Assembly: GCA_021734245.1 (NCBI GenBank)
Contig: JAIPJH010000006.1
Location: 5,194 to 69,193 of the forward strand
Source: Candidatus Cloacimonadota bacterium
GTDB taxonomy: Bacteria > Cloacimonadota > Cloacimonadia > Cloacimonadales > TCS61
Reading direction: 5' to 3'
Length of the DNA: 64,000 bases
Below are positions 1 through 64,000 of the stretch, one piece after another. The notes under the pieces were generated by a model that was not told the DNA's origin, made no database searches, and was given only the letters and a program-made list of their open reading frames with translations. Positions within the stretch are counted from its first letter, which is position 1. Each line of letters starts with the position of its first letter. The position numbers and the translations under genes are program-made.

Positions 1-1
1 G

Positions 2-577
2 GAAATGATCCCGGATCGCATCGAAGCAGGTACTTTTGTCATCGCTGGGGCAATAACCAAAAGCCCAATCACTATTGAAAATTGCATTCCCGATCATATT
101 CAGATATTATTGGAAAAATTAAAAGAAACCGGCTGCAACTTTGAAATTAATGATAATTCGATCAAAGTTATTCCTGCCGAAAATATCTTACCAACAGATA
201 TACAAACTCAACCTTATCCGCTCTTCCCCACAGATCTTCAGGCTCAGTTTCTGGCTTTGATGACTCTGGCAAACGGAACCAGTATCATCGAAGACACGAT
301 TTTCCCAGATCGATTTATGCATGTGGCAGAATTGAATCGTTTGGATGCTGATATTATAATGAATAAAAATGTAGCTACGATTAACGGAGTGAAATCTTTA
401 AGCGGAGCAGAAGTGATGGCGACCGATCTCCGCGCCAGTGCTGCTCTGGTTTTAGCAGGTTTGGCAGCATCAGGGCAAACCACCATTTCCCGCATCTATC
501 ACATCGATCGTGGGTATGAACGCATTGAAGAAAAACTGAAAAAAATGGGTGCAGACATTAAAAGGAAAAAAGGATGA
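2..577 (+). CDS. murA: UDP-N-acetylglucosamine 1-carboxyvinyltransferase, C-terminal part (5-prime end lies outside the window)
   Basis: Open from the window edge. The translation PDRIEAGTF...PYPLFPTDLQAQF...VMATDLRASAALVLAGL...IYHIDRGYERIEEKL matches the conserved C-terminal half of MurA. Confidence 0.9.
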   Translation, partial: EMIPDRIEAGTFVIAGAITKSPITIENCIPDHIQILLEKLKETGCNFEINDNSIKVIPAENILPTDIQTQPYPLFPTDLQAQFLALMTLANGTSIIEDTIFPDRFMHVAELNRLDADIIMNKNVATINGVKSLSGAEVMATDLRASAALVLAGLAASGQTTISRIYHIDRGYERIEEKLKKMGADIKRKKG

Positions 578-580
578 TTT

Positions 581-1009
581 ATGTCAGATTATGAAGAATT
601 CCAAAAGGAAGTTCAGCAAAATGAAAAGGAAAACGAAAAATTATTAGCTGAATTTGAAGGTTATTTAAGAAAAAAGGGACTTAAACCTAAGACTATACAT
701 AATCATAGGTTGAATGTTGATTTTTACATTAATGATTATTTGAATTATTATGATTCATTCAAAGCAGTTGAAGGTACCCAATTTATAAGCGGTTTTTTGG
801 GTGATTGGTTTATTCGAAAAGCTCTTTGGTCCAGTAAAGCTTTTATAAAAAGTTCTGCAGCAAGCATTAAGAAATTTTATACTTTTATGTATGAAAAAAA
901 ACTTATTTCAAAAGACGATCTCGATGATTTAAAAATGGAAATAAAAGAAATGCTTCCTGATTGGTTAGAAGCCATGGAAAACTATGAAAACAGCATTGAA
1001 GATTGGTAG
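581..1009 (+). CDS. Hypothetical 142-aa acidic protein; the N-terminal part weakly resembles an integrase core-binding (SAM-like) helix bundle
   Basis: The ATG lies 3 nt after the murA stop, suggesting translational coupling. The motif GLKPKTIHNHRLNVDFYINDY resembles tyrosine-recombinase N-terminal domains, but no catalytic domain follows. Confidence 0.4.
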   Translation: MSDYEEFQKEVQQNEKENEKLLAEFEGYLRKKGLKPKTIHNHRLNVDFYINDYLNYYDSFKAVEGTQFISGFLGDWFIRKALWSSKAFIKSSAASIKKFYTFMYEKKLISKDDLDDLKMEIKEMLPDWLEAMENYENSIEDW

Positions 1010-1044
1010 AATTTCTTAGTTTTGTTAGTTGTTAAGGAAAAATA

Positions 1045-2091
1045 ATGAAAATTGCCGTTGCCATGAGTGGTGGAGTGGACAGTTCAGTAGCTGCTGCACT
1101 TTTGCAGAAACAAGGACATGAAGTTTTCGGTGTAACGATGCACCATTTTGACAATTCAGCTTATGGTTTTGATGTTGATGAAGGAATCGATCAGGCAATT
1201 TTGGATGCGGCAAAAGTTTGTGAAAAATTGCAGATTCCGCATCATGTTCTGGATATTCAAACTGAATTTCATAATATAGTAGAAAATCATTTCATAAATG
1301 AATATAAAGCAGGAAGAACTCCAAATCCCTGCACGCTTTGCAATCCCACTATCAAATGGGGAGTTTTTCACGATCAGGTTTTGGCTTTGGGAGCAGAAAA
1401 AGTGGCAACCGGACATTATGTGAAATTGATCGATGAAAAGGGAACCTTCCAAATTCACAAAGCGGAAGATTCCCACAAAGATCAATCCTATTATCTCTGG
1501 GCGTTGAATCAGAAGCAGCTTTCCAAAACCCTCTTCCCCATTTCTGAGCTAACAAAACCGGAAGTGCGCAAGATCGCAAAAGAAATGCTTCTGCCGGTTC
1601 ATGAAAAAACCGACAGCCAGGAAATCTGCTTTATCAAAGGCCATTATGAAGATTATCTAAAAAAACATCTCGAATTTAAATCAGGCAACATAGTTTTGCA
1701 AAATGGAGAAATAATTGGAAAACACCGTGGATTACCACTTTACACAATCGGTCAGCGTAAAGGCTTGAACACTCCCTGGAAATCCGCCCTTTTTGTTTTA
1801 AAGTTGGATGTTGAGAAAAATGAACTCGTAGTTACAGATGATCCTGATGATCTGCTGGTTTCTGAATTTCGAATCAATAAAGTGAACTGGATCGATAAAA
1901 TTCCCGAAGAGAAAGATGGAATTTCTGTTCAAATCCGCTACAATAGCAAACCTGTCCCCATCAAGAAATTAGAATGTTGTGAAACAAGTTTGAAAGTTAT
2001 CCTTGAAAATCCGGTAAGAGCGGTAACGCCTGGTCAATCAGCTGTTTTTTATGAAACAGATCATCTGCTGGGCGGCGGAGTGATTTTATGA
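1045..2091 (+). CDS. mnmA: tRNA 2-thiouridine(34) synthase
   Basis: N-terminal PP-loop MKIAVAMSGGVDSSVAA, the CTLCN motif, expected length of 348 aa, and an upstream AAGGA ribosome-binding site. Confidence 0.9.
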   Translation: MKIAVAMSGGVDSSVAAALLQKQGHEVFGVTMHHFDNSAYGFDVDEGIDQAILDAAKVCEKLQIPHHVLDIQTEFHNIVENHFINEYKAGRTPNPCTLCNPTIKWGVFHDQVLALGAEKVATGHYVKLIDEKGTFQIHKAEDSHKDQSYYLWALNQKQLSKTLFPISELTKPEVRKIAKEMLLPVHEKTDSQEICFIKGHYEDYLKKHLEFKSGNIVLQNGEIIGKHRGLPLYTIGQRKGLNTPWKSALFVLKLDVEKNELVVTDDPDDLLVSEFRINKVNWIDKIPEEKDGISVQIRYNSKPVPIKKLECCETSLKVILENPVRAVTPGQSAVFYETDHLLGGGVIL

Positions 2092-2115
2092 GAATCATTG
2101 CGAAAGAAATATTTT

Positions 2116-2201
2116 GCTCCCCTTCGTAAGGGGAGATTAAGAGGGGTTTTGTCAGATATTTAAATTTGATTATCAAAATCAAACCCCCTCCCAAAGGGGA
2201 A
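2116..2201. repeat. Composite hairpin repeat: A-type hairpin, GAGGGGTTTTGTCAGATA AT-rich linker, then an inverted AAACCCCCTC arm
   Basis: gctccccttcgtaaggggag forms a 7-bp stem. gaggggtttt at 2141-2150 is the inverse complement of aaaccccctc at 2181-2190. A second copy lies at 3491-3594. Confidence 0.8.
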
Positions 2202-2218
2202 CTTCGAGGATTAATTAT

Positions 2219-3421
2219 ATGAAAAATAGCTTAATATTTTTAGTATTAGCGTTGATCTCCAACTTGGTTGCACAAGAACCTGAATGGGTAAATGCCTTCA
2301 TAGCAGGAAGAGCAATAGAAAATGCTCAAGAATATTATTTTGGAATTGGAATTGGAAATAGTTTTAAAGAATCTGATGATGATGCAAGATGTGAGTTTGC
2401 CAAGAATGTCGAGATCAAAATAGCTGAATCTATCCTGAATAAAAGAACAGAAATCAACTCGCAAGCTTCTGAAGAATTCAGTATGACCAGCGAAATTACA
2501 ACTGATATGATATTGCGGGGAGTTTTTATAACAGAACGATATTACGATGAAAATGAAGATGAATATTTCAGTTTGATCTGCATAGTAAAAGAAGATTTTT
2601 TTGACCTTATTCAAAATGAGATCGAATTGGAAAAGCAGAGAAAAGCTGAAATCCTGGCTCAAACTCAAGAGATGAATCAACTGGATGAGCAGCTGAAATC
2701 GGAAGAATTAAAAAAGGATCAGACTGAATTAGATTATAAGAAGAAAAAACTTCAGCTCAAAAAAGAAAAAGAAGATATCGAATACGGTATTTACGAAGAT
2801 TTCTTGTGCATGCAGCCACCAAGACGCATCATCAGCATCGAAACTGCCTGCATTTCCAAAAAGCTTTTTTCAACCGACTTTAAGCTAAGAATTGCACCTT
2901 ACAAAGCTGATAAAATTGATTTCTCATTGAGATTGGGAATTGCGGAATTTATCGTACGAAATTATTGGCAAAATGAGGAGTTCAACACCTATAATTCAAG
3001 CATTAGACTGCAGCTTCTTCCCCATGCAGGAAGAATTGTTCGCTACAGTATTAGTGCTGGAATGGAAAGCGAAGATATTCCAAATGAAATTGGTAATAAA
3101 AATTTTAAGGAAATGAATTTTTCACCTCGAATCACGGGAACTATATGCTTACCTATGTATTACTCTTTTGTTTCCTGTTTCGTCAGCAATTCTGAAGCTG
3201 TAATTGCAGAGCAGTTATATTTTCCCTGGGATGTATTTGGAGAAATGCTAAGTTTTACTGCAGAATTGAAATATGTCTGGAATGAAGATAGTCGAAACAA
3301 ATTTGGTGATGAATTTCTTTTTCAACCGGGAATTCATTTCCAACCTACCAAAACGTTAGGTGCGACTTTTAGTTACGAGGAAAATCAGAAGTTCATTTTT
3401 ACTTTTGAATGGAGTATATAA
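2219..3421 (+). CDS. Secreted hypothetical protein: LPP20-like N-terminal domain, coiled coil, and a beta-rich C-terminal half
   Basis: Signal peptide MKNSLIFLVLALISNLVAQ, motif EPEWVNAF...YYFGIGIG, a K/E-rich coiled coil, and alternating hydrophobic strands to the C-terminus (FTFEWSI). Confidence 0.55.
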   Translation: MKNSLIFLVLALISNLVAQEPEWVNAFIAGRAIENAQEYYFGIGIGNSFKESDDDARCEFAKNVEIKIAESILNKRTEINSQASEEFSMTSEITTDMILRGVFITERYYDENEDEYFSLICIVKEDFFDLIQNEIELEKQRKAEILAQTQEMNQLDEQLKSEELKKDQTELDYKKKKLQLKKEKEDIEYGIYEDFLCMQPPRRIISIETACISKKLFSTDFKLRIAPYKADKIDFSLRLGIAEFIVRNYWQNEEFNTYNSSIRLQLLPHAGRIVRYSISAGMESEDIPNEIGNKNFKEMNFSPRITGTICLPMYYSFVSCFVSNSEAVIAEQLYFPWDVFGEMLSFTAELKYVWNEDSRNKFGDEFLFQPGIHFQPTKTLGATFSYEENQKFIFTFEWSI

Positions 3422-3490
3422 AAAAACGAACAAGACTAACAAAAATAATCTTTTTTATCTGTTCGATTGATTTATTTGTTAGTTGTTTAA

Positions 3491-3594
3491 GCTCCCCTTC
3501 GTAAGGGGAGAAGAAGACGAAGTCGAAGTCGAAGAGGGGTTTTGTCAGATAAATAATTTTGATTATTAAACCTCTTCCCCTTCTAAAGGGAGAC
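3491..3594. repeat. Composite hairpin repeat, second copy of the 2116-2201 element
   Basis: gctccccttcgtaaggggagaagaagacgaagtcgaagtcgaagaggggttttgtcagataaataattttgattattaaacctcttcccc. It shares the A hairpin and the ggggttttgtcagata...ttgattat linker with 2116-2201. Confidence 0.8.
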
Positions 3595-3625
3595 TGAATA
3601 AAAAAAAGATTTAGGAGAAATAAAA

Positions 3626-4723
3626 TTGAAAAAACAGAAAATCCATCTTATCGTGGGAGCCAGGCCGAACTTTATGAAGATGGCACCGCTCTATAAAGAG
3701 TTTGCCAAATTTCCGGAAGAATTTGAATTGAAGCTGATCCACACCGGACAGCATTATGATGAACGCATGAGTAAGTTTTTCTTTGATGATCTGCAAATGC
3801 CAAAACCAGATGAATATCTAGAAGTCGGCAGCGGAACACATGGTCAGCAAACTGCCAGAATTATGGAGCGCTATGAAAAAGTTCTGCTGAAAGAAAAACC
3901 TGATCTGGTTATAGTTGCCGGCGATGTGAACAGCACTTCTGCCTGCGCTATCGATGCCGTAAAATTGCACATTCCGGTTGCACATCTGGAAGCAGGACTG
4001 CGCAGTTTTGCCCGAACCATGCCGGAAGAGATTAATCGAATTTTAACCGATGCAATCTCCGATTATCTTCTCACACCTTCTACCGACGGAGACGAAAATC
4101 TACTAAATGAAGGCGTTCCCAAAGAAAAAATTCATTTCGTTGGAAATATCATGATCGATTCGCTGATACAATACAAAGATAAGGCAAAACAATCTGATAT
4201 CCTAAAAAAAATCGCAATCAAAGAAAAAGAATATGCTCTGATCACTCTGCACCGGCCTTCCAATGTAGATAGCGAAAAAGGATTGCTTACAATCTTGAAT
4301 GCTTTCGAAGAAATTTCCAAATCGATCAAACTTGTTTTTCCAATCCATCCCAGAACCAGAAAGCAGATCTCAGAATTTGATTTGGAAGAAAAAGTAGAGA
4401 AAATGACTAATCTTATTTTAACAGATCCAGTTGGGTATTACGATTTTTTGAAATTGCAGATGGAAGCAAAATTCATTCTTACCGATTCCGGCGGAATACA
4501 GGAAGAATCGACCTATTTTGGAGTTCCCTGCCTTACTTTGCGACCAAATACAGAAAGACCGATAACTATCTGGGAAGGAACCAACAAACTTGTAAAACTG
4601 GAAACCGACGACATCATAAAAGAAGCGAAAGAAATTTTGAATGGCAATATAAAAAATGGTAAAATTCCCAAATACTGGGATGGCAAAACTGCAGAAAGGA
4701 TCGTTAAGATATTTAGGAAATAA
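3626..4723 (+). CDS. wecB: UDP-N-acetylglucosamine 2-epimerase (non-hydrolysing)
   Basis: TTG start 8 nt after AGGAG. The motifs VGARPNFMKMAPL, HTGQHYD, GDVNST and DSGGIQEE are typical of WecB/MnaA. Confidence 0.88.
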   Translation: MKKQKIHLIVGARPNFMKMAPLYKEFAKFPEEFELKLIHTGQHYDERMSKFFFDDLQMPKPDEYLEVGSGTHGQQTARIMERYEKVLLKEKPDLVIVAGDVNSTSACAIDAVKLHIPVAHLEAGLRSFARTMPEEINRILTDAISDYLLTPSTDGDENLLNEGVPKEKIHFVGNIMIDSLIQYKDKAKQSDILKKIAIKEKEYALITLHRPSNVDSEKGLLTILNAFEEISKSIKLVFPIHPRTRKQISEFDLEEKVEKMTNLILTDPVGYYDFLKLQMEAKFILTDSGGIQEESTYFGVPCLTLRPNTERPITIWEGTNKLVKLETDDIIKEAKEILNGNIKNGKIPKYWDGKTAERIVKIFRK

Positions 4724-4756
4724 CCTTGCGGATGGTTGAAAACCTCCGCAATGGTT
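4722..4756. repeat. Imperfect palindrome, family E (aaccttgcggatggtt..aacctccgcaatggtt)
   Basis: It overlaps the wecB TAA stop. A near-identical copy lies at 15240-15273. Confidence 0.75.
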
Positions 4757-4822
4757 AAAAGAAAATTATGAAAGAAATTACACACCCCACAGCTGAAGCC
4801 GCACCCCTCTTATAGAGGAGAA

Positions 4823-6019
4823 ATGGATTTTTTACCAGTAGCATCAGATTTTATTTCAGATAAAGAGATTCAATCGATTATTGAACTCAATGCCAATTAT
4901 TTTAAGAAATTGGCTTGTCAGCAGATATCAATTGATTCGATTCAAGATTTTGAACTTCTCTATTACTTTGTTGTTACCGGTGGAACCGAACAGCAGATCC
5001 TTGATATACATCAACAGCGTTTAAGAAAGCATCCAAATGAAAAAGTTGTCTTGCTGGCTCACGCTACCCACAATTCTCTTCCTGCGGCTTTGGAAGTATT
5101 GGCAAGATTGCAGCAGGAAAATATTGAAGGAAAAATTATTTATCTTCCCGCAGTAGAATTTGAAACTACATCTCCAAAATCTCCGAGCATTCAATATTTT
5201 TCGCAAAAAGATATTTTATCCGATAAACGAATCGGATTGATCGGTAAACCTTCTGATTGGCTGGTGGCAAGCAGTCCGAGGATTGCAACTGTGAAAGAAG
5301 CATTTGGTGCTGAAGTAATCGAGATCAAATTGGACGAATTGAAAGATTTATTTAAAGCAATCCCAAATTCTGAAATTTCTGTAATAAAAACAGAATTTAT
5401 CTCTAAGGCGAAATCAATTCTTGAACCTTCCCAATCTGAAATAGACGATAACATTCGAGTTTATTTAACGATGAAAAAGTTGATTTCCAAGTACAATCTT
5501 GATGCCGTAACAATTCGTTGTTTCGATCTGGTTCTCGACCTGAAAACTACCGGCTGTTTTGCACTTTCCCGCTTAAATGACGAAAGAATAATTGCTGGGT
5601 GCGAAGGCGATCTGGTCAGCACTCTCGGAATGATGTGGGCTTATGAAAAAGCCGGTAATCTCCCCTGGATGGCAAATCCAGCTCAAATTGACATGAAAGA
5701 TAATTCATTGATTCTGGCACATTGCACAGTTCCCTGCAGTCTGGTTTCCAATTTCAAAATCCGTTCACATTTTGAATCGGGAATCGGTGTGGGAATTCAG
5801 GGAGAATTTCCTTTGCAGGAAATTGAGATTTTCCGATTGGGTGGCAAAGAACTTAATAAATTCTGGCAGGTAAAAGGAAAGATAATCCAAACCGGAAATG
5901 ATGATAATTTGTGTAGAACGCAGATAAAAGTGAAACTGGATGATGAATATTCTGTTCAGGATTTATTAACACAGCCGTTGGGAAATCATTTGGTGATTTG
6001 TTCAACACAGAGACGCTGA
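4823..6019 (+). CDS. Sugar isomerase-like protein (L-fucose/L-arabinose isomerase family resemblance)
   Basis: GAGGAG ribosome-binding site. The C-terminal region IRCFDLV...GCEGDLVSTLGMMW...ILAHCT resembles the metal-binding core of the FucI/AraA family. The assignment is tentative. Confidence 0.4.
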   Translation: MDFLPVASDFISDKEIQSIIELNANYFKKLACQQISIDSIQDFELLYYFVVTGGTEQQILDIHQQRLRKHPNEKVVLLAHATHNSLPAALEVLARLQQENIEGKIIYLPAVEFETTSPKSPSIQYFSQKDILSDKRIGLIGKPSDWLVASSPRIATVKEAFGAEVIEIKLDELKDLFKAIPNSEISVIKTEFISKAKSILEPSQSEIDDNIRVYLTMKKLISKYNLDAVTIRCFDLVLDLKTTGCFALSRLNDERIIAGCEGDLVSTLGMMWAYEKAGNLPWMANPAQIDMKDNSLILAHCTVPCSLVSNFKIRSHFESGIGVGIQGEFPLQEIEIFRLGGKELNKFWQVKGKIIQTGNDDNLCRTQIKVKLDDEYSVQDLLTQPLGNHLVICSTQRR

Positions 6020-6120
6020 GACACAGAAATCAAAGAGCAAACAATTCTGTTGAAGAAAACGATCAGCCTGATCGCTGATCTTTCAGTTTTAATCTTCTTT
6101 ATTCGTTGTTAGTTTTTCTA

Positions 6121-6157
6121 AAAACAAAAAACCTCCCGATTACTCAGGAGGTTTTCT
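6121..6157. terminator. Bidirectional intrinsic terminator between convergent genes
   Basis: The stem acctcc (6131-6136) pairs with ggaggt (6147-6152). It is flanked by an A-run on one side and ttttctt on the other. Confidence 0.6.
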
Positions 6158-6169
6158 TAATGAATTATT

Positions 6170-6490
6170 TTAAATTAAATCTTTGAACTTTTCAACGATC
6201 TTATCTTTACTGGCCAAACCGATGATCTGTCCTTCCACATTTCCAGCTTTGAAGATGAGCAAAGTAGGAATCGACATAATGGAAAACTGGTTAGCTACAT
6301 TTGGGCTTGAATCGATATTGATCTTGCAAACTTTAAGTTTGCCATCATATTCTGTTGCAATATCTTCCACCGTTGGAGATAACGCTTTACACGGTCCACA
6401 CCAGGGTGCCCAAAAATCTACTAAAACTGGAAGATCATTTTGCAGAACTTCCTGTTCAAAATTGTCTTGATTAACTTCGATCAAACCCAT
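6170..6490 (-). CDS. trxA: Thioredoxin
   Basis: WAPWCGPCK active site, 106 aa, GAGGAGG ribosome-binding site. Confidence 0.92.
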   Translation of the reverse strand: MGLIEVNQDNFEQEVLQNDLPVLVDFWAPWCGPCKALSPTVEDIATEYDGKLKVCKINIDSSPNVANQFSIMSIPTLLIFKAGNVEGQIIGLASKDKIVEKFKDLI

Positions 6491-6505
6491 TTTTCCTCCT
6501 CGGTT

Positions 6506-6778
6506 TTATTCGATTACAGCCAAGATGTCGCTGCGAGAAATTATTTTAATTTTCTTTCCTTCCAGATCGAACTCGTCTCCACCATATTTGGCAAAGATCA
6601 CTTTATCACCAACTTTTACCAATTCCTGCAGTTCTTCGTCAGTACCAACTGCAATGATCTCAGCAATTTGTGGTTTTTCTTTGGCTGTATCGGGAATGAT
6701 GATTCCACCAACGTTTTTCTCAGCCAATTCTTCTTTCATCTCGATCACAACTCGGTCATCAAGTGGTTTTAATTTCAT
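6506..6778 (-). CDS. groES: Co-chaperonin GroES
   Basis: MKLKPLDDRVVIE...GGIIIPDTAKEKPQ...VGDKVIFAKYGG. The ATG at 6778 is preceded by GGAGGA; the longer ORF beginning at 6790 uses TTG and is unlikely. Confidence 0.9.
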   Translation of the reverse strand: MKLKPLDDRVVIEMKEELAEKNVGGIIIPDTAKEKPQIAEIIAVGTDEELQELVKVGDKVIFAKYGGDEFDLEGKKIKIISRSDILAVIE

Positions 6779-6901
6779 ATTTTCCTCCAAAAATAAATTT
6801 TTTCTTTTCTAAATTTCACTAAAATACACTAAATAATTTTCATTTTTTAGCAAACACTTTTTTAGAGTGCCAGGTTTTTTGGTCAAGAAAAATTTACTTA
6901 C

Positions 6902-8173
6902 TTATTTTTTTGTTTTAGATTGCAGAAAGGAAACCAGGTTTTCTGCTGAAATATCCTGCTGTTCACCGCTTTGCATATTTTTTACAACTACGATATTTTT
7001 TTTGATCTCATCTTCTCCAATAATGATCGTAAATCTGGCATTTTCCTTATCGGCAGCTTTCATCTGTGCTTTCAAAGATTCCTTATCAGGATTGTATTCA
7101 GCTTTGATATTATTAGTTCGTAAATTCAGAAGCATATCGGCAGCTTTGTTTTTCGCTTCATCGCCAATTAAAACCAGGAAAACATCAGGTTTCGGAAGTT
7201 CTCCGAAAAATACCTTTTCAGTTTCCATCGATAAAATTAGACGTTCAAAACCACCTGCAAAACCTATACCAGGCGTTTCTCTGCCACCAAACTGTCGTAC
7301 CAATCCGTTGTATCTTCCACCGCCGATCAAAGCGTTTTGTGCTCCCAGATTATTATCCAGGAATTCAAAAGCTGTTTTGTTGTAATAATCCAAACCGCGC
7401 ACGATTTTGGGGTTCACTTTAAATGGAATTTTCATTTGATTCAAATATTTTTTTACTTCTTCAAAATGCGTTTTACATTCTTCATCCAGATATTCAAACA
7501 TATCAGGAGCATCCGTTGCTATTTCTTTGCATGTTGGCACTTTGCAATCCAGCAATCTTTTTGGATTCTTATCTATTCTTGTTTTACAATCTGAACAAAG
7601 TTTATCGAGATTTGGTGTAAAGTATTCCACAAGTGCTTTATCGTAATCTTTACTGCAATTTTCACAGCCGATGCTGTTGATTTCCAATTCAAAATTCTTG
7701 AGTTCAAGATTTGAAAGGAATTTATAGCCAAAAGCAATCACTTCCGCATCGATAAATGGATTGTCGCTGCCGATATTTTCGATACCGTATTGATAAAATT
7801 GTCGATAACGTCCTTTCTGCGGACGATCGTATCTGAACATTGGCCCCATATAATAGAGTTTGGAATTTCCACCGGTCATTCCGAGATTATTTTCTACAAA
7901 GGAACGAACTACAGAAGCGGTTCCTTCCGGGCGTAAAGCAAAATTCCTGCCTTTTTTATCCTGAAAACGATACATCTCTTTCTGAACGATATCGGAACTG
8001 TCACCCACACTGCGTTCAAAAACATCCGTCTGTTCAAAAATCGGTGTAACAATTTCCTGAAAATTGAATTGTTCAGCTGTTTCTCGAAAAATTTTTTTGA
8101 TGTACTGCCACTTATAACTTTCGTTTGGTAATATGTCGTAAGTTCCACGTGGTACTTTGTACTTTTTTGCCAT
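6902..8173 (-). CDS. hisS: Histidine--tRNA ligase
   Basis: MAKKYKVPRGTYDILP, class II motifs (FRYDRPQKGRYRQF, GGGRYNGL), 423 aa. Confidence 0.92.
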   Translation of the reverse strand: MAKKYKVPRGTYDILPNESYKWQYIKKIFRETAEQFNFQEIVTPIFEQTDVFERSVGDSSDIVQKEMYRFQDKKGRNFALRPEGTASVVRSFVENNLGMTGGNSKLYYMGPMFRYDRPQKGRYRQFYQYGIENIGSDNPFIDAEVIAFGYKFLSNLELKNFELEINSIGCENCSKDYDKALVEYFTPNLDKLCSDCKTRIDKNPKRLLDCKVPTCKEIATDAPDMFEYLDEECKTHFEEVKKYLNQMKIPFKVNPKIVRGLDYYNKTAFEFLDNNLGAQNALIGGGRYNGLVRQFGGRETPGIGFAGGFERLILSMETEKVFFGELPKPDVFLVLIGDEAKNKAADMLLNLRTNNIKAEYNPDKESLKAQMKAADKENARFTIIIGEDEIKKNIVVVKNMQSGEQQDISAENLVSFLQSKTKK

Positions 8174-8220
8174 TTCCTAATTCCTAATTCTTAATTGAAA
8201 ATTTCAAATTTTTAAAAAAA

Positions 8221-8484
8221 GTGTGCACCTGCATTCGATACCTATTCCATAACAAGAGATAACAGCCAGCTCAAACCAAGTAGACCAACGGCACATTGCA
8301 AGATCTGCTTATTGCTGCTTCCTTCCAGACCTGACAAGGTTCACAGTTTACAATTGCGTCGGGCTTGATTCTCAACACCGCTTATTATTCTTGAAACGGA
8401 AATCAGTATTCTCCTGCAGGAATTCAGCCCCGCTATAGCGGATTGCGGGTTACAAGGCACCGCTGACTCCCCACCTAGCACACA
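8221..8484 (-). ncRNA. ffs: Signal recognition particle RNA, long (Alu-domain-containing, Bacillus-like) form
   Basis: The minus-strand sequence ccttgtcaggtctggaaggaagcagcaataagcagat matches the universally conserved SRP RNA domain IV (GUCAGGUCCGGAAGGAAGCAGC). The ends gtgtgc and gcacac can pair. Boundaries are approximate, within about 20 nt. Confidence 0.8.
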
Positions 8485-9021
8485 TTATTTATATCACTTA
8501 TTATTGTTTGAAATGCATAGTTTTAAAGCATAGTTTTTGTGTCAAGTTCGGTTTGTTGGGCAATTATATTTGAAATCACTGAATAAAATCTGTCAAAATC
8601 CTTTAAAGTTTGAATTGTAAGAATTTCATTTCGCATAGATTAAAATAAAGTAAAAAAATTGAACTTTATTCAATTCAATTATTATATAAATTATTGAACA
8701 AGGAATTTTGAAAACTTTGATACCAAACAGAAATAACGAATTTTACATATGTATAATATTTCTTGACTGATAATAATTTAATTAAAAAATAAATTAAAAT
8801 TAAAAAAACTTCTTGACCTAACTTCCTAAATTGGAGTTTTTTACCTATTGGATAATGTGAAATACAGCAAGATTCTCATAACTATGCATTATAACTATTC
8901 AAAATCCACTTTTTAGAATTATTTTTTTGGTAATTTTTGTTTTTTTTAAATGTACGTGCGCATGCATGTGATTAATAATGTGTTTAATGATAATTTAATA
9001 AAATTTTTCTTAGGAGGAAAA

Positions 9022-12000
9022 ATGAAATTTATTTTAACTTTTTTTGTTGTATTTTTTATATTTGCAGGATTATGTGCGCAAACTTATGTTCCAGATGCAA
9101 ATTTTAGAGAGGCAATAAATGATGAACTTGGGCAACCAGTTGGTTACGATCCAACAATTGCAGACTTGAACAGCTTAACAGGCCTATTAGATGTTGGTGA
9201 TGAAGGAATTTTATCTATTGAAGGTGCACAATATCTTACTGGGATTGACAGACTTTATATTGATGATAATCAGATATCCAATTTATCACCAGTTGCTGGG
9301 CTAACGAACTTGGAAAGACTTTTTGCTGATGGAAACCAGATCGTTGATATCTCTCCTGTAGCAAACCTAACCGCTCTCGTTCAACTAAAACTTGATGGAA
9401 ATCTTATAGTAGATATCTCCGCTGTTTCTGGTTTAACTGATCTTTATTATCTCGATCTTGGTGAAAATCAAATCGAAGATATATCACCTCTATCCACATT
9501 AACTACCACTTCCTGGATATATCTGGATAACAATCAGATCTCTTCTATTTCAGCTTTGGAAGGATTAGTAGAATTAGATAGACTGTATTTACATAATAAT
9601 AAGATTACTGAAATCTATCATTTAGTTCAGAATGCTGGTTTGGAATCGGGAGATTTGATCTATCTGGAAAGAAATGGAGTTAGTAATCCACTGTCTGTAG
9701 AAGCACTTGCTGTTCATGTTCCAGCATTGGAAGCAAGAGGTGTTGATGTTCATTATCCAGCTTCACCAAATTTAGAAGCAGCCTGCTATCCAGATCCAGA
9801 GAGAGAAGATAATACGGTTTCTCCTGCAAATGTATATTTTACATGGCAGGGATCTGATAATCCTGCCGATGTAACATATAAAATTTGGGCTGGTATATCA
9901 ATTGCTTCAATGAATTATTATGGTGACGGAGTTCATGGAAGCGGTACAGAATGGACATCTAATGGAGTAGTTTACTTATCTTCTAATATGGATATGTATT
10001 GGCAGATTGAAACTGTAACCACTACTGGAAGTTTATGGAGTGAGATCTGGCATTTCAGTACACCTGATGCAAATGCTGTTTTTGCTGATTTCAGCGCTGA
10101 TCAAACTACTGTAACAAATGCAACCCCTATTACATTTACTGATGAATCTTATGGATCAATAACAACTTGGTCCTGGGATTTTGATAATGATGGTACAATT
10201 GATTCCACTGATGAAAATCCAATATATACTTATACCACCAGCGGAACATATACAGTAAGTTTAACAGTGGGAAATGGAATTGATACAGATACCGAAACCA
10301 AGGTTGATTATATCACAGTTGATTTTGTCACTCCAGAATTTACTGATTTAGGTTTGCTCCAATCAAATGATCAATCAACTTGGACACCGGTTAACGGTTC
10401 AATGTATGATTATTCTATGCTTTTAGATCCTACAGAACAATATTATTTTTTAGATATGACAGCGGCTTCTGCCACAAATACACCTTTGCAGGTAGGTTTA
10501 CATCCTTTCTATTTTGATGGTGTTCCTGCTGGCTTCTTCGATTACTGGGCTGCAAAGAACGTTTTTGATGGGTGTGTTCCAGTAGATCCAAATCTTCCAT
10601 GGGAACCAATAATGTATCAGATTATATCCTCTAACTTACCTGTTTTCTATATCAGTTATGCTGCTGATGGTTCCTGGCAACTGGTCGATGGTCTGCTTTA
10701 TGAGTTAGACGGTACTCAGGATGATTTCAGAGTTAACGGAGATTATTTGATCGGCGATTATACAATTACTGGAAATGTAACTGGTGCTAACGGCATCCAA
10801 TCCGAGGATATTAGTGTTGATATAGAATTCTATACATTTGAACCAGATTTTGAAGCAGATCAAACATCAGTTATTCCTGGTACAACTGTACAATTTACCG
10901 ATCTTTCCAATGAAACTCCTACAGCCTGGAGTTGGGATTTGGATGGAGATGGAATAGAGGATTCTGATTTGCAAAATCCTACCTTTACGTACAATACTGT
11001 AGGAACATATGATGTCACTTTAACAGTAGAATGGGGAGCTTATGATGATACAGAAACCAAAACAGAATATATTGTTGTGGCAGATTTAGTTGTTCCCGAT
11101 GAAAACTTCCGAGAAGCATTAAATGATATTCTGGGAGAACCATCAGGATATTATCCTACAATTGCAGATTTAAATGGAATTACTGGAACTGTTGATGTAT
11201 CTGATGAAGAGATTATTTCAATAGAAGGTGCTCAATATTTAACTGGCATAGATAGATTATATATTGATGATAATCAAATTGTTGATCTTTCACCAATTGC
11301 TGGTTTAACAAATCTGGAAAGATTATTTGCTGATGGAAATGAAATCATTGATATTTCTGCGGTTGCAAATCTTACAGCTCTGGATCAATTGAAACTTGAT
11401 GGAAATGAAATCGTAGATATCTCTGCTGTTTCCGGTCTAACTAACCTTTACTACATTGATCTTGGTGAAAACCTGATAGTTGATATCTCTCCACTTTCTA
11501 CTTTTACCACAACTTCCTGGATTTATCTGGATAATAACTTTATCAATGAAATTTCTGCTCTCTCTGGTCTTTTAGAATTGGACAGGTTGTATATCTATGG
11601 AAATGAGATCACAGATATTTATCCATTAACTTTGAATACCGGATTTGGCGATGATGACGTTCTTTACTTAGAACGTTATGGTTATGGTAATCCTATATCT
11701 CATGAATCTATGAATGTATATATCCCAATTTTAGAAACTCTTGGATTCAGTACTCTTCAATATCCATCTGCTGCTAATCTGGAAGCTGCCTGTTACCCAG
11801 TTCCAAACAGAGATGCAACTGGTGTTTCTTTGAGTGCCGATCTCCAGTGGCAGGGAAATTTCCCGACAGATAATGCAACCTACAAAGTCTGGTTTGGAGA
11901 AGCAGCTGATAATCTGTCTTACGTTGGTGATGCAATTTCACTTGGTGGAAATATGTATTCATTCACTCCAACTTTAGCTTTGAACGGTGAATACTGGTGG

Positions 12001-15000
12001 AGAATAGAATGTGTTGGTGCTACAGAAACTGTATGGAGCGGATTGTGGCATTTTGAACTTCAGACAATTCAACTACCTGAATTTACAGATATGGCTTTAA
12101 ATAAAGCTTTTGATCCTGTGAATGGTCCTTGGACAGCTGTATCAAGCACATCAATGTATGATTACAGTATGACTTTAGATCCGAATGATCCATTTGTTGT
12201 TGCTGATTATTATTTCCTCGATATTGATAATACTGTTGCAGCAACTAATATGACCATAGACAGTGGACAACATCCTTTCTATTTAGACGTAACTTCAGTT
12301 CCGGATGACTTCTACACTTACTGGGCTGCTAATAATGTAACTGAAACTTATGCCACAAACAATCCAGGAACATGGCAAGCTTTAATGTGGCCTATTATTA
12401 ATGGCACTGAACCTATGTTCCTTATTGATTATAATAATATTGTACCAAATGGTTATTTTCTGCTTGATGGTTTACAATGGGCTCAGGGAAATGTTTCGAA
12501 TTTCATTATTAACAGCGATTATCCTGCTGGTGATTATGTAGTATCTGGAAATATTGAATCGGGTACTTTAGTTTCAAATGATATCGAGTTTGATTTGAGC
12601 TTATCACGAGACATTCCTGAATTTACAGATCTGGCATTAATCCAAGCTTTCGATCCTGTAAATGGTCCTTGGACAGCTGTTCCAAGCACATCTAATTACG
12701 ATTATAGTATGATCCTTGATCCGAATGATCCATTTGTTATAGAAGATTATTATTTCTTAAATATTGATAATGCTGTTGCTACAACAAATATTGAACTTCA
12801 AGCAGGACAACACCCTTTCTACTTAGACGTAACTTCAGTTCCGGATGACTTCTACACTTACTGGGCTGCTAAAGGCGTTGATGGAACAGTTTACACAGCT
12901 CCAGAAGATCTATGGAAAAACTTTATGTGGCCTATTATTAATGGCACTGAACCTATGTTCCTAATAGATTTCAATAATATTGTGACTAATGGTTATTTCC
13001 TGCTTGATGGTTTACAGTGGGCAATTGGTGATGTTTCAAATTTCATTATTAACAGTGATTACCCTCTTGGTGATTATGTTGTGACTGGAACTGTTTTGGG
13101 AGCGAACCTTGAACCATCTGAGGATATCTCTTTTAACATGAATTTCCATGGCATTTCAGCCGATTTCGAAGCAGATGCTACAAGTGTTACAAATGGTACA
13201 GAAATTCAATTTACAGACCTTTCTACTGGCAATCCGACAACTTGGGAATGGGATTTTGATAATGATGGTATAATTGATTCCACTGATGAAAATCCTGCTT
13301 ATACTTATCCTGGTGGAGGAACTTACACGGTTTCTCTTACAGTAAGTAATGGAACGGATACTGATACCGAAACCAAAACAGATTACATAACTGTAGCGGG
13401 AACTCATTTCGTAAAATGCTGGAGTGGTAATGGTTATCAAAACATGACTTTCCACATCTATGATGCAGCTATGAACGGTGAAGATCTGGATGTTGGTGAT
13501 GAAATTGGTATTTTTGATGGAAACCTTTGTGTTGGATCTTTAATCTATAATGGAGACCTTCCATTCCAAATGATTGCTTCTCAAGATGATCCTGATACAC
13601 CAGAAAGTGATGGTTTCAGCGAAGGGCATGATATTACATTCAAACTTTGGAATGAAAGTTCATCAACAGAATACTTAGTTCCAGAAGAACCTTCTTATTT
13701 AACAGGAGATGTTACGTTTACGCAATATGGAACAGCATTTACTAAACTATTCGGCTATGATGTTAATGCTCTAGCGCAAGACATTCCTTTATATAATAGT
13801 TGGAATTTAGTTTCTACTTATGTTCAACCATACGATCTTGATATGGCAGCTATTTTTGATCATCTTATTTACACTGATGCTCTTGTAAAAGTACAAGACG
13901 AAAGTGGAAATGCATTGTTTGAAATTCCAGGAGACGATTGGTATAATGGAATTGGTGATCTTACTTATACAGAAGGTTATTACACTAAGGTCAATGCCGA
14001 TAATGATCTTTACATTTTCGGAGACGATTTTGTAACTCTGCCAATTGATATTCAACTTTCTGCAGGCTGGAATATTATTAGTTATCCATGTAATACCTCT
14101 CAAGCAGCTTTACCTGTAATTCAACCTCTCATCGATCTGGGAGTTTTGGAAAAAGTTCAAAACGAAATGGGTTTAGCAATTTGGTTTGATGGAACAAACT
14201 GGCTAAATCAAATAAATACTTTCTACCCGGGTGATGGTTATTTCATCAAAGTGAATGCTGACTGTACATTGACGATTGATGTACCTACTGATGTTGTTGC
14301 AAGATACAAAAATGCACAACATTCGAATGAACCTTTAAATAGAGAAACATATCACTTCCAACCAGAATGGCAGAATAATCCCTTCCTGCCGATGAACTTC
14401 TACATTAATGATCTGGAAGTAGCTGGAGTAACTCTGGAAGCAAATGATGAACTGGCAGTATTTGATGGTGATCTTTGCGCAGGAACTGCTCAGGTTGGAG
14501 AAAATGATATGATCTCATTGATCGCTGCAACCGATGATGTAACTACCACAGAAATCGACGGATTCACAAACGGTAATGACTTCACATTTAGATTCTGGGA
14601 CAGCAGCACGGATACTGAATATTCTGATTTCCAATATACAAACCTAAGTGGAAATGCAACTTTCTTGTCACAAGGCACAACTCAGTCATCAATTGAATTC
14701 CTACCGACAAGTGGAGGGGCAAATCTGGTTCCTGTTACTACAGAAATGTTCCAGAACTATCCAAATCCATTCAATCCTGAAACTACGATCAGTTTTGGTA
14801 TCAACGATGCTGCTCATGTAACTCTGGAAGTTTATAACATCAAAGGTGAAAAGGTTACCACTCTTATCGATGGTAATCTGGAAGCTGATTATTATAATGT
14901 AGTTTGGGATGGAACTGATAGCAACAATAAGAGAGTTTCAACTGGTGTTTACTTCTACAAAATGAAAGCAGACAAGTTCGTTCAAACCAAGAAGATGATC

Positions 15001-15012
15001 CTGATGAAATAG
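9022..15012 (+). CDS. Giant secreted surface protein (1996 aa): two internalin-type LRR modules, three PKD domains, three copies of an unassigned 180-aa domain, two copies of a second unassigned domain, and a T9SS-type C-terminal sorting domain
   Basis: The ATG at 9022 lies 4 nt after AGGAGG, followed by signal peptide MKFILTFFVVFFIFAGLCAQ. There are 22-residue LRRs (LTNLERLFADGNQIVDISPV...), PKD motifs (WSWDFDNDGTIDSTDENPIYTY...YTVSLTV), and a C-terminus NYPNPFNPETTISF...GVYFYKMKA. Confidence 0.85.
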   Translation: MKFILTFFVVFFIFAGLCAQTYVPDANFREAINDELGQPVGYDPTIADLNSLTGLLDVGDEGILSIEGAQYLTGIDRLYIDDNQISNLSPVAGLTNLERLFADGNQIVDISPVANLTALVQLKLDGNLIVDISAVSGLTDLYYLDLGENQIEDISPLSTLTTTSWIYLDNNQISSISALEGLVELDRLYLHNNKITEIYHLVQNAGLESGDLIYLERNGVSNPLSVEALAVHVPALEARGVDVHYPASPNLEAACYPDPEREDNTVSPANVYFTWQGSDNPADVTYKIWAGISIASMNYYGDGVHGSGTEWTSNGVVYLSSNMDMYWQIETVTTTGSLWSEIWHFSTPDANAVFADFSADQTTVTNATPITFTDESYGSITTWSWDFDNDGTIDSTDENPIYTYTTSGTYTVSLTVGNGIDTDTETKVDYITVDFVTPEFTDLGLLQSNDQSTWTPVNGSMYDYSMLLDPTEQYYFLDMTAASATNTPLQVGLHPFYFDGVPAGFFDYWAAKNVFDGCVPVDPNLPWEPIMYQIISSNLPVFYISYAADGSWQLVDGLLYELDGTQDDFRVNGDYLIGDYTITGNVTGANGIQSEDISVDIEFYTFEPDFEADQTSVIPGTTVQFTDLSNETPTAWSWDLDGDGIEDSDLQNPTFTYNTVGTYDVTLTVEWGAYDDTETKTEYIVVADLVVPDENFREALNDILGEPSGYYPTIADLNGITGTVDVSDEEIISIEGAQYLTGIDRLYIDDNQIVDLSPIAGLTNLERLFADGNEIIDISAVANLTALDQLKLDGNEIVDISAVSGLTNLYYIDLGENLIVDISPLSTFTTTSWIYLDNNFINEISALSGLLELDRLYIYGNEITDIYPLTLNTGFGDDDVLYLERYGYGNPISHESMNVYIPILETLGFSTLQYPSAANLEAACYPVPNRDATGVSLSADLQWQGNFPTDNATYKVWFGEAADNLSYVGDAISLGGNMYSFTPTLALNGEYWWRIECVGATETVWSGLWHFELQTIQLPEFTDMALNKAFDPVNGPWTAVSSTSMYDYSMTLDPNDPFVVADYYFLDIDNTVAATNMTIDSGQHPFYLDVTSVPDDFYTYWAANNVTETYATNNPGTWQALMWPIINGTEPMFLIDYNNIVPNGYFLLDGLQWAQGNVSNFIINSDYPAGDYVVSGNIESGTLVSNDIEFDLSLSRDIPEFTDLALIQAFDPVNGPWTAVPSTSNYDYSMILDPNDPFVIEDYYFLNIDNAVATTNIELQAGQHPFYLDVTSVPDDFYTYWAAKGVDGTVYTAPEDLWKNFMWPIINGTEPMFLIDFNNIVTNGYFLLDGLQWAIGDVSNFIINSDYPLGDYVVTGTVLGANLEPSEDISFNMNFHGISADFEADATSVTNGTEIQFTDLSTGNPTTWEWDFDNDGIIDSTDENPAYTYPGGGTYTVSLTVSNGTDTDTETKTDYITVAGTHFVKCWSGNGYQNMTFHIYDAAMNGEDLDVGDEIGIFDGNLCVGSLIYNGDLPFQMIASQDDPDTPESDGFSEGHDITFKLWNESSSTEYLVPEEPSYLTGDVTFTQYGTAFTKLFGYDVNALAQDIPLYNSWNLVSTYVQPYDLDMAAIFDHLIYTDALVKVQDESGNALFEIPGDDWYNGIGDLTYTEGYYTKVNADNDLYIFGDDFVTLPIDIQLSAGWNIISYPCNTSQAALPVIQPLIDLGVLEKVQNEMGLAIWFDGTNWLNQINTFYPGDGYFIKVNADCTLTIDVPTDVVARYKNAQHSNEPLNRETYHFQPEWQNNPFLPMNFYINDLEVAGVTLEANDELAVFDGDLCAGTAQVGENDMISLIAATDDVTTTEIDGFTNGNDFTFRFWDSSTDTEYSDFQYTNLSGNATFLSQGTTQSSIEFLPTSGGANLVPVTTEMFQNYPNPFNPETTISFGINDAAHVTLEVYNIKGEKVTTLIDGNLEADYYNVVWDGTDSNNKRVSTGVYFYKMKADKFVQTKKMILMK
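12076..13155 (+). repeat. In-frame 540-bp tandem duplication (two units) inside the giant gene
   Basis: The units start at 12076 and 12616 (cctgaatttacagat...). Long identical stretches include cttcagttccggatgacttctacacttactgggctgct and tgtggcctattattaatggcactgaacctatgttcct. Confidence 0.85.
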
Positions 15013-15234
15013 TCCTTCGGAATTTCACGGGACAGGTCCTGATGAAATAGAAATTAGACTTTATATTTCAGATTACGCTCCGGCTTAGGTCGGAGCGTTT
15101 TTATTTTCATTACTTCCCGAAAATTGTTTTCGGGAGAACTTGTTCTAGCAGACAAGTTCGTTCAAACCAAGAAGATGATCCTGATGAAATAGTCCTTCGG
15201 AATTTCACGGGACAGGTCCTGATGAAATAGAAAT
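14967..15234 (+). repeat. Partial tandem duplication: the 88-bp segment 14967-15054 is repeated perfectly at 15147-15234 (period 180 bp)
   Basis: agcagacaagttcgttcaaaccaagaagatgatcctgatgaaatagtccttcggaatttcacgggacaggtcctgatgaaatagaaat occurs twice. Copy 1 contains the last 15 codons and the stop of the giant gene. Confidence 0.9.
15075..15107 (+). terminator. Intrinsic terminator of the giant gene
   Basis: An 8-bp stem, acgctccg gcttaggt cggagcgt, followed by ttttatttt. Confidence 0.75.
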
Positions 15235-15239
15235 GTAAA

Positions 15240-15273
15240 AACCTTGCGGATGGTTTTGACCTCCGCAATGGTT
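15240..15273. repeat. Imperfect palindrome, family E, second copy
   Basis: aaccttgcggatggttttgacctccgcaatggtt, matching 4722-4756. Confidence 0.75.
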
Positions 15274-15486
15274 TATTTTGTTCAACCATTCGTAAGGTCT
15301 CGTAAAACTCGACCATTAAGAAGGTTGAAGTAGACATCTGAAATCGAGAATTATATTTTCAACATTCCGATGATCCCGAAGGCTTTCGGGAACAATCGGA
15401 AGTTTTGTCGGATTCGACTTCAGAAGAGCTTTCGCGAGACTGGAGTTGAGAATGAATTATATAAGTTCACAAACAGAATGTTTGCG

Positions 15487-17049
15487 CTACTTTACAAAAT
15501 GACAGCCAATCGATTGATCATTGTGAGTTGCTGCATTTACGATGATCGAAGCATTAACTATTGCATTGCGCAATTCGATGATATTTTTATTCAAACGAGC
15601 GCTTTTGTAAAACTTGAAAATCCGGTGTGAATAATAATTCAGATCGGCGCTGGCACGTTCCAAACCTTTTCTGGTGCGAATGATTCCGGCATAATTCCAC
15701 ATCGTCATCTGGATCGCCTTCCAATCCTGAACGATTAAAAGTGGATCAAATACCTCGACATTTTGAGGTGGTTTCCAATCAGGAATTACTTCCAGTCTTT
15801 GAATTGAAATATTTTCATAATTCTGAGCAATATCGTCTGCAGCTAATTTTCCCCAGAGCAAGCCTTCCAATAATGAAGATGAAGCCAATCGATTTGCTCC
15901 ATGCAATCCTGTACAACTTACTTCACCGATAGCATAAAGATTTTCCAGAGAACTTTTCCCATTCAAATCAACTTTGATGCCGCCGCAGGAATAATGCGCC
16001 GCCGGAACGATCGGAATGGGTTGTTTCGTAATATTGATCTCGCCTTTGAGACAGGTGTGATAGATTTTGGAAAACCTTTCTGCCAGCGGTATTTCGCCAT
16101 TATAAAAAGAAGCAATATCCAAGAGGACATATTCGCTGCCGGTTTTTGCCATCTGATTGTAGATAGCTCTGGCAACAACATCACGCGGAGCCAGATCTGC
16201 CATTTCGGAATAATCCTGCATGAAATAATGACCATTTGTATCCATCAACCTGGCACCTTCACCACGCAGAGATTCAGAAATCAGAAAACGTTTTATATCG
16301 CGATGATAAAGCGCAGTCGGATGGAATTGAATGAATTCTGCATTGATAATATCAGCTCCGGCACGATATGCCATGCTCATTCCATCTCCGGTTGCTGCAG
16401 AGGGATTGGTTGTATGCTGATAGAGATTTCCTAAACCGCCGGTAGCCAGAATAATCTTATCGGCAAAATATGTGATCACTTCTCCAGATTTGTTATCCAG
16501 AACATAGCATCCCATCACTTCCCGAGGTTTATACAGTTCCTGGTTATCATTGGAATGATGATTATTTGTGATCAAGTCAACAGCTGTATGCTGCGTTAGA
16601 ATTGGAATATTAATTTTTTCGCAGTATTCTTTCAAACTTTTCTGAATTACGTCACCAGTATGATCTTCATAGTGCAGAACTCTTCTATCGGAATGAGCTG
16701 CTTCTTCGGTATAATCCAGTTTACCTTCCGATGTTTGCGTGAAAGGTGTTTTCAGTTTATCGATAAAAAAATCAAAAACAAGTTCCGGACCTTTTTCGGC
16801 AAAAAGTTTTACAGCTGCTTTGTTGTTGTAATTACAGCCGGCTTTCATAATATCTGCTTCCAGGTTGTGGCAGGCGTCACCTTCTTTCCAGGCAATAATG
16901 CCGCCTTGAGCATAATTCGTGTTGGTTTCAAAAATATCTGCAACTTTGGTAATTACTAACACATCAAGGCCAGATTCTTTCAGATAGATTGCTGCTGTAA
17001 GACCGGCAACGCCACATCCGATTATTAGAACATCATTCTTTTTCCGCAT
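15487..17049 (-). CDS. nadB: L-aspartate oxidase
   Basis: N-terminal FAD fold DVLIIGCGVAGLTAA, motifs YAQGGI, RFLISESLRGEGA and GLHGANRLASSSLLE, 520 aa. Confidence 0.9.
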   Translation of the reverse strand: MRKKNDVLIIGCGVAGLTAAIYLKESGLDVLVITKVADIFETNTNYAQGGIIAWKEGDACHNLEADIMKAGCNYNNKAAVKLFAEKGPELVFDFFIDKLKTPFTQTSEGKLDYTEEAAHSDRRVLHYEDHTGDVIQKSLKEYCEKINIPILTQHTAVDLITNNHHSNDNQELYKPREVMGCYVLDNKSGEVITYFADKIILATGGLGNLYQHTTNPSAATGDGMSMAYRAGADIINAEFIQFHPTALYHRDIKRFLISESLRGEGARLMDTNGHYFMQDYSEMADLAPRDVVARAIYNQMAKTGSEYVLLDIASFYNGEIPLAERFSKIYHTCLKGEINITKQPIPIVPAAHYSCGGIKVDLNGKSSLENLYAIGEVSCTGLHGANRLASSSLLEGLLWGKLAADDIAQNYENISIQRLEVIPDWKPPQNVEVFDPLLIVQDWKAIQMTMWNYAGIIRTRKGLERASADLNYYSHRIFKFYKSARLNKNIIELRNAIVNASIIVNAATHNDQSIGCHFVK

Positions 17050-17306
17050 ATTTTCTACCTTAATAAAATTATTACTTTTTCTTGAAACAGAGTTTCAATT
17101 AACACTGATGTTACCAAACAGGAGTTTGGGAACAAGAATAAGTTATCATTACATTATGATCTTTTCGTTTATTATATCATCCACTATTTTTATCATTTCA
17201 AATTAAGAAAATTCTTAAATTTGACTATCCCCGTGGCAGAGCATCGAGGAATTCTTAGATTAAAACATTCTAAAGATCACGATGAATCGTGAACATTTAG
17301 AAGTTT

Positions 17307-18347
17307 TTACATTTCCACAATCTCGATCATCTTCTTCAGTGCTTTCTTCGCACCATCTTTTATAGATTTTTCTACTTGCACAATTCCTTCCAAAGCTTCA
17401 TTATTTTGGACATTACTCTGGATTGCTTTAAGTGATTTTAATAGATTTTCAGGAGTGATCTTAGCCATATTTTTACAAATAGAATTTCTTAATGGTACTA
17501 TTATTTTGCCCGAGAATTCATCGGCAATTCTCTGCACAAAGTGATATTCAGTTCCCACACCCCAAACCGATCCGGCTGGTGACTTTTTTATCTCGTTATA
17601 AATTTTTGCTGTAGAGCCAGAAATATCAGAATTTTTCACAACTTCTTCATCACATTCCGGATGCACAATGATCTTGATTTTTGCATATTTTCTGCGAAGA
17701 TTTTCGATATCGCCAACAGTAAATCTTTTGTGAACATAGCAGTAACCATCCCACAAAACAATCTTCGCATTTTTCGGATCACCTGTCAATTCATAGTCTT
17801 TGGTGATCTTTAAAATTTCATCATCCTTCAAATTCAGATCATTTGCAGTGTTGATTCCCAGATTGTAGTCTGGTGAGAAAAAGACGATTTTATCTTTTTC
17901 TACATAATGCTTAACAATTTTAGCAGCATTGGAACTGGTACAAACAGAACCGCCTTTTTCTCCACAAAAGCTCTTCACATCTGCATTGGAATTCATGTAA
18001 ACGACTGGAGCAATTTCTTTTTTAGTTCTTTCAGCAATTTTTTGGAAGGCTTTTTCTGCCTGGTTTAAATTTATCTGATCCGCCATCGGACAGCGAGCAG
18101 AAATATTGGGGATTATTACTTTTTGATCTGAACTGGAAAGAATATCTGCGGCTTCTGCCATGAAGTAAACTCCGCAGAAAATAATGAATTCCGATCGCAC
18201 TTTGCTGCAGTCAACCGCCAGTTTGTAAGAGTCTCCCAGGAAATCTGCCAGCTTCACGATTTCAGGATCCTGATAATGATGTGCAGCGATTATAGCTTTG
18301 TTACCAAGTTCGTTTTTTATGCTCTGAATTTCTTTTATAAAATTCAA
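17307..18347 (-). CDS. nadA: Quinolinate synthase
   Basis: AAHHYQ...FCGVYFMAE...RCPMA...VVYMNS...VHPEC motifs. The probable TTG start at 18347 follows AGAGG; the ORF-track start at 18404 would overlap nadC. Confidence 0.85.
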   Translation of the reverse strand: MNFIKEIQSIKNELGNKAIIAAHHYQDPEIVKLADFLGDSYKLAVDCSKVRSEFIIFCGVYFMAEAADILSSSDQKVIIPNISARCPMADQINLNQAEKAFQKIAERTKKEIAPVVYMNSNADVKSFCGEKGGSVCTSSNAAKIVKHYVEKDKIVFFSPDYNLGINTANDLNLKDDEILKITKDYELTGDPKNAKIVLWDGYCYVHKRFTVGDIENLRRKYAKIKIIVHPECDEEVVKNSDISGSTAKIYNEIKKSPAGSVWGVGTEYHFVQRIADEFSGKIIVPLRNSICKNMAKITPENLLKSLKAIQSNVQNNEALEGIVQVEKSIKDGAKKALKKMIEIVEM

Positions 18348-18360
18348 AATTATTACCTCT

Positions 18361-19194
18361 TTATTTACCCTTACAAAGGGGAGCTTTTCGCAACGAAAAA
18401 TCAAAAGCTTTCACCGAATGGGTTAGTTCGCCTACCGAAATAAAATCGACACCAGTATCTGACACTTCCGGAATTCTTTCCAAAGTCATATTTCCGCTGG
18501 CTTCTGTTTCACATTTTCCAGAAATAATTTCAACTGCTTTTTTCATCATTTCACAGTTCATATTATCCAGCATAATGCGATCTACTTTGCATTCCAGTGC
18601 TTCTTTTACTTCCTGCAAATTTCTTGTTTCCACTTCTATCCCAAATCTATTTTGCCATTTATCTCTGATCTTTTGTACCGCTTTGGAGATTCCACCGGCA
18701 GCATCGATGTGATTGTCTTTGATCATCACCATATCGAAAAGTCCCATACGATGATTTTGGCCACCGCCACATCTCACTGCATATTTCTGTAGTTTGCGTA
18801 ATCCCGGAAGTGTTTTGCGAGTATCCAAAATTATTGATTTTCCCTTCGATGCTTCTACAAATTGGGAAGTTTTACTGGCAATTCCACTGAGATGAGCCAG
18901 AATATTTAGAGCAGTTCTTTCCGCTTTCAAAATTGAAGATACTTTCCCTGACAAAATAGCAATTTCATCGTTTTCTTCAATCTTATCTCCATCTTTGAAA
19001 TTCAACTTAATTTCGATTGAATTATCTACACTTTCAATCACAGATTTGAATTCCAAAATTCCACATAAAATTCCAGATTGCTTGGCGATTAAAACAAATT
19101 GATTTTGTTCGTTCTTAAAGATAGCTTCACCTGTTACATCTCCCAAATCTGCGAAATCTTCCTTAAGTGTTGATGTTAATAATTCTCTATTCAT
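18361..19194 (-). CDS. nadC: Nicotinate-nucleotide diphosphorylase (carboxylating)
   Basis: TRKTLPGLRKLQKYAVRCGGGQNHR...IMLDNM motifs, 277 aa. Confidence 0.9.
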   Translation of the reverse strand: MNRELLTSTLKEDFADLGDVTGEAIFKNEQNQFVLIAKQSGILCGILEFKSVIESVDNSIEIKLNFKDGDKIEENDEIAILSGKVSSILKAERTALNILAHLSGIASKTSQFVEASKGKSIILDTRKTLPGLRKLQKYAVRCGGGQNHRMGLFDMVMIKDNHIDAAGGISKAVQKIRDKWQNRFGIEVETRNLQEVKEALECKVDRIMLDNMNCEMMKKAVEIISGKCETEASGNMTLERIPEVSDTGVDFISVGELTHSVKAFDFSLRKAPLCKGK

Positions 19195-19333
19195 TTAATT
19201 TCTCACAATTTCTAACTAATTTAAGATTAAAATTTTAGATGCTGATTTGTTGTCAAAAGGTTTTGCAGAAAGTTTTGATGTTATCAATTCCAGAAACTTA
19301 ATTCTTTTTTTTGAAAATTATTTCAGATTCCAA

Positions 19334-20506
19334 CTATTTTCGGAAATAATTCCCAATAAACAGCTGCCATCCTGTAGCAGAAAAATCAAGTTTTTGATAT
19401 TCAGTCAGCAGATCATCGTAGGTGTCCTGAGTTGTTGGAAACCAGATCGACGCTCTTCCAGCCGGATAATTCTGGGTGCCATTCGGATTGTGCAGATCAA
19501 TATAATAATCATATATGAAAATTTCATCCAGTAAATCCAGAATATCGGTGCAGGAATTTATCAGATCATCATTCTGGGCAGTGCTTTTCACAATTGAAAA
19601 ATAATCATAAATATCAACATCTGCCTGCAGATCGTTAAATACCACTGCACACTCATCCCGACTTTGAGCAAAAACATCAAAAGAAGCTGCCAGCCAATCT
19701 TCCACAAAATCATAAAGTGCAATTACCAGATCATCAAAATTTGCAGTTTTAACCACTCCCAAGGCTATCTCATAAGGAATAGAATTCGGATTTTGACTTC
19801 CCTGCGGCATATAGGAGTTCACAAAATTTACTGCCATTTGCTGAACCAATGCATCAACAGATTCGTAATCTTCCCACATTGTTAAAAATTCATCGTAAGG
19901 AGAACCGTCCGGACAAATAGCAGCTTCGGAACCCATTATATAATCCGTGTATGGAAAGATCTCGGTGATCACTTCCATCGTGAGCATATTGCAGGCATCC
20001 AACACCAAAATATCAAGATGGAAATTTATGTTCTGCATTGCCATTTTGAATTCTTCATCAGGAACACTTATGGCTGAATTACTATCGTTATCAGGACAGA
20101 ACTTATTGTAAGCATTATACCAGCCGTTTCCATGACCCCAGATGAAAAGTGCTTTCTTCTCGGCAGGATATTTATCAAAAGCCCAATTAGCAAATTTGGT
20201 AAGATTGTTGTAATAACCGCTATCGATCTCGCCCAGATTTGAAATCAAGGTTTTTGTTCCCGGCAGGATTTTGTATCGCTTTGCAGTAGGGTCGTCACTC
20301 AGTTCAGATTCATCAATTTGAACAATAACATTTACATCATCAGAAAACTGACCGAGCATCATTTCCTCTATATCGGCAAGCGCATCTGCATTCAAACCAT
20401 TATCGGCAGCCATGTAAACCAATATCGTCCAGTCTGCTTCTTTTTCTTTTTCGGAGCAGGAAATTAACAATACAACCAGAATTAGAAGTGTGATCCATCT
20501 TAGCAT
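19334..20506 (-). CDS. Clostripain-like cysteine peptidase (family C11) lipoprotein
   Basis: The ATG at 20506 follows GGAGGA. Lipobox LLISCSE. His/Cys dyad context ILVYMAADN...FIWGHGNGW...LVLDACNM. Confidence 0.7.
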   Translation of the reverse strand: MLRWITLLILVVLLISCSEKEKEADWTILVYMAADNGLNADALADIEEMMLGQFSDDVNVIVQIDESELSDDPTAKRYKILPGTKTLISNLGEIDSGYYNNLTKFANWAFDKYPAEKKALFIWGHGNGWYNAYNKFCPDNDSNSAISVPDEEFKMAMQNINFHLDILVLDACNMLTMEVITEIFPYTDYIMGSEAAICPDGSPYDEFLTMWEDYESVDALVQQMAVNFVNSYMPQGSQNPNSIPYEIALGVVKTANFDDLVIALYDFVEDWLAASFDVFAQSRDECAVVFNDLQADVDIYDYFSIVKSTAQNDDLINSCTDILDLLDEIFIYDYYIDLHNPNGTQNYPAGRASIWFPTTQDTYDDLLTEYQKLDFSATGWQLFIGNYFRK

Positions 20507-20554
20507 TTTTTCCTCCAGGAAAAATGGAGCAGCTTTCACTGCTTAAAAAATTAT

Positions 20555-21631
20555 TTATTTATATTCTTTTGCTTCTTCCAAACCTTTCAAAACTCGAACA
20601 GCTCCCTGGCTGAGAGCTTCCATCTCTTTCTCACCGGGAATTACTTTAATATCTGATAAAAATTCTATTCGCTTTATCAAGTTTTCTCGCAGATAATCGT
20701 TATAAGCCAATCCTCCTGTCAGGAAAATAACATCGAGATCACCTTTTAGAACGGTAGCACATGCTCCGATCTCTTTAGCGATCTGATAGATCATAGCATC
20801 GAAAACAAGCTTGGCTTTTTTATCACCAGATTCGATTCTCTTTTGAACTTCTTCCCCATCATCAGTTCCCAGATAAGAGATCAATCCGCCGGTTTTTGTA
20901 AACATTGCTTTCATTTCATTGTGAGTATATTTTCCGCTGAATGCCATTTCCAGCAGATCGCCGATAGGAAGAGCACCAGCACGTTGAGGTGAAAATGGTC
21001 CCATTCCCAGAACTGCATTATTTACATCCACCATCTTTCCTTTTTTAATGGCAGCCACGCTGATGCCGCCGCCCATGTGAACTCCGATCTGGTTTATTTC
21101 ATCTACATTTTTTCCTTTTTCTTCTGCCACCATAATAGCACAATAACGCAGATTTAGTGCATGCAAAAGAGATTGTCTTTCAATTTTTGGACAACCGGAA
21201 ATTCGGGCGATCGGTTCAAATTCATCCACTGTAACAGGATCGACGATAAAAGCCGGGATCCCCAATTCTGAAGCAATGGAATTTGCAATAAAAGCTCCCA
21301 GATTTGAAGCGTGTATTCTACCCCAAAGTTCAGGATTTTGCAGGTCTTCCAGCATTTTTTCATTCACTGAATAAGTTCCGCCCTTCACTGGTTTTATCAG
21401 TCCACCTCTTCCCACTACTGCTTTAAGGCTTTCAGGTAAAACATCATGTTCCTCAAGAGCTTTCAATACAAACTTTTTTCTAAAATCATACTGCTCGATA
21501 ATTCCATCAAATTTGCTGATCTCATCGACATCATGGCGCAAAGTTACTGTAAACACAGATTTTTCATCATCGAAGACGGCTATCTTAGTAGAAGTTGACC
21601 CAGGATTTATAGCTAATACTCTATAATCCAT
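20555..21631 (-). CDS. buk: Butyrate kinase
   Basis: MDYRVLAINPGSTSTKIAVF and the acetate/butyrate kinase fold motifs (HASNLG, VHMGGGISV, TGGLAYN), 358 aa. Confidence 0.88.
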   Translation of the reverse strand: MDYRVLAINPGSTSTKIAVFDDEKSVFTVTLRHDVDEISKFDGIIEQYDFRKKFVLKALEEHDVLPESLKAVVGRGGLIKPVKGGTYSVNEKMLEDLQNPELWGRIHASNLGAFIANSIASELGIPAFIVDPVTVDEFEPIARISGCPKIERQSLLHALNLRYCAIMVAEEKGKNVDEINQIGVHMGGGISVAAIKKGKMVDVNNAVLGMGPFSPQRAGALPIGDLLEMAFSGKYTHNEMKAMFTKTGGLISYLGTDDGEEVQKRIESGDKKAKLVFDAMIYQIAKEIGACATVLKGDLDVIFLTGGLAYNDYLRENLIKRIEFLSDIKVIPGEKEMEALSQGAVRVLKGLEEAKEYK

Positions 21632-21772
21632 TAATTTCCTCCAAATATTCTCTTTTTGTTCAATTTGTTACTTTCAGTTTTTAAAGTCAATCGGTTTTTG
21701 GTGAATAATAAATATAAGAAACTACTTGAAATATAGGTTATTTCATTTAAATTGTGGATAAGGAGAAAGTAA

Positions 21773-22615
21773 ATGAAATACATTGGAGCACATGTAAGCA
21801 TAGCAGGTGGAGTGGAAAATGCACCCGGCAATGCAAATGAGATTGAAGCAAAAGCGTTTGGAATGTTCACCAAAAATCAGCGGCAGTGGAAGGCAAAACC
21901 ATTTACAAACAAGAATATCGAGAATTTCAAAATAGATTTGAAAGCAAATGGATTTAAACCAGAACACGTTCTACCGCATGACACTTATCTAATAAATCTG
22001 GGACATCCGGAACGGGAAAAATTGGAGAAATCTAGAAAAGCGTTTTTAGATGAACTGCAGCGTTGTGAACAACTGGACTTGAAGCTTTTAAATTTTCACC
22101 CGGGAAGTTCATTAGGCAAAATATCGGAAGAAGAATGTTTGAAAACCGTTGCAGATTCAATCAACTGGGCTATCGACAGAACTGATGATGTGATAGCTGT
22201 AATCGAGAATACTGCTGGCATGGGAAATCATGTGGGACATAGCTTTGAGCAGATTGCTTTTATTGTAGAACACGTTGAAAATAAAGACCGGGTGGGAATT
22301 TGTTATGATACTTGTCATGGTTTTACTGCCGGTTATGATATCCGTACTAAAACAGCTTTTGAAAAGACTTTCGCTGACTTTGATAAGATGATCGGGATGA
22401 ACTATTTAAAAGGAATGCACCTGAACGACAGCAAAAAGGAATTTGCTTCCAATAAAGACCGACATGAAAGTATCGGCAAAGGTTTTATCGGTCTTGATGC
22501 TTTCAAATTCATCATGAATGACAAGCGATTTGATAATATTCCACTGATCCTGGAAACACCCAATTCGGAGATTTGGAAAGATGAAATTAAAATGCTTTAT
22601 GACATGATTGAGTGA
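21773..22615 (+). CDS. nfo: Endonuclease IV
   Basis: [13 protein letters not shown]...NFHPGS...ENTAGMGN...CYDTCH...HLNDS...HESIGKG motifs, 280 aa. Confidence 0.9.
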
Positions 22616-22650
22616 TTGGATGATTGGATGATTGGATGATTTGGTGATTT
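22605..22650. repeat. 8-bp microsatellite (tgattgga, about 6 units) overlapping the nfo stop codon
   Basis: tgattgag tgattgga tgattgga tgattgga tgatttgg tgattt. The nfo TGA at 22613-22615 is part of unit 2. Confidence 0.85.
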
Positions 22651-23001
22651 AAAAAAAATGCGTTCCTAAACCAGAGTATAGTAACGAGAATAAAACTGAA
22701 CAAAACAAAAATCCTTAAGTACTCAAATAAAGAAAATTTGGAAAACCCCGATGCAGAGCAGCGAGGAATTCTTTCGATTTAAACAGGCTAAAGTGTTTAA
22801 TTCATACATTTACTTGACGTACGTAAACTAATAAATATTTCAGTTTTTGCAAAGCAATTGCGGCCAAAGTATGCATACAGCAATTGCTGACAGATTTGTG
22901 GATTGAAGTGTGAAGATAAGTGGGCAATCATTTCCCGCAGTGATGAGCCCTCATCGGATAATTCCTTTTGCGAGTCTGTAAAATATCTCTAGGAGGGCAC
23001 A

Positions 23002-24207
23002 ATGTGGGAATCAGGATCAACTGGTTTTATGTTGTTAGCTACCAGCCTTGTGATGCTTATGACACCCGGGCTGGCATTTTTTTATGGAGGACTTGCCTCC
23101 AAACGTAATATTTTAGGAATCATGATCCAGAGTTTTGTATCTCTGGGCATTACAACAATTTTATGGTACGCTGTGGGATATTCACTGTGTTTCAGTGGTA
23201 GCGGTGCCATTTTTGGAAATTTCGATAAAGCATTTTTATCGGGAGTAGATCTGCACTCGGTATTCAACGGAGATGGAAAGATCCCGGAATATCTGTTTGT
23301 AGCATATCAGATGATGTTTGCAATTATAACTCCTGCGCTTATCACAGGTGCTTTCACAGGTAGAGTTTCCTTTAAAGCTTACTTAATTTTCTTAGTTGCC
23401 TGGCAGGTATTTGTTTACTACCCATTTGTACACATGATCTGGGGTGGTGGAATGCTGGCAAAATGGGGAGTATTGGACTTTGCAGGTGGAATCGTTGTTC
23501 ACACCATTGCCGGTTTTGCAGCATTAGCTTCAGTAATTTTTATTGGAGCAAGAAAAGATCGAAATACTAAACCAAACAGTATCCCATTAGTTGCGATTGG
23601 TACCGGGTTACTTTGGTTCGGCTGGTATGGTTTTAATGCCGGTAGTGAATTGCAGGTAGATGAAGTAACAGTACAGGCATTTCTCAATACAGATATTGCA
23701 GCTTCTTTTGCTACGATAACCTGGCTAATCGTGGAATGGCGCAAGGAAGGAAAACCTAAATTTGTCGGTTTGATGACAGGTGCTGTTGCCGGTTTGGCAA
23801 CAATAACACCTGCTGCTGGATTCGTTCCAGTCTGGGCTGCTGCAATTATTGGTGTTGTCTCTGGTTTAGGCTGTTACTGGGCTGTTCATATGAAGAACAA
23901 ACTACAATGGGATGATGCTTTGGACGTTTGGGGTGTGCATGGAATCGGTGGTTTAATCGGAACGATTATGCTCGGTGTTTTTGCCAGCACAGCGATCAAT
24001 GCCAATGGAGCTGACGGCCTGGTTTTTGGAAATTCAGGATTTTTCTTTAAGCAGTTGATTGCAACAATAGCATCTGCTATATACGCTTATGTATTTACCT
24101 ACATTATGCTGTGGGTCATCAACAAGATTACCGTGGTACGTGTAAGTGAAGAACATGAAACAGCAGGTTTGGATAAATCTCAGCACGAAGAAGACGCTTA
24201 TACATAA
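23002..24207 (+). CDS. amt: Ammonium transporter
   Basis: AGGAGG ribosome-binding site. LMTPGLAFFYGG, DFAGGIVVH, GWYGFNAG and WGVHGIGG motifs, about 11 TM segments. Confidence 0.9.
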   Translation: MWESGSTGFMLLATSLVMLMTPGLAFFYGGLASKRNILGIMIQSFVSLGITTILWYAVGYSLCFSGSGAIFGNFDKAFLSGVDLHSVFNGDGKIPEYLFVAYQMMFAIITPALITGAFTGRVSFKAYLIFLVAWQVFVYYPFVHMIWGGGMLAKWGVLDFAGGIVVHTIAGFAALASVIFIGARKDRNTKPNSIPLVAIGTGLLWFGWYGFNAGSELQVDEVTVQAFLNTDIAASFATITWLIVEWRKEGKPKFVGLMTGAVAGLATITPAAGFVPVWAAAIIGVVSGLGCYWAVHMKNKLQWDDALDVWGVHGIGGLIGTIMLGVFASTAINANGADGLVFGNSGFFFKQLIATIASAIYAYVFTYIMLWVINKITVVRVSEEHETAGLDKSQHEEDAYT

Positions 24208-24230
24208 AATTAATTAATGCGGGAAAATTA

Positions 24231-24260
24231 AGAGCAGATCGCTTGGTCTGCTCTCTTTTA
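24231..24260 (+). terminator. Intrinsic terminator after amt
   Basis: An 8-bp stem, agagcaga tcgcttgg tctgctct, followed by cttttatt. Confidence 0.6.
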
Positions 24261-24621
24261 TTATAAATTTTGATTGCCTTTCCTTTTCTGAAACAGAAGT
24301 TTCGATAAAAAAAACTGCGTTCCCAAACTGGAGTTTAAGAACGATAAATAGCTGGAGTGTATTATCGACCTGCCAGGTCGATAAATAAAGAAAATTCTTA
24401 AATTTGACTATCACCGTGGCAGAGCCAAGGTGTATTTCGCTAAATTTATTTCAGCAAGCTGAAAATCGAATTTTCATTATTTACACCTCTGCCTTTGGCA
24501 TCTCCCCTCAAACAGGGGAGAATATTTGGAAAACCCCGATGCAGAGCAGCGAGGAATTCTTTCGATTCAAGTTTTTTAGCATCAGGAAAATTATTTATTC
24601 ATCCTGTGATACTGTCTGAAA

Positions 24622-25647
24622 CTACTCAAAAATAGCATCTACGAAATCATTTACATTAAAATCACGCAGATCTTCCACAGCTTCTCCCACTCCGATCAGC
24701 TTAACAGGAATATCCATCTGATGTTTAATTCCAATTACAATTCCGCCTTTGGCTGTTCCATCCAGTTTTGTTAATACAATTCCAGATAGGTTTGTTGCTT
24801 TATCAAAATTGTCTGCCTGCATCAGTGCGTTTTGCCCGGTTGTGGAATCGACAACTAAAAGAGTTTCATGAGGTCCATCAGGAACTATTTTCTTTATTGT
24901 ACGAACGATCTTGGAAAGTTCGTTCATCAGGTTCACCTTGGTATGCTGACGGCCGGCTGTATCGATAAGAACAACATCGATCTTTTTATTTACTGCACTC
25001 ATCACGCCATCATAAACCACCGAAGAAGGATCAGCTCCCTGCTGCTGTTTTACAATCGAAGCATTTGATCTCTGCGACCAGATAGTAAGCTGCTCCACTG
25101 CTGCTGCCCGAAAAGTATCTCCGGCGATCAGCAAAACAGACTTTCCCATTTCATTAAATCTTTTTGCCAGTTTCCCGATCGTGGTAGTTTTTCCAACTCC
25201 GTTCACACCAACAAACAGCATGATAAATGGTTTTTTATCACCAAGTTTAAAATGATCTTCACTGCTATAATCCTGCAACAGCAGATTTCTAATAATCTCT
25301 TCCAGGTGTTCTCGAATTTGGGCAGGTTCTTTAATCTGATTCAGCTTGATTTCTGCTCGTAATTTATCAATAATATCTCCGCTGGCTTGTACTCCAACAT
25401 CTGCCTGCAGCAGCATTTCTTCCAAGTTATCCATCAAATCTTCATCGATCTTTCCACTTAGTTTTACGATTTCAGCAAGTTTCCCCAGCAATCCCTGTTT
25501 GGTTTTGGAAAGTTTCAGCTGCAGATAATCAGAATCGGTCGGTTCGCCTGGAATTCTCTTTTCCTTATTTTTTATTGCAATATATATTAAAATAGCAATT
25601 AAAATCGCTGCTGCAATTCCTAAATAGATATATAAATTTTGCTCCAT
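24622..25647 (-). CDS. ftsY: Signal recognition particle receptor
   Basis: N-terminal TM segment, NG domain motifs GVNGVGKTTTIGKLA, DTAGR and TKLDGTAKGG. Confidence 0.9.
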   Translation of the reverse strand: MEQNLYIYLGIAAAILIAILIYIAIKNKEKRIPGEPTDSDYLQLKLSKTKQGLLGKLAEIVKLSGKIDEDLMDNLEEMLLQADVGVQASGDIIDKLRAEIKLNQIKEPAQIREHLEEIIRNLLLQDYSSEDHFKLGDKKPFIMLFVGVNGVGKTTTIGKLAKRFNEMGKSVLLIAGDTFRAAAVEQLTIWSQRSNASIVKQQQGADPSSVVYDGVMSAVNKKIDVVLIDTAGRQHTKVNLMNELSKIVRTIKKIVPDGPHETLLVVDSTTGQNALMQADNFDKATNLSGIVLTKLDGTAKGGIVIGIKHQMDIPVKLIGVGEAVEDLRDFNVNDFVDAIFE

Positions 25648-25661
25648 CAATTCCTCATTAT

Positions 25662-25690
25662 AAAAAAAAGGCAGACATCTCTGCCTGCCT
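25662..25690 (-). terminator. Intrinsic terminator after rpsT
   Basis: On the minus strand, ggcag agatgt ctgcc followed by tttttttt. Confidence 0.6.
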
Positions 25691-25711
25691 AAATTTATCT
25701 AATAATAAATA

Positions 25712-25987
25712 TTATTTCTTTTCTTTGGCTGCTGCTTTTTCTTTGTTGAAATAAGCTGCTATACGAGCTTTTCGGCGCGAAGCTGTTCTTTTGTGAATAA
25801 CACCTTTTTTCGCTGCTTTATCTAACTGAGCATACACTTCTGATAATAGTTTTTCTTTTTCGTCTAATGAAATATCGCTGTGCATTCTTCTAGATAAACT
25901 TTTGATGGTCATTTTTACATAATGATTTCGTGCTGAGCGCTTTTGCTCTTGCCTTAATCTTTTTTCGCAAGATTTATGATTAGGCAT
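25712..25987 (-). CDS. rpsT: 30S ribosomal protein S20
   Basis: MPNHKSCEKRLRQEQKRSARN. The ATG at 25987 lies 4 nt after GGAGGA. Confidence 0.88.
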   Translation of the reverse strand: MPNHKSCEKRLRQEQKRSARNHYVKMTIKSLSRRMHSDISLDEKEKLLSEVYAQLDKAAKKGVIHKRTASRRKARIAAYFNKEKAAAKEKK

Positions 25988-26085
25988 CAATTCCTCCGTA
26001 TCTATAATTTTTTGAGACAAAGAAAGTTAAGGGCATTTTATGTCAAACTCTTTTTATTTTTTTTAGAAAAATATTATTTAACTTC

Positions 26086-27204
26086 TTACTGCATTTGATC
26101 ATACTGATATTTGAAATCCTTTATACCCTGATATAATGCGTCCACTAGTTTGTTCTGATAAGATGAATCTTTTAGTTTTCTCTCTTCCTTTTTATTGGTA
26201 AGAAAACCCAACTCTAAAAGCACTGCCGGCATGAAAGCTCCCCGCAATACATAAAAATTCGCTTGTTTTACACCGCGATTTCTGGCTCCAGTAGCTGAAA
26301 TCAGGTTGTTCTGCAGCTTCAACCCGAGTTGAAAACTCTCTTCCAAATGTTCACTTTGCGCCATATCTGCCAGTATAAAAGCCAGATCATCATATTTCTT
26401 TACTGCTTCTTCCCCGCCTTCATAATCATACACAACCTGGTTTTCCATTGCTTCCACAGCTCTGGCTTCATCCGTCTTGGCGGTAGAAAGATAAAACACC
26501 TCGATGCCACTTACTTCTGAGCTGCGATGCGCATTGCAATGAACCGAAATAAACAGATTTGCTGCTTGACTATTAGCAAATTGAGTTCTCTGTTGAAGAG
26601 AAACAAATTCATCTTTACTGCGAGTTAAAATAACATCAACATTCAGATTATCTCGCAACTTTTTCTGCAATTTTCTGGAAATTTCCAAAACGAGTGTTTT
26701 CTCATAATTCTTCTTGGAATTTCCGATCGCTCCCGGATCTTTTCCACCATGCCCCGGATCGATCACAATAGTTTTTAAGCGATTATCAGATGGATTAGCG
26801 GCAACTAATTTATCTCCAGTTTTCGATATATAATCATTTAAAATTTCAGGTAAAAGTTCCAACAAAAATCTTTGAGGAAGATAGTATTTTCCATCTTGCT
26901 GAATAAGTGGATATTTAAAATTATAGATCTCACCTTTGTATTGCAGATAAGCTGAATCTAATAGAATTATAAGTTGCTCATTATATAAATTCATGTGCAA
27001 TCTGCTATCTAAAATATCTTCCTGAACTGTAGCTTTGAAAGTTTTATTCATTTCAAAAACATTGAAATATGGAACTCCATCAATATCTATTATCATAATG
27101 ATCTCAGGAGATAAACCTGATCGATATTCCACGTCTACATCAGCAGCTAAATATATAGAAAAAATTATTGTCAAAATCAAAAAAACAAATTTATGAAAAC
27201 TCAA
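26086..27204 (-). CDS. N-acetylmuramoyl-L-alanine amidase (Amidase_3 family)
   Basis: Signal peptide. IVIDPGHGGKDPGA...FISVHCNA...EVFYLS...ELGFLTN motifs. Confidence 0.85.
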   Translation of the reverse strand: MSFHKFVFLILTIIFSIYLAADVDVEYRSGLSPEIIMIIDIDGVPYFNVFEMNKTFKATVQEDILDSRLHMNLYNEQLIILLDSAYLQYKGEIYNFKYPLIQQDGKYYLPQRFLLELLPEILNDYISKTGDKLVAANPSDNRLKTIVIDPGHGGKDPGAIGNSKKNYEKTLVLEISRKLQKKLRDNLNVDVILTRSKDEFVSLQQRTQFANSQAANLFISVHCNAHRSSEVSGIEVFYLSTAKTDEARAVEAMENQVVYDYEGGEEAVKKYDDLAFILADMAQSEHLEESFQLGLKLQNNLISATGARNRGVKQANFYVLRGAFMPAVLLELGFLTNKKEERKLKDSSYQNKLVDALYQGIKDFKYQYDQMQ

Positions 27205-27242
27205 AATTTACAACTCCTAAAAAATTTAAAATTAATCATGAT

Positions 27243-28532
27243 CTAATTATAAGGAAATAGTTTGCGAAAGTAGCCCCAAACAGCCTTGGAAGACATCTTC
27301 CACTCTTTCTCATGCATATGATAATATAATCTGAAATTAAGACAGGATGCCAGAAGAAAAAGAAAAAAAGCTAATCCAAAAACAGCTCTAACTCCAACCA
27401 CTTCCATAATCATCAAACCAAGAAATGGAGCAAAAATTCCCCGCAATCCAGTCAATGTTACATGAACGCTCTGATACATTGAGACATCTTCGTCCTGAGC
27501 AAAAAAGATTGAACTGATATTCCAGGAAATCACGATTCCCGACATGGCAATGCTGAAAAAAAAGAATGCCGTATAAACTATCAAATTAACAAATGAAGTG
27601 CCAATAAAGAAACTGGAAATTAATAGAAATAGCGGATATAAACTGAGAATAAGATATGTGAATGAAGTGAAGAGTGCTGGATTTCTTTTATCAAAAAACC
27701 GACCTGCCAATGGCGCTAAAAACAATATACCAATCTGTGATAAAATTCCTTTGGCCAGGAAAGTTTGGCTGTAATTCATTCTAAGATAATCTACTAAATA
27801 TTTCGGGATGGCGGGAAGCAAAATCATAAATGCAATTCCATAAATGAAATAATTTCGCTGAAAAATTGCAAAATCATGATTTTTTTTCAGAACCTCCAAA
27901 CTTCGTTGAATCGGTTTTACTATTACTTCTTTGATCGAGATAAAAGCTTTATCTTTATTGTGATTTTTTTTGATCTTGATGCGACTCATAAATATAGAAT
28001 GAAGGAAGCCAAACACACCGACAACTGAGAAGAAATAACGGAAATACGTTTCATTCACATCCAGCATCTTTCCGGCAAAATAACTACTGAAAACCGCAAC
28101 TAAAGTTACGATACTGGCACTGTAGCCAAACATGTTTCCGCGATTTTGTTTTGTTACATTATTCTGCAAAATGGAATTCTGAGCAGGACTTATAAAAGCA
28201 TTGAAAGAAAATACCAGGATCAAAATTGCCAGATATTGATAATAATTTGTAACCCACAGCATCAATATCAATACAAGTCTTCCCACCAGTCCTGTGAGTA
28301 TGAAATATTTGGCAATACTGCTGGAATGCTCCAGGATTTTTCCCCACCAAATTGAAAAGAGATTGGAAAGCGGCCATAACATAACCAGGACCGTAATCTG
28401 CCAATCCAGAGCTCCCAGGGCTTTTTTGGCAATGATGTCCTGCACTTGAAAGGAACTCATCACAAAACCATGACAGAAGCTTGCCAGCATCAGGTAGATA
28501 AAAGTTCTCTTTTCCAAACTATTCAATTTCAT
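27243..28532 (-). CDS. MFS-type transporter
   Basis: 429 aa with about 12 predicted TM helices and a central basic loop (SRIKIKKNHNKDK). Confidence 0.6.
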   Translation of the reverse strand: MKLNSLEKRTFIYLMLASFCHGFVMSSFQVQDIIAKKALGALDWQITVLVMLWPLSNLFSIWWGKILEHSSSIAKYFILTGLVGRLVLILMLWVTNYYQYLAILILVFSFNAFISPAQNSILQNNVTKQNRGNMFGYSASIVTLVAVFSSYFAGKMLDVNETYFRYFFSVVGVFGFLHSIFMSRIKIKKNHNKDKAFISIKEVIVKPIQRSLEVLKKNHDFAIFQRNYFIYGIAFMILLPAIPKYLVDYLRMNYSQTFLAKGILSQIGILFLAPLAGRFFDKRNPALFTSFTYLILSLYPLFLLISSFFIGTSFVNLIVYTAFFFFSIAMSGIVISWNISSIFFAQDEDVSMYQSVHVTLTGLRGIFAPFLGLMIMEVVGVRAVFGLAFFLFLLASCLNFRLYYHMHEKEWKMSSKAVWGYFRKLFPYN

Positions 28533-28820
28533 TTTCTTCTCATTATCACAGGATCTATCCTGCTTTTATATTTGGAAAGCAAAATCAACGAGCTTAAGAA
28601 TTTTGTCTATCAAATAAATAGCTTCTCAACCGATTTTTTGGTTTTGAAAACTTTATGATTGCAGGCAATTTGCTTTTGTAAAAACTAAAACAACAAAATA
28701 AAATCAATAAATTATATTAATCTTTGTAAATAGAAAAAAATCTTGCTTTTATAATAACCTTGAAAATTGTTGTTTGCGAAAAAGTAGAAAAAAAATTAGA
28801 AAAATAAAAAGGGAGAAGAA

Positions 28821-30146
28821 ATGGGCTTGAAAACTTTTCCAGGGGGTATTCACCCTCATGATTCCAAGCAATTTTCCAAACATGCTTCAATTGAAAAAAT
28901 GCCAATTCCAAATAAAGTGGTAATTCCTCTTTCTCAGCATATTGGAGCTCCGGCCAAACCGATCGTAAAAGTTGGCGATGAAGTTCTGGCAGGACAGATT
29001 ATTGCCGAAGCTGGTGGATTTGTTTCCATTCCGATGCATGCTTCTATTTCAGGTAAAATTACCAAAATCGGAAGATTCAATCATCCGACCGGAATTTTAG
29101 CAGACGGAATCGAGATAACCAGCGACGGTGAAGACAAATGGGTCGATTTTATCGAAGAGGAAGAATTCATGGCGGTAGCTGTGAAGGAGATGAAAGATCG
29201 CATTGCCAAAGCAGGAATCTGCGGAATGGGTGGAGCTGGTTTTCCCACTCATGTAAAACTTTCACCACCAGAAGATAAACCGATCGATACTGTGATTTTA
29301 AATGGTGTGGAATGTGAACCTTATCTTACTGCAGATTATCGCATTATGATGGAACAACCCAATGATATCATTGCCGGCCTTAAGATCGTGATGAAAATCC
29401 TGAATGCTAAACGCGGAATTATCGGCATCGAAGAAAACAAACCGGATACAATAAAACTTTTTAAAGAACTTCTAAAAAATGAATCTAAATTAAGCGTTGA
29501 AGGTTTGAAATTAAAATATCCTCAGGGTGCAGAAAAACAATTGATCTACGCTGCTACAAAAAGAGCCGTTCCCAATAAAGGCGGACTTCCCATGGATGTG
29601 AATGTGGTAGTTCAGAATGTGGGAACTGCAATCGCAATTTATGAAGCTGTAAAATATAAAAAACCTCTTGTGGAACGTGTTATCACAGTCAGTGGAAAAA
29701 TCGTGAGAAAACCTAAGAATTTACGGGCAAGAATCGGAACTTTTTATGGAGATCTGCTGGAATTTTGCGGAGGAACAACATCCGATATCGGTAAAGTGAT
29801 CTCTGGTGGGCCGATGATGGGATTTGCAATTCCAAGCTTGGAAACTCCCATGACAAAAGGCAGTTCAGGACTTCTCTTATTTGATAAAAAAGAAGCCAAC
29901 AAAGAAAAAGAAGATGTTTGTTTGCGTTGTGCTCGTTGTGTAGACATCTGCCCCATGAACCTGGTTCCCAGCCTGATAGCAAATAACGTTCGCTATGACG
30001 ATATTGATATGGCAGAAAAATATGGTGTGATGGATTGTATGAAGTGCGGCAGTTGTGCTTATGTATGTCCTTCCCATATTAAACTGATCCAATGGATCGA
30101 TATTGGCAAACTGAAGATCAGCGAAAAACGAGCAAAAAATAAATGA
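28821..30146 (+). CDS. rnfC: Rnf electron transport complex subunit C
   Basis: MGLKTFPGGIHPHD, GMGGAGFPTHVK, and two 4Fe-4S motifs (CLRCARCVDICP, CMKCGSCAYVCP). Confidence 0.9.
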   Translation: MGLKTFPGGIHPHDSKQFSKHASIEKMPIPNKVVIPLSQHIGAPAKPIVKVGDEVLAGQIIAEAGGFVSIPMHASISGKITKIGRFNHPTGILADGIEITSDGEDKWVDFIEEEEFMAVAVKEMKDRIAKAGICGMGGAGFPTHVKLSPPEDKPIDTVILNGVECEPYLTADYRIMMEQPNDIIAGLKIVMKILNAKRGIIGIEENKPDTIKLFKELLKNESKLSVEGLKLKYPQGAEKQLIYAATKRAVPNKGGLPMDVNVVVQNVGTAIAIYEAVKYKKPLVERVITVSGKIVRKPKNLRARIGTFYGDLLEFCGGTTSDIGKVISGGPMMGFAIPSLETPMTKGSSGLLLFDKKEANKEKEDVCLRCARCVDICPMNLVPSLIANNVRYDDIDMAEKYGVMDCMKCGSCAYVCPSHIKLIQWIDIGKLKISEKRAKNK

Positions 30147-30162
30147 AAAATGCATATTTATC

Positions 30163-30277
30163 AACCCCCTGTTTCCCACTTCTCAGCGGGAGAATGAGGA
30201 ATTCGGATTCTTTTTCGTTTTCTGATTTCTGCCTTGTTAAAGGGAGATGTCTCGAGAGTTTTCGAGACAGAGGGGTT
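30163..30277. repeat. 115-bp structured repeat element inserted between rnfC and rnfD
   Basis: Terminal inverted ends aaccccctg / cagaggggtt. The left arm resembles module C (..gagaatgaggaattc). The right arm is a module B variant (tttctgccttgttaaagggaga + tgtctcgagagttttcgagaca + gaggggtt). Confidence 0.8.
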
Positions 30278-30320
30278 CGAAAGCAAAAAATAAATTAAAA
30301 ATAATAAATTTGGAGGATTT

Positions 30321-31388
30321 ATGAGCGAAGTTTATGCTGTTTCGGCAGCTCCTCATATAAAGCAAAAGATTTCTGTTTCCTCTGTGATGTGGCAGGTTGT
30401 TATCGCTTTAATTCCAGCTCTTCTGGCAGGAATTTTCTTCTTTGGAATTCAATCGCTTTTGCTTACACTTTATGCGGTGGTTGCTGCTGTTGTTACAGAA
30501 GCACTAATTCAGAGATTACGCAATGTTCCGATCTCGGTAAGTGACGGCAGTGCAGTTGTAACCGGTATTCTGGTTGCTTTCAACATCAACGTTGCTTCAC
30601 CCTGGTGGCTGCCTGTTGCAGGATCGGTTTTTGCTATTGCAGTTGGAAAGCAGATATTTGGTGGACTTGGATTTAACATTTTCAATCCGGCACTTCTGGG
30701 AAGAGCATTTTTAGTAGCTTCCTGGCCGACTTTAACTACAGCCGGATGGACTAAAACCATGCCGCTTAATGGAATTTTTGAAAGTTCGATCAATGGTTTG
30801 AAAGCACTACCATCCAATATTCCTGATGTGATTACTTCTGCCACTCCTCTTGGTGTTGCAAAAGCTCTCAGAGACACAACACAAATAAGTCGAGACATGG
30901 CAGAAACTGTTATGAATAATTTGGCAAGTACTGATACTATTCAAAATATTTTCTGGGGAAACATCGGTGGTTGTATTGGAGAAATCTCGGCTGCAGCACT
31001 TCTTATCGGTGCGGCTTATCTGGCTTATAAACACATTATTGAATGGAGAATTCCAATCAGTTATATTGGAACTGTTTTTGTTTTAATTTACATTTTTGGC
31101 GGAATAAACGGATTATTCTCAGCCTCAATCATGTTGCCGATCTTCCACATTTTCTCCGGTGGATTGATTCTGGGAGCATTTTTTATGGCTACCGATATGG
31201 TTACTTCGCCAGTTACGAAAAGAGGACGCATAATCTTCGGTATCGGCTGCGGAGTTCTAACTGTTGTCATTCGTATGGTCGGTGGATATCCGGAAGGTGT
31301 ATCCTATTCTATTCTGCTGATGAACATTGCTGTTCCACTCATCGACAGATACACTGGACCCAAGATCTTTGGGGAGGTGAAGAAATGA
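30321..31388 (+). CDS. rnfD: Rnf complex subunit D
   Basis: Polytopic membrane protein with GGLGFNIFNPALLGRAF and the FMATDMVTSP (FMN attachment region) motifs. Confidence 0.9.
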   Translation: MSEVYAVSAAPHIKQKISVSSVMWQVVIALIPALLAGIFFFGIQSLLLTLYAVVAAVVTEALIQRLRNVPISVSDGSAVVTGILVAFNINVASPWWLPVAGSVFAIAVGKQIFGGLGFNIFNPALLGRAFLVASWPTLTTAGWTKTMPLNGIFESSINGLKALPSNIPDVITSATPLGVAKALRDTTQISRDMAETVMNNLASTDTIQNIFWGNIGGCIGEISAAALLIGAAYLAYKHIIEWRIPISYIGTVFVLIYIFGGINGLFSASIMLPIFHIFSGGLILGAFFMATDMVTSPVTKRGRIIFGIGCGVLTVVIRMVGGYPEGVSYSILLMNIAVPLIDRYTGPKIFGEVKK

Positions 31389-31960
31389 AATATTATATTA
31401 AATTAGGATTTGTTTTATTAATAATTACTGCCATTGCCAGCGGAATTCTGGCTTACATCAATAGTTTTACTGAACCAATTATTGCCGAAAATCAGCGCAA
31501 AGCAAAAGAAGAAGCCCGAAAAGAAGTATTACCTGATGCTGCTTCTTTTGAAGTTATCGGTTCTTTCAACAACGAAGATGTATTTGCCGGAAAAGATGAT
31601 TCAGGAAATACTATCGGTTTTACATTTCTGGCGTCTCTTTACGGCTACAGCAGCGATGTTAAATCGATGATTGGCGTTAAAACCGATTTGATCGTGAATA
31701 AAATAAAAATAATTTCCCAAACTGAAACACCCGGTTTGGGTGCAAATTGTGAAAAACCTGAATTTCAAGCTCAATTTTCCGATAAAGGTTTAGATCAGAT
31801 GAAAGTCGACAAAGATGGTGGCCCGATTGCCAGTATAACTGGAGCTACCATTACTACAAGAACTGTTGCGAATTCAATTAAAGACGGTCTTATAATGCTG
31901 GAAAAACTGGTGGCAGAAAAAATGCCTTCCGAAACTGAAACTAAGGAGGTAACAGAATGA
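31385..31960 (+). CDS. rnfG: Rnf complex subunit G
   Basis: The ATG at 31385 overlaps the rnfD TGA. N-terminal TM MKYYIKLGFVLLIITAIASG. FMN-binding motif ITGATITTRTV. Confidence 0.88.
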   Translation: MKYYIKLGFVLLIITAIASGILAYINSFTEPIIAENQRKAKEEARKEVLPDAASFEVIGSFNNEDVFAGKDDSGNTIGFTFLASLYGYSSDVKSMIGVKTDLIVNKIKIISQTETPGLGANCEKPEFQAQFSDKGLDQMKVDKDGGPIASITGATITTRTVANSIKDGLIMLEKLVAEKMPSETETKEVTE

Positions 31961-32538
31961 TCAAAGAATTTACCAAAGGATTTATAAAAGAAAATCCCGT
32001 CTTCGTGATGGCTCTTGGTTTGTGTCCAACGTTGGCTGTTTCTTCTTCTGTGATGAACGCAATTGGCATGGGATTGGCTGCCACATTTGTGCTGGTTTGT
32101 TCAAATATTATCATCTCGCTCATCAAGAATTTCATTCCAAATAAGATCCGCATTCCGGCTTACATCGTGGTTATAGCTTCTTTCGTTACGATCGTGGATA
32201 TGGTGATGGAAGCTTATGTTCCTGCGCTGCACAAAAGTCTGGGATTGTTCATTCCGCTCATTGTGGTTAACTGCATTATTTTGGGAAGAGCGGAAGCTTT
32301 TGCCGGCAAAAACGGCGTTTTCAAATCGTTTTTGGATGGTTTGGGAATGGGACTCGGTTTCGCGCTTGCTCTTATTGTAATTGCCACGATCAGAGAGATT
32401 CTGGGTGCAGGACAATTTTTGGGAATGAATGTTCTTCCTGCCACTTATAAACCAATGCTGGTAGCAATTTTAGCTCCCGGTGCATTTATCGTTATGGGCC
32501 TTTTGATGGGTGCCATGAATTTGAAGAAAAAGAAATAA
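31957..32538 (+). CDS. rnfE: Rnf complex subunit E
   Basis: ATGA overlap with rnfG. GLCPTLAVS and IVVNCIILGRAEAFA motifs. Confidence 0.9.
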   Translation: MIKEFTKGFIKENPVFVMALGLCPTLAVSSSVMNAIGMGLAATFVLVCSNIIISLIKNFIPNKIRIPAYIVVIASFVTIVDMVMEAYVPALHKSLGLFIPLIVVNCIILGRAEAFAGKNGVFKSFLDGLGMGLGFALALIVIATIREILGAGQFLGMNVLPATYKPMLVAILAPGAFIVMGLLMGAMNLKKKK

Positions 32539-32548
32539 GGAGACATAA

Positions 32549-33136
32549 ATGGAATTCGTAGGAAATATTTTCGCGATGGCAATCGCCGCCATCTTTGTTC
32601 AAAACTTTGTACTCATGCGTTTTCTGGGACTTTGTCCCTATATTGGTGTTTCCAAAAAAGTAGATTCCGCTTTTGGTATGGGAATGGCAGTTATTTTCGT
32701 GATGACAATGGCTTCCACATTTACCTGGCTCATTCAAAACTATCTGCTGGTTCCACTCAATCTGGAATTCCTGCAGACAATCGCTTTTATTTTAACGATT
32801 GCTTCTCTGGTGCAGCTGGTAGAAATGATCATCCAGAAAACAGCACCGGCACTTTATAAAGCGTTGGGAGTTTTCCTGCCGCTTATCACAACAAACTGTG
32901 CAGTTTTGGGAGTTGCGATCCTTAACATTAATGAAAATTACAATTTTATCGAAGCAATTTTAAATGGACTTTTTGCAGGTTTGGGATTTACTCTCGTTTT
33001 AGTTCTAATGGCTGGAATCAGGGAAAAACTGGAAAAAGCAGAACTTCCACAAGCGATGAAGGGAATGCCGATTGCAATGATCGTAGCCGGTTGTATGGCT
33101 CTGGCTTTCCTGGGATTTTCGGGATTGAAACTGTAA
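32549..33136 (+). CDS. rnfA: Rnf complex subunit A
   Basis: [15 protein letters not shown] and [12 protein letters not shown] motifs, 195 aa. Confidence 0.9.
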
Positions 33137-33146
33137 GGGGAAAAAC

Positions 33147-34049
33147 ATGATAATAATTTATGCAATAATAGTTTTAGGAGTGCTGGGACTGATCTACGGA
33201 TTGGGTCTGGCTTTCGCGTCCAAGAAATTTCACGTTCAAGTTGATCCCAAAATAGATAAGATCAATGAAGTACTGCCGGGAGTGAATTGCGGAGCTTGTG
33301 GTCTTGCCGGTTGCGGTGGTTATGCAGAAGCAATTGTGAATGGCGGAGAACCAATAAATAAATGTGCGCCCGGTGGTGATGAAGTTGTTGCCAAAATTGC
33401 TGAGATTATGGGAATCGAAGCTTCTGCTGCCGATAAAAAAGTAGCTCTGATCCACTGCCAGAGTGGTGGATACAACAACACTTTCTTCCGTTATGATTAC
33501 CAGGGAATAAAAACCTGTAAAGCAGCCGTTCTGGTTGCCAAAGGGCCAAATCTGTGTAACTACGGCTGTGTTTTTCAAAATGATTGTATTGCCGCTTGTA
33601 TGTTCGATGCCATTCATCTGGATGAAAACGGAATGCGCATCATCGATAAAGAAAAATGCACCGGCTGTGGAGCTTGTGTAACTGCCTGTCCTCGCGATCT
33701 TATCGAACTGGTTCCTATCAAAAAACGCGTTCATGTTTTATGTTCATCGCATGATAAAGGTGCCGAAGCCAGGAAACGCTGCGGCAACAAAACAGCTTGT
33801 ATCGGCTGCAGTCTCTGCGCAAAGAAATGCCCTAAAGATGCAATTACAATGCAGGATGATCTCGCTGTCATCGATTATGAAAAATGCATTAATTGCGGAA
33901 TGTGTGCCGATGTCTGCCCGACTGGTGCAATTTTCGATCCTTTAAAAGAAGTTCGTGCCAAAAAGAAAGCAGAAGCAAAAGCCAAAGCAGAAGCTGCAAA
34001 GAAAAAATTGGCAGACAAGAAAACCGCAGATAAAAAAGAAGATAAATAA
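33147..34049 (+). CDS. rnfB: Rnf complex subunit B (polyferredoxin) with a Lys/Ala-rich C-terminal tail
   Basis: N-terminal TM segment, [15 protein letters not shown], several CxxCxxCxxxCP clusters, and the tail [21 protein letters not shown]. Confidence 0.88.
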
Positions 34050-34058
34050 GAGGTTTTT

Positions 34059-34706
34059 ATGAAAAGCTTTTTCGAAATCCTGAAGATCAAGCGACTACGC
34101 TTGAAAGGTCAAAAACTCTTGACCAAAGGAGATTTCGAGAAAGCTTTTCCTGTTTTTCAGAAAGCTGTCTTGCTGGATAATTCCTACGAAAATATTTACA
34201 ATCTTGCTCTTTGCCAAACAGCTTTGGGAAAATACGAAGATGCAGAAGCTTATCTGGACAAGATAAATCAGGAGATTCCCGGCAATGAAATGATCCTGCT
34301 AACTTTGGCTGAAACAAAATTGATGCAGAAAAAATGGCAGGAATCGATCGATCATTTCCAGAAATTAACCGAAATAAATCCGCGTTCTGAATCTTATAAA
34401 AAGTATCTTGCACTTTCCAAGGATGAAGTGGAAAGAGAAAAATATGTAAGCAGTAAAATGCTGCTTTTCAAAGCAACTGAAGCACTCCAGCAAAAAAAAG
34501 ATGAGGAAGCGCTAAAACTGCTGATAGAAGCGGATGAGACATATCCAGAAAATGCTAATATTCTGAATAATATCGGCAGCATTTACATGTTGATGAAAGA
34601 CTATAAAAATGCTTACAAATATTTCTCGGAAGCTCTCAAGTACGATCGGAATAACCAAAGAATAAAAGAAAATATTCTGGCAGCTCGCAGAAAAATAAAG
34701 AAATAG
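34059..34706 (+). CDS. TPR repeat protein
   Basis: Repeated 34-residue A/Y/L patterns (YNLALCQTALGKYEDAEAYL, NNIGSIYMLMKDYKNAYKYFSEAL). Confidence 0.65.
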   Translation: MKSFFEILKIKRLRLKGQKLLTKGDFEKAFPVFQKAVLLDNSYENIYNLALCQTALGKYEDAEAYLDKINQEIPGNEMILLTLAETKLMQKKWQESIDHFQKLTEINPRSESYKKYLALSKDEVEREKYVSSKMLLFKATEALQQKKDEEALKLLIEADETYPENANILNNIGSIYMLMKDYKNAYKYFSEALKYDRNNQRIKENILAARRKIKK

Positions 34707-34808
34707 CTTCATTTGATAAAACTTGATGATGAAAAATTCTATCATTGACAAAAGAATGAAATTTGCAGATTCTTGCCAAAGTAAATAAAAACAGGTATGT
34801 AAGGAAAT

Positions 34809-35705
34809 ATGAAGAGAGTTTTGCTGCTGTTAATTCTGATACTGATCACTGGTTCTTCTTTTGCCAATATTTTCATCGATATGTATCATAAAGATTATGG
34901 CGTTATCAACCGCAGCGTGCTTGTCTTCAGCTCAAAACCTGAATATAAGATCATTGAAAATGAAAACGATATTCAGCTGAATATTGTGAATTGCACCAAA
35001 GATATAAATATTCAGAATCAACAATTTCTTCAAAGTGCCGTTATCGAATCTTTCGATTATTATTCCACCGAAGATAAAGTAATGGTGATCATATCCATAA
35101 ATTCACAAAATCAATTGGAAAAACAAACAAAATACAGTCTGGAAAAATATGAAATTGAAGATGAAGTTTACAAATTGATCCTGGATGTTTATGCTACCAA
35201 AACTCCCAAGACTTACCAGGAATACAACAGTTTCGCCTATTTCTTTGAAGCTACGGGAAAACCTGATACTGCAAGACCTTATCGGGAAATGGCAAACAAA
35301 TTGAAAGAAGAGCTTCCTCCTGAAACTGTTATTCAACAGGATCAGCAGATAACTCAGCAGCAACAGCAACAACAATCTTCCAAGAATCGTCTGGTTCGTT
35401 CTATCCAGAATTTCCTGACTCCGGGAACGATAATCCTAATTATTATTGCAATCATTTTAATAGCTGCGATTACTTTCACATTAGCTTTTGTTCTGAAAAA
35501 GAAAACCGCTGGAGTTGTTAGTAATAAAAGTCTGCGTCTTACATCTGGTTTCGGCAGTGAAGAATTTCGGCGAAATCTGATCCAGCTTCTGGAAAAGAAT
35601 TTCTGGGGTGCAGAAGAAATTGCATTGGAACTGGAAATGAGTACGAACGATGTTTATCGTTCTACTGCTCCCGAATTTGCCGAAGAACTGGAAAAAGAAG
35701 AATAA
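34809..35705 (+). CDS. Hypothetical single-pass membrane protein with a Q-rich linker
   Basis: Signal peptide, the tract QQDQQITQQQQQQQ, a TM segment IILIIIAIILIAAITFTLAFVL, and an acidic C-terminus. Confidence 0.5.
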   Translation: MKRVLLLLILILITGSSFANIFIDMYHKDYGVINRSVLVFSSKPEYKIIENENDIQLNIVNCTKDINIQNQQFLQSAVIESFDYYSTEDKVMVIISINSQNQLEKQTKYSLEKYEIEDEVYKLILDVYATKTPKTYQEYNSFAYFFEATGKPDTARPYREMANKLKEELPPETVIQQDQQITQQQQQQQSSKNRLVRSIQNFLTPGTIILIIIAIILIAAITFTLAFVLKKKTAGVVSNKSLRLTSGFGSEEFRRNLIQLLEKNFWGAEEIALELEMSTNDVYRSTAPEFAEELEKEE

Positions 35706-35720
35706 AATAATATAATTAAC

Positions 35721-36061
35721 TGTCATTCTGAGTTAACTTTTAGCTTTACCTGCGACTGAGTCCGGCGAAGCTTTGCCAAGCCGGAACGATCTCGTGAGAT
35801 TTCTCTCAACTTTATTTAAAGAGGAAGTTGGACTTCACGTCTCGTGGAGTCTGTATGTTTCTGAACTTCGTCTGGAAGTTTATATTTAATTGATCGAGGA
35901 CGATCAAAATGAAACTTATAGTTCAATCGAGACGAATGAACTAACCTTTCGTGAAAACAATTGAGATTCTTCCCACCTGTGTCGGCGAAGCTTGGCAGAC
36001 CTGGTGGAATTGGAAAAAACTAGCAGCAAAGCTGCATTCCACAGGGCTGGCAGAATGACGA
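35721..36061. mobile_element. MITE-like non-autonomous element, copy 1 (about 340 bp)
   Basis: Terminal inverted repeats tgtcattctg (35721) and cagaatgacg (36051-36060). The right arm of about 60 nt is near-identical to 42510-42571. No ORF. Confidence 0.6.
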
Positions 36062-36179
36062 AATTTTTTATATTTAATCAGCGTTTATTTGCATTCATCT
36101 GCGGTTAATTTAATAAAAGAAATTGACTCATTTCTTTCTATACAAATATTCGATTGAGATAAATTAATGAGGAGGGCAC

Positions 36180-37262
36180 ATGAAAAACTTTCGATTAGTT
36201 TTTGTTTTATTTTTTATTTTCAGTCTAAACCTGATCTGGAGTCAAAGCATCGCACGCTGGTATACTTCGATGGGAGATTTTGAAGTAACATTGCGCGAAG
36301 ATCTGATGCCGATTACAACAAATAACTTTCTGGACCTAACCAATTCAAACTTCTATGATAACCTGATTTTTCACCGTGTTATTGCAGATTTCATGATCCA
36401 GGACGGCTGACCACTGGGAACAGGCTACGGAGGTCCGGGCTATACAATTCCAGATGAATGGAATCCACTGGTAAATTATAATGAACCTTATGTAATCGGA
36501 ATGGCAAACACTGGCGCACCAAATTCTGCTGGATCACAATATTTCATAACAGTAGAGCCGACAACCTGGTTGAATGGCGATTATGCTGCTTTTGGTCACG
36601 TGACAATGGGAAGCGATATCGTGGAAGACATCAGTGAAGTTCCTACAGATGCAAACGATAAACCGTTAGTTGACGTTGAGATCGACAGTGTGCGAATTAT
36701 GACAGCACAATTTTACGGGTTCAGTCCCGAAGAAGATTCGCTTTATGTGAATGCCGGCGATCCGCTGGTTTTCGGAATGCTTACAAATGAACCGGATGTA
36801 ACTTTCAGTTGGTACGTGGACGATGAACTTCAAACCGAAACAGGTTTTCTTTTCAATGTTTCGCTTACTGTAAATGGTTGGCATGAAATCGTGGGAATCG
36901 GTACAAAAAATGGCTATGATTATGCAAAAACCTGGTGGGTTGAAATAACAGGAGGTTCTCATCTTGATGATATTCTAACGGCAAACAAAAATGTTCTTCT
37001 GCCAAATTCACCTAATCCATTCAATCCGGAAACGAATATTTCCTTCTATTTGAATGCTGCTGAAAAAGCCGTTTTGAAAATTTACAACGCAAGAGGAGAA
37101 TTGGTGAAAATTCTGGTTAATTCTCAGCTTACAGCCGGTTTCCATTCCTATATTTGGAATGGAACAGACTCTTCCAACCAAAATGTTGCCAGCGGAATTT
37201 ATTATTATCAACTTCGAGCAGGAAATCAAACACAAACCCGCAAAGCACTTTTATTGAAATAA
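36180..37262 (+). pseudogene. Secreted cyclophilin-type peptidyl-prolyl isomerase with a T9SS-type C-terminal domain, interrupted by an in-frame TGA at 36408-36410
   Basis: ORFs 36180-36410 and 36501-37262 share one frame. The continuous reading [30 protein letters not shown]...MANTGAPNSAGSQYFIT gives the cyclophilin core. C-terminus NSPNPFNPETNISF...GIYYYQLRA. Confidence 0.65.
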
Positions 37263-37273
37263 AAAATTACTAA

Positions 37274-37314
37274 ACTCCCGATTCATCTTTTTGTGGATCG
37301 GGAGTATTATTTTG
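37274..37314 (+). terminator. Intrinsic terminator
   Basis: The stem actcccgat (37274-37282) pairs with atcgggagt (37297-37305), followed by attatttt. Confidence 0.6.
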
Positions 37315-37321
37315 GATTTAT

Positions 37322-38572
37322 ATGAAAATAGCAATTATAGGTTTTGGCGCAGCCGCAATTGGTTACATCGAAAGAATTAAAAATTCGCCACATGAGATCC
37401 ATGTTTTTGAAAAAAGCAAAGACATCTACTCTTCCAGTATTTCCGGTATTCGAGCTGATGGGAAATTATTTGTTTCCCGCGAAATGGGTGGCAGCATCGA
37501 AGTGGATGAAGCTTTGCAGAATAAGCTAGTACAATTTTATCTGGATAAGACTGATAATAATCAATTTGAGCGGGGAAGTTCATTCTCTTCCAAAACGTTT
37601 TACAAACAATTTTACGAGAAGGGGTTTCAACCCATTCATTCCGAATTTTATCATTTGGGAACAGATCAACTCAAACAGGTTTTATACAAAATTTACGAAG
37701 ATTTCAAGCTTCATAAAAATATTTTTTTTCATTTCAGCGAAAATATAACCGATATCGAACCGATAGCTGGAAAAATCATTATTAATGCAAAAGATACTTT
37801 CGATAGAGTGATAGTTGCAGTCGGCAGAAGCGGTCATAAATTGGTTAAGAGGATCATTTCCAAATTTCCAAAACTGATCACCGATAATACCAGGGTCGAT
37901 CTTGGTGTGCGTTTCGAGCTTCCCGATCATATCGTGGAAGAGTTGAATAAAGAAATGTATGAATTCAAGGTGAAATACCGTAGCAAAACCGGTTATATGG
38001 TGCGCACTTTCTGCAACAATCCCAGCGGTTATGTTGTCACCGAAACTTATGAAGATTTCGTTACTGTGAACGGTCATTCCAAACTGCATGAAAAAAGCAA
38101 GAATACAAATTTCGCAATCCTGACGACCGTTCAACTAACAGAGCCTTTTAACGATCCCGTCGGATACGGATCGCATATTGCTCAATTGTCGAACATTCTG
38201 GCAGGCCAGAATAAAGTGATCTTGCAGACTTACGAAAATTTTGTGAATTCCAAGCGTACAAAACACCTTTATCGGGTTCTTCCCACTTTAGATAGTAATA
38301 GTTTTATTCTGGGAGATATCAACCTGGCTTTTCCGCGCCGTATTGCGGAAAGTATAATTGATTTTATCGATAATCTGGATAAAGTCGTTCCCGGAATTGC
38401 CAATGGTGACAATCTGCTTTACGCTCCAGAAATCAAATTTTATTCAAACTTGCTGGATAATAATCATTTTAATAATTTGAAATTCATTGGAGATTGTTCC
38501 GGTGGCACCAGATCGATAATTTACGCCACAGCTCATGGCTGGCAGATGGCAGAAACAACGCTGGATGATTGA
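37322..38572 (+). CDS. FAD-dependent oxidoreductase (uncharacterised dehydrogenase family)
   Basis: N-terminal dinucleotide fold MKIAIIGFGAAAIGY..HVFEK and the C-terminal motif GDCSGGTRSIIYA. Confidence 0.55.
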   Translation: MKIAIIGFGAAAIGYIERIKNSPHEIHVFEKSKDIYSSSISGIRADGKLFVSREMGGSIEVDEALQNKLVQFYLDKTDNNQFERGSSFSSKTFYKQFYEKGFQPIHSEFYHLGTDQLKQVLYKIYEDFKLHKNIFFHFSENITDIEPIAGKIIINAKDTFDRVIVAVGRSGHKLVKRIISKFPKLITDNTRVDLGVRFELPDHIVEELNKEMYEFKVKYRSKTGYMVRTFCNNPSGYVVTETYEDFVTVNGHSKLHEKSKNTNFAILTTVQLTEPFNDPVGYGSHIAQLSNILAGQNKVILQTYENFVNSKRTKHLYRVLPTLDSNSFILGDINLAFPRRIAESIIDFIDNLDKVVPGIANGDNLLYAPEIKFYSNLLDNNHFNNLKFIGDCSGGTRSIIYATAHGWQMAETTLDD

Positions 38573-39105
38573 AGATTTACGATTGAAAAAGCTCCCCTTT
38601 GTAAGGGGAGAAGAGAAACGAAGTTTCGAAGTGGGGTTTTAGATTGAAGATTGAAAATTTGAATTCCTTATTTCTCCCTTGTTAAGGGGAGATGCCGACA
38701 GGCAGAGGGGTTATTGATTTACGATTTTAGATTTAAGAATGATAAAGCTCCCCTTTGTAAGGGGAGAAGAGAAACGAAGTTTCGAAGTGGGGTTATAGAT
38801 TTAAGATTTACGATTGAAGATTTACGATTTTAGATTTAAGAATGAAAAGCTCCCCTTTGTAAGGGGAGAAGAGAAACGAAGTTTCGAAGTGGGGTTATAG
38901 ATTTAAGATTTACGATTTACGATTGAAGATTTACGATTTTAGATTTAAGAATGAAAAGCTCCCCTTTAAAGGGGAGAAGAGAAACGAAGTTTCGAAGTGG
39001 GGTTTTAGATTTAAGATTTATTTAATTATCAGATTCCTTATTTCTCCCTTGTTAAGGGGAGATGCCGACAGGCAGAGGGGTTATCTAAGATTGAAGATTT
39101 AATTA
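38567..39105 (+). repeat. Mosaic repeat array: hairpin modules A1-B1-A2-A3-A4-B2 joined by GATTNAN heptamer tracts
   Basis: The A modules (gctcccctttgtaaggggagaagagaaacgaagtttcgaagtggggtt) lie at 38591, 38747, 38849 and 38958. The B modules (ttccttatttctcccttgttaaggggagatgccgacaggcagaggggtt) lie at 38664 and 39034. The linkers are gatttaa/gatttac/gattgaa units. Confidence 0.9.
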
Positions 39106-39121
39106 ATCATCAGGAGGAGTC

Positions 39122-40462
39122 ATGAAAACATTCAAATGCGTAATAAAACGCAGCGGTGCGAAAGTTCCTTTCAAACTGGAAAGAATTGCTAATGCTATTT
39201 ATCGAGCTGCCGTAGCTGTAGGCGGTCGCGACAAAGAAAAGGCACAATTTCTGGCCGAACAGGTTTTGCAAAATCTCCGGAAAAATTTTCCAGCCGATCA
39301 TGATCCTCATATCGAAGAAATTCAGGATTGCGTAGAAAAAACTCTCATCAAAAATGGCAACGCACAAGTAGCAAAAGTTTATATTTTATATAGAAATGAG
39401 AAGAAGCAAAAACGCGATGACAAAGCTCTGAAAGCATCTATTCCCTCTCAAAATATTCCCTGGTCCAAGTTGTGGAAAATCCTGGATTGGACAGTCGATC
39501 ACGATCTGCATACAATTGAAGCAATTAATAAGCATATCAGGAATAAACGCTTTCCCCATGTCATCCACGAATGTGAAGAACTTTATCAGGAAGACATCGG
39601 CATAGCTGCCAAAATGATCGCAGAACGTGGTGATGATTTGAAAATGGTTTTCGTGAGCGGTCCATCATCTTCCGGTAAAACAACGACAACTATCAAACTG
39701 GAAGAAGATCTCAATAAAATTGGTTTGAAATTCAAAGCTTTTGTAGTGGATAATTATTTTTTCGATCTGGCTATGCATCCCAAAGATGAATTTGGCGATT
39801 ATGACTTTGAAACACCGCAGGCTCTGGATATTCCGCTCATCAACGAACATATCAGCAAATTGTGTAACGGCGAAGAAGTGCTGATTCCATTTTATGATTT
39901 CAAAACCGGAACACGTCATTTGGAACGTTCCAAAATGAAACTGAAAAAAGGTGAAATTCTGCTGATTGACAGTCTGCATGGATTATATCCGCCCATGAGT
40001 GAAAGTATTTCTGATAATCAGAAGTTCAAAGTTTATATCGAATCGCTTTTGCAGGTTAAAGATAATGATGGAAAATACATTCGCTGGAGCGACATTCGCA
40101 TGATGCGCCGCATGCTTCGTGATGCCAGCCATCGAGCCTACAAGCCTCAGCAGACTTTGGAACATTGGCATTATGTTCGCGCCAGTGAGATGCGTCACAT
40201 AATTCCCAATCAGACTAGAGCTGATTACATCATTTCCAGCGGAATGCCCTATGAATTGCCACTTTATAAAGCCAGTTTGTTTGCCGAATTTGAAAAATGG
40301 AAAGATGCTTATCGGAACAATCCTGAAAAGGAAGATGCTGATCTGCGAGCTCAAAGAACCTTTAATGTTCTGAAACAATTCGAAGCTGTTGAAGACGATT
40401 CTCCTGTTCCAAAAGATTCGGTTCTGCGTGAATTTATTGGCGGAAGCAAATACGAGTATTGA
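39122..40462 (+). CDS. ATP-cone domain protein fused to a P-loop nucleoside/uridine-kinase-like (PRK family) domain
   Basis: AGGAGG ribosome-binding site. N-terminus VIKRSGAKVPFKLERIANAIYRA (ATP-cone). Walker A VFVSGPSSSGKTTTT. The later segment LIDSLHGL...RRMLRDASHR is typical of the uridine kinase/PRK fold. Confidence 0.65.
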   Translation: MKTFKCVIKRSGAKVPFKLERIANAIYRAAVAVGGRDKEKAQFLAEQVLQNLRKNFPADHDPHIEEIQDCVEKTLIKNGNAQVAKVYILYRNEKKQKRDDKALKASIPSQNIPWSKLWKILDWTVDHDLHTIEAINKHIRNKRFPHVIHECEELYQEDIGIAAKMIAERGDDLKMVFVSGPSSSGKTTTTIKLEEDLNKIGLKFKAFVVDNYFFDLAMHPKDEFGDYDFETPQALDIPLINEHISKLCNGEEVLIPFYDFKTGTRHLERSKMKLKKGEILLIDSLHGLYPPMSESISDNQKFKVYIESLLQVKDNDGKYIRWSDIRMMRRMLRDASHRAYKPQQTLEHWHYVRASEMRHIIPNQTRADYIISSGMPYELPLYKASLFAEFEKWKDAYRNNPEKEDADLRAQRTFNVLKQFEAVEDDSPVPKDSVLREFIGGSKYEY

Positions 40463-40767
40463 AGATTGAAAAAGCTCCCCTTTTAAGGGGAGAAGAGAAA
40501 CGAAGTTTCGAAGTGGGGTTTTAGATTTAAGATTGAAAATTTGAGTTCCTTATTTCTCCCTTGTTAAGGGGAGATGCCGACAGGCAGAGGGGTTATCTAA
40601 GATTGAAGATTTACGATTGAAGATTTACGATTTTAGATTTAAGAATGAAAAGCTCCCCTTTGTAAGGGGAGAAGAGAAACGAAGTTTCGAAGAGGGGTTT
40701 TAGATTTAAGATTGAAAATTTGAGTTCCTTATTTCTCCCTTGTTAAGGGGAGACAGAGTGACGAATC
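40455..40767 (+). repeat. Mosaic repeat array continued: A5-B3-A6-B4
   Basis: A modules at 40474 and 40652. B modules at 40546 and 40725; the last B has a divergent 3-prime half. The TGA stop of the kinase gene (40460-40462) lies inside a heptamer unit, tattgaa gattgaa. Confidence 0.9.
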
Positions 40768-40784
40768 GTTAGTTTTGTTCGTTG

Positions 40785-41513
40785 CTACTTTATCAACAAT
40801 TTCTCAGCTTTTTCCAAATCTTCCGGTGTATCGATGCCGATTCCCTCATATTCCGTTTCGATCATTTTGATGCGAATGCCATTTTCCAGAAGTCTCAGCT
40901 GTTCTAATTTCTCAATCTCTTCCAATTTACTTTTCGGCATATCCACAAATTTAAACAGCATTTCACGCCGGAAAGCATAAACACCTACATGTTTATAATA
41001 TTGTGGAGTCTGATTTTTATCACGATCGAAAGGAATGACAGAACGGGAGAAATAGAAAGCAAAATTAGCTTTATCACAAACGACTTTTACCTTGTTGAGA
41101 TTTTCAATGTCTTTTGAAATTTCGTGCATTAAGGATGCAACCTGCACGTTTTCATTATCGAAAGAAGCGATCAGATTTCGTAATGGCTTGCTAGAAATAA
41201 AAGGTTCGTCACCTTGAATATTCACAACTATATCAGCATCTTTGCAGCATTCCAATTTGAGGCAAACTTCAGCAATTCGGTCAGTTCCGCTCTGATGTTT
41301 TTTACTGGTAAGTGACACTTTCCCGCCAAAACTATCTACTGTTTCATAAATCCGCTGATCATCTGTTCCCACTACAACGCAGTCGAACAATCCGGTTTTT
41401 ACAGCTCTTTCATAAACGTGTTGGATGATAGGTTTATTGCCAAGTTTTGCCAATAATTTTCCGGGAAATCTGTTGGAATCATAACGGGCAGGAATTATTG
41501 CAATCGCTTTCAT
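40785..41513 (-). CDS. kdsB: 3-deoxy-manno-octulosonate cytidylyltransferase
   Basis: MKAIAIIPARYDSNRFPGKLLA...VNIQGDEP...EQLRLLENG motifs, 242 aa. Confidence 0.9.
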   Translation of the reverse strand: MKAIAIIPARYDSNRFPGKLLAKLGNKPIIQHVYERAVKTGLFDCVVVGTDDQRIYETVDSFGGKVSLTSKKHQSGTDRIAEVCLKLECCKDADIVVNIQGDEPFISSKPLRNLIASFDNENVQVASLMHEISKDIENLNKVKVVCDKANFAFYFSRSVIPFDRDKNQTPQYYKHVGVYAFRREMLFKFVDMPKSKLEEIEKLEQLRLLENGIRIKMIETEYEGIGIDTPEDLEKAEKLLIK

Positions 41514-41515
41514 TT

Positions 41516-42301
41516 TTACCTCAAGATCATTTCAAGATATACCTTGTAGCTGCGTAGATTATCTTTTAATTCGGATGTAACATAGCTGCGAGTGACCTGC
41601 ATCTCTTCCAGTTTCAATCTAGTTTCAATAGCGATTTTTTTAGTAATATTTTCATCTTTGCTCAGAAGCTGGGATTGCACATTTTTTTCCAGATATTTTG
41701 CCAGTTCAAAACGTGCTTCTTCAGTTGCTCTCTGCCAGGCAGAAATCAGGTTGGAAGAACTCTCGGAAGCATAACAACGAATTCCATTTTCATCCACTTT
41801 CAGGCCATCATTCTCATACCAATCGGGAAAATTTGCAATGAACTTGGTTGTGCACAAACTGGATAAACTATCACCATTTTCAGCAAAAAGTGCCAGATAA
41901 AATTCGTAATAAAAAGCTTCGTCCAAGAGTTGAAGATTTTCGTAGATTCTTTGTGTTTCTTCCGGTGAAGAACTCACATTCAATTTGAATTCTGCCGAAC
42001 CACCCTGAAGATAATTTTCTTTATCGGTGGAAGCAGCTTTTTCAATCGTGTAAGAAGCTTTATTTCTGCTGTGAACTATCGTTGCCATTTGCTTGGCAGC
42101 ATCTTTCATTTGATCTTCATAGATCGTACGAGATGCAATTCCTATCACACAATCTCTTCCTGCTGGAATTTGGTAAACCCAGGCTGGAAGTGGTTCTTGT
42201 ACTATTTTTTTAACTACTTTTGGTGGCTTCGCTTCCGGCTTTTTGGAAGCGCAACTAACCAACAAAACTGCAATAAAAATCAACAAAATTAATTTTTTCA
42301 T
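41516..42301 (-). CDS. Lipoprotein, LPP20-like
   Basis: Lipobox LLVSCAS. The motif LPAWVYQIP...CVIGIAS resembles the N-terminal domain of the 2219-3421 product. Confidence 0.55.
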   Translation of the reverse strand: MKKLILLIFIAVLLVSCASKKPEAKPPKVVKKIVQEPLPAWVYQIPAGRDCVIGIASRTIYEDQMKDAAKQMATIVHSRNKASYTIEKAASTDKENYLQGGSAEFKLNVSSSPEETQRIYENLQLLDEAFYYEFYLALFAENGDSLSSLCTTKFIANFPDWYENDGLKVDENGIRCYASESSSNLISAWQRATEEARFELAKYLEKNVQSQLLSKDENITKKIAIETRLKLEEMQVTRSYVTSELKDNLRSYKVYLEMILR

Positions 42302-42328
42302 AGTTCCACCTAAATATCAAACTTACTT

Positions 42329-42571
42329 TGTCATCTTGAGGAATCCTGTTGCATTACTTTCCAAAAGATCTCCTGAAATTTCTTTTAGCTTTATTTCTCG
42401 CTTTGTATGTAAAAGAGATTCTTCCAAAGAACATCGTGCATGAAACGTCCAACCTTCGCAAAGCTTCTGCCTTCGTCATTGACTACGGCATGACAAGTCG
42501 GCTTGGCAGGCCCGGTGGAATTGGAAAAGCCAGCAGCAAAGCTGCATTCCACAGGGCAGGCAGAATGACGA
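42329..42571. mobile_element. MITE-like non-autonomous element, copy 2 (about 243 bp)
   Basis: Ends tgtcatcttgag (42329) and cagaatgacg (42561-42570). The right arm ggtggaattggaaaa.ccagcagcaaagctgcattccacagggc.ggcagaatgacg is shared with copy 1. Confidence 0.6.
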
Positions 42572-42576
42572 TTAAA

Positions 42577-44430
42577 TCACTCATCTTTACTCTTCACGAA
42601 CACATTATTTTTCTTTAACCAGACCATTAATGATGTAATGTCGGTATGATTAACTCCCGAAATTCGGGAAGCCTGACCCAGCGAAGTTGGTTTGATCTTA
42701 TTCAATTTTTCACGCGCTTCGTAGGCGATGGAATCGATCTTCATATAATCGATATCGATTGGAATTGGTGAATTCTCCATTTTCTCAAACTTCTCGATCT
42801 CCGCCAATTGCCTATTCAAATAGCCTTCATACTTCACTTCCAACGTCAATTTCGTTTTTATTTCTTCACTCACATCATCAGCGATTTTATAACCAAACCT
42901 TTCTAAATCGTCAAACTCTATTTCCGGTCTTTTTAAAATATTTATCAGTTTTGTCGGCTCGCGCAGCTCTTCCATTTTCTTTGTTTTCTTGTTGGAAAGC
43001 TTCTGCATTTCGCGCTGGAAAATCTCTCTCATTTTACTGAATTTCTGCCAGCGCATATCGCTTACTAAGCCCAATTTATAACCAGTCGGCATCATTCTTT
43101 CATCAGCATTATCCTGACGTAAAAACAAACGATATTCAGCTCGAGAAGTAAAAAGTCGATAAGGTTCTGTTGTTCCCTTTGTTACCAAGTCATCCAGCAG
43201 GACTCCCAGATAGGAACGTGAACGATCAAAGATCATGGGATCTTTTTTATCCAAAGAAAGAACAGCATTTATTCCTGCTGCCAAACCTTGAGCTCCAGCT
43301 TCTTCATAACCCGAAGTTCCATTGATCTGACCAGCTAAATACAATCCGGAAATCTTCTTACTTTCCATGGTAGCCTTTATTTCGTTGGGAATTATGTAAT
43401 CATATTCAATTGCATATCCATAGCGGATGATCGCAGCTTTTTCCAAACCCGGAATGGAGTGTACAATTTGCGTTTGAACTTCCGGCGGCAAGCTGTTGGA
43501 AATGCCATTCACATAAGCTTCAAAAGTGTTTTTTCCTTCCGGCTCGATGAAAACCTGATGATGTTCTTTGTGAGAAAATTTAACTATTTTATCTTCGATG
43601 GAGGGACAATATCGCGGTCCAACTCCGTCGATAAATCCGCCATAAAGCGAAGACCTTTTTAAGTTTGAATTGATTATCTTGTGCGTTTTGGGATTGGTAA
43701 AAGTAAGGTAACAACTCACGGAATTATCCAGTTTGATATCTCGATAAAAGGAAAATCCCTGTGGATCTTTATCACCGGGCTGTTCATCCAATTTGTTGTA
43801 ATCCAAAGTTCGCAGATCCACACGCGGTGGACTTCCTGTTTTAAATCTGGCAATTTCCAATCCCGATTTTATCAGCGATTCTGAAAGTTTGTTCGAAGCA
43901 GGTTCTCCTGCTCTGCCGGCACTATAATGAACTTCTCCTACATGAACCAAACCACGCAGAAAAGTACCGTTTGCCAAGATTACTTTGGGAGCAAAATAGC
44001 TTTCTCCCAGATTAGATTTTACTCCAATTATCTTCTTTTTATCGGAACTCAAGATCAATTCATCGATGATCGATTCTTTGATCTCCAAATTGGATTGCTC
44101 CTCCAAAGTGTGATGCATGAAAATGGAATATTGGGTGCGGTCATTTTGGCAGCGTGGAGCCCAGACAGCTGGACCTTTTTTGCGGTTCAGCATACGAAAC
44201 TGAATTCCGGTGATATCAGCCGCTTTACCGATCTGTCCACCCAAAGCATCAAGTTCCCGTGCTAGATGTCCTTTTGCTGGTCCACCCACGCTCGGGTTAC
44301 AGCTCATTCTGCCGATCGATTCGATCTTGATAACAATAATGAGCGTGTTCGCTCCCATTTTGGCAGCTGCCATCGCTGCTTCAATGCCGGCATGACCTGC
44401 TCCAACCACGATAACATCGTATTTTTTCAT
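42577..44430 (-). CDS. mnmG: tRNA uridine 5-carboxymethylaminomethyl modification enzyme
   Basis: [27 protein letters not shown] and [12 protein letters not shown] motifs. The start is ambiguous among 44430, 44445 and 44454. Confidence 0.9.
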
Positions 44431-44612
44431 ATTTCCAATTTTCATCTTTTCCAAATCAATTGAATGAACTTAGATGTCAAGTTTGATAAATTCGCTTGCA
44501 TCCCACGAAAAATATTTATTTTCAAAAATCAACAAAAAAAACTATAATTTCATTTTTGCCAAGCCCATGAATTTTTAACCTGTGAAATCAATTCAATTTC
44601 ACTGGGTTATTC

Positions 44613-45063
44613 ATGGGAAAAACAAGCAAAACCTTTTATAGTAAACATTTCAATGGTTTGTTATTTGTGCAAACGGTTGAAACCGTTGACCGATATATTT
44701 CTCTTATCAAGATTCTGGCCTTTGTTTTTGCTGGTCACGCCGGTATAATTGAACAATATCCTAATATAAATGTTGAGGAAGAAATTATCCCGAAAGCAGA
44801 TATTACTTTTAATATCTATCCCAAATCCGTTTAATCCCACTGTTACTTTCAAAATTAAAGCAGAAGATTATGACAATCTTCAAATTGAGATTTTTAACGT
44901 AAAAGGGCAAAGGATAAAAACCTTGCCTGTCATCCTGAGCGGAGTAGAAGGGTCTATCACCTGGAACGCCGAAAACCAAGCTTCCGGTGTGTATTTTTGT
45001 AAGCTTGTAAACCTCGAAACCAAGAAGCAGCTTGCTTTGCAGAAAGTAACGTTATTGAAATGA
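44613..45063 (+). pseudogene. Frameshifted remnant of a T9SS-cargo gene (orphan C-terminal sorting domain)
   Basis: Frame 0 reads ..ADITFNIYPKSV*. Removing one A from ccaaat (about 44821-44826) gives NIYPNPFNPTVTF...GVYFCKL. There is no signal peptide in the upstream part, and a MITE-end-like motif cctgtcatcctgagcgg lies within. Confidence 0.5.
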
Positions 45064-45354
45064 AATCCACCTTGAAAAGGTTTCTCTCAATTCAACTTCG
45101 TGCTTAACACTTTCAAGGTTCAATCCAACTCTGAAAGTCTTAACTGGCAGAATTCTCGAATGAAAGCTTTTCAGAGTTTATTCTTTATGAATCTTTGTTT
45201 CTTTCCGGTTGTCCTTAACTCTAATTTCCTTTTGAGTCAATTCCAACTGATCAAGTGATAAGCTCTTCATTTATTAACAGTTTCTTTTTTGATTTGACAA
45301 AGAACCGCTATCCAAAAGTTTAGAACAAGTTATTAATAATATTGGAGTTAATTT

Positions 45355-46878
45355 ATGGCAAAGCAGGCAAGAACTGCAATAACACCGACTCGGGAAGAAA
45401 ATTATCCTGCCTGGTATCAGCAAGTGGTAAAAGCAGCAGATATGGCAGAAAACAGCGATGTTCGCGGATGTATGGTCATCAAGCCCTGGGGTTATGCGAT
45501 CTGGGAAAATATTCAGCGTGAACTGGATGACAAATTTAAAGAGACCGGACATGTAAACGCTTATTTCCCTCTGTTTATTCCCAAAAGTTTTTTTGAAAAA
45601 GAAGCTGAGCACGTGGAAGGTTTTGCCAAAGAATGCGCGGTTGTTACACATTCCCGCCTGGAAGATGACGGCAAAGGCGGCTTGAAACCAGCTGGTCCAC
45701 TCACCGAAGAACTCATCGTGCGACCTACCAGTGAAACAATTATCGGAGCATCTTTCAGTAAATGGGTAAATTCTTATCGCGACTTGCCACTACTTATAAA
45801 TCAATGGGCAAATGTGGTTCGTTGGGAACTGAGAACTCGACTTTTTTTGAGAACCACTGAATTTTTATGGCAGGAAGGTCATACAGTTCATGCTACAAAG
45901 CAGGAAGCGATAGATGAAACAATGATGATACTGAAATTGTATGCAGATTTTGCCCGGGAGTTTCTGGCGATGCCCGTTATCGAAGGCGAAAAGACCGAAT
46001 CGGAAAGATTTCCCGGCGCAGAATCTACCTTTACTTTTGAAGCAATGATGCAGGATAAGAAAGCTCTGCAGGCTGGAACTTCTCACTTTCTGGGACAAAA
46101 ATTTGCCAAAGCTTCCGAGATAAAATTTCAAAATGCAGAAGGTTTTGAAGAATTTGCCTGGACTACTTCCTGGGGCGTTACAACCCGATTGATCGGTGCT
46201 CTTGTAATGACTCACAGCGATGATAATGGACTGATCCTTCCTCCCCGCATCACACCAACTCATGTCGTTATCGTTCCTATCTACCGAAATGAAGAAGAAA
46301 AGAAACTGGTGATGGATTTTACCAATAACCTGATCGAAAAAACTAAAGTGCTCCGCTATCATGAAAAGAAAATCCAGATTCATGTGGATGATCGTGATCT
46401 GCGGGGTGGCGAAAAACTGTGGGAATGGATAAAAAAAGGTGTGCCAATTCGTTTGGAAATCGGTCCTCGTGATATTCAAAATAATTCAGTTTTTATGGGA
46501 AGACGAGATAAAGCACCCAAAGACAAAAAGAGTTTAAACGCTGATGATTTTGTAAAAAATATAACTTCCATTCTGGATGAAATGCAGATTAATATCTATC
46601 AGAAAGCTCTGAAATTCCGAAAAGAAAATACTTTTGAGATTGATGATAAAGATGAATTCTATAAATTCTTCACTCCAAAAAATGAAGAAAATCCCGAAAT
46701 TCACGGCGGATTTGCCTACAGCCACTGGTGCGGAAATGCAGCTTGTGAAGAAAAAATCAAAAACGATCTGAAAGTTACTATTCGCTGCATTCCATTAGAT
46801 TCTAAGGAAGAATCTGGTAAATGTTTTTGCTGTGGAAACGATAGCAAAAAGCGTGTGATTTTAGCGAAATCATATTAG
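45355..46878 (+). CDS. proS: Proline--tRNA ligase, archaeal/eukaryote-like type
   Basis: YPAWYQQVVKAADMAENSDVRGCMVIKPWGYAIWE, class II motifs, a C-terminal zinc-binding-like CGNAACEEK...CFCCG, 507 aa with no INS editing domain. Confidence 0.9.
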   Translation: MAKQARTAITPTREENYPAWYQQVVKAADMAENSDVRGCMVIKPWGYAIWENIQRELDDKFKETGHVNAYFPLFIPKSFFEKEAEHVEGFAKECAVVTHSRLEDDGKGGLKPAGPLTEELIVRPTSETIIGASFSKWVNSYRDLPLLINQWANVVRWELRTRLFLRTTEFLWQEGHTVHATKQEAIDETMMILKLYADFAREFLAMPVIEGEKTESERFPGAESTFTFEAMMQDKKALQAGTSHFLGQKFAKASEIKFQNAEGFEEFAWTTSWGVTTRLIGALVMTHSDDNGLILPPRITPTHVVIVPIYRNEEEKKLVMDFTNNLIEKTKVLRYHEKKIQIHVDDRDLRGGEKLWEWIKKGVPIRLEIGPRDIQNNSVFMGRRDKAPKDKKSLNADDFVKNITSILDEMQINIYQKALKFRKENTFEIDDKDEFYKFFTPKNEENPEIHGGFAYSHWCGNAACEEKIKNDLKVTIRCIPLDSKEESGKCFCCGNDSKKRVILAKSY

Positions 46879-46948
46879 GTCAACTTCCGAATGTTACAGA
46901 AATCCTGTATCTTCGGAATGTTTGATATAAATTTATGAAAACTAAAAT

Positions 46949-47011
46949 AACCCCTCTGTTCTGTTTAGAAGAGCAGAACATCTCCCCTTAACAAGGGAGA
47001 AACTTAAGGAA
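46949..47011 (-). repeat. Module B repeat in reverse orientation with a substituted second hairpin
   Basis: aacccctctgttctgtttagaagagcagaacatctccccttaacaagggagaaacttaaggaa. The ends match the reverse complement of module B, and the internal hairpin gttctg..cagaac replaces gcc..ggc. Confidence 0.8.
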
Positions 47012-47029
47012 AAAGGATTTTAATATAAA

Positions 47030-47833
47030 ATGAAATTCTGGATTGATAAAGACGGATTCATCTATTTGTTCCAGGCACTCAAAGCAGCTGGAGCGATCCC
47101 AACTTATAAAGAAGTAAGTTTTGCTATAAAACGTGGCCAGGTAATGGTAAACGATGAAACCAGTTTTAAACAGCGTCATGTTTTAAAAGGTGGTGATACT
47201 GTAAAATATAAACGCCTTCACATGAAAATAATGGAACGAGATGATCTGGGTAGAACCAAGAAAGACATTTTGCGTGAAACTGAACCGGAAGGAAACGTTC
47301 GGCATGGCAACTTGAAAGGTTGGAAAGCAAAACCGCTTATAAAAGAGATCAACATTGATACAGAACTTGCAGAAACATCACGCAAAGTACATGAATTACT
47401 CACCAAAAAAGAATTAACACTAAGTTTAGCAGAATCTTGTACCGGAGGAATGATACAGGAAATTATTACTCAATATTCTGGTTCTTCATTATATTTTATG
47501 GGTGGAATAACTTCCTATGCAGATAGTGCGAAGATAAAAATATTGCATGTAAAAAGAGATACATTGAAAAAACACGGTGCTGTCAGTGAAGAAACTGCCA
47601 TCGAAATGGCAACAAATTGTGCTGAGATTTTCCAATCTACAATTGCGGGTTCAGTTACCGGAATTGCGGGACCTACCGGAGGTTCCAAAAATAAACCTGT
47701 GGGAACTGTACATATCGCACTTTATATTGATGGAAAAGTTATTCAAACTAAATATGTTTTCAGTGGCGATAGAGAAATGATTCGCAAAAAATCAACTCAT
47801 ACCCTATTTAAATTGATTTTAGAAAATATTTAA
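47030..47833 (+). CDS. S4-like RNA-binding domain fused to a CinA C-terminal (PncC-type nicotinamide-nucleotide amidase) domain
   Basis: N-terminus YLFQALKAAGAIPTYKEVSFAIKRGQVMVNDETSFKQRHVLKGGDTV (S4-like). C-terminus LSLAESCTGGMIQE...GGITSYADSAK...AIEMA...TGIAGP (CinA/PncC). Confidence 0.65.
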   Translation: MKFWIDKDGFIYLFQALKAAGAIPTYKEVSFAIKRGQVMVNDETSFKQRHVLKGGDTVKYKRLHMKIMERDDLGRTKKDILRETEPEGNVRHGNLKGWKAKPLIKEINIDTELAETSRKVHELLTKKELTLSLAESCTGGMIQEIITQYSGSSLYFMGGITSYADSAKIKILHVKRDTLKKHGAVSEETAIEMATNCAEIFQSTIAGSVTGIAGPTGGSKNKPVGTVHIALYIDGKVIQTKYVFSGDREMIRKKSTHTLFKLILENI

Positions 47834-47960
47834 TGCAAATTTAATTTATAAATATATATAATGTCACCAACTTACAAAAAAAATGAGTTTCACCTTGAAA
47901 AAAAGTTCTTGTCAAGAAGTCGGCAGAGAATTTTGTGAGGTCTAAGAATGTGGGGTATTG

Positions 47961-50900
47961 ATGCTTAGAAAGCTCATTATTCTGGTAAGTTTGTTTTTAC
48001 CATTATGTCTTCTGGCAAATTCGTTTGAAGTTATTGAAATGGAAGAAGATTATTTAATGGTAAAATTTACTCTTCCAGATTATCAAATTGAGAAAGTTGA
48101 AAGAAATAGTGTACAATATGATCGCATCTTTTGTAAAGGCGCTGCTTACACAAATGATCGTGATCGTTATGTACTGCCATTTTTTGGTGAAACTATCGGT
48201 TTGCCAATTGATGGAAATATGCATATTCGCATCATCGATCAGCATCAAACCAAAATTTCCACAAATTTTTTATTGCCTGTTCAAGAATCTTTTTATGAAG
48301 AAAATCCAAATGGAAGAAAAAAACAGAGATCAAACGAGCTTTACCCTCCCCTATTATTAAAGAAAAACGAACCGGCATATCTGGGAGATAGATATTTTTG
48401 TGGATTCAGTATTTTTCCTTTTCAATATAATGAAGCAACTAAAACAATAAAAGTAACTACAGAATTAACTTTTAGAATCGACATCGAAGGTGTCGATAAC
48501 GGGCGATCTACATTTACAAGAAGTGAAAATTTCATCGATAAATACGGAGACGAATTTTTCCTGAACAATCGTTTTTCGCAAAATTGGCGAAGACCGCGGG
48601 AAAACACTTCTGGTTCTTATTCCAGCAATCGAGACGGCGATCTTGTTAATGAAGTTCAGATTATTGTAGATGAAGAAGGAATCTATAAAATAACTCGCCA
48701 AATGCTGCAGGATGCGGTATCCGATCCTGAATTTCCCATCGATTTTGAAATGGCTTTCGATTGGAATGATATCGATCCACGTTTTCTGGAATTGAGAAAT
48801 GAATATGGTGTTGTTCCCATAAACTTTGTTGGTGAAGCTGACGGTTCTTTCGATTCAAATGATTATTTCGAATTCTTCGGAGACAGGCATAACGGCGATA
48901 ATGAATTCAACGACGATTTTACAGCAGAAAACGTTTATAATCTTTCTTTAGAAGATCATTTCGGAAGCCGCATGGCTATCGAAAATGGTGGTTTGAATGC
49001 CGTAAATCCGAATGCCATAACTGTGCCAACCTCCTTCCTGCAAACTGTAAGAATTGAACAGCAAAGCTTGACCGATCTTCTGGTTGCTCAATGGGAATTT
49101 AATACACCTAATTTCTTTAGAGAAGATATCTGGTTCTGGGATAAAATTACTGCTCCCAGCCTGCATGCCTATCCTTTTGATATCCAATATCCGGTTGAAT
49201 CAAATAGCCGTCGATTTACTGCAGAGGTTTGTTTGTTTGGTCTTACATATAATCGTTATAATTACGAAGAAATCAATCATAAAGCTCAGATAAATATCAA
49301 TGAAACACTGATCGACATCGATGAATGGTATGGTCAAACTGAAAAGATATTGAACAACAACGATAATCCACTTGTAAATCTTCATTTGCAGCATGGAGAA
49401 AATATTCTTTATGTAAATCTTCCAGGAATTCCCGGCATTGAAAATGAAAGCGTTTTACTTGATTATCTTGAATTGAATTACTGGCGTGAATATAAAACAG
49501 ATACGAACTATCTCCATTTTCAACGTCCTCCCGATCAATCCTCAGGCATCTATGAATTTGAACTGGAAAATTTTTCCACTCCCGATATTTCAGTTTACAA
49601 ACTCGGCTCCAGTAAATTTGAAAATGTACTCATAACTCCTGACGATGATACAGGTGGTGCGCCATACATGGCTACTTTTCAAGACAGTATAAACCTGGAT
49701 TCCTTTGAATACATCGCTGTTACCGACAGCATGAAAAAAGTTCCGCTAAAGATTCAGCCAAATCTTCCGTCATCTTTGCGTGATCCTATGAATTCAGCGG
49801 AGTATATCATTATTACTGCTCAAGAATTTAAGCAGAATGAATTTTTGCTGCAGTATAAACAAGTTTGGGAAGATGAAGGTCATGTTCTTAAGATCGTATC
49901 CGTAGAAGATATATTTGACGAATTCAATGGTGGTATTCGATCTGCAGAAGCAATTCGAGATTTCTTGAGCTATGCCTACAATAACTGGAGTGCTACATTA
50001 CTTTCTCACGTGTTGCTGTTGGGTGATGGCCTTACTGATGAACGAGATAACAGTCCACTTCGTGGAAACAATTTGATCCCTTTCAAAAACGTTTGGGTTG
50101 AAGCTCGTGGTGCTATTGCCAGCGATAATTGGATGGCTTGTATTATCGGAGACGATCCGGTAGCCGATATCAGTATCAGCAGAATCACGATCTGGCAGGA
50201 AGATCAGATCGGACCTGTTTTGGATAAATCTATTTATTATAAAAATACAAATAACTTTGAAGATTACTGGCACAGCAATGTTACACTTGCAGCCGGCGGA
50301 AATCCAGGTGAAGGCTCTTTTTTCGCTTTGCAAAGTGAAAATGTTCGTCATACTTGGATACCAGACAAGTTCAACGTAAAAAGAATATATTGTAATGTGC
50401 AAAATCTGCCCTCAGGATATTTTGGTAACACAACCAGTCTAATCAGCAATATCAATGACGGATCTGTTTATGTTCAATTTATGGGTCATGGTGGCGGCTA
50501 TGTCTGGGCAGATTATAACCTTTTGAATAAATATGATATTAATACATTTAATAATGAGAATTATCCACTTGTATCCAGCCTTTCCTGTTATGGTTCGGCT
50601 TTCAATTTTGCCGGCTCCTCCTGCATCGGAGAAGAACTGATCCTTACACCGGGCAAAGGAGCGATCGGACATATCGGTTTTACAGGTTATGGCTATTTGA
50701 ATGCTGATGAATATTTTGCACTTAAGATCAATCAGGCACTTTTTGGTCTTAACATGTCGAACGTAGGTGAAATAGTTGATTTCACCAAGGCACAATTCTA
50801 TGCCCATTATGGAAATGGTGCAATTGGTAATGCTTTAACAAGCGGTTGCGCACTTCTGGGCGATCCATTTATCAACATTTACATTCCCGATGAAACAGTT

Positions 50901-52952
50901 GATATTGAATTGAATGATCATAACCTTGCTGTTGGTGATACATTGCAATTTTCAGCATTTGTAGGTAATGATATCGAAGAAGGAAAATTCGTAATCTATG
51001 ATGAAAATGATATTCAACTGCCTTTGAATCTATATTTTCCCTTTAATATTCCAAACACAAATGGTTATATTAATGGAAGTTTCATAATTCCTGATGAATA
51101 TAGCGGAATTACGAATCATTCAGTAAAACTTTTTGCTCAAGGACCAGAAAAAGAACTGGTTGGAATTGACGACTATTCGATTGGTCAAGCGGTGCTTTCC
51201 AACCTGACAATAACTCCCGAGCAACCAACAGAATATGACGAAATAATGATCGGAGCTGATTTCTTCGATGAAGATGGAATCGATCAAGTTAAGTTTTATA
51301 ATCTTTCCGAAGGATATGCTTTGGATATGGTAAATGTGGAAGATAATTATTATCAGCTAAACCAGATACTTCCTCCACACATTCCCGGCAGTGATATCGA
51401 CTTCCGATTTAAGATCTTTGATGCTATCGGAGACTCAACTACAACTGATAATTATGAAGTTATTATTGCAGGACCTGATCTCTGGTTGGAACATATTCAG
51501 TTATCTGAATTTAATAATGAACCAGCAGTTAAACTTTTTATGCGAAATATTGGTGAAATCGATGCTCCCGGATTCAACCTTAGAATATATGATGCTCTGG
51601 ATAATTATAATCTTCTGTCTACTCAAAGTATCGATCCTTTAGCAGTATCAGAAGGAAGATGGGTTTATGTTCCGCTTCCACTTATGAATAATTTCTCTAA
51701 ATTCTTTGGAATTATCAATCAATACGGTGAATCTTTTGCGGAGATCACTCTTTCAAATAATATGCTGCTTTCCGATATATATCAGATGAATATGTATCTG
51801 GCACAAAATGGCACAGTAGCTACCTCTCTTGATAACAATTTTGAGTGCGAATTTTCGTCGGAGATTAACAGTTTGCAACCAATTATTTATATTAATGAAA
51901 ATGATTATTTGCAACCGCTAAATCAGCCTGACGTTTCCACTGTTGTGCTTCCTGATACCACATATTCCAAAGTATATGAAGTGGGAACTTTGAGTGAAGA
52001 TATTTTAGCAGATTCAATTGGTCATTTTGTGAATAATGGCAGTATGACAATTCGCATAAATTACAGCTCTACCGATTCTTTAACTCAGTATCTGGAAAAC
52101 CAGAATAATTTTAATGTTTATCGCTGGGAAGATTATTATGAAAAATGGATAAAAATCGGTGGAACGCTTCACACTGATGAAGATTATATCGAAGTAGAAG
52201 TTGATCGAATAGGAACTTACACTATTTTACACAATCAAGATACTACCATTCCTTTTGTAGAAGTAAACGTCGAAGATCAGGAATTGACGCAAACTTATGC
52301 TTCACTAAGCAATCCTGATTATATTAAAGTTGGCTATATAGCAAAAGATGGAATTATTTCATACACTATCTTCGATAAAAATGGTATTGATATTTTTGAC
52401 AGAAAACTATCGCTTCAACTGGATGATGGAACCAATGTAACAGACATAAATGAAAATGAATTTTCTTTGACTGCAACCTATAACAAATTAACAGAATTAC
52501 CTGTAAAATATCAACTTCCAGATTTGGCAAAAGGCCAATACACTGTTATCCTAAATTGCCATGATGTTAATGGAAATCCCAAAAATATGGTTTTCGAATT
52601 TTCGGTAAATTCCAAATTTGATATTTTAAATTTTGCAAATTATCCAAATCCAGTTGAATCAAACACTTTGTATCCCGAAAATGAAGGACGAACCCGTTTT
52701 ACCTATGTATTAACAGATGATGCCGATGAAGTTTATATTAAAATCTATACCGTAAGTGGAAGATTGGTAAAAACATTCAGAGATTTACCAAGTGCTGTTG
52801 GTTATCATGAGTTTCCACGCTCTGATATTGGTTGGGATTGCCGAGATAATAAAGGACATTACCTGGCAAATGGCGTGTATTTTTATAGAATAACAGCAAC
52901 CAAGGGAAATAAGCGAATCCAGAAAACTCAGAAAATGGCTATTTTAAAATAA
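47961..52952 (+). CDS. Peptidase C25 (gingipain/PorU-like) protein, 1663 aa, with a T9SS-type C-terminal sorting domain
   Basis: Signal peptide MLRKLIILVSLFLPLCLLANS. His/Cys dyad FMGHGGGYVWAD and SSLSCYGSAF, with the His and Cys 33 residues apart as in gingipains. C-terminus NYPNPVESNT...GVYFYRITA. Confidence 0.7.
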   Translation: MLRKLIILVSLFLPLCLLANSFEVIEMEEDYLMVKFTLPDYQIEKVERNSVQYDRIFCKGAAYTNDRDRYVLPFFGETIGLPIDGNMHIRIIDQHQTKISTNFLLPVQESFYEENPNGRKKQRSNELYPPLLLKKNEPAYLGDRYFCGFSIFPFQYNEATKTIKVTTELTFRIDIEGVDNGRSTFTRSENFIDKYGDEFFLNNRFSQNWRRPRENTSGSYSSNRDGDLVNEVQIIVDEEGIYKITRQMLQDAVSDPEFPIDFEMAFDWNDIDPRFLELRNEYGVVPINFVGEADGSFDSNDYFEFFGDRHNGDNEFNDDFTAENVYNLSLEDHFGSRMAIENGGLNAVNPNAITVPTSFLQTVRIEQQSLTDLLVAQWEFNTPNFFREDIWFWDKITAPSLHAYPFDIQYPVESNSRRFTAEVCLFGLTYNRYNYEEINHKAQININETLIDIDEWYGQTEKILNNNDNPLVNLHLQHGENILYVNLPGIPGIENESVLLDYLELNYWREYKTDTNYLHFQRPPDQSSGIYEFELENFSTPDISVYKLGSSKFENVLITPDDDTGGAPYMATFQDSINLDSFEYIAVTDSMKKVPLKIQPNLPSSLRDPMNSAEYIIITAQEFKQNEFLLQYKQVWEDEGHVLKIVSVEDIFDEFNGGIRSAEAIRDFLSYAYNNWSATLLSHVLLLGDGLTDERDNSPLRGNNLIPFKNVWVEARGAIASDNWMACIIGDDPVADISISRITIWQEDQIGPVLDKSIYYKNTNNFEDYWHSNVTLAAGGNPGEGSFFALQSENVRHTWIPDKFNVKRIYCNVQNLPSGYFGNTTSLISNINDGSVYVQFMGHGGGYVWADYNLLNKYDINTFNNENYPLVSSLSCYGSAFNFAGSSCIGEELILTPGKGAIGHIGFTGYGYLNADEYFALKINQALFGLNMSNVGEIVDFTKAQFYAHYGNGAIGNALTSGCALLGDPFINIYIPDETVDIELNDHNLAVGDTLQFSAFVGNDIEEGKFVIYDENDIQLPLNLYFPFNIPNTNGYINGSFIIPDEYSGITNHSVKLFAQGPEKELVGIDDYSIGQAVLSNLTITPEQPTEYDEIMIGADFFDEDGIDQVKFYNLSEGYALDMVNVEDNYYQLNQILPPHIPGSDIDFRFKIFDAIGDSTTTDNYEVIIAGPDLWLEHIQLSEFNNEPAVKLFMRNIGEIDAPGFNLRIYDALDNYNLLSTQSIDPLAVSEGRWVYVPLPLMNNFSKFFGIINQYGESFAEITLSNNMLLSDIYQMNMYLAQNGTVATSLDNNFECEFSSEINSLQPIIYINENDYLQPLNQPDVSTVVLPDTTYSKVYEVGTLSEDILADSIGHFVNNGSMTIRINYSSTDSLTQYLENQNNFNVYRWEDYYEKWIKIGGTLHTDEDYIEVEVDRIGTYTILHNQDTTIPFVEVNVEDQELTQTYASLSNPDYIKVGYIAKDGIISYTIFDKNGIDIFDRKLSLQLDDGTNVTDINENEFSLTATYNKLTELPVKYQLPDLAKGQYTVILNCHDVNGNPKNMVFEFSVNSKFDILNFANYPNPVESNTLYPENEGRTRFTYVLTDDADEVYIKIYTVSGRLVKTFRDLPSAVGYHEFPRSDIGWDCRDNKGHYLANGVYFYRITATKGNKRIQKTQKMAILK

Positions 52953-52954
52953 TT

Positions 52955-53968
52955 ATGAAAAAATATATTTGGTTATTGATTCTAATAAGTTTGGCAGTCG
53001 TCCAGCTTCATGCTGGATATTATGCTGGTGATTTCATGGTGATCGGAAACGGGGTAAGGCCTCTTAGTATGGGAGGAGCTTTTTCGGCCGTCGCAAATGA
53101 TTGTTCAGCAATTTATTGGAATGCGGCTGGACTGGCTCAAATTAGAAAATCCGAGTTAAGCATTAATCATTCATTCCTATACGGCAACCTGGCTTCTTAT
53201 GATAATTTCACTTTTTGTAAACCTTTGCCAAATGACGTAACAGTAGGTATAAACTGGACTCGATTATCTATCTCCGACATTCCCGTATTCCTGGAAGAAC
53301 ACCTGATTTACAATGTAGATTTCAGAAGTTCTTTTCTGGAATTTAATCTACCAGGCCAACCAGATGACATGATAAAGAGCGCTGATGATCTTTTTCAAAT
53401 TGCATTTGCCAAACATCTTCATAAAGATCTTTACTTAGGATGGTTATTTCTGGAATTACCGGTTGACTTCAATTTTGGAATCAGCGCAAAATATTTAAAT
53501 CGTAAAATAGACGAATATAAAGGTTCTGGAATTGGCTTCGATGCTTCCATATTATTTAAAACCAGTTTAGCTGTAATTATTGGAAGAAGCTGGTTGGGAG
53601 AATTTGCTTTTGGCTTGAATTATCAGGATATCAGCAATACAAAAATCACCTGGAATACAATGTCTAATCACTCAGATGAAGTAGAAGATAATGTAAAGTT
53701 GGGATTCGCTGTTATCCAACCTATTAAGAAATTTAATTCAGAATTGGTGATTGCTGCAGATATCGATTATATTTATGATAATTGCAATCATTATGGAATC
53801 GAATATAAATGTAAAGATTTAGTTTCAATGCGGATGGGTATCAACGACAATGATTTTACAACAGGCCTGAGTGTAAAATTGTATGATATAAACATTGATT
53901 ATGCTTTTACAACCAATGTTATTGGTAATACAAATAGGATAGGGTTAAGATATGAATTTGACAAGTGA
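52955..53968 (+). CDS. Outer-membrane beta-barrel protein, PorV/PorQ-like
   Basis: The ATG lies 2 nt after the upstream stop. Signal peptide, the motif RPLSMGGAFSAVANDCSAIYWNAAGLA, alternating beta-strand pattern, and C-terminal GLRYEFDK. Confidence 0.5.
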   Translation: MKKYIWLLILISLAVVQLHAGYYAGDFMVIGNGVRPLSMGGAFSAVANDCSAIYWNAAGLAQIRKSELSINHSFLYGNLASYDNFTFCKPLPNDVTVGINWTRLSISDIPVFLEEHLIYNVDFRSSFLEFNLPGQPDDMIKSADDLFQIAFAKHLHKDLYLGWLFLELPVDFNFGISAKYLNRKIDEYKGSGIGFDASILFKTSLAVIIGRSWLGEFAFGLNYQDISNTKITWNTMSNHSDEVEDNVKLGFAVIQPIKKFNSELVIAADIDYIYDNCNHYGIEYKCKDLVSMRMGINDNDFTTGLSVKLYDINIDYAFTTNVIGNTNRIGLRYEFDK

Positions 53969-54033
53969 TTTCACTTATTATCTTGACGGTAAAAACTTAA
54001 TGAATTTGTTAGGAAAACTTAAAGGAGCTTTTC

Positions 54034-54528
54034 GTGATTAAAAGAATATTAGTTATTGCAATGCTTATGCTGATTGTTTTGAGTGTAAATGCTCAAACTG
54101 AAACAAGCACATCTACTTCCAGTTATAATACTGGTTCCGTTTATATGTATTCAGGAACATTGGAAGGCACAGAACTTCTTAAAATTAAAACTTATATCTG
54201 GGGTCAGGTTCGAAAACCAGGTCTTTATATCGTACCAGATGATACAGACCTTCTTACACTAATATCTTCTGCCGGCGGACCTACAGAAAATGCTAATCTT
54301 ACAAAAATAAGAATTATTAGATCTGTAGAAGGTGAAGAGAAAGTAATGTGGGTCGATCTTCAGGAATATATTGATAACGGCGATTACAATTTAATCCCAA
54401 AATTGCAACCTGGTGATACTGTTATCATTTCAGGTTCAGCTTATTATGCATTCACAAAAGCAGTTGCCTGGATTTCCCAGATTGCAGTTATTTTGTCAGT
54501 ATACATTTCGGTAAATAATATACAATAA
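54034..54528 (+). CDS. Small SLBB-domain polysaccharide-export-like protein (164 aa)
   Basis: GTG start 7 nt after AAGGAG. Signal peptide. GQVRKPGLYIVPDDTDLLTLISSAGGPTENANLTKIRIIR is an SLBB/Wza-type motif. C-terminal hydrophobic helix. Confidence 0.6.
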   Translation: MIKRILVIAMLMLIVLSVNAQTETSTSTSSYNTGSVYMYSGTLEGTELLKIKTYIWGQVRKPGLYIVPDDTDLLTLISSAGGPTENANLTKIRIIRSVEGEEKVMWVDLQEYIDNGDYNLIPKLQPGDTVIISGSAYYAFTKAVAWISQIAVILSVYISVNNIQ

Positions 54529-54542
54529 ATAAGGATTTTTTA

Positions 54543-56828
54543 ATGGAAAACAAACAATTGAATCAATATTATGAAAGCATAGAAGAACAGGAAATAAAGT
54601 TATCAGATTATATTAGAATAATCTCAACTTTCAAATGGTTAGTGATCTTTGTATTCTTAGCAGTTTTTGCTGCCACGGTTATCTATACAGCTCGTTCTCC
54701 CAGAATATATAAGGCAACTTCAAAAGTCTTGCTTCAGGAAAAGATGACAAATAACCTGCTGTTCACAGGTTTCAATAATACAGCTTCATCGATTAACAAC
54801 AATATCCAGATTTTGAAGAGTTATCCTGTATTACAACTTACATTTCAGCTTCTAAAACGAGATAATGATTTTGATTCTTTTCCAATCAATCAAATCGAAG
54901 GATCTCCCGCAGGATATATAAGAGAAAATTTATCTGTAGATACTGAACGGGAAACCGATATAATGATTATTAATTTTGAATCTACAAATAGTGTGGAAGC
55001 GAAAGCAATAGCAAATGCTGCTGCAAGAGCACTTATGCAGCAGGACACCGATTATGCAAGAATTGAATTTCGTAGTACAAGAGAATTTCTGGCAGAACAA
55101 CTGGAAGATAATGAACGCCAATTAATGGCAGCAGAAGAAGAACTCAGAAATTTTAAACTGGATAATAATATTTCTCTGCTTACGCAAGAAACCGAGCAGC
55201 TTATCGAGCAATCTGCAGAACTTTCTGCCTTACTTTCGGCTGCCGAAACTGAAAGAGATGTTTCGCGAAAGCACGTTAATTATCTCCAAAACGAATTATC
55301 TCAACAAGACACATTTCTTCTGGATGTAAACAGTGTCTTGACTTCTCCGCTTCTGGAACAATTGAAAACGGAAATCGTTGCAAATCAGACCCAATATGTA
55401 AACCTTTTGACCAGATTGGAATATTCTCCCGATCATCCTGAACTGTTAGCTCTGAATAAAGCAATTGAAAGCGCTAAAAAAAGATTGAATGATGAAATTC
55501 AAAGAATCAGCTCTGTTAATACAGGTTCCTCCGATCCCCTGCAATATCGAGCTTCTTTGATAGACAAAATTTCCGCAGCTAAAATTGAACTAAATATTAA
55601 TGAAGCAAAAGTGGCAAGTTTACTGAAAGCGGTAGAAGCATACAATCAGAAAATGTCACTTTTACCTGATACGGAAATTGAACTGGCTAGATTGGAACGA
55701 AGCTACAGAATTAGCGAAAAAACATATATTATGCTAATTGAAAAATATGAAGAAGCAAAAATCGTAGAACAATCAAAAGTTGGTAGTATTCGCCTGGTAG
55801 AAGAAGCTTTAGCACCAGAAAATCCCATAAAACCAAACATTAAAATGAATCTTCTGATCGGTATTGTGCTTGGTTTAGGTTTGGGAATTGGATTAGCTCT
55901 ACTTCTTCATTCATTAGATTCCAAAATTAGAAATTTCGATGATGTAAAAAGATATGTAGGACTTCCAGTATTGGGAACTATTCCGCTAATTCAGACTTCC
56001 GACTCTGATTTCGATGATGTGGAAAAAATGATGAAAACAGCCAAAGGTGAAGAGAAAAAGGAATTGGAATTAACCCTCCAACAGATGGACTCAAAAATAA
56101 TCAGTAACTACGCTCCAAAATCTTCAGCAGCTGAGTCTTTCAGGATTTTACGAACAAACCTGGTAGCCAAAAAGAAAGAAGATGAATCAATGAGTATATT
56201 GATCACCAGTTCAGGTCCCAAGGAAGGTAAAACAACTATTCATACAAATTTAGCAACTACACTTTCCCAAATGGATGCGAAAGTTATCTTAGTCGATTTG
56301 GATTTAAGAAGACCGCGTGTTCACAGCATGTTCCATATTCCCAAAGAAGATGGTATCAGTGATTTTCTGGTCGATAAAACTACTAAGTTAGAACCTTTTA
56401 TCAAGAAATCATCTGTTCCAAATTTAGATGTTATTACAATCGGTTATATACCACCTAATCCTTCTGAACTTCTCGCATCAAGTAGAATGGATGAAGCAAT
56501 AAAAATACTGAAAACAAAATATGACTTCATTCTATTCGATGCTCCTCCTGTAATTGCTGTAACAGATGCAATGATACTTGCTAAGAAAATAGATTATCTT
56601 TATCTTGTTGTAAGAGTTTCACAAGCAGATAAACTGGTAATAAAACGAGCCAAGGAGCTTTTAGAAAATATTGATGTAGATATTACTGGAGCAGTTATAA
56701 ACGGAATCATCCCTCAAAGCTATTACAGCAGCAGCGAATATCACTATTACTATTACTACTATTATGGAAAAGAACAGAAAAAGAAGCGTCTCTCTTCGAT
56801 CTTACGCAAAAATAAACCTGTTTCTTGA
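54543..56828 (+). CDS. Polysaccharide co-polymerase / bacterial tyrosine kinase (Wzc/GumC-like)
   Basis: N-terminal Wzz-type TM segment, a long coiled coil, a second TM segment, Walker A TSSGPKEGKTT, Walker B ILFDAPP, and a C-terminal Tyr cluster [16 protein letters not shown]. Confidence 0.8.
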   Translation: MENKQLNQYYESIEEQEIKLSDYIRIISTFKWLVIFVFLAVFAATVIYTARSPRIYKATSKVLLQEKMTNNLLFTGFNNTASSINNNIQILKSYPVLQLTFQLLKRDNDFDSFPINQIEGSPAGYIRENLSVDTERETDIMIINFESTNSVEAKAIANAAARALMQQDTDYARIEFRSTREFLAEQLEDNERQLMAAEEELRNFKLDNNISLLTQETEQLIEQSAELSALLSAAETERDVSRKHVNYLQNELSQQDTFLLDVNSVLTSPLLEQLKTEIVANQTQYVNLLTRLEYSPDHPELLALNKAIESAKKRLNDEIQRISSVNTGSSDPLQYRASLIDKISAAKIELNINEAKVASLLKAVEAYNQKMSLLPDTEIELARLERSYRISEKTYIMLIEKYEEAKIVEQSKVGSIRLVEEALAPENPIKPNIKMNLLIGIVLGLGLGIGLALLLHSLDSKIRNFDDVKRYVGLPVLGTIPLIQTSDSDFDDVEKMMKTAKGEEKKELELTLQQMDSKIISNYAPKSSAAESFRILRTNLVAKKKEDESMSILITSSGPKEGKTTIHTNLATTLSQMDAKVILVDLDLRRPRVHSMFHIPKEDGISDFLVDKTTKLEPFIKKSSVPNLDVITIGYIPPNPSELLASSRMDEAIKILKTKYDFILFDAPPVIAVTDAMILAKKIDYLYLVVRVSQADKLVIKRAKELLENIDVDITGAVINGIIPQSYYSSSEYHYYYYYYYGKEQKKKRLSSILRKNKPVS

Positions 56829-57618
56829 TATTCTTTCCAAGCGACGGGATGGTTATCATAATATCAGGACAATTTTTTCTGAAATAGAGATTTACGACCG
56901 CCTAAATTTTACTTTGACAAAAAATGGTGCTGTTCAGATTTTGTCAGACATGGACTTTGTAAGTGTAGATAAGAATTTAATTTATAAAGTCGCGGTCTTT
57001 ATAAAAGAAAAATTTAAAGTGAAAGAAGGTGCTGAAGTAGAATTGGAAAAGAATATTCCAATTTCAGCAGGATTGGGCGGTGGAAGCAGCAATGCTGCAA
57101 CTACAATAATTGCTTTGAACAAAATCTGGAATTTATACTTATCCCAAGATCAAATGCACGAAATTGCTGCTGAATTTGGAAGTGATATAAATTTTTTCCT
57201 TCATGGCGGAACTGCTATTGGAGAAAATCGTGGTGAGAAAATAGTTCCTGTTGATGATATTGAAATCGACAATATTTTCCTGGTAAATCCAGGATTTGGA
57301 ATTTCCAGCAGAGAAGCTTACCAAAATGTAGCTATAAGCACTCCCATTAGTAACTGGAATAAAATTTTAGAAACTGGAGATGTGAAATTCTGCTTCAATA
57401 AATTGGAATCTGGCATATCGAAATTTTATCCGGAAATAACAAATATTATAAAATATTTAAATGAGAATGGAGCTGCACAAGCTATTCTCTCTGGAAGTGG
57501 AGCTACAGTTATTGGCTTTTGTCCCAATAGAGAAATTGCAGAAAAATTCTCAGAATATTTTTCCAAGAAAAAGTATTGGAATTGCATTACAAAAACAATA
57601 AAAAGGAGAACAAAATGA
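56764..57618 (+). CDS. ispE: 4-diphosphocytidyl-2-C-methyl-D-erythritol kinase
   Basis: [20 protein letters not shown] and [14 protein letters not shown] (GHMP kinase motif). This is the only in-frame start, and it overlaps the upstream gene by 65 nt. Confidence 0.85.
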
Positions 57619-57923
57619 ACATTACAGATGTAAAAGTATTTATCAGAGAAAGCAATCAACTGAAAGCATTCGTCAATATCGTTATCGACGATGCATTTAT
57701 CGTGAGAAACATCAAAGTTATTGAAGGTGAAAATGGACTATTCGTAGCCATGCCAAGCCGTCGTGTCAGCACAGGAGAATATCGCGATATCGCACATCCT
57801 ATCAACACTGAAACAAGAAATATGATCGAAAAGATCATCATCGAGAAGTACAAAGAAGTCTTGCAAGATGCTCTTTCCAATGCCGAAGGTACTGAAGAAC
57901 CTAAAGAACAAACTGAAGAATAA
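57615..57923 (+). CDS. spoVG: Septation protein SpoVG
   Basis: [50 protein letters not shown]. The ATG follows AAGGAG. Confidence 0.9.
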
Positions 57924-57926
57924 TCA

Positions 57927-58874
57927 ATGTTTTCAAGGCTCAAGGTTTTTACTGGAAATGCAAACGTCGAATTGGCAAAAGAAGTTGCCAAATTTGCTGG
58001 AATTCCTTTGGGAGAAGCTGATGTTTTTAAATTTTCCAATGATAATACATTTGTGAAAATAAATGAAAACGTTCGTGGAGCTGACACATTTATCATTCAA
58101 CCAACTTGTTATCCTGTTAATGATAACTTGATGGAATTATTGATAATGATCGATGCCCTGAAGCGAGCTTCTGCACAAAGAATCAATTGTGTAATTCCCA
58201 TATTTGGTTATGCCAGATCAGATAAAAAAGATCAACCGCGTATTCCCATTACAGCAAAACTTGTTGCCGACCTTTTAGGTGTGGCAGGAGCCGATCGTAT
58301 TGTGGCAATGGATTTGCATTCAGATCAAATTCAGGGCTTTTTTGATATACCGGTCGATCATTTGAATTCACTACCAATATTCGTTCGATATTTTACAGCC
58401 AACCTTGATCTTTCCAATGCTGTTATTGTATCTCCGGATACAGGTGGTACGGCCAGAGCGAGAGCTCTTGCTGCCAGGTTGGATCTGGGTTTGGCTATCG
58501 GCGATAAACGAAGAACGGGTAATGATGACAAAACTGAGATACTGAATATCATCGGTGATGTGGAAGGCAAAATCGCGATTCTGTTTGATGACATTATCGA
58601 TACCGGTGGAAGTCTTTGCAAGATGTCTAATGTTCTGATGAAAAAAGGTGCTAAGAAAGTTTATGCTGCTTGCGCTCATGGAATTTTATCGGGAAAAGCT
58701 ATTGTAAATCTTGAAAAAGCTCCGATCGAAAAAGTTTTCATTACAAATTCAGTACCACTTTCCAAAGAAAAACAAAAATGCAAAAAAATAGTACAGCTCT
58801 CCATAGCTGAACTATTGGCAACAGCTATAAAAAAAATACATATAGAGGAGTCATTAAGTATCTTATTTAGATAG
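57927..58874 (+). CDS. prs: Ribose-phosphate diphosphokinase
   Basis: LKVFTGNAN...YARSDKK...DLHSDQIQGFF...DDIIDTGGS motifs, 315 aa. Confidence 0.9.
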   Translation: MFSRLKVFTGNANVELAKEVAKFAGIPLGEADVFKFSNDNTFVKINENVRGADTFIIQPTCYPVNDNLMELLIMIDALKRASAQRINCVIPIFGYARSDKKDQPRIPITAKLVADLLGVAGADRIVAMDLHSDQIQGFFDIPVDHLNSLPIFVRYFTANLDLSNAVIVSPDTGGTARARALAARLDLGLAIGDKRRTGNDDKTEILNIIGDVEGKIAILFDDIIDTGGSLCKMSNVLMKKGAKKVYAACAHGILSGKAIVNLEKAPIEKVFITNSVPLSKEKQKCKKIVQLSIAELLATAIKKIHIEESLSILFR

Positions 58875-58959
58875 ATTACTTGAACGCTATAAGTTTTGTA
58901 GTAGCAAAAGAATGAATACTACGAAAAGCACAGTAGTGAATGATTACAACGGAGGATAG

Positions 58960-59625
58960 ATGAACGTAAAAATCAAAGCTAAAATCAGAGAATTAGGAAA
59001 GAAGTCCGATCTGAAACGTTATCGGAAAGAGGGCTTTATTCCTGCTGTAATTTATGGTGAAGGAAAAGAAGGAAAATATATTCTTCTGGATCATACTGCT
59101 TTTAATAAAAGCTTTAGAAAAACTATTGGTGGAGTTGCTATTTTTGACATCGATGTCGATGGAGAAGAACATTCAACTTTTATCAAAGACAAACAGGTCC
59201 ATCCAGTTTCCAGAAGAATTGTACATATCGATTTTGTTGAACTTCACAAAGGTCAACCAATTACTTTGGAAATACCAATCAAATTTGTTGGTGTAGCAAA
59301 AGGTTCAAAAGAAGGTGGAGTTGTGGAATATCTGCACAGATCGATCGAGATTTCCTGTTTACCAAAAGATATTCCAGATGAAATTGAAGTTGATATTTCA
59401 GATTTAGGTGTTGGAGATGCTCTTCACTTCGCAGAAGTTAATCTCCCAGACACAATAACTACAACAATGGCAGATGATACTGCTATAGTTTCGGTTAAAG
59501 AACCTCAGATGAAGCTTGTAGTAGAAGAACCAGAAGAAGGTGAAGAACTCGAAGAAGGAGCAGTTTCTGAAGAAGGTGAAGGAGATTCTGAAGAAAGAAA
59601 AACTGAAGAAGAATCTTCTGAATAA
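58960..59625 (+). CDS. rplY: 50S ribosomal protein L25 (Ctc form) with an acidic tail
   Basis: LRKEGFIPAVIYG...VHPVSRRIVHIDF, C-terminal E-rich tail, GGAGGA ribosome-binding site. Confidence 0.88.
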   Translation: MNVKIKAKIRELGKKSDLKRYRKEGFIPAVIYGEGKEGKYILLDHTAFNKSFRKTIGGVAIFDIDVDGEEHSTFIKDKQVHPVSRRIVHIDFVELHKGQPITLEIPIKFVGVAKGSKEGGVVEYLHRSIEISCLPKDIPDEIEVDISDLGVGDALHFAEVNLPDTITTTMADDTAIVSVKEPQMKLVVEEPEEGEELEEGAVSEEGEGDSEERKTEEESSE

Positions 59626-60206
59626 TGAGATTGATCGTTGGGTTGGGAAATCCTGGTAATAAATACAAAAATAATCGACACAACCTGGGTTTTCTTTTAG
59701 CAGATCGATTTGCCAGCAGCAAAGATATCAATTTCAAAAGCAGGAAGAAATATGATTTCTGTAAGCTGCAGGACATTGTTCTGATCAAACCTAAAACTTA
59801 TATGAATAGAAGTGGAGCAGCCGTTACTTCGGTTCTCACCGAAAATAGATTGGAAGACATTCTGGTAATCGTAGATGATATTTATCTGCCGGTTGGAGAA
59901 ATACGTTTAAGAAGAAATGGCGGCTTTGGAGGACACAACGGTCTCAAATCGATCGGAGAAGCTCTGGGAACAGATAACTTCAAACGAATGAGAATCGGCG
60001 TTGGTTCTCCAGATAAGGAAGAACTTTCAGATTTTGTATTATCTGACTTTTCTTCTGCAGAAAACCAAAAAATGCAAATTGTGATGCAATTTGCAGAAGA
60101 TCTTTTAAAAGAATATGTAGAATATGATTTCGACCAGATGGTCGCATTATATAGTAAATTGAAAAAATCCTATTCTGAGAAAATACAGGACTCTCAGGAT
60201 CAGTAG
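59625..60206 (+). CDS. pth: Peptidyl-tRNA hydrolase
   Basis: MRLIVGLGNPGNKYKNNRHNLGF...YMNRSG...GGHNGLKS motifs. Confidence 0.92.
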   Translation: MRLIVGLGNPGNKYKNNRHNLGFLLADRFASSKDINFKSRKKYDFCKLQDIVLIKPKTYMNRSGAAVTSVLTENRLEDILVIVDDIYLPVGEIRLRRNGGFGGHNGLKSIGEALGTDNFKRMRIGVGSPDKEELSDFVLSDFSSAENQKMQIVMQFAEDLLKEYVEYDFDQMVALYSKLKKSYSEKIQDSQDQ

Positions 60207-60250
60207 AACAAACGTGCTTGTTTGTTCAGAAAAAGACCAAAGGAGGAAAA

Positions 60251-60535
60251 ATGCTGAAAAAGTATGAAAGCATGATCATCGTTTCACCATCACTCAGTGA
60301 AGACGGTTCAAAACAGATCAACGAAACCATTCAATCTTTTATCAAAGATAATGGTGGAGAAGTTTTGAACACAGATGAATGGGGCAAGAAACGTTTAGCT
60401 TACGAAATTCAAGATGAACGCGAAGGTATCTTCTTCGTAAATTATTACACATTTGATCCCGCAAAAATCGATGACTTAGACCGTCTTTTAAAATTGAATG
60501 AAAATGTTCTTCGTTATAATATTCTTGTAAAATAA
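60251..60535 (+). CDS. rpsF: 30S ribosomal protein S6
   Basis: The ATG at 60251 follows AGGAGG. MLKKYESMIIVSP...WGKKRLAYEI. Confidence 0.9.
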   Translation: MLKKYESMIIVSPSLSEDGSKQINETIQSFIKDNGGEVLNTDEWGKKRLAYEIQDEREGIFFVNYYTFDPAKIDDLDRLLKLNENVLRYNILVK

Positions 60536-60547
60536 AGGGGAGTTGAT

Positions 60548-60997
60548 ATGAGTGAACTAAGATTTCCAAAGATCAACACTATTATTTTAAGCGGACGTTT
60601 GACCCGAGATGTAGAATTACGTTATATTCCGAATGGAACTCCAGTTGCAAAACTCTCTTTAGCTTTCGATAGAAGTTATCAAAAGAATGGAGAATGGCAG
60701 CAGGAAACCAGTTATATCGACGTAACTGTGTGGAGTAAACGTGGAGAACAATGTGCCGAGTATCTTCGAAAAGGCAGTCCTGTCCTGGTAGAAGGTTATT
60801 TGCGCACACATTCTTATGTAGATTCAAACAATCAAAATCGAAAAGCTACCGAAGTAGTAGCATACAAAGTATCTTTCCTGGAAAAATCTGATATGGGTTC
60901 GGCACAATACAATCCTGCCAATAATAATAATGCTGATCAGAAACAGGATAACATCAATTCCGAAGCCACAATGACAGATGATGATGTACCATTCTAG
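60548..60997 (+). CDS. ssb: Single-stranded DNA-binding protein
   Basis: OB-fold NTIILSGRLTRDVELRYIPNGTPVAKLSLA and the C-terminal acidic tip DDDVPF. Confidence 0.9.
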   Translation: MSELRFPKINTIILSGRLTRDVELRYIPNGTPVAKLSLAFDRSYQKNGEWQQETSYIDVTVWSKRGEQCAEYLRKGSPVLVEGYLRTHSYVDSNNQNRKATEVVAYKVSFLEKSDMGSAQYNPANNNNADQKQDNINSEATMTDDDVPF

Positions 60998-61073
60998 GAA
61001 AAAAGTTTCTTTTGAAGAAACAAATTCTAATTAATAAATTATGAATTAATTAGATTTACTTTAAGGAGAAAAC

Positions 61074-61430
61074 ATGGAAGAAAAAAAAGAAACAAAAAAA
61101 AATGTAAACGATCAAGCAGATAAAAAAGTGGAAGAAAAGAAAGAAAGAAAAGAATATAAACGTTCAGAAAGTTCAAGAAGACCACAGAAAAAACGTTTTT
61201 CCAGAAAGAAATTTTTCTTCAAAAAACGTGTGTGCTTCTTTTGCACAAACAAAGATTCTGTGATTGATTACAAAGATGTTGGCCTGATGAAAAGATTTGT
61301 TTCCGATAATGGAAAGATCTCTCCCCGCCGGTTTACCGGAACTTGCGCCAAGCATCAGAAAAAAGTTTCTGTAGAAATCAAGAAAGCCCGTCAGATGGCT
61401 CTTCTTCCTTTCACAGACAAGCACAAATAA
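61074..61430 (+). CDS. rpsR: 30S ribosomal protein S18 with a Lys/Glu-rich N-terminal extension of about 45 aa
   Basis: The core [60 protein letters not shown] is preceded by [30 protein letters not shown]. Confidence 0.88.
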
Positions 61431-61444
61431 TTTCAGTTAGTTAG

Positions 61445-62314
61445 ATGTATGTTGTTGCAGTTTTAGCAGCTTTCATTACATCACTCTCTCCTCTGGGAGG
61501 GATGATCTTTACACTGGCATATGGTGGTAAATACCGGGAAAATATAACCAGATTTCTAACTGTATTTTTAGCAACTGGAATTTTGTTATTCATAACTAAA
61601 ATTGTTGATGTTGTAACTTTTACCGACATTTTTTTGGGAGTCGGCATTGCTGCAGCTATCTACTTTTTTGTATTACGAAAAACAGGAAATTATCTTTTTT
61701 CAATTTTAGCGGCATACGGTTTTGATGCAATTATTGCAATAATCAAAAAAATTGCTTTTGGATCAATCATTCTGGACAATATAAATATTGCTTTAAATAC
61801 TTATCAGAAGCTGATGGAATCATCATTTCAAAATAATCCTGAACAGATGGATTTAGGATTGCAGCTGATGGAAACAACCAGGCAGATCTTTGAACAATAT
61901 TATGTTGGTATCTGGATGCTTTCTATCATTGTCGGATTATATTTGGGAACTCTAATTATTTCCAAAAACAGCGAGATCAAATGGCAGCACAGATTTATTC
62001 AACTTCAGTATGAATCTATCTACTTTGTCATCGCTGCTTTGATTTTATTTGTGATCCCGAAATGGCGAATTCTCGGTATGAATGCACTATTAATTTTAGC
62101 GCCATTATTTTTGATAGAAGGAATCTCAATTCTGGATTTTTATTGGGGAGATTTCTTTAAAAAAACAAAATTTTTACTTTTTTTGTTGATTATTTCGATG
62201 GTGTTCAATTATTTTATACTAAGTTTGATAGCCTTGATAGGGCTGTTGGATATTTGGTTTGATTTTAGAAAAATTAGAAATACGGAGGACATAGATGAAA
62301 CTAATTCTAGCTAA
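61445..62314 (+). CDS. Polytopic membrane protein (YybS/DUF2232-like, inferred from position between rpsR and rplI)
   Basis: About 7 hydrophobic segments. The synteny rpsF-ssb-rpsR-membrane protein-rplI resembles that of Firmicutes. Confidence 0.45.
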   Translation: MYVVAVLAAFITSLSPLGGMIFTLAYGGKYRENITRFLTVFLATGILLFITKIVDVVTFTDIFLGVGIAAAIYFFVLRKTGNYLFSILAAYGFDAIIAIIKKIAFGSIILDNINIALNTYQKLMESSFQNNPEQMDLGLQLMETTRQIFEQYYVGIWMLSIIVGLYLGTLIISKNSEIKWQHRFIQLQYESIYFVIAALILFVIPKWRILGMNALLILAPLFLIEGISILDFYWGDFFKKTKFLLFLLIISMVFNYFILSLIALIGLLDIWFDFRKIRNTEDIDETNSS

Positions 62315-62741
62315 GAATGTAGAAAAGCTAGGAGAGGCAGGAAGCGTGGTAGATGTAGCCGATGGCTATGCAAGAAATTACCTGTTACCACAAAACCTGG
62401 CTATTGTAGCAAATCAATATAACCTTTCCAAAGTGGAAGCAATAAAGAAAGAAGCTGAAGCCGAAAAATTGGCTATGGAAAACAAGTACAATGGAATCGT
62501 TCAACAGATCAATGATCTGGGTGAAATTTCATTCCAGAGAAAAGCTGACGAAAATGATCATTTATTCGGTTCAGTTTCCGAAGTTGATATTGCCAACGCT
62601 TTAGAGGAAAAAGAAATTGAGATCCATAGATCGAATGTAAATATGGAAAAACATCTCAAGGAAATTGGCAGTTTTGATGTTGAAATCGAATTCATTAACG
62701 ACATTAAAACTACATTGAAAGTTAAAGTTGAGAAAGAGTAA
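62295..62741 (+). CDS. rplI: 50S ribosomal protein L9
   Basis: MKLILAKNVEKLGEAGSVVDVADGYARNYLLPQNLA, GGAGGA ribosome-binding site. Confidence 0.9.
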   Translation: MKLILAKNVEKLGEAGSVVDVADGYARNYLLPQNLAIVANQYNLSKVEAIKKEAEAEKLAMENKYNGIVQQINDLGEISFQRKADENDHLFGSVSEVDIANALEEKEIEIHRSNVNMEKHLKEIGSFDVEIEFINDIKTTLKVKVEKE

Positions 62742-62764
62742 AAAAGAATAGAGGGAGGTAAACC

Positions 62765-63313
62765 TTGAAGAAGATCATAAATTTTATCGGATGGCTTGTA
62801 CTACTTTTAGCATTTGCATCACTGGGGCTTTCATCCGATGATCCTACATTTGGATTTTTCTTTTATCTGGCATTTTTTGTAGTTGTTTTTGGACTTGTGT
62901 TCCTTTATATCAAAAAGCATCAGAAAAGAAAAGAATCTAATCCTAAAACCTTGATCATTATTCATAAAGTATCAGGTCTTGCATTGTTGATTGTTGCCCT
63001 TTTCAGCCCGATTATTGCACTCAGGAAAATTCAACTACCGTTCACTCCTAATTTGATCATTCTGGTTATTACTGCAGCGATGATCTTTTTGGGAATTATT
63101 GCTGTTCGTTTGGTAAACAAAGGCGGCGCAATAAAACTTTTAGGATTGCTGTTGCTGATTTTGTTATCAGCAATTCCAGCTTTTTTTGCAACCTCTTATC
63201 TAAGCCAGTTTTTCCCGAATGCCTACAACGCGTTGGGAACATCATACTGGGCAATAATAGCAGTAGCAATCTTTTCCTGGTGGGGTTTGTCTCTTTATTC
63301 CAGCAAAAAATAA
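62765..63313 (+). CDS. Hypothetical membrane protein
   Basis: TTG start 5 nt after GGAGGT. About 5 TM segments. Confidence 0.45.
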   Translation: MKKIINFIGWLVLLLAFASLGLSSDDPTFGFFFYLAFFVVVFGLVFLYIKKHQKRKESNPKTLIIIHKVSGLALLIVALFSPIIALRKIQLPFTPNLIILVITAAMIFLGIIAVRLVNKGGAIKLLGLLLLILLSAIPAFFATSYLSQFFPNAYNALGTSYWAIIAVAIFSWWGLSLYSSKK

Positions 63314-63326
63314 TAGCTGAGTTCTG

Positions 63327-63635
63327 ATGGATCTGATGCGCTCCGGCAGTGCCTGGAAAAGTATTGTTTATCGCATTGCCGGCGATGATAAGAAAGATTT
63401 TGTTACTCTGGCTTTCGGTTGGAAATCTATTGTAGGAAATATTTTAGCCGAAAGAACTCAATTGCACAAAATCGAAAAAGATGTTCTTTTTGTTTCTGTT
63501 GCAAACAGTGTGTGGATGCAGGAACTTATTTTACGCAAAGAACAGATCCGAAAAGATATTCATTCTATTCTGAGAATAAAATTAGCAGAAATCGTTTTTT
63601 TCGTAGGAAAAGAAGATAAAAAGATCAGGATTTAA
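63327..63635 (+). CDS. DUF721/DciA-like small protein
   Basis: The pattern WKSIVGNILAERTQLHKIEKDVLFVSVANSVWMQELILRKEQI is typical of DUF721 proteins. Confidence 0.5.
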   Translation: MDLMRSGSAWKSIVYRIAGDDKKDFVTLAFGWKSIVGNILAERTQLHKIEKDVLFVSVANSVWMQELILRKEQIRKDIHSILRIKLAEIVFFVGKEDKKIRI

Positions 63636-63648
63636 AACAGGAAATATT

Positions 63649-64000
63649 ATGGTAAAAATAGCACCATCTCTGCTTTCAGCAGATTTTATGAATCTGGAAA
63701 AAGAGATTCATCAGATTGAAAAAGCAGGAGCTGATATTCTTCATCTGGATGTGATGGATGGGCATTTTGTGCCAAATCTCACGTTCGGAATGCCGATAAT
63801 TCAGCAGATAAAGCAGATTGCGTCTATTCCTCTCGATGTTCATCTGATGGTGACTAATCCGCAAGTTTACCTTGAAAAACTTGGAGAATGGAAGATCGAA
63901 TATGTTTCATTTCATCAGGAAACTGTGTTTCATCTGCATCGACAGCTCCATGTTTTGAAGCAACTTGGAACGAAAGCTGGAATCGCTTTGAATCCGGCAA
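63649..64000 (+). CDS. rpe: Ribulose-phosphate 3-epimerase, N-terminal part (runs off the window end)
   Basis: Absent from the ORF track because there is no stop in the window. The ATG at 63649 gives MVKIAPSLLSADFMNLEKEIHQIEKAGADILHLDVMDGHFVPNLTFG. Confidence 0.88.
   Translation, partial: MVKIAPSLLSADFMNLEKEIHQIEKAGADILHLDVMDGHFVPNLTFGMPIIQQIKQIASIPLDVHLMVTNPQVYLEKLGEWKIEYVSFHQETVFHLHRQLHVLKQLGTKAGIALNPA

Follow-up and report, generated by a model that had tools for sequence, protein, structure and literature searches.

A dispersed DNA repeat, probably of the potential intrastrand triplex class, inserted between rnfC and rnfD in a Candidatus Cloacimonadota genome

To our knowledge, neither a function nor a way of spreading has been assigned to the BoxC/PIT elements of bacteria since their description in the 1990s. 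The E. coli BoxC repeat was rediscovered as a 'potential intrastrand triplex' (PIT) by Hoyne and Maher and was named TM_ECO by Holder et al. 2015 (PMC4666352); the literature on these elements includes Bachellier et al. and Hoyne and Maher 2000/2002. A TM_ECO oligonucleotide folds into a stable triplex as single-stranded DNA according to CD and NMR, DMS footprinting gave no sign of the E. coli triplex in vivo, and purine-motif triplexes form in single-stranded DNA but not in RNA (PMC4666352). BoxC/TM motifs are intergenic, are often found as inverted pairs and occupy loci that differ between strains, and the BoxC copies of E. coli were not located on mobile elements (PMC4666352). The work of Hoyne and Maher, as summarised in PMC4666352, assigns neither promoter nor terminator activity to the E. 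coli PIT elements. Published loop limits are short, being 1-6 nt in ITxF and 3 nt for loop 2 of TM_ECO (PMC4666352), while the search of Hoyne et al. allowed 0-10 nt according to the summary given in the same paper.

In the case of Candidatus Cloacimonadota, we have analysed a stretch of 64,000 nucleotides (the window) with 37% GC, which comes from a metagenome-assembled genome (MAG) and contains the rnfCDGEAB genes, as confirmed by NCBIfam: rnfC (28821-30146) and rnfD (30321-31388), followed by rnfG, E, A and B. The RnfD protein is 100% identical to that of an NCBI MAG (contig JAIPJU010000003.1, GCA_021733965.1). The spacer between rnfC and rnfD is 174 nt long and holds a 115-bp element that ends in AACCCCCTG at 30163-30171 and in CAGAGGGGTT at 30268-30277 (Table 1). 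An earlier note on this DNA had described the element, its inverted ends and a set of relatives whose second hairpin differs in sequence, and all of them were found in the window. The repeat family is present far above chance, as AACCCCTCTG occurs nine times in the window with up to one mismatch when 2.1 are expected (nine was reached by 0 of 100 shuffles), and a strict scan for the triplex motif found eight perfect modules with at least seven triads in the window and none in 100 block shuffles. We consider it probable, from sequence comparison, that the element is an inserted dispersed DNA repeat built of potential intrastrand triplexes of the class II purine-motif type, that the rnf copy consists of two such modules in inverted orientation and that the insertion is neutral or incidental to rnf.

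Table 1. Features of the rnf element, its flanks and the related modules in the window (positions of the forward strand of the window).
Feature	Coordinates	Strand	Basis
Module whose loop 2 is short (TTAA); a degenerate partner in inverted orientation reaches to ~2201	2117..2148	+	strict motif scan, relatives
Module with 22-nt loop 2, followed by a second hairpin to 3593	3492..3541	+	strict motif scan
Truncated module, hairpin 1 only; encodes the last residues and the stop of nadC	18366..18389	-	scan
B-type module, loop 2 TGCC-aaa-GGCA; third strand with one defect (GAGGTGT)	24483..24521	-	scan
Target duplication, left copy AGCAAAAAATAAATGAAAAAT; includes the rnfC stop TGA 30144-30146	30131..30151	+	21-nt match to 30282-30302
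Composite element, two triplex-type modules in inverted orientation, G-rich third-strand ends outward	30163..30277		sequence, folds on both strands, absence in five relatives
Left module, reverse, degenerate: minus strand TCCCGCT-GAGA-AGTGGGA-aac-AGGGGGTT, short-loop	30163..30193	-	sequence and minus-strand fold
Right module, pyrimidine (Y) arm TCTGCCTT; C-to-G relative to the family consensus	30228..30235	+	sequence, family comparison
Right module, purine (R) arm AAAGGGAGA; G-to-A relative to consensus AAGGGGAGA	30239..30247	+	sequence, family comparison
Loop 2 (the second hairpin): eight perfect pairs TGTCTCGA/TCGAGACA, loop GAGTTT	30248..30269	+	sequence; family-wide covariation
Putative third-strand (reverse-Hoogsteen) segment GAGGGGTT, mirror of the R arm	30270..30277	+	mirror rule tested
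Target duplication, right copy AGCAAAAAATAAATTAAAAAT; former stop now TTA	30282..30302	+	match to left copy
rnfD Shine-Dalgarno GGAGGA and start codon, intact 3' of the insertion	30312..30323	+	sequence; same in relatives
Six modules in direct array (A, B, A, A, A, B); AT-rich GATTGAAGATTT-type linkers	38592..39082	+	scan
Direct array of four modules, A, B, A, truncated B	40475..40753	+	scan
B-type module, 24-nt loop 2 TGTTCTG-ctcttctaaa-CAGAACA	46949..46999	-	scan

All modules follow the same order, which is a pyrimidine arm CTCCCCTT, a loop, a purine arm AAGGGGAG, a linker and a last segment GAGGGGTT that mirrors the purine arm. The arms CTCCCCTT/AAGGGGAG of consensus copies form 8 bp, and B-type copies contain one T·G pair. 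As the third segment is a mirror copy in which A-to-T substitutions are allowed, the module obeys the rule of a purine-motif (reverse-Hoogsteen) triplex. From these rules and from the published oligonucleotide work in E. coli we infer a fold of the single-stranded form of the G-rich strand, where the pyrimidine arm (T)CTCCCCTT would pair with the purine arm AAGGGGAG(A) and the 3' segment (A)GAGGGGTT would fold back antiparallel onto the purine arm, with G·G-C, A·A-T and T·A-T as the proposed triads. The purine arm and the third strand would be joined either by 3-5 nt (TTAA, TACA, TGCA) or by a closed hairpin of arbitrary sequence, usually TG...CA, and because this linker needs only to join its two ends, the second hairpin can change its sequence and still be a hairpin. 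The pairing rules are also those of H-DNA, which is likewise a purine mirror repeat, but H-DNA needs a continuous homopurine-homopyrimidine duplex whereas in these modules all three strands lie on one DNA strand, so that the fold needs single-stranded DNA. By analogy with the E. coli oligonucleotide, the triplex would form in DNA of this kind.

At the level of sequence, this architecture (complementary arms, a mirror segment and intergenic, multicopy and variable copies) shows that the modules belong to the class II triplex repeats. They share with BoxC/PIT the class II order of pyrimidine arm, loop, purine arm, loop and G-rich mirror third strand, and also the core CTCCCC/GGGGAG/GAGGGG, the E. 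coli BoxC being CCCTCTCCCC-ttt-GGGGAGAGGG-ccg-GGGTGAGGGG. Both are intergenic and multicopy, occur as inverted pairs and inside operons (phnD-phnE in E. coli) and are present or absent among close relatives; in one E. coli strain TM_ECO occurs three times in the phnD-phnE spacer, and two of these copies form an inverted pair. The window modules differ from TM_ECO in having 8-9 triads and an AA/TT extension beside loop 1, and as they are devoid of the distal GGG block, the TM_ECO consensus CCCTCNCCC-N3-6-GGGNGAGGG-N3-GGGNGAGGG has no match in the window, whereas it matched three times in an E. coli control locus (L262) and was also found in seven other fetched loci. Furthermore, loop 2 is 3 nt in TM_ECO but mostly a covarying hairpin of 12-24 nt in the window (22 nt in the rnf copy, and short only at 2117), and since this hairpin exceeds the loop limits of the published searches we class the modules as a variant. 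Unlike BoxC, they also form direct arrays with AT-rich linkers. Their host is a Cloacimonadota genome with 37% GC instead of E. coli, and they are dense, with 16 modules (two of them truncated) located at seven sites of the 64 kb in addition to the rnf element, compared with 23 per genome in E. coli K-12.

The right half of the rnf element is, as had been proposed, a relative of the B module, with two substitutions. The left half is itself a degenerate module in reverse orientation, and the inverted ends of the element arise because they are the G-rich tails, that is, the third-strand segments, of two inverted modules. The 7-bp hairpin of the left module contains a G·T pair on the minus strand that becomes an A·C mismatch on the plus strand, and the module is weakly similar (GAGGAATTC) to the D9 repeat family. 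In agreement with the earlier description, the rnf copy keeps its second hairpin; by contrast, the flanking hairpin is not fully conserved, as the arms TCTGCCTT/AAAGGGAGA of the rnf copy carry a G:G mismatch relative to the consensus TCTCCCTT/AAGGGGAGA. As a result, 7 of the 8 arm positions pair in the right module, which also has one A·G defect in the third strand, and two of nine triads are broken while loop 2 is intact. A metagenome copy has a nearly identical loop-2 stem, TGTCTCGAT...ATCGAGACA.

Besides the rnf element, a regular-expression scan and a repeat finder revealed 16 modules (two of them truncated) at seven sites in the window. Single copies are located at 2117, 3492, 18366 (truncated), 24483 and 46949, and two direct arrays flank an ATP-cone/uridine-kinase-like gene; their AT-rich linkers are regular, with a period of 7/14 nt. 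Type A modules read aaagCTCCCCTTtgtAAGGGGAGaaga-GAAACgaaGTTTC-gaagtGGGGTT and type B modules TCTCCCTTgttAAGGGGAGA-TG[stem-loop]CA-GAGGGGTT. The copies at 38664, 39034 and 40546 contain tGCCgacaGGCa in loop 2, and the two other relatives that had been named, at 46949 (TGTTCTG...CAGAACA) and 24483 (TGCC-aaa-GGCA), are both on the minus strand. Several of these sites differ in relatives. The module at 2117 is within a 127-nt insert that splits the junction of mnmA and LPP20, two genes that overlap by ATGA in relatives, and this ATGA is now found on both sides of the insert; the relative L261 has a related module pair at the 3492 site, and L005 has no arrays around the ATP-cone gene. Differences in synteny with L005 were considered as repeat-associated breakpoints of the window, an idea that was rejected: L126, L127 and L128 keep the gene order of the window, so it is the L005 genome that is rearranged.

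Outside the window, the pattern CTCCC-N5-6-AAGGGGAGA-N2-30-GGGGTT was run on 185,579 species genomes and matched at least 120 loci. Among the matches listed, the hosts are Cloacimonadota, Bacteroidota, Clostridia, Peribacteria, Gracilibacteria, Shapirobacteria and Saccharibacteria, together with Cyanobacteria, Dehalococcoidia, Verrucomicrobia, Geobacter and Gallionella, and the family members occupy unrelated intergenic sites. At positions that the pattern leaves free, CT is found in 96 and CTT in 69 of the 115 members listed, which completes the 8-bp stem and indicates that the listed matches are not due to chance, and GA precedes GGGGTT in 110 of 139 cases among the matches listed. The linker in these matches is either 3-5 nt long (TTTA, TTAA, TACA, TGCA) or a hairpin usually closed by TG...CA, and a subfamily among them with a longer hairpin 1 (CCCTCTCCCC/GGGGAGAGGG) has a short loop followed by a longer tail (GGGTGAGGGGTT). 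A 43-mer of the Verrucomicrobia type matched in 3710 of 5426 E. coli genomes. The conservation of the core across phyla is partly a matter of ascertainment, as the collecting patterns fix the core arms.

We pooled 72 distinct loop-2 sequences from many phyla among the matches listed, the content of this loop being unconstrained by the search patterns. Positions 3-6 of the loop-2 stem are Watson-Crick paired in 184 of 253 cells, compared with 81±7 (maximum 105 in 2000) when the 3' partners were permuted and 57-76 when the partners were slid, and each of these positions contains pairs of all four types. The earlier note had proposed that the stem of the second hairpin changes from copy to copy but remains a hairpin, and this covariation bears it out, supporting selection on structure. 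The same tendency was found when the best perfect stem was measured: its mean was 4.68 for the 37 distinct long loops of the listed genome matches and the window (2.57±0.11 in shuffled loops) and 5.58 for the 36 distinct loops of 10-40 nt obtained in a metagenome scan (2.78±0.13 shuffled).

The third segment also changes together with the purine arm. Modules with a longer hairpin 1 also have a third strand that is extended in register, with 123 extension triads compared to 71.9±6.9 after permutation. Furthermore, in 1.76 Mb of fetched loci we considered purine arms that do not contain the GGGGAG core and are thus unselected by the search pattern, and the third segment was a mirror copy of the arm 79 times against 29 for the direct-repeat control, 13 of these 29 being derived from the nearly symmetric GGGAGAGG. 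Examples of other arms that follow the mirror rule are AAGAGGGG, with GGGGAGTT as the third segment, AAGGAGGG with GGGAGGTT, AAGGGGGA with AGGGGGTT, and the module GGGGGAAA-tgtccgaaggac-AAAGGGGG, and some of these examples carry loop-2 hairpins. This mirror covariation of purine arm and third strand is comparative evidence for selection on the triplex geometry itself, and the selected fold is probably the triplex rather than a sequence recognised by a protein.

The rnfC-rnfD site provides a comparison of filled and empty states. Contigs of the same species from other samples have an identical element and spacer. In five relatives, whose loci were obtained via RnfD homologues, the same rnf operon is kept without the element, and the rnfC-rnfD spacer is 22 nt (L004, 92% RnfD identity), 16 nt (L005, 90%), 28 nt (L126, 88%), 22 nt (L127, 87%) or 32 nt (L128, 87%). 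The element is flanked in the window by a direct duplication of the target, AGCAAAAAATAAAT[G/T]AAAAAT, which is 21 nt long with one mismatch and has a score reached by 0 of 2000 flank shuffles, and the duplicated sequence is single-copy in the empty sites of L004, L005 and L127. Flank duplications at four other module sites were not significant, so that among these the rnf site is alone. We conclude that the rnf element is a recent, lineage-specific insertion of a dispersed non-coding repeat, a partly decayed inverted pair of modules. The insertion would have taken place just 3' of the rnfC stop, in an A-rich spacer, with about 21 nt of the target being duplicated, and since it came after the stop and duplicated the target both the rnfC stop and the ribosome-binding site of rnfD have survived; the copy would later have gained its two triad-breaking substitutions. 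A further Cloacimonadota genome (L129, GCA_030656075.1, 86% identity) has a 123-nt rnfC-rnfD spacer containing a different short-loop module, CTCCCCTTCGAAAAGGGAGATTAAGAGGGGTT, with different flanks, and the most economical reading is that this was an independent insertion.

Several other classes of repeats resemble the element in part. REP/BIME and REPIN elements are similar in being short palindromes of intergenic regions, found as single units, inverted pairs or mosaic arrays, and in being tolerated within operons, in many cases immediately 3' of a stop codon. They are mobilised by REP-associated tyrosine transposases (RAYT), and we found no Y1/RAYT-type or other transposase domain among the window proteins scanned (ORFs to ~57 kb). 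The window modules are devoid of a GTAG-type 5' motif, and REPs are species-specific hairpins without a third mirror segment, whereas the three-part rule described here recurs across phyla. Correia/NEMIS and ERIC elements are similar in size (~100-150 bp), in their inverted ends, in their location between cotranscribed genes and in being foldable in mRNA. Their hallmarks are long terminal inverted repeats, a short and fixed target duplication (TA) and documented processing by RNase III, none of which is shown for the rnf element. Other candidates were considered and rejected: a resemblance to the tRNA T-arm is limited to GGGGTTCGAA in the rnf copy only, the words differ from the GGGNAGGG of FtsK-orienting KOPS sites, AAC/GTT are on the wrong side for integron attC sites, and no feature supports IS200/IS605 transposon ends.

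Three other explanations of the element have to be weighed. The earlier note had proposed a dedicated RNA role, in which the hairpins act in the rnfCDGEAB mRNA as a decay barrier or processing site that sets the level of RnfC relative to RnfDGEAB, and we regard this as very unlikely. The predicted RNA fold is strong, as the plus strand of the element is more stable than shuffled sequences (-46.2 kcal/mol, z = -2.6); the minus strand folds more stably than shuffles as well (-39.6 kcal/mol, z = -3.0). The element is co-oriented with the operon, and so are 7 of the 8 sites of the window with their neighbouring genes, the copy at 46949 being the only one oriented against both flanking genes; moreover, across genomes 60 upstream genes share the orientation of the module and 33 do not, among the matches listed and with crude ORF calls. 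This bias is nevertheless weak in tandem gene pairs outside the window (31 against 19 and 19 against 12, again with crude ORF calls), and the strong bias of a first count (71 against 33) was discarded when it became weaker after removing the window copies and adding a metagenome replicate. Both the 7 of 8 co-orientation and the presence of the L129 module in the same spacer leave room for an effect at the transcript level or for a target preference. In addition, with 174 nt instead of 16-32 nt between the rnfC stop and the rnfD start, the insertion has probably lost the close coupling of the two genes in translation. Against a dedicated role, the spacer comparison that had been suggested found no element in the five relatives, which have the same operon in all other respects; furthermore, the rnf copy is degenerate, and the family is dispersed. 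A hairpin in RNA would make no use of the third segment, which yet covaries with the purine arm, and a purine-motif triplex is not formed in RNA (PMC4666352). No terminator-like signal was found in the rnf element and its promoter-like matches are not above chance, and the E. coli PIT elements were found to have neither activity (Hoyne and Maher, as summarised in PMC4666352). Finally, Rfam gave no match to the element: in the window, Rfam 15 recognised only the SRP RNA at 8221-8483, the best hit in the rnf element was RAGATH-19 with 19 bits against a gathering score of 85.6, and in 18 diverse loci no family overlapped the motif. An incidental effect of the hairpins on the rnf mRNA may exist, but the comparison of genomes gives no sign that it is selected, and the insertion would be neutral or only incidentally affect rnf expression.

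The element could also be a conventional MITE, with AACCCC.../...GGGGTT ends bound by a transposase in trans, the duplication as its footprint and hairpins that are incidental. The inverted ends of 9-10 nt, the size of 115 bp and the clear filled and empty sites with a flanking direct duplication would fit, as would the inverted partner end found within 200 nt in 22 of 115 members elsewhere, among the matches listed. However, most modules stand alone or form direct arrays and have no partner in inverted orientation, and the inverted ends are merely the third-strand segments of two inverted modules. A target duplication of 21 nt is longer than usual for bacterial transposases, and it was not reproduced at the four other sites. 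The window proteins scanned include no transposase, viral contigs rarely carry the motif (nine matches), and no BoxC copy of E. coli was detected on mobile elements (PMC4666352), so we find a MITE quite unlikely. Still less credible is a protein-binding repeat, in which the GGGGAG/GAGGGG segments and the hairpins would be sites for nucleoid or repair proteins and the mirror symmetry a by-product. The same core sequence is present in many phyla among the matches listed, and the arrays have regularly spaced linkers. REP/BIME elements bind gyrase and IHF, and part of the pattern could be due to a protein that recognises GGGGAG/GAGGGG specifically. The symmetry is mirror and not rotational here, however, and duplex-binding dimers do not read mirror symmetry; no candidate protein was identified, and the arms vary between subfamilies while the three-way rule is kept, which favours a nucleic-acid fold over a fixed protein site and makes this explanation highly improbable.

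Taking the triplex-repeat insertion as the preferred reading, this work adds to the BoxC/PIT class that the three-strand rule can operate with a long covarying hairpin as the second loop, that such modules are present in Cloacimonadota, Bacteroidota, Clostridia, the candidate phyla radiation (CPR), Cyanobacteria, Dehalococcoidia and others among the matches listed, and that a clean filled and empty insertion site with a target duplication can be found for one of them, the long duplication being a single case. On this reading, the rnf element represents an unusual form of an established class of repeats rather than a regulator that evolved for the rnf operon, and similar elements inside operons are not to be read as dedicated RNA regulators when genomes are annotated. 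We also considered, as an unlikely possibility, that the triplex modules with a loop-2 hairpin are cross-phylum mobile DNA, copied into A/T-rich sites 3' of stops via a single-stranded DNA intermediate whose triplex-plus-hairpin fold would be recognised, and that long target duplications of variable length (about 8 to 21 nt) are left behind. If this were true, the BoxC/PIT elements would gain a mechanism of mobility and purine-motif triplexes would gain a biological role.

One insertion of a module, the triplex-type repeat unit with its hairpin 1, purine arm, loop 2 and mirrored third segment, lies between mnmA and the gene for an LPP20-family lipoprotein. These two genes overlap by ATGA in the relatives' loci L259 and L261, whereas in the window they are separated by a 127-nt insert that has ATGA at both flanks. 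A truncated copy encodes the last residues of NadC (…RKAPLCKGK) together with the stop codon; the nadC orthologue in L005, a relative lacking the rnf element, has a different ending and overlaps with nadA.

Coordinates of modules, repeats and other features in the window and in the compared loci
Feature	Locus	Position	Strand	Remarks
Module arrays	Window	38573-39121, 40463-40784
Counterpart spacer	L126	18039-18146
Counterpart spacers	L127	18261-18402, 19744-20055
Truncated module	Window	18366-18389	minus	Hairpin 1 only; within nadC 3' end
127-nt insert	Window	2092-2218		Module plus degenerate inverted partner; between mnmA and LPP20-family gene
rnfC-rnfD spacer	L129 (GCA_030656075.1)	9878-10000		Holds a different short-loop module
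Module, other arm set	L033 (Dehalococcoidia OZ242166.1)	2301-3970		3 copies
BoxC/TM_ECO	L262 (E. coli S51)	150-315		3 copies; phnD-phnE spacer, phn operon
Intergenic repeat family (AAAACCCCGATGCAGAGCAGCGAGGAATTC...)	Window	17214-17265, 22731-22782, 24519-24570		Separate from the modules
47-nt direct repeat (AAAAACTAGCAGCAAAGCTGCATTCCACAGGGCTGGCAGAATGACGA)	Window	36015-36061, 42525-42571		94% identical
88-nt direct repeat	Window	14967-15054, 15147-15234		Perfect; spaced 180 nt apart
ORF-free stretch and cyclophilin/FlgD_ig/Por-tail gene	Window	35706-37262		~800 nt without an ORF of at least 90 aa, then the gene
Bacterial large SRP RNA	Window	8221-8483	minus	Rfam RF01854, 189 bits

Outside Cloacimonadota, the Dehalococcoidia modules have another arm set and read TTTCCCCC...GGGGGAAA-tgtccgaaggac-AAAGGGGG; they retain both the mirror rule and a loop-2 hairpin. 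In the E. coli locus, copies 1 and 2 form an inverted pair with the loop-2 sequences CCG and TTA, and the RefSeq annotation has no feature at any of the three copies.

Other repeats accompany the modules in the window. One copy of the AAAACCCCGATGCAGAGCAGCGAGGAATTC... family adjoins the module at 24483, and the family has GAGGAATTC in common with the rnf element's left half. The 88-nt repeat is located at and just past the 3' end of the gene for a 2020-aa LRR/PKD/Por-tail protein. The large SRP RNA was the sole curated RNA family found in the 64-kb window, which contains no tRNA genes.

The cyclophilin/FlgD_ig/Por-tail gene looks N-terminally truncated because its Pfam match begins only at profile position 93, and this region may represent a decaying or rearranged gene; in relatives the gene is either split or whole. 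Gene order is rearranged in L005 when compared to the window, L126, L127 and L128, with the Pro_isomerase/FAD-dependent/ATP-cone and ackA-nadCAB blocks relocated. The L005 breakpoints coincide with intergenic regions where the window has repeats; in L005 itself, no such repeats were found within 21 kb.

The rnfC-rnfD spacer is also occupied in L129, from a second Cloacimonadota lineage, where the module has an AAACGGA...TCCGTTT hairpin upstream. Two readings are possible: that insertion right behind a stop codon is preferred, or that this site merely tolerates it. In the window, each of the two arrays begins immediately at the TGA that terminates the gene upstream of it (TGAAGATT...). The AT-rich GATTGAAGATTTACGATT linkers of these arrays are also present in the corresponding spacers of relatives, in which the hairpins differ from those of the window (TCCGCC-ttg-GGCGGA in L127, CCTTCGGAACGG repeats in L126). 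In these array spacers the linker scaffold is conserved, and one type of hairpin can apparently be exchanged for another.

Follow-up and report, generated by a model that had tools for sequence, protein, structure and literature searches.

We found that a cyclophilin gene of a Candidatus Cloacimonadota bacterium, lying in a 64-kb stretch of DNA (the whole stretch that was analysed, hereafter the window), carries an in-frame TGA at 36408-36410 (+) that is very probably a SelB-dependent selenocysteine (Sec) codon, which would make the product a 360-aa cyclophilin that is exported and bears a type IX secretion system (T9SS) sorting domain. A first-pass annotation of this DNA had listed selenocysteine as one of four options and had chosen none of them; the option now draws support from a TGA conserved among orthologues, from the Cys that other orthologues carry in its place and from hairpin codons found only in TGA forms. 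The interval 36180-37262 (+) translates in one frame, as 360 sense codons and a lone internal stop, the TGA at codon 77, and the junction (36393-36440) reads ATG ATC CAG GAC GGC TGA CCA CTG GGA ACA GGC TAC GGA GGT CCG GGC; the original observation that both ORF halves are in-frame, with the TGA in the cyclophilin core, was borne out. Read with UGA77 as Sec, the full coding sequence of the putative selenoprotein cyclophilin precursor (36180..37262, +) is 360 aa long and stops at a TAA (37260-37262), in agreement with its single frame, with 360-aa orthologues and with the synteny around the gene, which is kept in L056-L064. The mechanically called ORFs are two in a common frame, 36180-36410 (76 aa) and 36501-37262 (253 aa). 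Related genes are split into 76-77-aa and 253-264-aa fragments in the database entries examined, and the TGA-form cyclophilin family is therefore likely to be under-annotated in Cloacimonadota MAGs.

The gene is flanked by plausible expression signals on the same strand. These are a weak promoter-like pair (TTGACT, a 16-nt spacer and AATATT; 36123..36150, +; 9/12 matches in a consensus scan), a Shine-Dalgarno-like AGGAGGG read from the sequence (36170..36176, +; the ATG follows 3 nt further on) and, found by a sequence scan, an intrinsic-terminator-like hairpin of 13 pairs that starts at 37274 (+) and is followed by a T-rich tail to ~37305-37315, in keeping with the intact downstream terminator noted at first pass. 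The neighbourhood comprises rnfCDGEAB, a TPR protein, an unknown gene, the cyclophilin and a FAD-dependent protein, and is the same in the Cloacimonadota orthologues that have Cys at the TGA codon (Cys forms).

To place the product, we ran Pfam on the window protein with Cys at the stop codon. The cyclophilin-type PPIase domain (aa 29-172; 36264..36695, +), which contains the TGA, matched PF00160 (Pro_isomerase) at 142.1 bits against a cut-off of 21.7, over profile positions 6-158 of 159 and across the TGA, and the protein matched solved structures at E-values of 1e-31 to 1e-33 (best E = 1.9e-33). The pocket residues of cyclophilins are, in human CypA numbering, R55, F60, M61, Q63, A101, N102, Q111, F113 and W121; catalytic and substrate-pocket residues are kept in the window protein, whose blocks, TWLNG included, align to solved cyclophilins, and the residue equivalent to H126 is Tyr, as read from the alignment. 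The domain match is full-length, as in other PF00160 PPIases such as M. tuberculosis PpiA (1W74) and the PPIase domain of Arabidopsis CYP71 (6LKB), and the window protein keeps FHRVI, FMIQ, GxGxGGPGY, MANxG and SQ(F/Y)FIT. It differs from these proteins in having a predicted Sec (Cys in orthologues) where they have the canonical (G/T)GDP Asp, in having Asp in place of the Gly two residues earlier (QDG-U/C-P), and in the parts around the domain, a putative signal peptide before it and, after it, a beta-rich region that leads to a T9SS sorting domain.

Solved cyclophilins have Asp at the TGA position (FMIQTGDPLGDGTGG, FMIQGGDPTGTGRGGPGY) and match the canonical motif cited by the first-pass annotation, MIQGGDP.GTG.GGPGY. 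Its implication that an Asp had been replaced is correct with respect to canonical cyclophilins but does not hold within this subfamily, in which the loop Asp is absent: the position is UGA here and Cys in most orthologues, and Asp occurs in L032 and L034 only. Judging from these alignments, the missing loop Asp is a subfamily variant and does not exclude the protein from the cyclophilin fold family. As a separate observation, the predicted Sec replaces a canonical Asp and not a known catalytic Cys, and because of this the usual rationale for Sec is missing; in the window protein neither another conserved Cys nor a CxxU or UxxC motif is present.

The alignment with orthologues, which had been proposed as a check, placed Cys at the TGA. 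All full-length orthologues inspected read FMIQDGCP, with the Cys aligned with the UGA, and of the genome loci, 37 in all, 33 carry a Cys codon (TGY) at the aligned position and 2 an Asp codon (GAC). The Cys-form orthologues (the full-length 360-aa Cloacimonadota proteins P0001 and P0002, 85% and 83% identical to the window protein; L002, 73%; and ~555-aa Bacteroidales relatives) share the architecture of the window protein and have the QDGCP motif in common, and differ from the window in having TGY for TGA and relaxed hairpin codons (GGT GGA CCA vs. GGG GGT CCC); the Bacteroidales loci were also found by a genome scan to encode the same cyclophilin core. In the tree, Sec forms are interspersed with Cys forms (5-7 switches by parsimony, 26 sequences), and TGA forms occupy at least three lineages. 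The apparent Sec/Cys pairing at codon 77 is the classic selenoprotein pattern. Reversions from Sec to Cys are described as rare (PMC13188914), a statement on which so many Sec/Cys switches in one gene family would bear.

Immediately beyond the UGA we identified a SECIS-like stem-loop (36414..36453, +; nt +7 to +46 from the U of UGA), on the basis of its fold, of its pairing in Sec vs. Cys forms and of synonymous conservation. In the predicted fold, a lower helix in which CUGGGA pairs with UUCCAG leads through an internal loop to the apical hairpin, GGCU(A)CGG-AGGU-CCGGGCU (36423..36441, +; loop AGGU at 36431-36434), which was delimited by folding and by comparison with Sec forms. The GGU of the apical loop lies 25-27 nt from the U of UGA, a spacing of ~20-21 nt after the codon, and folding of the 48 nt gives a minimum free energy of -12.7 kcal/mol. 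In other Sec forms the hairpin site reads CGGG-GGU-CCCG, and L053 has a different hairpin in the same place (GGGAC-AGGUG-GUCCC, with GGU at +22-24). Folding of the 63 nt after the UGA as a single sequence was no better than that of shuffles (z = -0.31), and the consensus that RNAalifold derived from 16 Sec forms was weak (-3.0 kcal/mol) and had no compensatory pairs; for this reason we turned to conservation at synonymous sites and to a comparison of Sec with Cys forms. Among TGA forms, the 8-codon stretches that rank first to fourth in synonymous-codon identity over the whole gene start 4-7 codons past the UGA (0.78-0.81 vs. a gene mean of 0.54), and synonymous sites are frozen 6-13 codons downstream in TGA forms only (codons +8, +9 and +10: 1.00, 0.83 and 1.00 vs. 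0.25, 0.29 and 0.39 in Cys forms). The named structure is paired at 87.5% in 16 Sec forms vs. 65.6% in 14 Cys forms, the apical helix at 92% vs. 59%, and pair 24-28 is G-C in 13/16 Sec forms and in 0/14 Cys forms; covariation on the named structure is modest, with 14-15/500 shuffles reaching the observed values. This synonymous constraint, confined to TGA forms, together with the pairing, favours a real RNA element.

The element can also be held against the published bSECIS model, which specifies an apical loop of 3-9 nt with G and then G/U in its first positions, an upper stem of 4-16 bp, a spacing of 16-37 nt and a minimum free energy of at most -7.5 kcal/mol; its loop content, spacing (20-21 nt), G[G/U] loop and energy fit these constraints (PMC13188914). 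The generic model is of low specificity, and a strict coded filter let through 14/16 TGA forms but also 15/35 Cys/Asp forms and, of TGA triplets taken at random from the window, 9.4%. The window hairpin itself fails the strict rule of four contiguous base pairs and passes when a 1-nt bulged A is admitted (3 bp, bulge, 3-4 bp; AGGU loop, spacing 20). Rfam gave no matching SECIS family, the search of the window returning SRP RNA only.

The closest known parallel in layout is the intragenic SECIS of the E. coli fdhF type, which is read by SelB and whose loop bases in fdhF are G23 and U24. The likeness lies in the in-frame UGA, the Cys in homologues, the stem-loop directly downstream with its apical GGU, a short upper stem with a bulged base beneath it, a spacing inside the model's range, and the existence of selB and selC in the window's lineage. 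The window system differs in that it belongs to another protein family, has an upper stem of only 3-5 bp, lacks a CxxU/UxxC motif and a partner Cys, and has a hairpin built from invariant Gly-Gly-Pro-Gly codons. Since the hairpin is built from these codons, Cys forms would already be half-way to a SECIS, and the family may offer a clean example of SECIS origin in which most of the hairpin is already formed at the right distance from a Cys codon.

We asked where the machinery for Sec insertion might be encoded. The 64-kb window contains no tRNA and no sel gene (Pfam on ~45 ORFs returned no selA, selB or selD), and in the upstream intergenic region Rfam gave chance-level matches only and no tRNA-Sec. 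In L002, the nearest Cys-form relative, selB and tRNA-Sec lie directly upstream of the cyclophilin gene; this selB encodes the domains GTP_EFTU, Beta-barrel_SelB and SelB-wing_3, and the tRNA-Sec matches Rfam RF01852 at 60.1 bits. The best 120 SelB homologues listed are 48-100% identical to L002 SelB, and all organism-named ones among them come from Cloacimonetes/Cloacimonadota, from Tenebribacter or, in one case, from an 'Armatimonadetes' MAG; SelB thus appears to be widespread in the phylum, for which a 'Cloacimonetes type' tRNASec has been described (PMC5330540). The two closest SelB homologues that were looked up come from assemblies other than the TGA-form MAGs. Sequencing run SRR12088346 holds both a contig identical to the window and a selC-selB contig (GC content of 37.3% vs. 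37.2% for the window), the two being linked by co-occurrence in the run and by GC only.

We weighed a Sec codon against other explanations of the TGA. It is very unlikely that the gene is a plain pseudogene, inactivated by a nonsense mutation and with its remainder decaying, even though gene callers split it into 76-aa and 253-aa pieces and the related locus L060 is also frameshifted. Twenty-one other loci, found in genomes and metagenomes of Cloacimonadota, have TGA at the same codon (L001 and L009, from species-representative genomes; 10 JGI metagenome loci; and 9 loci behind proteins called at 253-264 aa), which with the window makes 22 loci and 16 distinct sequences, with protein identity among TGA forms down to 53% and no other stop; the frame is intact on both sides of the TGA in every locus not cut by a contig end, L060 excepted. 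TGA forms have a dN/dS of 0.03-0.10 upstream and 0.14-0.26 downstream of the TGA, and the proportion of synonymous differences (pS) between the window and other TGA forms is 0.65-0.94; both halves of the gene are under purifying selection. The low dN/dS on both sides, the saturated synonymous sites and the sharing of the TGA with orthologues contradict the very recent nonsense mutation entertained at first pass, sequence comparison indicates that the TGA forms are not one clonal, very recent lineage, and the 30 codons from the TGA to the next ATG encode the invariant GTGYGGPGY core. An error of sequencing or assembly, likewise raised by the first-pass annotation, would need to alter just one base to turn a Cys codon, TGY, into TGA, but its probability is minimal: independently assembled contigs from two other runs (SRR12088346 and SRR12088349) are 100% identical to window positions 36031-37962 over 1.5-1.9 kb that include the junction, and the 21 further loci with the same TGA come from unrelated projects.

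Termination at the TGA followed by re-initiation at the ATG 30 codons downstream (36501), which gene callers choose, would yield a 76-aa secreted peptide and a 253-aa C-terminal protein. We consider this highly improbable: the C-terminal product would have no signal peptide and only half a cyclophilin fold, the codons from the TGA to this ATG rank among the most conserved of the gene, and the ATG is not universal, the downstream piece of L064 being called from an earlier ATG (264-aa P0053) and P0042 from two codons past the TGA, where homologues have Leu. A lineage-wide reassignment of UGA to sense (code 4 or 25) has the in-frame TGA itself in its favour and nothing else, and its likelihood is negligible, given that TGA ends 11 of the 51 ORFs of at least 100 aa in the window and that the Pfam matches of EPSP synthase, MnmA, RnfD, RnfC, AP_endonuc_2 and MnmG reach the profile end just before a terminal TGA; the earlier exclusion of genome-wide reassignment was upheld on these grounds, and a check of same-frame ORF pairs found no other gene in the 64 kb that needs TGA read-through. 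Two such pairs split by TGA were examined and rejected as candidates, 2-577/578-1009 being an EPSP synthase that ends normally beside another gene and 6174-6470/6471-6812 being antisense noise. Somewhat more weight, albeit still that of an unlikely explanation, goes to read-through independent of a SECIS, in which a near-cognate tRNA (for Trp, Cys or Arg) now and then decodes a leaky UGA-C, so that some full-length protein is made without selenium. C follows the UGA in all TGA forms, and a UGA-C context terminates weakly in bacteria; moreover, the hairpin is small, its match to the generic bSECIS model is unspecific, and selB and selC were seen in relatives and in the same run, the link to the window's own genome being a GC match. 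Such read-through nevertheless leaves unexplained the specific Cys in orthologues, the freezing of codons 6-13 downstream in TGA forms only, and the restriction to a phylum with SelB and tRNASec, and Trp, the usual misreading of UGA, would replace an invariant small residue.

Returning to Sec insertion, we infer a course of events that extends from SelB binding at the hairpin through export to a role for the selenol. During translation of the cyclophilin mRNA, the stem-loop 7-46 nt past the UGA would recruit SelB-GTP with Sec-tRNASec, its apical hairpin displaying GGU ~21 nt after the UGA codon, and Sec would be inserted in place of termination to give the 360-aa precursor. The putative N-terminal signal peptide would then carry the precursor across the inner membrane, and the C-terminal type A sorting domain would pass it to the type IX secretion system. 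The expected product is a surface or extracellular cyclophilin whose sole Cys-type residue would be a selenol in the QDG-U-P loop, three residues past the active-site Gln. Our guess is that this selenol might equip the folding catalyst of an anaerobe with an additional redox or nucleophilic function.

The literature searched contained no report of a Sec-containing cyclophilin. Neither cyclophilin nor peptidyl-prolyl isomerase nor PF00160 is named in a 2026 selenoproteome review, 'cyclophilin' and 'prolyl' are absent from the text of BSepDB, and 'cyclophilin' and 'peptidyl' are absent from the GOS and deep-Sep papers. The TGA being almost certainly a Sec codon on the sequence evidence, the secreted prolyl isomerase of Cloacimonadota would represent a selenoprotein family absent from the catalogues searched. 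Prokaryotic selenoproteins comprise >110 families, mostly thiol oxidoreductases (PMC13188914), and, if confirmed, a cyclophilin-type prolyl isomerase would join this list. Its unusual points would be the lack of a partner Cys, the placement of Sec where other cyclophilins have Asp, export with a T9SS tail, and a fold for which we know of no thiol chemistry. At the same time, the conserved Cys that defines QDGCP would be marked as functionally important in a subfamily with a wide distribution in Cloacimonadota and Bacteroidales. It is conceivable, though we hold it only tentatively and think it rather doubtful, that Sec/Cys does not passively replace Asp but provides a second chemistry near the prolyl-isomerase pocket, where a lone selenol would serve as a nucleophile in redox reactions, in forming a selenylsulfide or in trapping a metal or substrate. 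If so, anaerobes would possess an extracellular foldase with two functions, which would also be the first T9SS-exported selenoenzyme on a cyclophilin fold, and the repeated switching between Sec and Cys could represent tuning to selenium supply or redox conditions.

Finally, we considered the parts of the protein that would direct its export. The N-terminus (36180..36248, +; MKNFRLVFVLFFIFSLNLIWSQS, then IARW) resembles a signal peptide by eye, with a basic n-region, a hydrophobic core and a small-x-small motif in an n-h-c pattern that, again by eye, is kept in orthologues; the probable cleavage site was placed in the same way. Beyond the PPIase domain, the middle beta-rich region (aa 176-275; 36705..37004, +) has no significant Pfam match in the window protein; two homologues are annotated with PF00801 (PKD). 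For the 85%-identical Cys orthologue, an AlphaFold2 model built from an 11-sequence alignment shows beta strands in this region (pLDDT 65-90) and has a pLDDT of <50 across the whole PPIase domain. The C-terminal T9SS type A sorting domain (aa 278-356; 37011..37247, +) scored 35.9 bits against TIGR04183 (cut-off 23), the domain of T9SS type A cargo proteins, and was found intact, as first described; Por_Secre_tail (PF18962) scored 29.6 bits (cut-off 27) and FlgD_ig 44.6 bits, and the Pfam families FlgD_ig, Por_Secre_tail and CHU_C all match aa 271-356. The fusion of a cyclophilin to such a domain, initially thought an unusual cargo, proved to be common among relatives: most of the best 120 of 1013 homologues, from Cloacimonadota, combine PF00160 with PF18962 and/or PF13860. 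To our knowledge, no other T9SS cargo has been proposed to carry selenocysteine. The window also encodes a probable PorV/PorQ-family protein (52955-53968; 87.3 bits, just below the cut-off of 90) and a C25 peptidase (47958-52952) that bears a tail of this kind and whose C-terminal region resembles that of PorU.

The cyclophilin gene reads as 361 codons in one frame (36180-37262, plus strand), with a single internal stop, the TGA at codon 77 (36408-36410, read from the sequence), and a terminal TAA; across the TGA, the junction sequence written out in the first-pass annotation is identical to that of the window. Mechanical ORF calling breaks the gene in two (36180-36410, 76 aa; and 36501-37262, 253 aa). 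With Cys put at the stop, Pfam returned a cyclophilin domain unbroken across the TGA (aa 29-172, 142 bits) and a C-terminal FlgD_ig/Por_Secre_tail domain, and NCBIfam identified a type IX secretion system (T9SS) type A sorting domain (TIGR04183, 35.9 bits, cut-off 23). The N-terminus is signal-peptide-like, the ribosome-binding site is AGGAGGG, and a terminator-like hairpin of 13 bp lies 3' of the gene (37274-37305). The best explanation of the TGA is, very probably, that it is a selenocysteine (Sec) codon.

The first-pass annotation had left the residue at this codon to an alignment of orthologues, which gives Cys: all full-length orthologues inspected read FMIQDGCP, with Cys opposite the TGA, while the solved cyclophilins carry Asp there (FMIQTGDP, FMIQGGDP). 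UGA paired with Cys in homologues is a hallmark by which selenoproteins are recognized, and the TGA therefore shows this pairing. Among the matches listed in a protein search were full-length 360-aa orthologues with 85% and 83% identity to the window protein, together with a series of matches of exactly 252-264 aa that all begin at one internal Met (55-68% identity); the DNA behind these short matches is a split gene every time (76-77-aa and 253-264-aa fragments). Across species-representative genomes, the 37 loci with the motif comprise 33 TGY (Cys), 2 GAC (Asp, Bacteroidales) and 2 TGA (the Cloacimonadota MAGs L001 and L009), and a metagenome scan with a TGA-containing DNA pattern yielded 10 further genuine loci and 1 chance match. 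In all, TGA occupies this codon in 21 loci beyond the window; 16 of the sequences are distinct, and the most divergent pair shares 53% protein identity. In a tree, Sec and Cys forms intermingle in a single Cloacimonadota clade with Cys outgroups, and parsimony on 26 sequences requires 5-7 Sec/Cys switches, a range stable under bootstrap. TGA forms also occur in two more lineages, L050 (beside the Cys form L012) and L053 (PDWI01000475.1, 3551 onward), a distant 656-aa form that keeps the QDG*P codon and has a long, different C-terminal region; L053 seems either to have acquired Sec independently or to have diverged long ago.

These data bear directly on the four options raised by the first-pass annotation, among which Sec recoding emerged as the best, while a recent nonsense mutation and a sequencing error proved untenable. 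A recent nonsense mutation is ruled out by retention of the TGA in 21 loci and by low dN/dS on both sides of it (0.03-0.10 upstream and 0.14-0.26 downstream among TGA forms), and synonymous sites are nearly saturated when the window is compared with the other TGA forms (pS 0.65-0.94). The same dN/dS values (0.03-0.26), together with frames that are unbroken on both sides of the TGA in every locus not ending at a contig edge, L060 excepted, rule out a decaying pseudogene. Sequencing error is ruled out by the further TGA loci and by independently assembled contigs from runs SRR12088346 and SRR12088349 that are 100% identical to window 36031-37962, junction included. A reassigned genetic code, which the first-pass annotation had already excluded, is excluded here too, since TGA terminates ordinary genes: it is the terminal codon in 11/51 window ORFs of at least 100 aa, and in EPSP synthase, MnmA, RnfD, RnfC, the AP-endonuclease-2 protein and MnmG the Pfam match runs to the profile end just 5' of the terminal TGA. 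The remaining same-frame ORF pairs parted by a TGA were rejected as read-through genes, being ordinary neighboring genes or antisense noise. As a separate observation, the TGA form L060 (Ga0366826_1176258) carries a frameshift in its N-terminal part at about 380-400, apparently from a short duplication (CTTACCATCTTACCAAT); the contig has low coverage, and the frameshift is either an artifact of its assembly or real, in which case L060 would be a pseudogene of the selenoprotein gene.

Sec recoding is further addressed by the RNA just downstream of the UGA (positions counted from its U). In 12 non-redundant TGA forms, synonymous-codon identity averages 0.54 over the gene, and the highest four 8-codon windows of the whole gene (0.78-0.81) start 4-7 codons past the UGA. 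At the Gly-Pro-Gly codons, TGA and Cys forms differ at +8 (Gly, 1.00 vs. 0.25), +9 (Pro, 0.83 vs. 0.29) and +10 (Gly, 1.00 vs. 0.39). The frozen bases, UAC GGG GGU CCC GGC, form the hairpin CGGG-GGU-CCCG; the window carries a variant, GGCU(A)CGG-AGGU-CCGGGCU, in which an A is bulged and the loop has four bases, and L053 has a different hairpin at the equivalent place, GGGAC-AGGUG-GUCCC, with GGU at +22-24. Pairs were counted on a structure that we named, in which 9-13 pair with 41-45 (lower helix), 15-16 with 38-39, and 21-24 with 28-31 (apical helix). Paired cells amounted to 87.5% in 16 Sec forms vs. 65.6% in 14 Cys forms over the whole structure, and to 92% vs. 59% in the apical helix; pair 24-28 was G-C in 13/16 vs. 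0/14, and pair 15-39 formed in 13/16 vs. 2/14. The hairpin codons are lost in the Cys partner in three tree-neighbor pairings (L045 vs. L003; L059 vs. L004 and L006; and the window vs. L002, its nearest Cys-form relative). In loop content (G then G or U), spacing (20-21 nt) and energy, the element agrees with published constraints for the bacterial SECIS (bSECIS), the stem-loop read by SelB (PMC13188914). A strict bSECIS filter accepted 14/16 Sec forms but also 15/35 forms with Cys or Asp, and random TGA triplets passed at a rate of 9.4%; the window hairpin passes only if a bulge is allowed. Covariation statistics on the named structure were modest, RNAalifold found little structure in the hairpin region of TGA forms, and the single-sequence fold downstream of the UGA in the window was not significant. 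Most of the small probability left to other explanations falls to SECIS-independent read-through of UGA77.

In an alignment of codons +6 to +10 across all loci, the invariant cyclophilin Gly-Gly-Pro-Gly (GGN GGN CCN GGN) alone makes a small hairpin ~20 nt past the Cys codon. Many Cys forms pass the filter because these codons are already self-complementary at the right distance, which probably made the Cys-to-Sec transition easy; the hairpin in Cys forms may be a pre-adapted SECIS.

No tRNA or sel gene was found within the 64-kb window, but the lineage possesses Sec machinery. In L002 (Cloacimonadota MAG DAISYT010000067.1), a tRNA-Sec (3413-3505, plus; ARAGORN; Rfam RF01852, 60.1 bits, cut-off 47) lies directly upstream of the Cys-form cyclophilin gene (3600-4682) and adjoins a divergent selB (897-2843, minus) encoding 648 aa with GTP_EFTU, Beta-barrel_SelB and SelB-wing_3 domains. 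Sec-decoding genes thus stand beside a Cys-form gene whose counterparts in sister lineages probably encode a selenoprotein; the adjacency may be fortuitous or left over from an earlier linkage. The best 120 listed SelB homologues have 48-100% identity to L002 SelB, and the organism names among them are Cloacimonetes/Cloacimonadota, Tenebribacter or (one) 'Armatimonadetes' MAG only. The closest among the matches listed (74% identity) is on a contig of run SRR12088346 with a tRNA-Sec gene on the same contig; this run gives both that contig (37.3% GC) and a contig identical to the window (37.2% GC), and we infer that both belong to the same genome. A passage of PMC5330540, citing Mukai et al. 2016, describes a 'Cloacimonetes type' tRNASec.

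We propose that, when the ribosome gets to UGA77, SelB-GTP with Sec-tRNASec would bind the GGU-loop hairpin and Sec would be inserted; the 360-aa precursor would then be exported via its signal peptide and handed to a T9SS by the type A C-terminal domain. The mature product would be a cyclophilin at the cell surface or outside the cell, its QDG-U-P loop bearing a single selenol. The window cyclophilin lacks any further Cys, and relatives conserve no second one in their PPIase domain. Alignment to solved cyclophilins places the Sec/Cys residue 3 positions past the pocket Gln and 11 past the catalytic Arg; a structure model of the PPIase domain had pLDDT <50. Because Sec nearly always stands for a catalytic or redox-active Cys (PMC13188914), we infer only that the selenol may add a redox or nucleophilic function to the foldase.

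The recoding mechanism would be that of ordinary bacterial selenoproteins and the fold is that of ordinary cyclophilins; the combination appears new. Full-text literature searches found no report of a Sec-containing cyclophilin. Cyclophilin or prolyl isomerase was found neither in a 2026 review of >110 prokaryotic selenoprotein families (PMC13188914), from which PF00160 is absent too, nor in the main text of the BSepDB paper (as distinct from its supplementary family list, where listing under another name is possible), nor, as cyclophilin or peptidyl-prolyl isomerase, in the GOS selenoproteome and deep-Sep papers. Judged by its sequence, this would be an unusual selenoprotein in its non-oxidoreductase fold, lack of a partner Cys, canonical-Asp position and predicted T9SS export through its tail. 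The first-pass annotation regarded a cyclophilin with a sorting domain as an unusual cargo, which these searches do not support: the Cys form of this architecture is common in Cloacimonadota among the matches listed, and longer forms with the same core occur in Bacteroidales.

The conserved gene order is amidase, MFS transporter, rnfCDGEAB, TPR protein, unknown gene, cyclophilin, FAD-dependent protein, ATP-cone kinase, KdsB, MnmG, ProRS and CinA. The TPR protein, unknown gene and cyclophilin follow immediately on a complete rnfCDGEAB-type operon (28821-34049, plus), an order kept in the related locus L064, and on gene order the cyclophilin belongs to a conserved neighborhood downstream of Rnf. 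The 474-nt intergenic region before it (35706-36179) contains a terminator-like hairpin (35829-35853) and, unlike its L002 equivalent, no tRNA-Sec; its Rfam match was sub-threshold only (Enterococcus-1, 19.9 bits, gathering score 71.4). The FAD-dependent protein that follows (37322-38572, plus; 416 aa, PF21688) received no NCBIfam name, and a PF21688 protein follows the cyclophilin in all related Cloacimonadota loci with an annotated downstream gene, Sec and Cys forms alike. At 47958-53968 (plus), a 1664-aa protein (Propeptide_C25, Peptidase_C25, FlgD_ig tail), with a C-terminus like that of the PorU sortase and a tail of the same kind as the cyclophilin's, has as its immediate downstream neighbor a PorV/PorQ-family protein (NF033709; 87.3 bits, marginally short of the 90-bit cut-off), and the two are candidates for T9SS attachment components in this Cloacimonadota genome. 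A 2020-aa ORF (8950-15012, plus), whose last 120 aa match TIGR04183 (40.7 bits), is predicted to be another large T9SS cargo protein. Between hisS and this gene lies a bacterial large SRP RNA (RF01854, 189 bits; 8221-8483, minus), and the window also encodes FtsY, an SRP54-type GTPase (24622-25650, minus).

Follow-up and report, generated by a model that had tools for sequence, protein, structure and literature searches.

The GC-rich modules repeated through a 549-bp intergenic spacer of the 64-kb window (the whole stretch of DNA analyzed here) are, to judge from their sequence, probably class II purine-motif intrastrand triplex repeats of the already known BoxC/PIT/TM_ECO kind. A sequence-only reading had described them as double-hairpin modules. 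Instead, they appear to belong with the intrastrand triplex repeats described previously (PMC4666352), and what defines them is that the purine arm AAGGGGAG and the sequence G(A/T)GGGGTT mirror each other. The extra hairpin within the second loop of the modules is an undescribed form of this kind. Repeats of the BoxC/PIT/TM_ECO kind occur in E. coli and other bacteria, and their triplex has been demonstrated on single-stranded DNA by CD and NMR (PMC4666352).

The spacer extends 549 bp, as originally given, from a stop codon at 38570-38572 to an ATG at 39122, and the description of 38567-39105 as four copies of A and two of B linked by GATTNAN heptamers was correct. Copies of module A start at 38592, 38748, 38850, and 38959; the first three are the same 47-mer, as had been noted, and the fourth is 46 nt long, with a loop of TA replacing the TGT of A1-A3. 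The A2-A3 distance is 102 bp and the A3-A4 distance 109 bp, with exactly one extra GATTTAC in the longer linker, again as reported. The cores of module B (38674-38712 and 39044-39082) are identical to each other, but their first hairpin, previously described as a perfect tctccctt/aaggggaga, proved to be CTCCCTT/AGGGGAG with one T.G wobble. Tandem Repeats Finder detected the period-7 arrays together with a 102-bp super-repeat, and in shuffled sequence 0 matches to the module patterns were expected by chance. The G+C richness claimed for the modules was borne out (47-59%; window, 37%; linkers, 22%). The features of the spacer are as follows.

38567-38587, plus strand: heptamer run GATTGAA GATTTAC GATTGAA, the first unit of which holds the TGA stop (38570-38572) of the FAD-dependent protein gene
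38592-38638, plus strand: module A1, with arms CTCCCCTT (pyrimidine) and AAGGGGAG (purine) around loop tgt, and third arm GTGGGGTT
within 38592-38638, plus strand: loop 2 of module A1, containing the hairpin GAAAC-gaa-GTTTC
38664-38712, plus strand: module B1, including the conserved leader TTCCTTATTT; arms CTCCCTT and AGGGGAG (one T.G wobble) around loop GTTA
within 38664-38712, plus strand: loop 2 of module B1, with hairpin GCC-gaca-GGC, and third arm GAGGGGTT
38748-38794, plus strand: module A2, same sequence as A1
38798-38839, plus strand: heptamer microsatellite of the A2-A3 linker, six GATTNNN units
38850-38896, plus strand: module A3, same sequence as A1
38900-38948, plus strand: heptamer microsatellite of the A3-A4 linker, seven units (the A2-A3 linker plus one GATTTAC)
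38959-39004, plus strand: module A4, loop 1 shorter by one base
39034-39082, plus strand: module B2 with leader; over 39034-39101 the sequence matches 40546-40613 at 100% identity

The modules had been suspected to form a dispersed family, and they are indeed not limited to this spacer. Six more complete modules, for a total of 12, and truncated copies were found elsewhere in the window, with copies at 2117, 3492, 18365, 40463-40760, and 46949. The A-B-heptamer-A-B order recurs at 40463-40760, just 3′ of the next gene, and all copies at 38.5-40.8 kb are in direct orientation, with no inverted doublets there. In the two composite elements, which flank an LPP20-like gene (2219-3421), the arrangement seen at 2117-2205 is a module, then TTTGTCAGATA..TTGATTAT, then a second C-rich hairpin. 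The additional copies are listed here.

2117-2205, plus strand: composite element of ~90 bp, with a class II module at 2117-2148 that has a 5-nt loop 2
3492-3592, plus strand: second copy of the composite element, with the module at 3492-3541; its loop 2 has 18 extra nt in CGAAGT-like repeats
18365-18390, minus strand: truncated module-A fragment (gaaaagCTCCCCTTTGTAAGGG) at the nadC/nadA junction
40475-40520, plus strand: module A5, starting 13 bp past the stop of the ATP-cone/PRK gene, whose TGA again lies in a GATTGAA-like unit
40546-40594, plus strand: module B3 with leader
40601-40642, plus strand: heptamer microsatellite, six units
40653-40699, plus strand: module A6, with third arm GAGGGGTT vs. 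GTGGGGTT in A1-A5
40725-40752, plus strand: truncated module B4, with leader and first hairpin and without the third arm
46949-46999, minus strand: B-type module in the ProRS-CinA spacer, whose hairpin in loop 2 differs (TTCTG..CAGAA)

Each of the window's 12 complete modules carries its arms on one strand in the order 5′-pyrimidine arm, loop, purine arm, loop, third arm-3′. The tail first described as "ggggtt", in full G(A/T)GGGGTT, mirrors the purine arm AAGGGGAG, and in each of the 12 the triplet code (G*G-C, A*A-T, T*A-T) is obeyed at eight of eight positions. The A/T swap in the third arm of A6 lies opposite an A-T pair, where either base is permitted by the code. A search with the purine code gave 17 matches in the window vs. 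0-2 for control registers and codes. The PIT/ITxF definition calls for a hairpin of 7-8 bp or more with no more than one mismatch. The Watson-Crick hairpin has eight perfect pairs in A-type modules and in the single copies at 2117 and 3492, and seven pairs, one of them T.G, in B-type modules; the third arm stays unpaired in DNA folds, as computed by folding tools that model only Watson-Crick and wobble pairs. At the position flanking the arms, the A modules of the window read (G,A,A), so that G stands opposite A, a mismatch rather than a triplet.

Loop 2 measures 20 nt in module A, 13 nt in module B, 23 nt at 3492, and 25 nt at 46949. The published ITxF search admitted loops of 1-6 nt, and that of Hoyne et al. 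loops of 0-10 nt; the copy at 2117, with 5 nt, is the only one in the window inside those limits. The limits are search settings and not a physical requirement. Loop 2 is long here (11-25 nt, beyond the published 6 or 10 nt) because the second hairpin sits inside it.

Further evidence came from copies in other taxa. Three positions flanking the arms co-vary according to the triplet code as C-G*G, G-C*T, and T-A*A: among 163 unique copies from genome loci, gathered with a fixed pattern and not phylogenetically independent, (C,G,G) was found 88 times, (G,C,T) 42 times, and (T,A,A) 10 times, and phage loci collected likewise showed the same pattern (87, 22, and 3, respectively; n = 128). Overall, 218 of 238 unique cores conformed to the code, regardless of whether the loop was short or long. 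With X=A and Y=A forced, T was the free 5′ base in 102 of 121 copies. The G-C*T state is found nearly exclusively in long-loop copies and may represent a single old subfamily. T*C-G is a favored purine-motif triplet in the chemistry literature; our own literature check on T.CG turned it up for the pyrimidine motif only. Outside the searched pattern, 568 asymmetric pyrimidine/purine hairpins were found, and a perfect mirror-code arm lay downstream of 130 of them, compared with 31 for the direct register, 11 for the mirror register upstream, and 20 for the direct register upstream. Altogether, at least 25 different purine arms were accompanied by a matching mirror arm. The hairpin in loop 2 is conserved in structure and not in sequence: its perfect stem averages 5.3 bp vs. 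2.9 bp in shuffles, 77 distinct arms were seen, and C-GNA-G triloops close it in 59 of 122 copies. This form recurs across many bacterial phyla and phages; a metagenome scan for the exact module-A core gave 0 matches. Rfam, in which a check had been proposed, has no family that matches the modules. Nothing reached the gathering score on the window, ten other module-bearing loci gave no match, and only chance-level matches (E above 2) appeared when an E-value threshold was applied to the region.

From the sequence and covariation, the modules probably fold as follows. When one DNA strand becomes unpaired, e.g., during replication, repair, or transcription, CTCCCCTT and AAGGGGAG would pair to form a hairpin. 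The strand would then be turned back by loop 2, itself a small hairpin stacked on the first, and G(A/T)GGGGTT would occupy the major groove, running antiparallel to the purine arm and producing G*G-C, A*A-T, and T*A-T triplets. Such modules may be selfish or neutral intergenic DNA, which implies no dedicated cellular function, and could be gained, lost, and amplified through recombination or replication slippage at structures that are hard to replicate. PIT elements have been linked with local genomic instability, and in E. coli the triplex was not detected by in vivo DMS footprinting (PMC4666352).

Within the window, the heptamers occur at this locus only, and they are also present at the orthologous position in a relative (L125) that lacks modules, which rules them out as part of a mobile unit. 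They are a local microsatellite separate from the module. The structure of the array suggests that modules entered a pre-existing GATTNAN microsatellite beside the ATP-cone/PRK gene, and that a unit of ~100 bp, comprising heptamers and a module, was amplified and then copied to the other side of the gene.

Module copies have been gained and lost, as filled and empty orthologous sites show. Modules are absent at four of five orthologous 21-kb loci of relatives, and the modules found elsewhere in the window are missing from the corresponding sites of close relatives. Spacers range from 40 to 549 bp in length. Two relatives have an empty ProRS-CinA spacer, and in two others it was filled independently, in the opposite orientation. 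Genuine phage genomes also carry the family, which suggests one route between hosts. As a separate observation, module orientation in phage loci was biased with respect to local GC skew; no such signal was seen in genome loci.

These patterns of gain also fit non-autonomous mobile DNA of the REP/REPIN/MITE type, in which a transposase or nuclease encoded elsewhere recognizes the hairpins and the GAGGGGTT box, the triplex-compatible pattern being either secondary or itself the recognition structure. Dispersed copies, filled and empty sites, and one spacer gained independently are what such an element would leave. Other taxa show tail-to-tail inverted pairs and mosaic arrays (e.g., loci L009, L018, and L025), phages bearing the family could carry modules between hosts, and C-GNA-G triloops would suit a single-stranded DNA intermediate. 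We nevertheless consider this explanation unlikely. No transposase, RAYT, IS200-type element, or integrase was found among the ~50 ORFs scanned in the window. Across 240 loci, an all-against-all BLAST of 2854 ORFs yielded no recurrent neighbor besides phage structural and housekeeping clusters, and no RAYT/Y1 (IS200-like) transposase recurred near the copies. Neither terminal inverted repeats nor target duplications were seen at filled sites, and the copies in the window array are all direct. Moreover, recognition by a protein leaves unexplained a repeat that is mirrored rather than inverted and that follows the triplet code over more than 25 arms. A bolder proposal, that the triplex module with its loop-2 hairpin is a single horizontally spreading element of many phyla and phages, its three-way covariation reflecting in vivo selection on the folding of single-stranded DNA into a triplex, is doubtful. 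If true, it would imply a partner or role, such as a structure-specific nuclease, a transposase, or a lagging-strand template signal, and would be the first comparative-genomic evidence that purine-motif triplexes, T*C-G included, matter in living cells.

Action at the RNA level, with hairpins at mRNA 3′ ends blocking exonucleases or terminating transcription, is considerably less probable. It would account for the 11 of 12 window modules that lie 3′ of a gene and co-oriented with it, for the excess of convergent over divergent spacers across taxa (32 vs. 10, or about three times commoner), and for the plus-strand RNA fold of the spacer (z-score -6.4). Six terminator-like flags also fell on the minus strand of module A, where CTTTT follows a hairpin. 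However, only this antisense strand scores; no plus-strand intrinsic (Rho-independent) terminator was found in the arrays, the modules carry no U-tract on the plus strand (the orientation relevant to the flanking genes), and the family is not flanked by A- or T-runs. Between co-directional genes, modules were nearly random in orientation (34 vs. 25 in a first tally of genome loci, 27 vs. 23 in a re-run, and 27 vs. 23 in phage loci), and orientation relative to flanking genes looks random in ~300 copies, as judged from crude ORF calls. A conserved third arm with no Watson-Crick partner and the lack of an Rfam match also argue against an RNA element. RNA reportedly does not form purine-motif triplexes, and E. 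coli PIT elements have neither promoter nor terminator activity (PMC4666352). The mRNA 3′ stabilization raised by the sequence-only reading is thus unsupported. Two candidate RNA structures were dropped as well. A three-way junction in module B, with an outer stem AAUUCCUU/GAGGGGUU containing three G.U pairs in the RNA fold, was abandoned as the leader is part of the repeat unit and the pairing is missing in other family members. A terminator/antiterminator-type switch (GAGGGG-CCCCTT) spans only 5-6 bp, is lost in the common CCCCTG variants, and leaves the covariation unexplained.

A G-quadruplex cluster combining the GGGG runs of neighboring modules is very improbable: two adjacent modules would supply the four runs required, and G-rich triplex sequences can compete with quadruplex folds, but single modules, the commonest state across taxa, have just two runs, one of them locked in a stable hairpin, the conserved A/T positions and three-way covariation have no quadruplex role, and NMR of the E. 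coli motif excluded a quadruplex (PMC4666352).

The intrastrand triplex reading of the modules bears on whether living bacteria form DNA triplexes and whether these are of consequence to them. The family offers a natural test, having an asymmetric purine arm, a third arm that follows the mirror code, and a flanking position that changes at three sites together. The class of triplex repeats is probably larger than catalogued, having been undercounted because published searches limited loop length and missed copies with a loop-2 hairpin. In practical terms, short-read assemblies break at arrays of such modules, and the direct repeats that the arrays place on either side of genes could drive the loss or duplication of those genes.

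Among known systems, H-DNA shares with the modules its purine-motif triplet chemistry, mirror symmetry, and association with polymerase stalling and instability. It arises from duplex DNA, however, with half of one strand donated, whereas a module has its three arms together on one strand, which must be single for the fold to form. Each REP is a palindrome specific to its species and linked to a RAYT gene, and REP copies generally alternate in orientation. The likeness to BIME/REP mosaics proposed at the outset holds insofar as the modules form a dispersed family of intergenic repeats: like the REP, BIME, and REPIN sequences of Enterobacteria and Pseudomonas, they are short, G+C-rich, and palindromic, and they form mosaic clusters with variable linkers, often past stop codons. 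The third, mirror arm instead places them among the triplex repeats; in addition, their copies at this locus are all direct, their arms recur across phyla, and no RAYT was found in the 64-kb window.

The closest relatives are the BoxC/PIT/TM_ECO elements (Hoyne, Maher et al. 2000; Holder et al. 2015, PMC4666352). PIT elements lie between genes, favor neither strand, and are found as inverted pairs (PMC4666352). The modules share with this group the class II order on one strand with the reverse-Hoogsteen arm last, G/C-rich arms of 8-9 nt, intergenic location in many copies per genome without strand bias, occasional inverted pairs, and variation between close relatives. A literature search on the arm sequences themselves found nothing relevant, and the E. 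coli BoxC/TM_ECO consensus, CCCTCNCCC N3-6 GGGNGAGGG N3 GGGNGAGGG, had 0 matches in the window. The arms here are CTCCCCTT/AAGGGGAG/GWGGGGTT, vs. CCCTCNCCC/GGGNGAGGG/GGGNGAGGG in E. coli. Unlike that of TM_ECO, the purine arm is asymmetric, which makes the mirror register distinguishable from the direct one. Loop 2 is a hairpin of 11-25 nt here and 3 nt in TM_ECO, and the modules, unlike TM_ECO, form head-to-tail arrays inside a 7-bp microsatellite. Finally, the host is a Cloacimonadota MAG and not one of the Proteobacteria, and the arm set found here also occurs in phage genomes, whereas TM_ECO was reported without phage association (PMC4666352).

Reading of positions 38300-39400 recovered the four A and two B modules described in the sequence-only reading, three of the A modules (starting at 38592, 38748 and 38850) being identical and the copy at 38959 having a loop one base shorter. 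The reported spacings, 102 bp for A2-A3 and 109 bp for A3-A4, were likewise found to be one heptamer apart, with one additional GATTTAC in the longer linker; the linkers between modules consist of runs of GATTNAN units. The contrast between GC-rich modules and an AT-rich setting was also borne out, with a G+C content of 47-59% in the modules, 22% in the linkers and 37% in the window. The modules are not confined to this spacer, a case that the earlier reading had left open, and the copies and fragments found are as follows.

Repeat modules and an RNA gene in the window (window positions)
Starts 38592, 38748, 38850 and 38959, plus strand: module A, CTCCCCTT-tgt-AAGGGGAG aaga GAAAC-gaa-GTTTC gaa GTGGGGTT; GAAAC/GTTTC hairpin between boxes 2 and 3
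38674-38712 and 39044-39082, plus strand: module B, CTCCCTT-gtta-AGGGGAG at GCC-gaca-GGC a GAGGGGTT; GCC/GGC hairpin between boxes 2 and 3
40463-40760, plus strand: near-identical A-B-heptamers-A-B block, 3' of the ATP-cone/PRK (uridine-kinase-like) gene (PRK gene)
2117, plus strand: single module; 5 nt between boxes 2 and 3
3492, plus strand: single module; CGAAGT-like repeats between boxes 2 and 3
46949, minus strand: single module; TTCTG/CAGAA hairpin between boxes 2 and 3
18365: truncated module piece
8221-8483, minus strand: bacterial large SRP RNA (Rfam RF01854, 189 bits)

Three boxes are common to every copy, CTCCC(C/T)T, AAGGGGAG and G(A/T)GGGGTT, and the interval between the second and third is variable. 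Module patterns arose by chance in 0 of 100 shuffles. A plain hairpin without a third arm, TCTCCCCT-caaac-AGGGGAGA, occurs at 24498-24524, where the ammonium transporter gene and ftsY converge; it is possibly a bidirectional terminator or what remains of a module.

The third box was found to be the mirror image of the second (with T permitted opposite a purine-arm A) rather than a direct or inverted copy. With G(A/T)GGGGTT aligned to AAGGGGAG in the antiparallel sense, the positions read in order T*A-T, T*A-T, G*G-C four times, (A or T)*A-T and G*G-C, and every one of these eight triplets is canonical for the purine (reverse-Hoogsteen) triplex motif. Scanning the window generically for this class II architecture (pyrimidine arm, loop, purine arm, loop 2 and third arm on one strand) gave 17 matches for arms of 7 nt and 8 for arms of 8 nt, compared to 2 and 0 for a direct-register control and 0 and 0 for a swapped code. 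In folds computed with DNA parameters, both hairpins form and the third arm stays unpaired. A pattern-free test was made on 568 asymmetric 8-bp hairpins of other sequence, each pairing an all-pyrimidine with an all-purine arm, in 2.7 Mb of fetched loci. A perfect mirror-code arm occurred within 40 nt downstream in 130 of them, whereas the controls gave 31 and 20 for the direct register downstream and upstream, respectively, and 11 for the mirror code upstream. Hairpins with such an arm included at least 25 different purine arms; one other arm set, TTCTCCT/AGGAGAA/ATGAGGT, is present in two copies at the orthologous locus of one relative (L128). A mirror rule that is valid across many arm sequences is as predicted by selection on a triplex fold, and a sequence-reading protein would not be expected to produce it.

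The search pattern left free three positions beside the fixed boxes, which lie immediately 5' of the pyrimidine arm, 3' of the purine arm and 5' of the third arm. Among the matches listed, the 163 unique genome copies were (C,G,G) in 88 cases, (G,C,T) in 42 and (T,A,A) in 10, with the window's own (G,A,A) type in 7, and the phage copies (n=128) showed the same pattern (87, 22 and 3, respectively). Code-conforming unique cores made up 218 of 238 among the matches listed, for short and long loop 2 alike, although the copies are mutually related and chi-square values overstate their independence. In the metagenome set, where the second and third positions were forced to A,A, 102 of the 121 copies among the matches listed had T at the free first position. 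Of the triplets involved, C-G*G and T-A*A are canonical. In the purine motif, T is probably the favoured natural answer to an inverted C-G pair; in the literature checked, T.CG was found only for the pyrimidine motif. The G-C*T state is nearly restricted to one long-loop subfamily. We consider this natural covariation the most interesting by-product of the analysis, because it bears on the in vivo selection of triplex DNA.

Loop 2 is at least 12 nt long in 122 of the 163 unique genome copies among the matches listed. The hairpins within it comprise 77 different arm sequences, with a mean perfect stem of 5.3 bp versus 2.9 bp in shuffles, and a C-GNA-G triloop closes 59 of the 122. GNA triloops of the d(GCGAAGC) type are classic extra-stable DNA mini-hairpins. 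The insert is a real hairpin, conserved in structure. It starts 1-2 bases past the purine arm and ends immediately 5' of the third arm, a placement by which it could stack on the first helix and return the strand into its major groove.

The three-box pattern was found at no fewer than 120 loci in 185,579 species genomes, where ~8 chance matches are expected by estimate, and at no fewer than 120 loci each in viral and metagenome contigs; the counts from all three scans are lower bounds and the taxon lists are samples. Genome matches listed come from widely differing phyla and include many Oscillospiraceae, other Clostridia, Geobacter, Gallionella, cyanobacteria, Deinococcus, Saccharibacteria, Nitrospirota, Bacteroidota and one Cloacimonadales chromosome. 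The viral matches are genuine phages, which encode terminase, a Mu-type portal, Mu F and virion morphogenesis proteins. In an uncultured Clostridia MAG (L009, 4122-5737), 15 modules occupy 1.6 kb as a BIME-like mosaic of two subtypes alternating by strand, G-C*T on plus and C-G*G on minus. Relative to co-directional flanking genes, modules lay in the same versus the opposite orientation at 34 versus 25 genome loci and 27 versus 23 phage loci, and in convergent versus divergent spacers in 32 versus 10 cases, all by crude ORF calls, which probably mislabel many modules in high-G+C loci as "inside ORF". The modules show no transcription polarity. Nor did GC skew correlate with module orientation in the genome loci. 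In the phage loci (L130-L249), the module's G-rich strand was on the strand with C-rich flanks in 75 of 103 (p ~4e-6), despite the lack of any ORF-based orientation bias there.

Orthologous 21-kb loci were compared from five relatives whose ATP-cone/PRK proteins are 91% to 76% identical to that of the window. As a check suggested by the earlier reading, this revealed a patchy distribution: four of the five loci hold no class II module, and L128 has six of other sequences. The spacer before the PRK gene measures 549 bp in the window, against 142, 40, 108 and 311 bp in four relatives. Between the ProRS and CinA genes, L125 and L127 have 11 and 9 nt, the window has 151 bp with a minus-strand module and L128 has 115 bp with a different plus-strand module, two independent gains at one site. 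The modules at 2117 and 3492 are held in a composite element of ~95 bp, two direct copies of which flank an LPP20-like lipoprotein gene (2219-3421). This gene is missing from the corresponding place in L126, where a 72-bp spacer without the element separates the MnmA and UDP-GlcNAc 2-epimerase genes. A second short repeat of Cloacimonadota intergenic spacers, CTTCCGAAYRKTT / CCTTCGGAACGGTT (window 46884-46935; L128 9720-9860 and 11470-11500), adjoins triplex modules yet is distinct from them, and in L125 another small hairpin repeat, GTCCGCC-ttg(g)-GCGGA(T), occupies at 9868-9885 and 11345-11362 the two spacers that hold triplex modules in the window. Elsewhere in the window, the cyclophilin/FlgD_ig/T9SS-tail gene at 36180-37262 is broken by an in-frame TGA (36410-36412), which is TGT (Cys) in the single-gene ortholog of L125; L126 and L127 have the same 76 aa + 264 aa split. 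Selenocysteine, readthrough or a pseudogene are candidate explanations.

Heptamers occur in the window only beside the PRK gene. In the closest relative (L125), GATTGAA GATTTAC GATTTAC GATTGAA follows the same stop codon with no module, and L128 has related GATTGAA units at that place, so the microsatellite is evidently older and local, with the modules sitting within it. The PRK gene (39122-40462) is flanked by near-identical direct-repeat arrays (38573-39121 and 40463-40784), which could mediate its deletion or duplication. A 68-bp block is 100% identical between them (39034-39101 and 40546-40613), indicating that they are recent copies of each other, and short-read Logan contigs of the gene end within both. 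We suggest that the strand must be single-stranded to adopt the fold of a hairpin with a third strand, and that such folds would impede polymerases and favour slippage and recombination. This would account for the one-heptamer difference, the 102-bp super-repeat, the loop-2 expansions and the array's duplication to the other side of the PRK gene, and a dedicated cellular benefit need not be assumed.

The module gains, inverted pairs and phage carriage are consistent with a REP- or MITE-type element moved by a transposase. However, no candidate enzyme, RAYT/IS200-type or other, was present in the window or near copies elsewhere, and recognition by a protein leaves the mirror repeat unexplained. 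The case for a role at RNA 3' ends, proposed earlier as mRNA stabilisation, is weak, as only the antisense strand of module A is terminator-like, the family's flanks are not U- or A-runs and orientation to genes is nearly even. A G-quadruplex reading fails for single modules.

The feature is clearly real and more than chance. Its kind is not new, since, judging by sequence, the modules are a hitherto unreported form of the intrastrand-triplex repeats (BoxC/PIT/TM) already described. Holder et al. (2015, NAR, PMC4666352) review BoxC of E. coli (1990s) and the "potential intrastrand triplex" (PIT) elements of Hoyne and Maher (2000), and define four triplex classes, class II being 5'-pyrimidine, purine, reverse-Hoogsteen-3'. 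The E. coli motif CCCTCNCCC N3-6 GGGNGAGGG N3 GGGNGAGGG formed a very stable single-stranded-DNA triplex by CD and NMR, although DMS footprinting did not detect a triplex in vivo; according to the authors, RNA does not form purine-motif triplexes. Copies are intergenic, without strand bias, at times in inverted pairs, and tied to local genomic variability among strains; neither promoter nor terminator activity had been seen in earlier work (PMC4666352). Clostridia, covariation and longer loops go unmentioned in that paper, which reports TM_ECO without a phage link. Loops of 1-6 nt were permitted in its search and of 0-10 nt in Hoyne's, limits that only the 2117 copy passes among the window's modules. 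The E. coli consensus had no match in the window, our literature search found no paper on the present arm set, and Rfam, another suggested check, returned no family match to the modules in the window, in the array region or at ten other module loci. Compared to BoxC/PIT/TM, the modules described here differ in carrying a hairpin in loop 2, in their different and asymmetric arm set, in their head-to-tail arrays within a microsatellite, and in a cross-phylum and phage distribution beyond the reach of the published searches.

Follow-up and report, generated by a model that had tools for sequence, protein, structure and literature searches.

The gene pair and its domain layout

Two adjacent genes in a 64,000-nucleotide stretch of Candidatus Cloacimonadota DNA (the window) encode a long, secreted C25-type peptidase and a smaller outer-membrane barrel. 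In Bacteroidota, PorU and PorV clip secreted proteins and anchor them on the cell surface, and the original prediction proposed a sortase/shuttle pair of this kind in a genome that did not look like that of a Bacteroidetes species; the host does belong to another phylum, the Cloacimonadota. The features of the pair are as follows (CTD, C-terminal sorting domain).

47961 to 52952, forward strand: long PorU-like C25 peptidase, 1663 aa (open reading frame; Pfam and NCBIfam matches; best PDB match PorU, 6za2)
48048 to 48566, forward strand: gingipain-type propeptide domain, aa 30-202 (Pfam Propeptide_C25, 31.3 bits against a cut-off of 22)
48654 to 49802, forward strand: PorU-type N-terminal domains, aa 232-614 (PorU profile NF033707; absent from the gingipain matches)
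49803 to 50876, forward strand: Peptidase C25 catalytic domain, aa 615-972 (Pfam Peptidase_C25, E 3.9e-72)
50487 to 50489 and 50586 to 50588, forward strand: catalytic His843 and Cys876 (alignment with the PorU pair)
50913 to 52361, forward strand: tandem beta-sandwich (Ig-like) stalk, aa 985-1467 (AlphaFold, Foldseek)
52362 to 52949, forward strand: PorU-homologous penultimate domain and divergent type-A CTD (PDB alignment, BLASTP, FlgD_ig 38 bits)
52955 to 53968, forward strand: PorV/PorQ-family outer-membrane beta-barrel, 337 aa, about 14 strands (NF033709, AlphaFold, Foldseek)

The barrel gene is translationally coupled to the PorU-like gene across a TAA-TT-ATG junction with a gap of 2 nt, just as had been read from the letters; a TTG one codon upstream, at 47958, provides an alternative start for the larger reading frame, whose 1663-aa product is 100% identical to NCBI K9N09_01975. 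Both proteins have signal-peptide-like N-termini, and each has hundreds of full-length homologues. The arrangement is a fixed one: the barrel gene lies directly downstream of the PorU-like gene in all 54 Cloacimonadota species loci (54/54); the gaps have a median of 9 nt and, with one exception, lie between -4 and 20 nt.

The larger protein runs from a signal peptide through propeptide, PorU-type N-terminal domains, catalytic domain and beta-sandwich stalk to a CTD of its own. The propeptide domain, which had been overlooked, lies upstream of the PorU model match (this begins at aa 232) and is found in most homologues. FMGHGGGYVWAD (from aa 840) and SSLSCYGSAF (from aa 872) bear out the predicted gingipain-type dyad of His843 and Cys876; the 33 residues between them match the spacing of the aligned H655 and C688 in the chain of 6za2. 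Also as predicted, the protein carries its own sorting domain, marked by NYPNPVESNT (from aa 1560) and GVYFYRITA (from aa 1638). In the CTD alignment this domain covers aa 1561-1663 and includes a 10-residue insertion, making it a distinct conserved variant unlike the CTDs of cargo proteins.

The unusual length of the protein, about 500 aa beyond that of PorU, had been noticed from the start, and it is made up of the N-terminal propeptide domain plus a stalk that exceeds the matching part of PorU by about 300 aa. The region from about aa 1000 to 1580 had been taken as non-homologous and unassigned, a view that can be abandoned: it forms the beta-sandwich stalk, and the last 200 or so residues of the protein are homologous to the PorU C-terminus. 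The AlphaFold model of aa 985-1663 (pLDDT 89.4) is almost all-beta, and a Foldseek search with it returned generic multi-Ig proteins and PorU itself, and nothing else. Pfam gives a weak DUF5125 match in the stalk region, and CARDB is annotated there in some homologues.

Relationship of the peptidase to PorU and to the gingipains

By sequence comparison, the 1663-aa protein is of the PorU type and is not a cargo gingipain, the grouping on which the original prediction depended. The NCBIfam PorU model (NF033707) matches aa 232-989 to model positions 8-749 of 1095 with 273.7 bits (E 3e-81), and the orthologue at another locus (L003) scores 244.9 bits on the same model. The closest PDB sequence match is PorU of P. 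gingivalis (6za2; E 5e-18, 67 bits), in two stretches, the second of which aligns aa 1468-1661 with PorU 964-1153. The annotated PorU of P. distasonis shares 24% identity over 419 aa of the catalytic domain (E 4e-16), and its tail is matched separately by BLASTP (E 4e-8). Gingipain entries in the PDB match at about 1e-6 (25-30 bits) and within aa 711-938 only, some 190-205 residues of the catalytic domain; because they are matched only in this stretch, gingipains show nothing that corresponds to the PorU-type N-terminal domains or to the tail.

One could still read the large protein as an ordinary secreted gingipain-like cargo protease that happens to lie beside a FadL-type transporter for hydrophobic substrates with which it has no connection, a combination to which we give very little credence. 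It would account for the gingipain-type propeptide and C25 catalytic domain, and for the names "C25 family cysteine peptidase" and "Gingipain R2 precursor" that NCBI has given to some homologues. The PorU profile, however, spans 750 residues including the non-catalytic N-terminal domains at 274 bits, whereas the genuine cargo-type C25 paralogues of Cloacimonadota reach only 65-67 bits and end in ordinary CTDs. The PorU-homologous C-terminal 200 aa and the divergent CTD described above also argue against it, as does the near-contiguous pairing of the two genes in 54/54 species loci and in other phyla; the barrel half of this reading is taken up below.

The relationship to PorU is nevertheless one of kinship. 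The score of 274 bits falls below the PorU equivalog cut-off of 420, and the PorU2 model (NF052324) gives 166 bits against a cut-off of 450; a true PorU from Eisenbacteria (L075) scores 595 bits on the PorU model. In all phyla tested, the long PorU-like proteins fit the PorU model better than the PorU2 model. Because every curated equivalog cut-off is missed, by the barrel as well (see below), the two proteins are relatives rather than members of PorU and PorV; they form their own clade, a distinct and longer variant of the pair. The predicted sortase/shuttle pair is partly supported, as far as family relationship goes but not as membership in the curated families.

The barrel and the genes downstream

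By profile and model evidence, the 337-aa protein is a barrel of the PorV/PorQ family. Its motif SMGGAFSAVANDCSAIYWNAAGLA begins at aa 38, as noted originally. The PorV/PorQ family model NF033709 matches over the full length with 87.3 bits (E 1.4e-24), 2.7 bits short of the cut-off of 90, and relatives in other phyla exceed that cut-off at 108-132 bits. On the equivalog models the barrel scores 19.3 bits for PorV (NF033710, cut-off 250), 32.7 for PorQ (NF033711, cut-off 220) and 86.6 for PorV2 (NF052325, cut-off 325); relatives in KSB1 and in a metagenome-assembled genome labelled "Bacteroidetes" reach 209-225 bits on PorV2. A BLASTP comparison with authentic PorV found nothing significant outside the N-terminal GGA...YWNxA motif.

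The AlphaFold model of the barrel (pLDDT 88.4) has an N-terminal helical segment followed by 14-15 long strand segments, as counted from the DSSP string only. The choice between PorV/PorQ and FadL had been named beforehand as a test of the prediction, and it came out in favour of PorV/PorQ, both in the family profile and in the fold search. The best Foldseek matches are PorV chains from SprA translocon complexes, 8gl6_F and 6h3i_F (TM 0.68-0.71, E 3e-12 and 6e-11). OmpG, TodX and FadL follow at E 2e-7 to 1e-6, with TM of about 0.5 for FadL and TodX, and the appearance of FadL and TodX among the matches is the remaining point in favour of a FadL-type transporter; PorV is ahead of FadL and TodX by about 1e5-fold in E.

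Two further genes follow the pair. These, together with a lipoprotein (X) that is usual in relatives and has been lost from the window locus, had escaped the original prediction.

54034 to 54528, forward strand: small SLBB-domain protein, 164 aa, with signal peptide and C-terminal hydrophobic helix (Pfam SLBB and SLBB_2; C-terminal part of TIGR03027)
54543 to 56828, forward strand: Wzc-like polysaccharide co-polymerase/tyrosine autokinase, 761 aa (Wzz, GNVR, AAA_31; TIGR01007 170 bits against a cut-off of 108)

A C-terminal Tyr cluster can be seen in the translation of the Wzc-like kinase. Among 39 Cloacimonadota loci, 33 have the Wzc-like gene after the SLBB gene, and 32 have X, SLBB and Wzc genes all downstream of the pair. 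PorU-like, PorV-like, optional X and SLBB genes recur in Calditrichota and Marinimicrobia amid different housekeeping genes. A new observation, then, is that PorU-like, barrel and polysaccharide-export-like genes form a conserved module across several little-known phyla.

This gene order raises a second alternative, in which the barrel, the SLBB protein and the Wzc-like kinase make up a polysaccharide-export translocon (an OPX-like protein and barrel composite), with the barrel as the polymer porin and the C25 protein as a mere surface protease. OPX proteins without a pore domain are known to form pairs with neighbouring beta-barrel porins (PMC9603273, PMC12819527), the adjacency of barrel and SLBB genes is kept across phyla, and the SLBB and Wzc-like proteins match exopolysaccharide-export models of the XrtA/PEP-CTERM system. 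At one locus (L064), moreover, a barrel relative stands directly before a Wza-like protein with Poly_export and SLBB domains and a Wzc, with no PorU adjacent. OPX proteins are, however, defined by the Poly_export domain and their partner porins are PgaA-like with 16-18 strands (PMC9603273), whereas Pfam finds only SLBB and SLBB_2 in the window protein, with no Poly_export, and the barrel has about 14 strands, belongs with PorV/PorQ and has PorV as its best match. The only polysaccharide-export complex among its listed fold matches is PelBC, at E 1e-4 and TM 0.38. No other gene is coupled to that of the barrel as closely or as consistently as the PorU-like gene (54/54 loci), and we regard the translocon as an unlikely reading of the locus.

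Candidate cargo, proposed role and known systems

Three other features of the window carry sorting domains.

8950 to 15012, forward strand: putative cargo, 2020-aa LRR/PKD surface protein with its CTD at 14758-15012 (Pfam LRR, PKD; Por_Secre_tail 28.8 bits against 27)
36180 to 37262, forward strand: putative cargo, cyclophilin-type PPIase with a type-A CTD (Por_Secre_tail 30.6 bits against 27)
44770 to 45063, forward strand: orphan CTD-only ORF of 97 aa, a cargo-gene remnant (NCBI gene call with Por_Secre_tail match; CTD alignment)

That these are genuine T9SS type-A sorting domains agrees with the original prediction, but the first reading frame and the remnant have the boundaries listed here instead of those first given (9022-15012 and 44613-45063), and the cyclophilin-type gene, though it has its type-A CTD, is broken by an in-frame TGA at 36408-36410. 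An alignment shows a type-A core common to four CTDs in the window, and two window proteins are above the Pfam cut-off for Por_Secre_tail. Proteins found with a CTD profile number at least 7,899, and Cloacimonadota contribute many of them; NCBI has already named many proteins of this phylum "T9SS type A sorting domain-containing". Both marks of T9SS cargo are present, the Sec signal peptide and the type-A C-terminal sorting domain.

No gene for SprA/Sov, PorK/L/M/N, PorZ or PorQ was found on the 78-kb source contig, and none for SprA/Sov, PorKLMN, PorZ or PorQ among the annotated subset of neighbours in related loci. The 79 related loci contain no ORF above 1,330 aa other than the PorU-like genes, the Cloacimonadota loci no second barrel near the pair, and in relatives the PorZ model gives matches at the level of the CTD only. 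The published hints on core T9SS genes in these genomes are weakly negative: TXSScan, with a threshold of at least 7 components, reports no T9SS in Ca. Cloacamonas acidaminovorans (NC_020449 scored 0), and the genome paper on Caldithrix abyssi reports no Bacteroidetes-type gliding machinery.

These hints, along with the broken cargo gene and the orphan CTD, would suit a pair that is left over from an ancestral T9SS, is decaying or has been repurposed, and no longer takes part in protein sorting. Such a relic is hard to square with two genes that are intact and full-length, at 39-100% identity across the phylum, with His843 and Cys876 each at least 90% conserved (39 homologues) and 36 barrel residues invariant among homologues; thousands of CTD-bearing proteins, many of them from Cloacimonadota, are likewise maintained in the database. 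We think it highly improbable that the pair is such a relic.

The reading we prefer, and consider likely, is that the gene pair corresponds, in Cloacimonadota, to the T9SS pair for surface attachment, and we infer that the PorU-like protein acts as a C-terminal signal peptidase/sortase. It would be exported by Sec, with the N-terminal gingipain-type propeptide probably keeping it latent, and would probably pass the outer membrane by way of its own uncleaved, divergent CTD. This CTD probably binds the co-translated PorV-like barrel of 14 strands, which would retain the enzyme on the cell surface, and the long beta-sandwich stalk probably lifts the catalytic domain above the membrane. The His843/Cys876 centre would then cut the type-A CTD off cargo, for which the LRR/PKD protein and the cyclophilin are the candidates in the window, and probably move the new C-terminus of the cargo onto a surface glycan. 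Behind this scheme stand the homology and fold of the proteins, the catalytic residues, the coupling of the genes, their conservation throughout the phylum and the type-A CTD cargo, while the enzymatic activity, the contact between CTD and barrel and the latency through the propeptide are inferred. More tentatively, the products of the conserved downstream genes (the SLBB protein, the Wzc-like co-polymerase/kinase and, in most relatives, X) may provide the polysaccharide that serves as anchor or carry it out of the cell, which we consider possible but somewhat doubtful; if so, their role would be like that of A-LPS and PorZ/PorQ in Porphyromonas.

Several known systems resemble parts of this locus. 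With Wza/Wzc (OPX/PCP) export, including class-3 OPX with its Wzp porin, it shares an SLBB protein, a Wzc-like PCP/BY-kinase and an adjacent barrel gene. The window SLBB protein differs from class-3 OPX in its length of only 164 aa and in the missing Poly_export domain, and the barrel differs from the PgaA-like porins of 16-18 strands in being PorV-like with about 14; assignment to the class-3 OPX and Wzp translocons was rejected on these features. The gingipains RgpB and Kgp have in common with the large protein a Propeptide_C25 domain, the C25 catalytic fold, Ig-like domains and a type-A CTD, but Cloacimonadota possess separate cargo-type C25 paralogues. Both window proteins also match PorU2 (NF052324) and PorV2 (NF052325), a putative second sortase/barrel pair, but at 166 and 87 bits they stay under the cut-offs of 450 and 325; a literature search turned up no paper on PorU2 or PorV2 under these names.

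The closest parallels are with the PorU/PorV pair itself. The barrel is shorter than PorV (337 aa against 345-400) and 14% identical to it, but like PorV of F. johnsoniae (6h3i_F/8gl6_F) it has a FadL-like fold of about 14 strands, carries the GGA...YWNxA motif in its N-terminal part and is encoded beside a PorU-type gene; its own role may be that of a shuttle, as for PorV, or that of an anchor, as for PorQ. The peptidase differs from PorU in being about 500 aa longer, in having an extra gingipain-type propeptide domain of some 200 aa at its N-terminus (the title of 6za2 describes authentic PorU as latent through dimerisation), in a catalytic-domain identity of only 24%, and in a profile match that ends at model position 749 of 1095. 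It is like PorU (PG0026, 6za2) in its C25 domain, in the aligned and equally spaced His/Cys pair, in its PorU-type non-catalytic N-terminal domains and in its homologous penultimate domain and CTD, and, as in P. distasonis, its gene lies directly upstream of a gene for a PorV-family barrel.

The candidate sortase and its barrel partner

Two adjacent open reading frames, both encoding signal-peptide-like N-termini, were called in a region of uniform G+C content (34-40%):

47961-52952 (+), C25-family peptidase of 1663 aa (PorU-like)
52955-53968 (+), predicted PorV/PorQ-family barrel protein of 337 aa

[quoted passage not shown] The junction reads TAA-TT-ATG, with stop and start two bases apart; His843 (within FMGHGGG) and Cys876 (within SSLSCYG) of the PorU-like protein are spaced by 33 residues; its C-terminal block NYPNPVESNT...GVYFYRITA is present, as is the barrel motif SMGGAFSAVANDCSAIYWNAAGLA. 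At 100% identity the two proteins match K9N09_01975 and K9N09_01980, which belong to a Candidatus Cloacimonetes MAG, and the window DNA is also contained in JAIPJU010000003.1 (78,176 bp) of GCA_021733965.1; the host is therefore a member of the FCB group outside Bacteroidota. A sigma-70 promoter scan returned 58 sites against 47 +/- 8 expected, and a scan of intergenic regions found no convincing terminator.

Pfam detected Propeptide_C25 (aa 30-202), Peptidase_C25 (aa 615-972, E 4e-72) and a FlgD_ig-type C-terminal sorting domain (CTD) in the PorU-like protein. The NCBIfam PorU model aligned aa 232-989 with its positions 8-749 at 273.7 bits, under the cut-off of 420, and the PorU2 model (NF052324) gave 166 bits, under its cut-off of 450. 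Since the PorU match starts at aa 232, the first ~200 aa are an addition relative to PorU, namely the gingipain-type propeptide domain. The top sequence match among solved structures was Porphyromonas gingivalis PorU (6za2, E 5e-18), aligned in two stretches that comprise the catalytic domain and the final ~190 residues, whereas gingipain structures matched at merely ~1e-6 across ~190-205 residues. The His/Cys pair aligned with chain residues H655 and C688 of 6za2, which correspond to the catalytic His657 and Cys690 of PorU, and the spacing counted along the alignment is 33 residues in both proteins. These two residues are at least 90% conserved among 39 aligned homologues. Annotated Parabacteroides distasonis PorU aligned at 24% identity over 419 aa (E 4e-16), with a further 23% over the C-terminal 200 aa. 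The authentic P. distasonis PorU and PorV were taken from a mislabelled PLSDB record (NZ_OY725768.1, 'plasmid 23'); this 388-kb sequence carries chromosomal efp, rsmA, mgtE, porU, porV and parAB, and looks like a chromosome fragment.

A useful control came from three Cloacimonadota loci that encode two further C25 proteins of ~1,250 aa each, immediately after the lipoprotein gene X described below:

L044:12032-19763, tandem C25 paralogues
L046:12044-19687, tandem C25 paralogues
L052:12016-19704, tandem C25 paralogues

These paralogues reached just 65-67 bits on the PorU model and end in ordinary cargo-type CTDs that score above the T9SS type-A sorting-domain cut-off. Together with the model and structure matches of the long protein, their low scores argue that the long protein is the PorU-like member of Cloacimonadota, as had been proposed, and that the paralogues look like gingipain-like cargo encoded beside the presumed processing enzyme.

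The unusual length of the PorU-like protein had also been remarked upon, and it is indeed far longer than PorU: a size of ~1,670 aa is kept throughout the phylum at 39-100% identity (median 1,672 aa, n=45 complete orthologues). The description of its middle as non-homologous and unassigned did not hold up. An AlphaFold model of aa 985-1663 (pLDDT 89.4, 40-sequence alignment) was nearly all beta, and Foldseek gave no matches other than PorU itself and multi-domain beta-sandwich proteins of a generic kind (titin-like, alpha-2-macroglobulin and complement MG domains). The supposedly unassigned region is thus a lengthened stalk of Ig-like domains, followed by a PorU-homologous penultimate domain and the CTD. 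The possibility that aa 1000-1580 form a new enzymatic module was rejected in view of these beta-sandwich domains. The CTD is itself unlike those of cargo, in that it reads PNPVESNT..., has a 10-residue insertion and ends in a conserved KMAILK tail; the variant form is also retained in a distant orthologue. The CTD of PorU is retained on the protein and not cleaved, and the variant would fit the same behavior here.

The barrel protein matched the NCBIfam PorV/PorQ family over its full length (87.3 bits, E 1.4e-24, cut-off 90), while PorV2 (NF052325; 86.6 bits), PorQ (32.7) and PorV (19.3) each fell well under their cut-offs. A sequence search of the PDB gave no match, and the BLASTP alignment with authentic PorV was confined to the GGA...YWNxA motif. 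An AlphaFold model (pLDDT 88.4, pTM 0.80, 50 homologues) has 14-15 long strands after an N-terminal helical segment, and its top structural matches were the PorV chains of Flavobacterium johnsoniae SprA complexes, 8gl6_F (E 3e-12, TM 0.71) and 6h3i_F (E 6e-11, TM 0.68). OmpG, TodX and FadL ranked next (2e-7 to 1e-6, with FadL/TodX at ~1e-6; TM ~0.5), and the lesser FadL/TodX matches are compatible with a PorV assignment because PorV is a FadL-type barrel. The choice between PorV/PorQ and FadL, which the original prediction had posed as a check, therefore fell to PorV, and the model supports a PorV/PorQ-family barrel.

Conservation of the module across phyla

At E <= 1e-3 the barrel family amounts to 6,917 representative clusters. 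Of the 569 relatives that a scan of species genomes brought up, the best 80 include ~58 Cloacimonadota species and relatives of 26-33% identity in Calditrichota, Ignavibacteriota, Neomarinimicrobiota, Zixibacteria, KSB1, Eisenbacteria, Poribacteria and others. Genes of the related loci were labelled by local ORF calling and iterative profiles. A PorU-like gene lies directly 5' of the barrel gene in 54/54 Cloacimonadota loci, at a median gap of 9 nt. With this adjacency, the PorU score and the PorV-chain fold, the best reading of the pair is still the one first proposed: it probably provides a sortase-like CTD peptidase and the barrel partner of a T9SS-type sorting pathway.

The association extends downstream. 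Among the 39 Cloacimonadota loci with >4.5 kb of sequence 3' of the barrel gene, 36 have X, 33 a small SLBB protein and 33 a Wzc-like protein; 32 have all three. X is a predicted lipoprotein of 250-290 aa, matched by no Pfam or NCBIfam model. Its gene separates the barrel gene from the SLBB gene, also in two loci of other lineages (L065 and L067):

L003:11038-11856, X
L004:11023-11790, X
L065:4013-4771, X (Calditrichota MAG)
L067:11012-11755, X (unclassified marine MAG)

X is missing from the window, where just 53969-54033 separate barrel and SLBB genes, and from its closest relative (L008); both have lost it. Displacement of X to elsewhere within the window was rejected, as tblastn found no trace of it throughout the rest of the window.

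L065 and L067 combine a long PorU-like protein (1,546-1,742 aa) with barrel, X and SLBB genes. Three Neomarinimicrobiota-type loci (L081-L083) have PorU-like, barrel and SLBB genes, and a fourth (L084) has the pair without a labelled SLBB gene. The surroundings differ greatly, with ftsH-folP-cdaA and prfB-lysS-lolCDE-clpB as neighbors in the Neomarinimicrobiota-type loci and proS-cinA ... ispE-prs in Cloacimonadota. Mere backbone synteny was rejected on this ground, and the SLBB linkage is therefore a property of the module and not of the general genome backbone. The long PorU-like proteins outside Cloacimonadota scored 219-310 bits on PorU and 196-225 bits on PorU2, under both cut-offs. The PorU model does work beyond Bacteroidota, as demonstrated by an Eisenbacteria locus with a bona fide PorU (595 bits). 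The PorU-like protein and its barrel belong to a distinct long-form clade, missed by curated models and current annotation, and this clade sits inside a conserved module with polysaccharide-export-like partners.

Two contigs in this set are probably misbinned or mislabelled: L050 (JAUWNO010000509.1; 1.9 kb), assigned to Armatimonadota, encodes a barrel that shares 55% identity with the query, and L083 (CAZVSF010000003.1), assigned to Lentisphaeria, has the gene order of the Neomarinimicrobiota loci. In Ignavibacteriota and related MAGs, a barrel relative without a PorU-like gene is followed by a conserved protein Y of ~185 aa, which has no Pfam match; the barrels beside Y score much higher on PorV2 (225 bits for L069).

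L069:11041-11610, Y
L070:11052-11594, Y
L074:10996-11562, Y
L076:4877-5443, Y

Sorting-domain proteins and the search for core T9SS genes

Three cargo candidates had been listed for this pathway. All carry a type-A CTD with the common core PNP...G...W...GxY...K, and the coordinates below are those called here:

8950-15012, LRR/PKD giant protein
36180-37262, cyclophilin-type PPIase, with an in-frame TGA at 36408-36410
44770-45063, orphan ORF of 97 aa with little beyond the CTD

The second of these is not intact, however. Its stop replaces a usually conserved Gly (FMIQDG*P instead of FMIQGGG), and a single GGA-to-TGA change, reflecting a pseudogene or a sequencing error, would explain it. The third is a cargo-gene remnant; the same CTD remnant is found in an independent Logan assembly contig (L002:~110-405). 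At least 7,899 proteins pass the cargo-CTD profile (8,000 candidates scored), and many of the Cloacimonadota matches are already named 'T9SS type A sorting domain-containing protein' by NCBI. The window also encodes a clostripain-family (C11) cysteine peptidase (19337-20539, -), beside nadC, nadA and nadB of NAD biosynthesis. Upstream of the window, the same contig carries an AbiEi/AbiEii toxin-antitoxin (abortive infection) pair (L006:3302-4514), with prmC on one side and an EPSP-synthase-family gene on the other.

What is known of T9SS mechanism stems almost wholly from studies of Bacteroidota. SprA/Sov, PorK/L/M/N, PorZ and PorQ were not found on the window or the whole 78-kb contig, and the annotated neighbors of related loci in several phyla were housekeeping genes, with no core T9SS genes. 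For Cloacimonadota, a 2024 paper goes no further than saying that T9SS 'may also be present', and the study it cites mentions just a CTD for surface attachment. TXSScan, which requires at least 7 components, gives zero for Ca. Cloacamonas acidaminovorans and also for Fibrobacter, and the Caldithrix abyssi genome paper reports that Bacteroidetes-type gliding machinery was not found. These results hint weakly that genomes with the module may lack the canonical motor. In our literature searches, no paper tied particular components of T9SS to either Cloacimonadota or Marinimicrobia, and none relevant to 'PorU2/PorV2' was found.

A possible link to exported polysaccharide

Two genes follow the pair in the window:

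54034-54528, SLBB protein of 164 aa
54543-56828, Wzc-like protein of 761 aa

The first product begins with a signal peptide and has a single SLBB domain; its C-terminal helix is hydrophobic, and Pfam detects no Poly_export domain. The second, a Wzc-like co-polymerase and tyrosine autokinase, ends in a Tyr cluster of the kind usual in such bacterial kinases; its ORF and the next, ispE-like (GHMP kinase) ORF (56764-57618) share 65 nt. Both proteins match XrtA/PEP-CTERM exopolysaccharide-export models, under cut-off. Polysaccharide export as the role of the barrel itself was retained as an alternative because one barrel relative (L064) adjoins a full Wza/Wzc pair with PorU not adjacent. It is nonetheless improbable: in known class-3 OPX systems the partners are a Poly_export-SLBB protein and a PgaA-like porin of 16-18 strands (PMC9603273, PMC12819527), whereas the SLBB protein of the window has no Poly_export domain and the barrel is not of the 16-18-stranded PgaA-like type.

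Under the preferred reading of a sortase and its barrel partner, the pair offers a likely processing route for the many CTD-tagged surface proteins of Cloacimonadota, a phylum that is common in anaerobic digesters and anoxic waters, where it is abundant. The identification also corrects annotations such as 'hypothetical', 'UPF0164' and 'gingipain', and the cross-phylum SLBB/Wzc-like link is a testable lead on the polymer that anchors cargo outside Bacteroidota. A bolder proposal, which we regard as speculative and rather unlikely, is that Cloacimonadota, Marinimicrobia and Calditrichota possess a self-contained attachment module consisting of the long PorU, the PorV-like barrel, lipoprotein X, the mini-SLBB protein and sometimes Wzc. 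Type-A CTDs would be cut off by such a module, and the cargo would be joined to a polysaccharide exported for this purpose by Wzc/SLBB, perhaps with no need for the canonical PorKLMN motor and ring. If the motor is truly absent, these phyla would reveal which T9SS parts are dispensable. As a version of type IX sorting, the module would then be reduced or ancestral, with its own exported polysaccharide as anchor in place of the A-LPS delivered by PorZ/PorQ.
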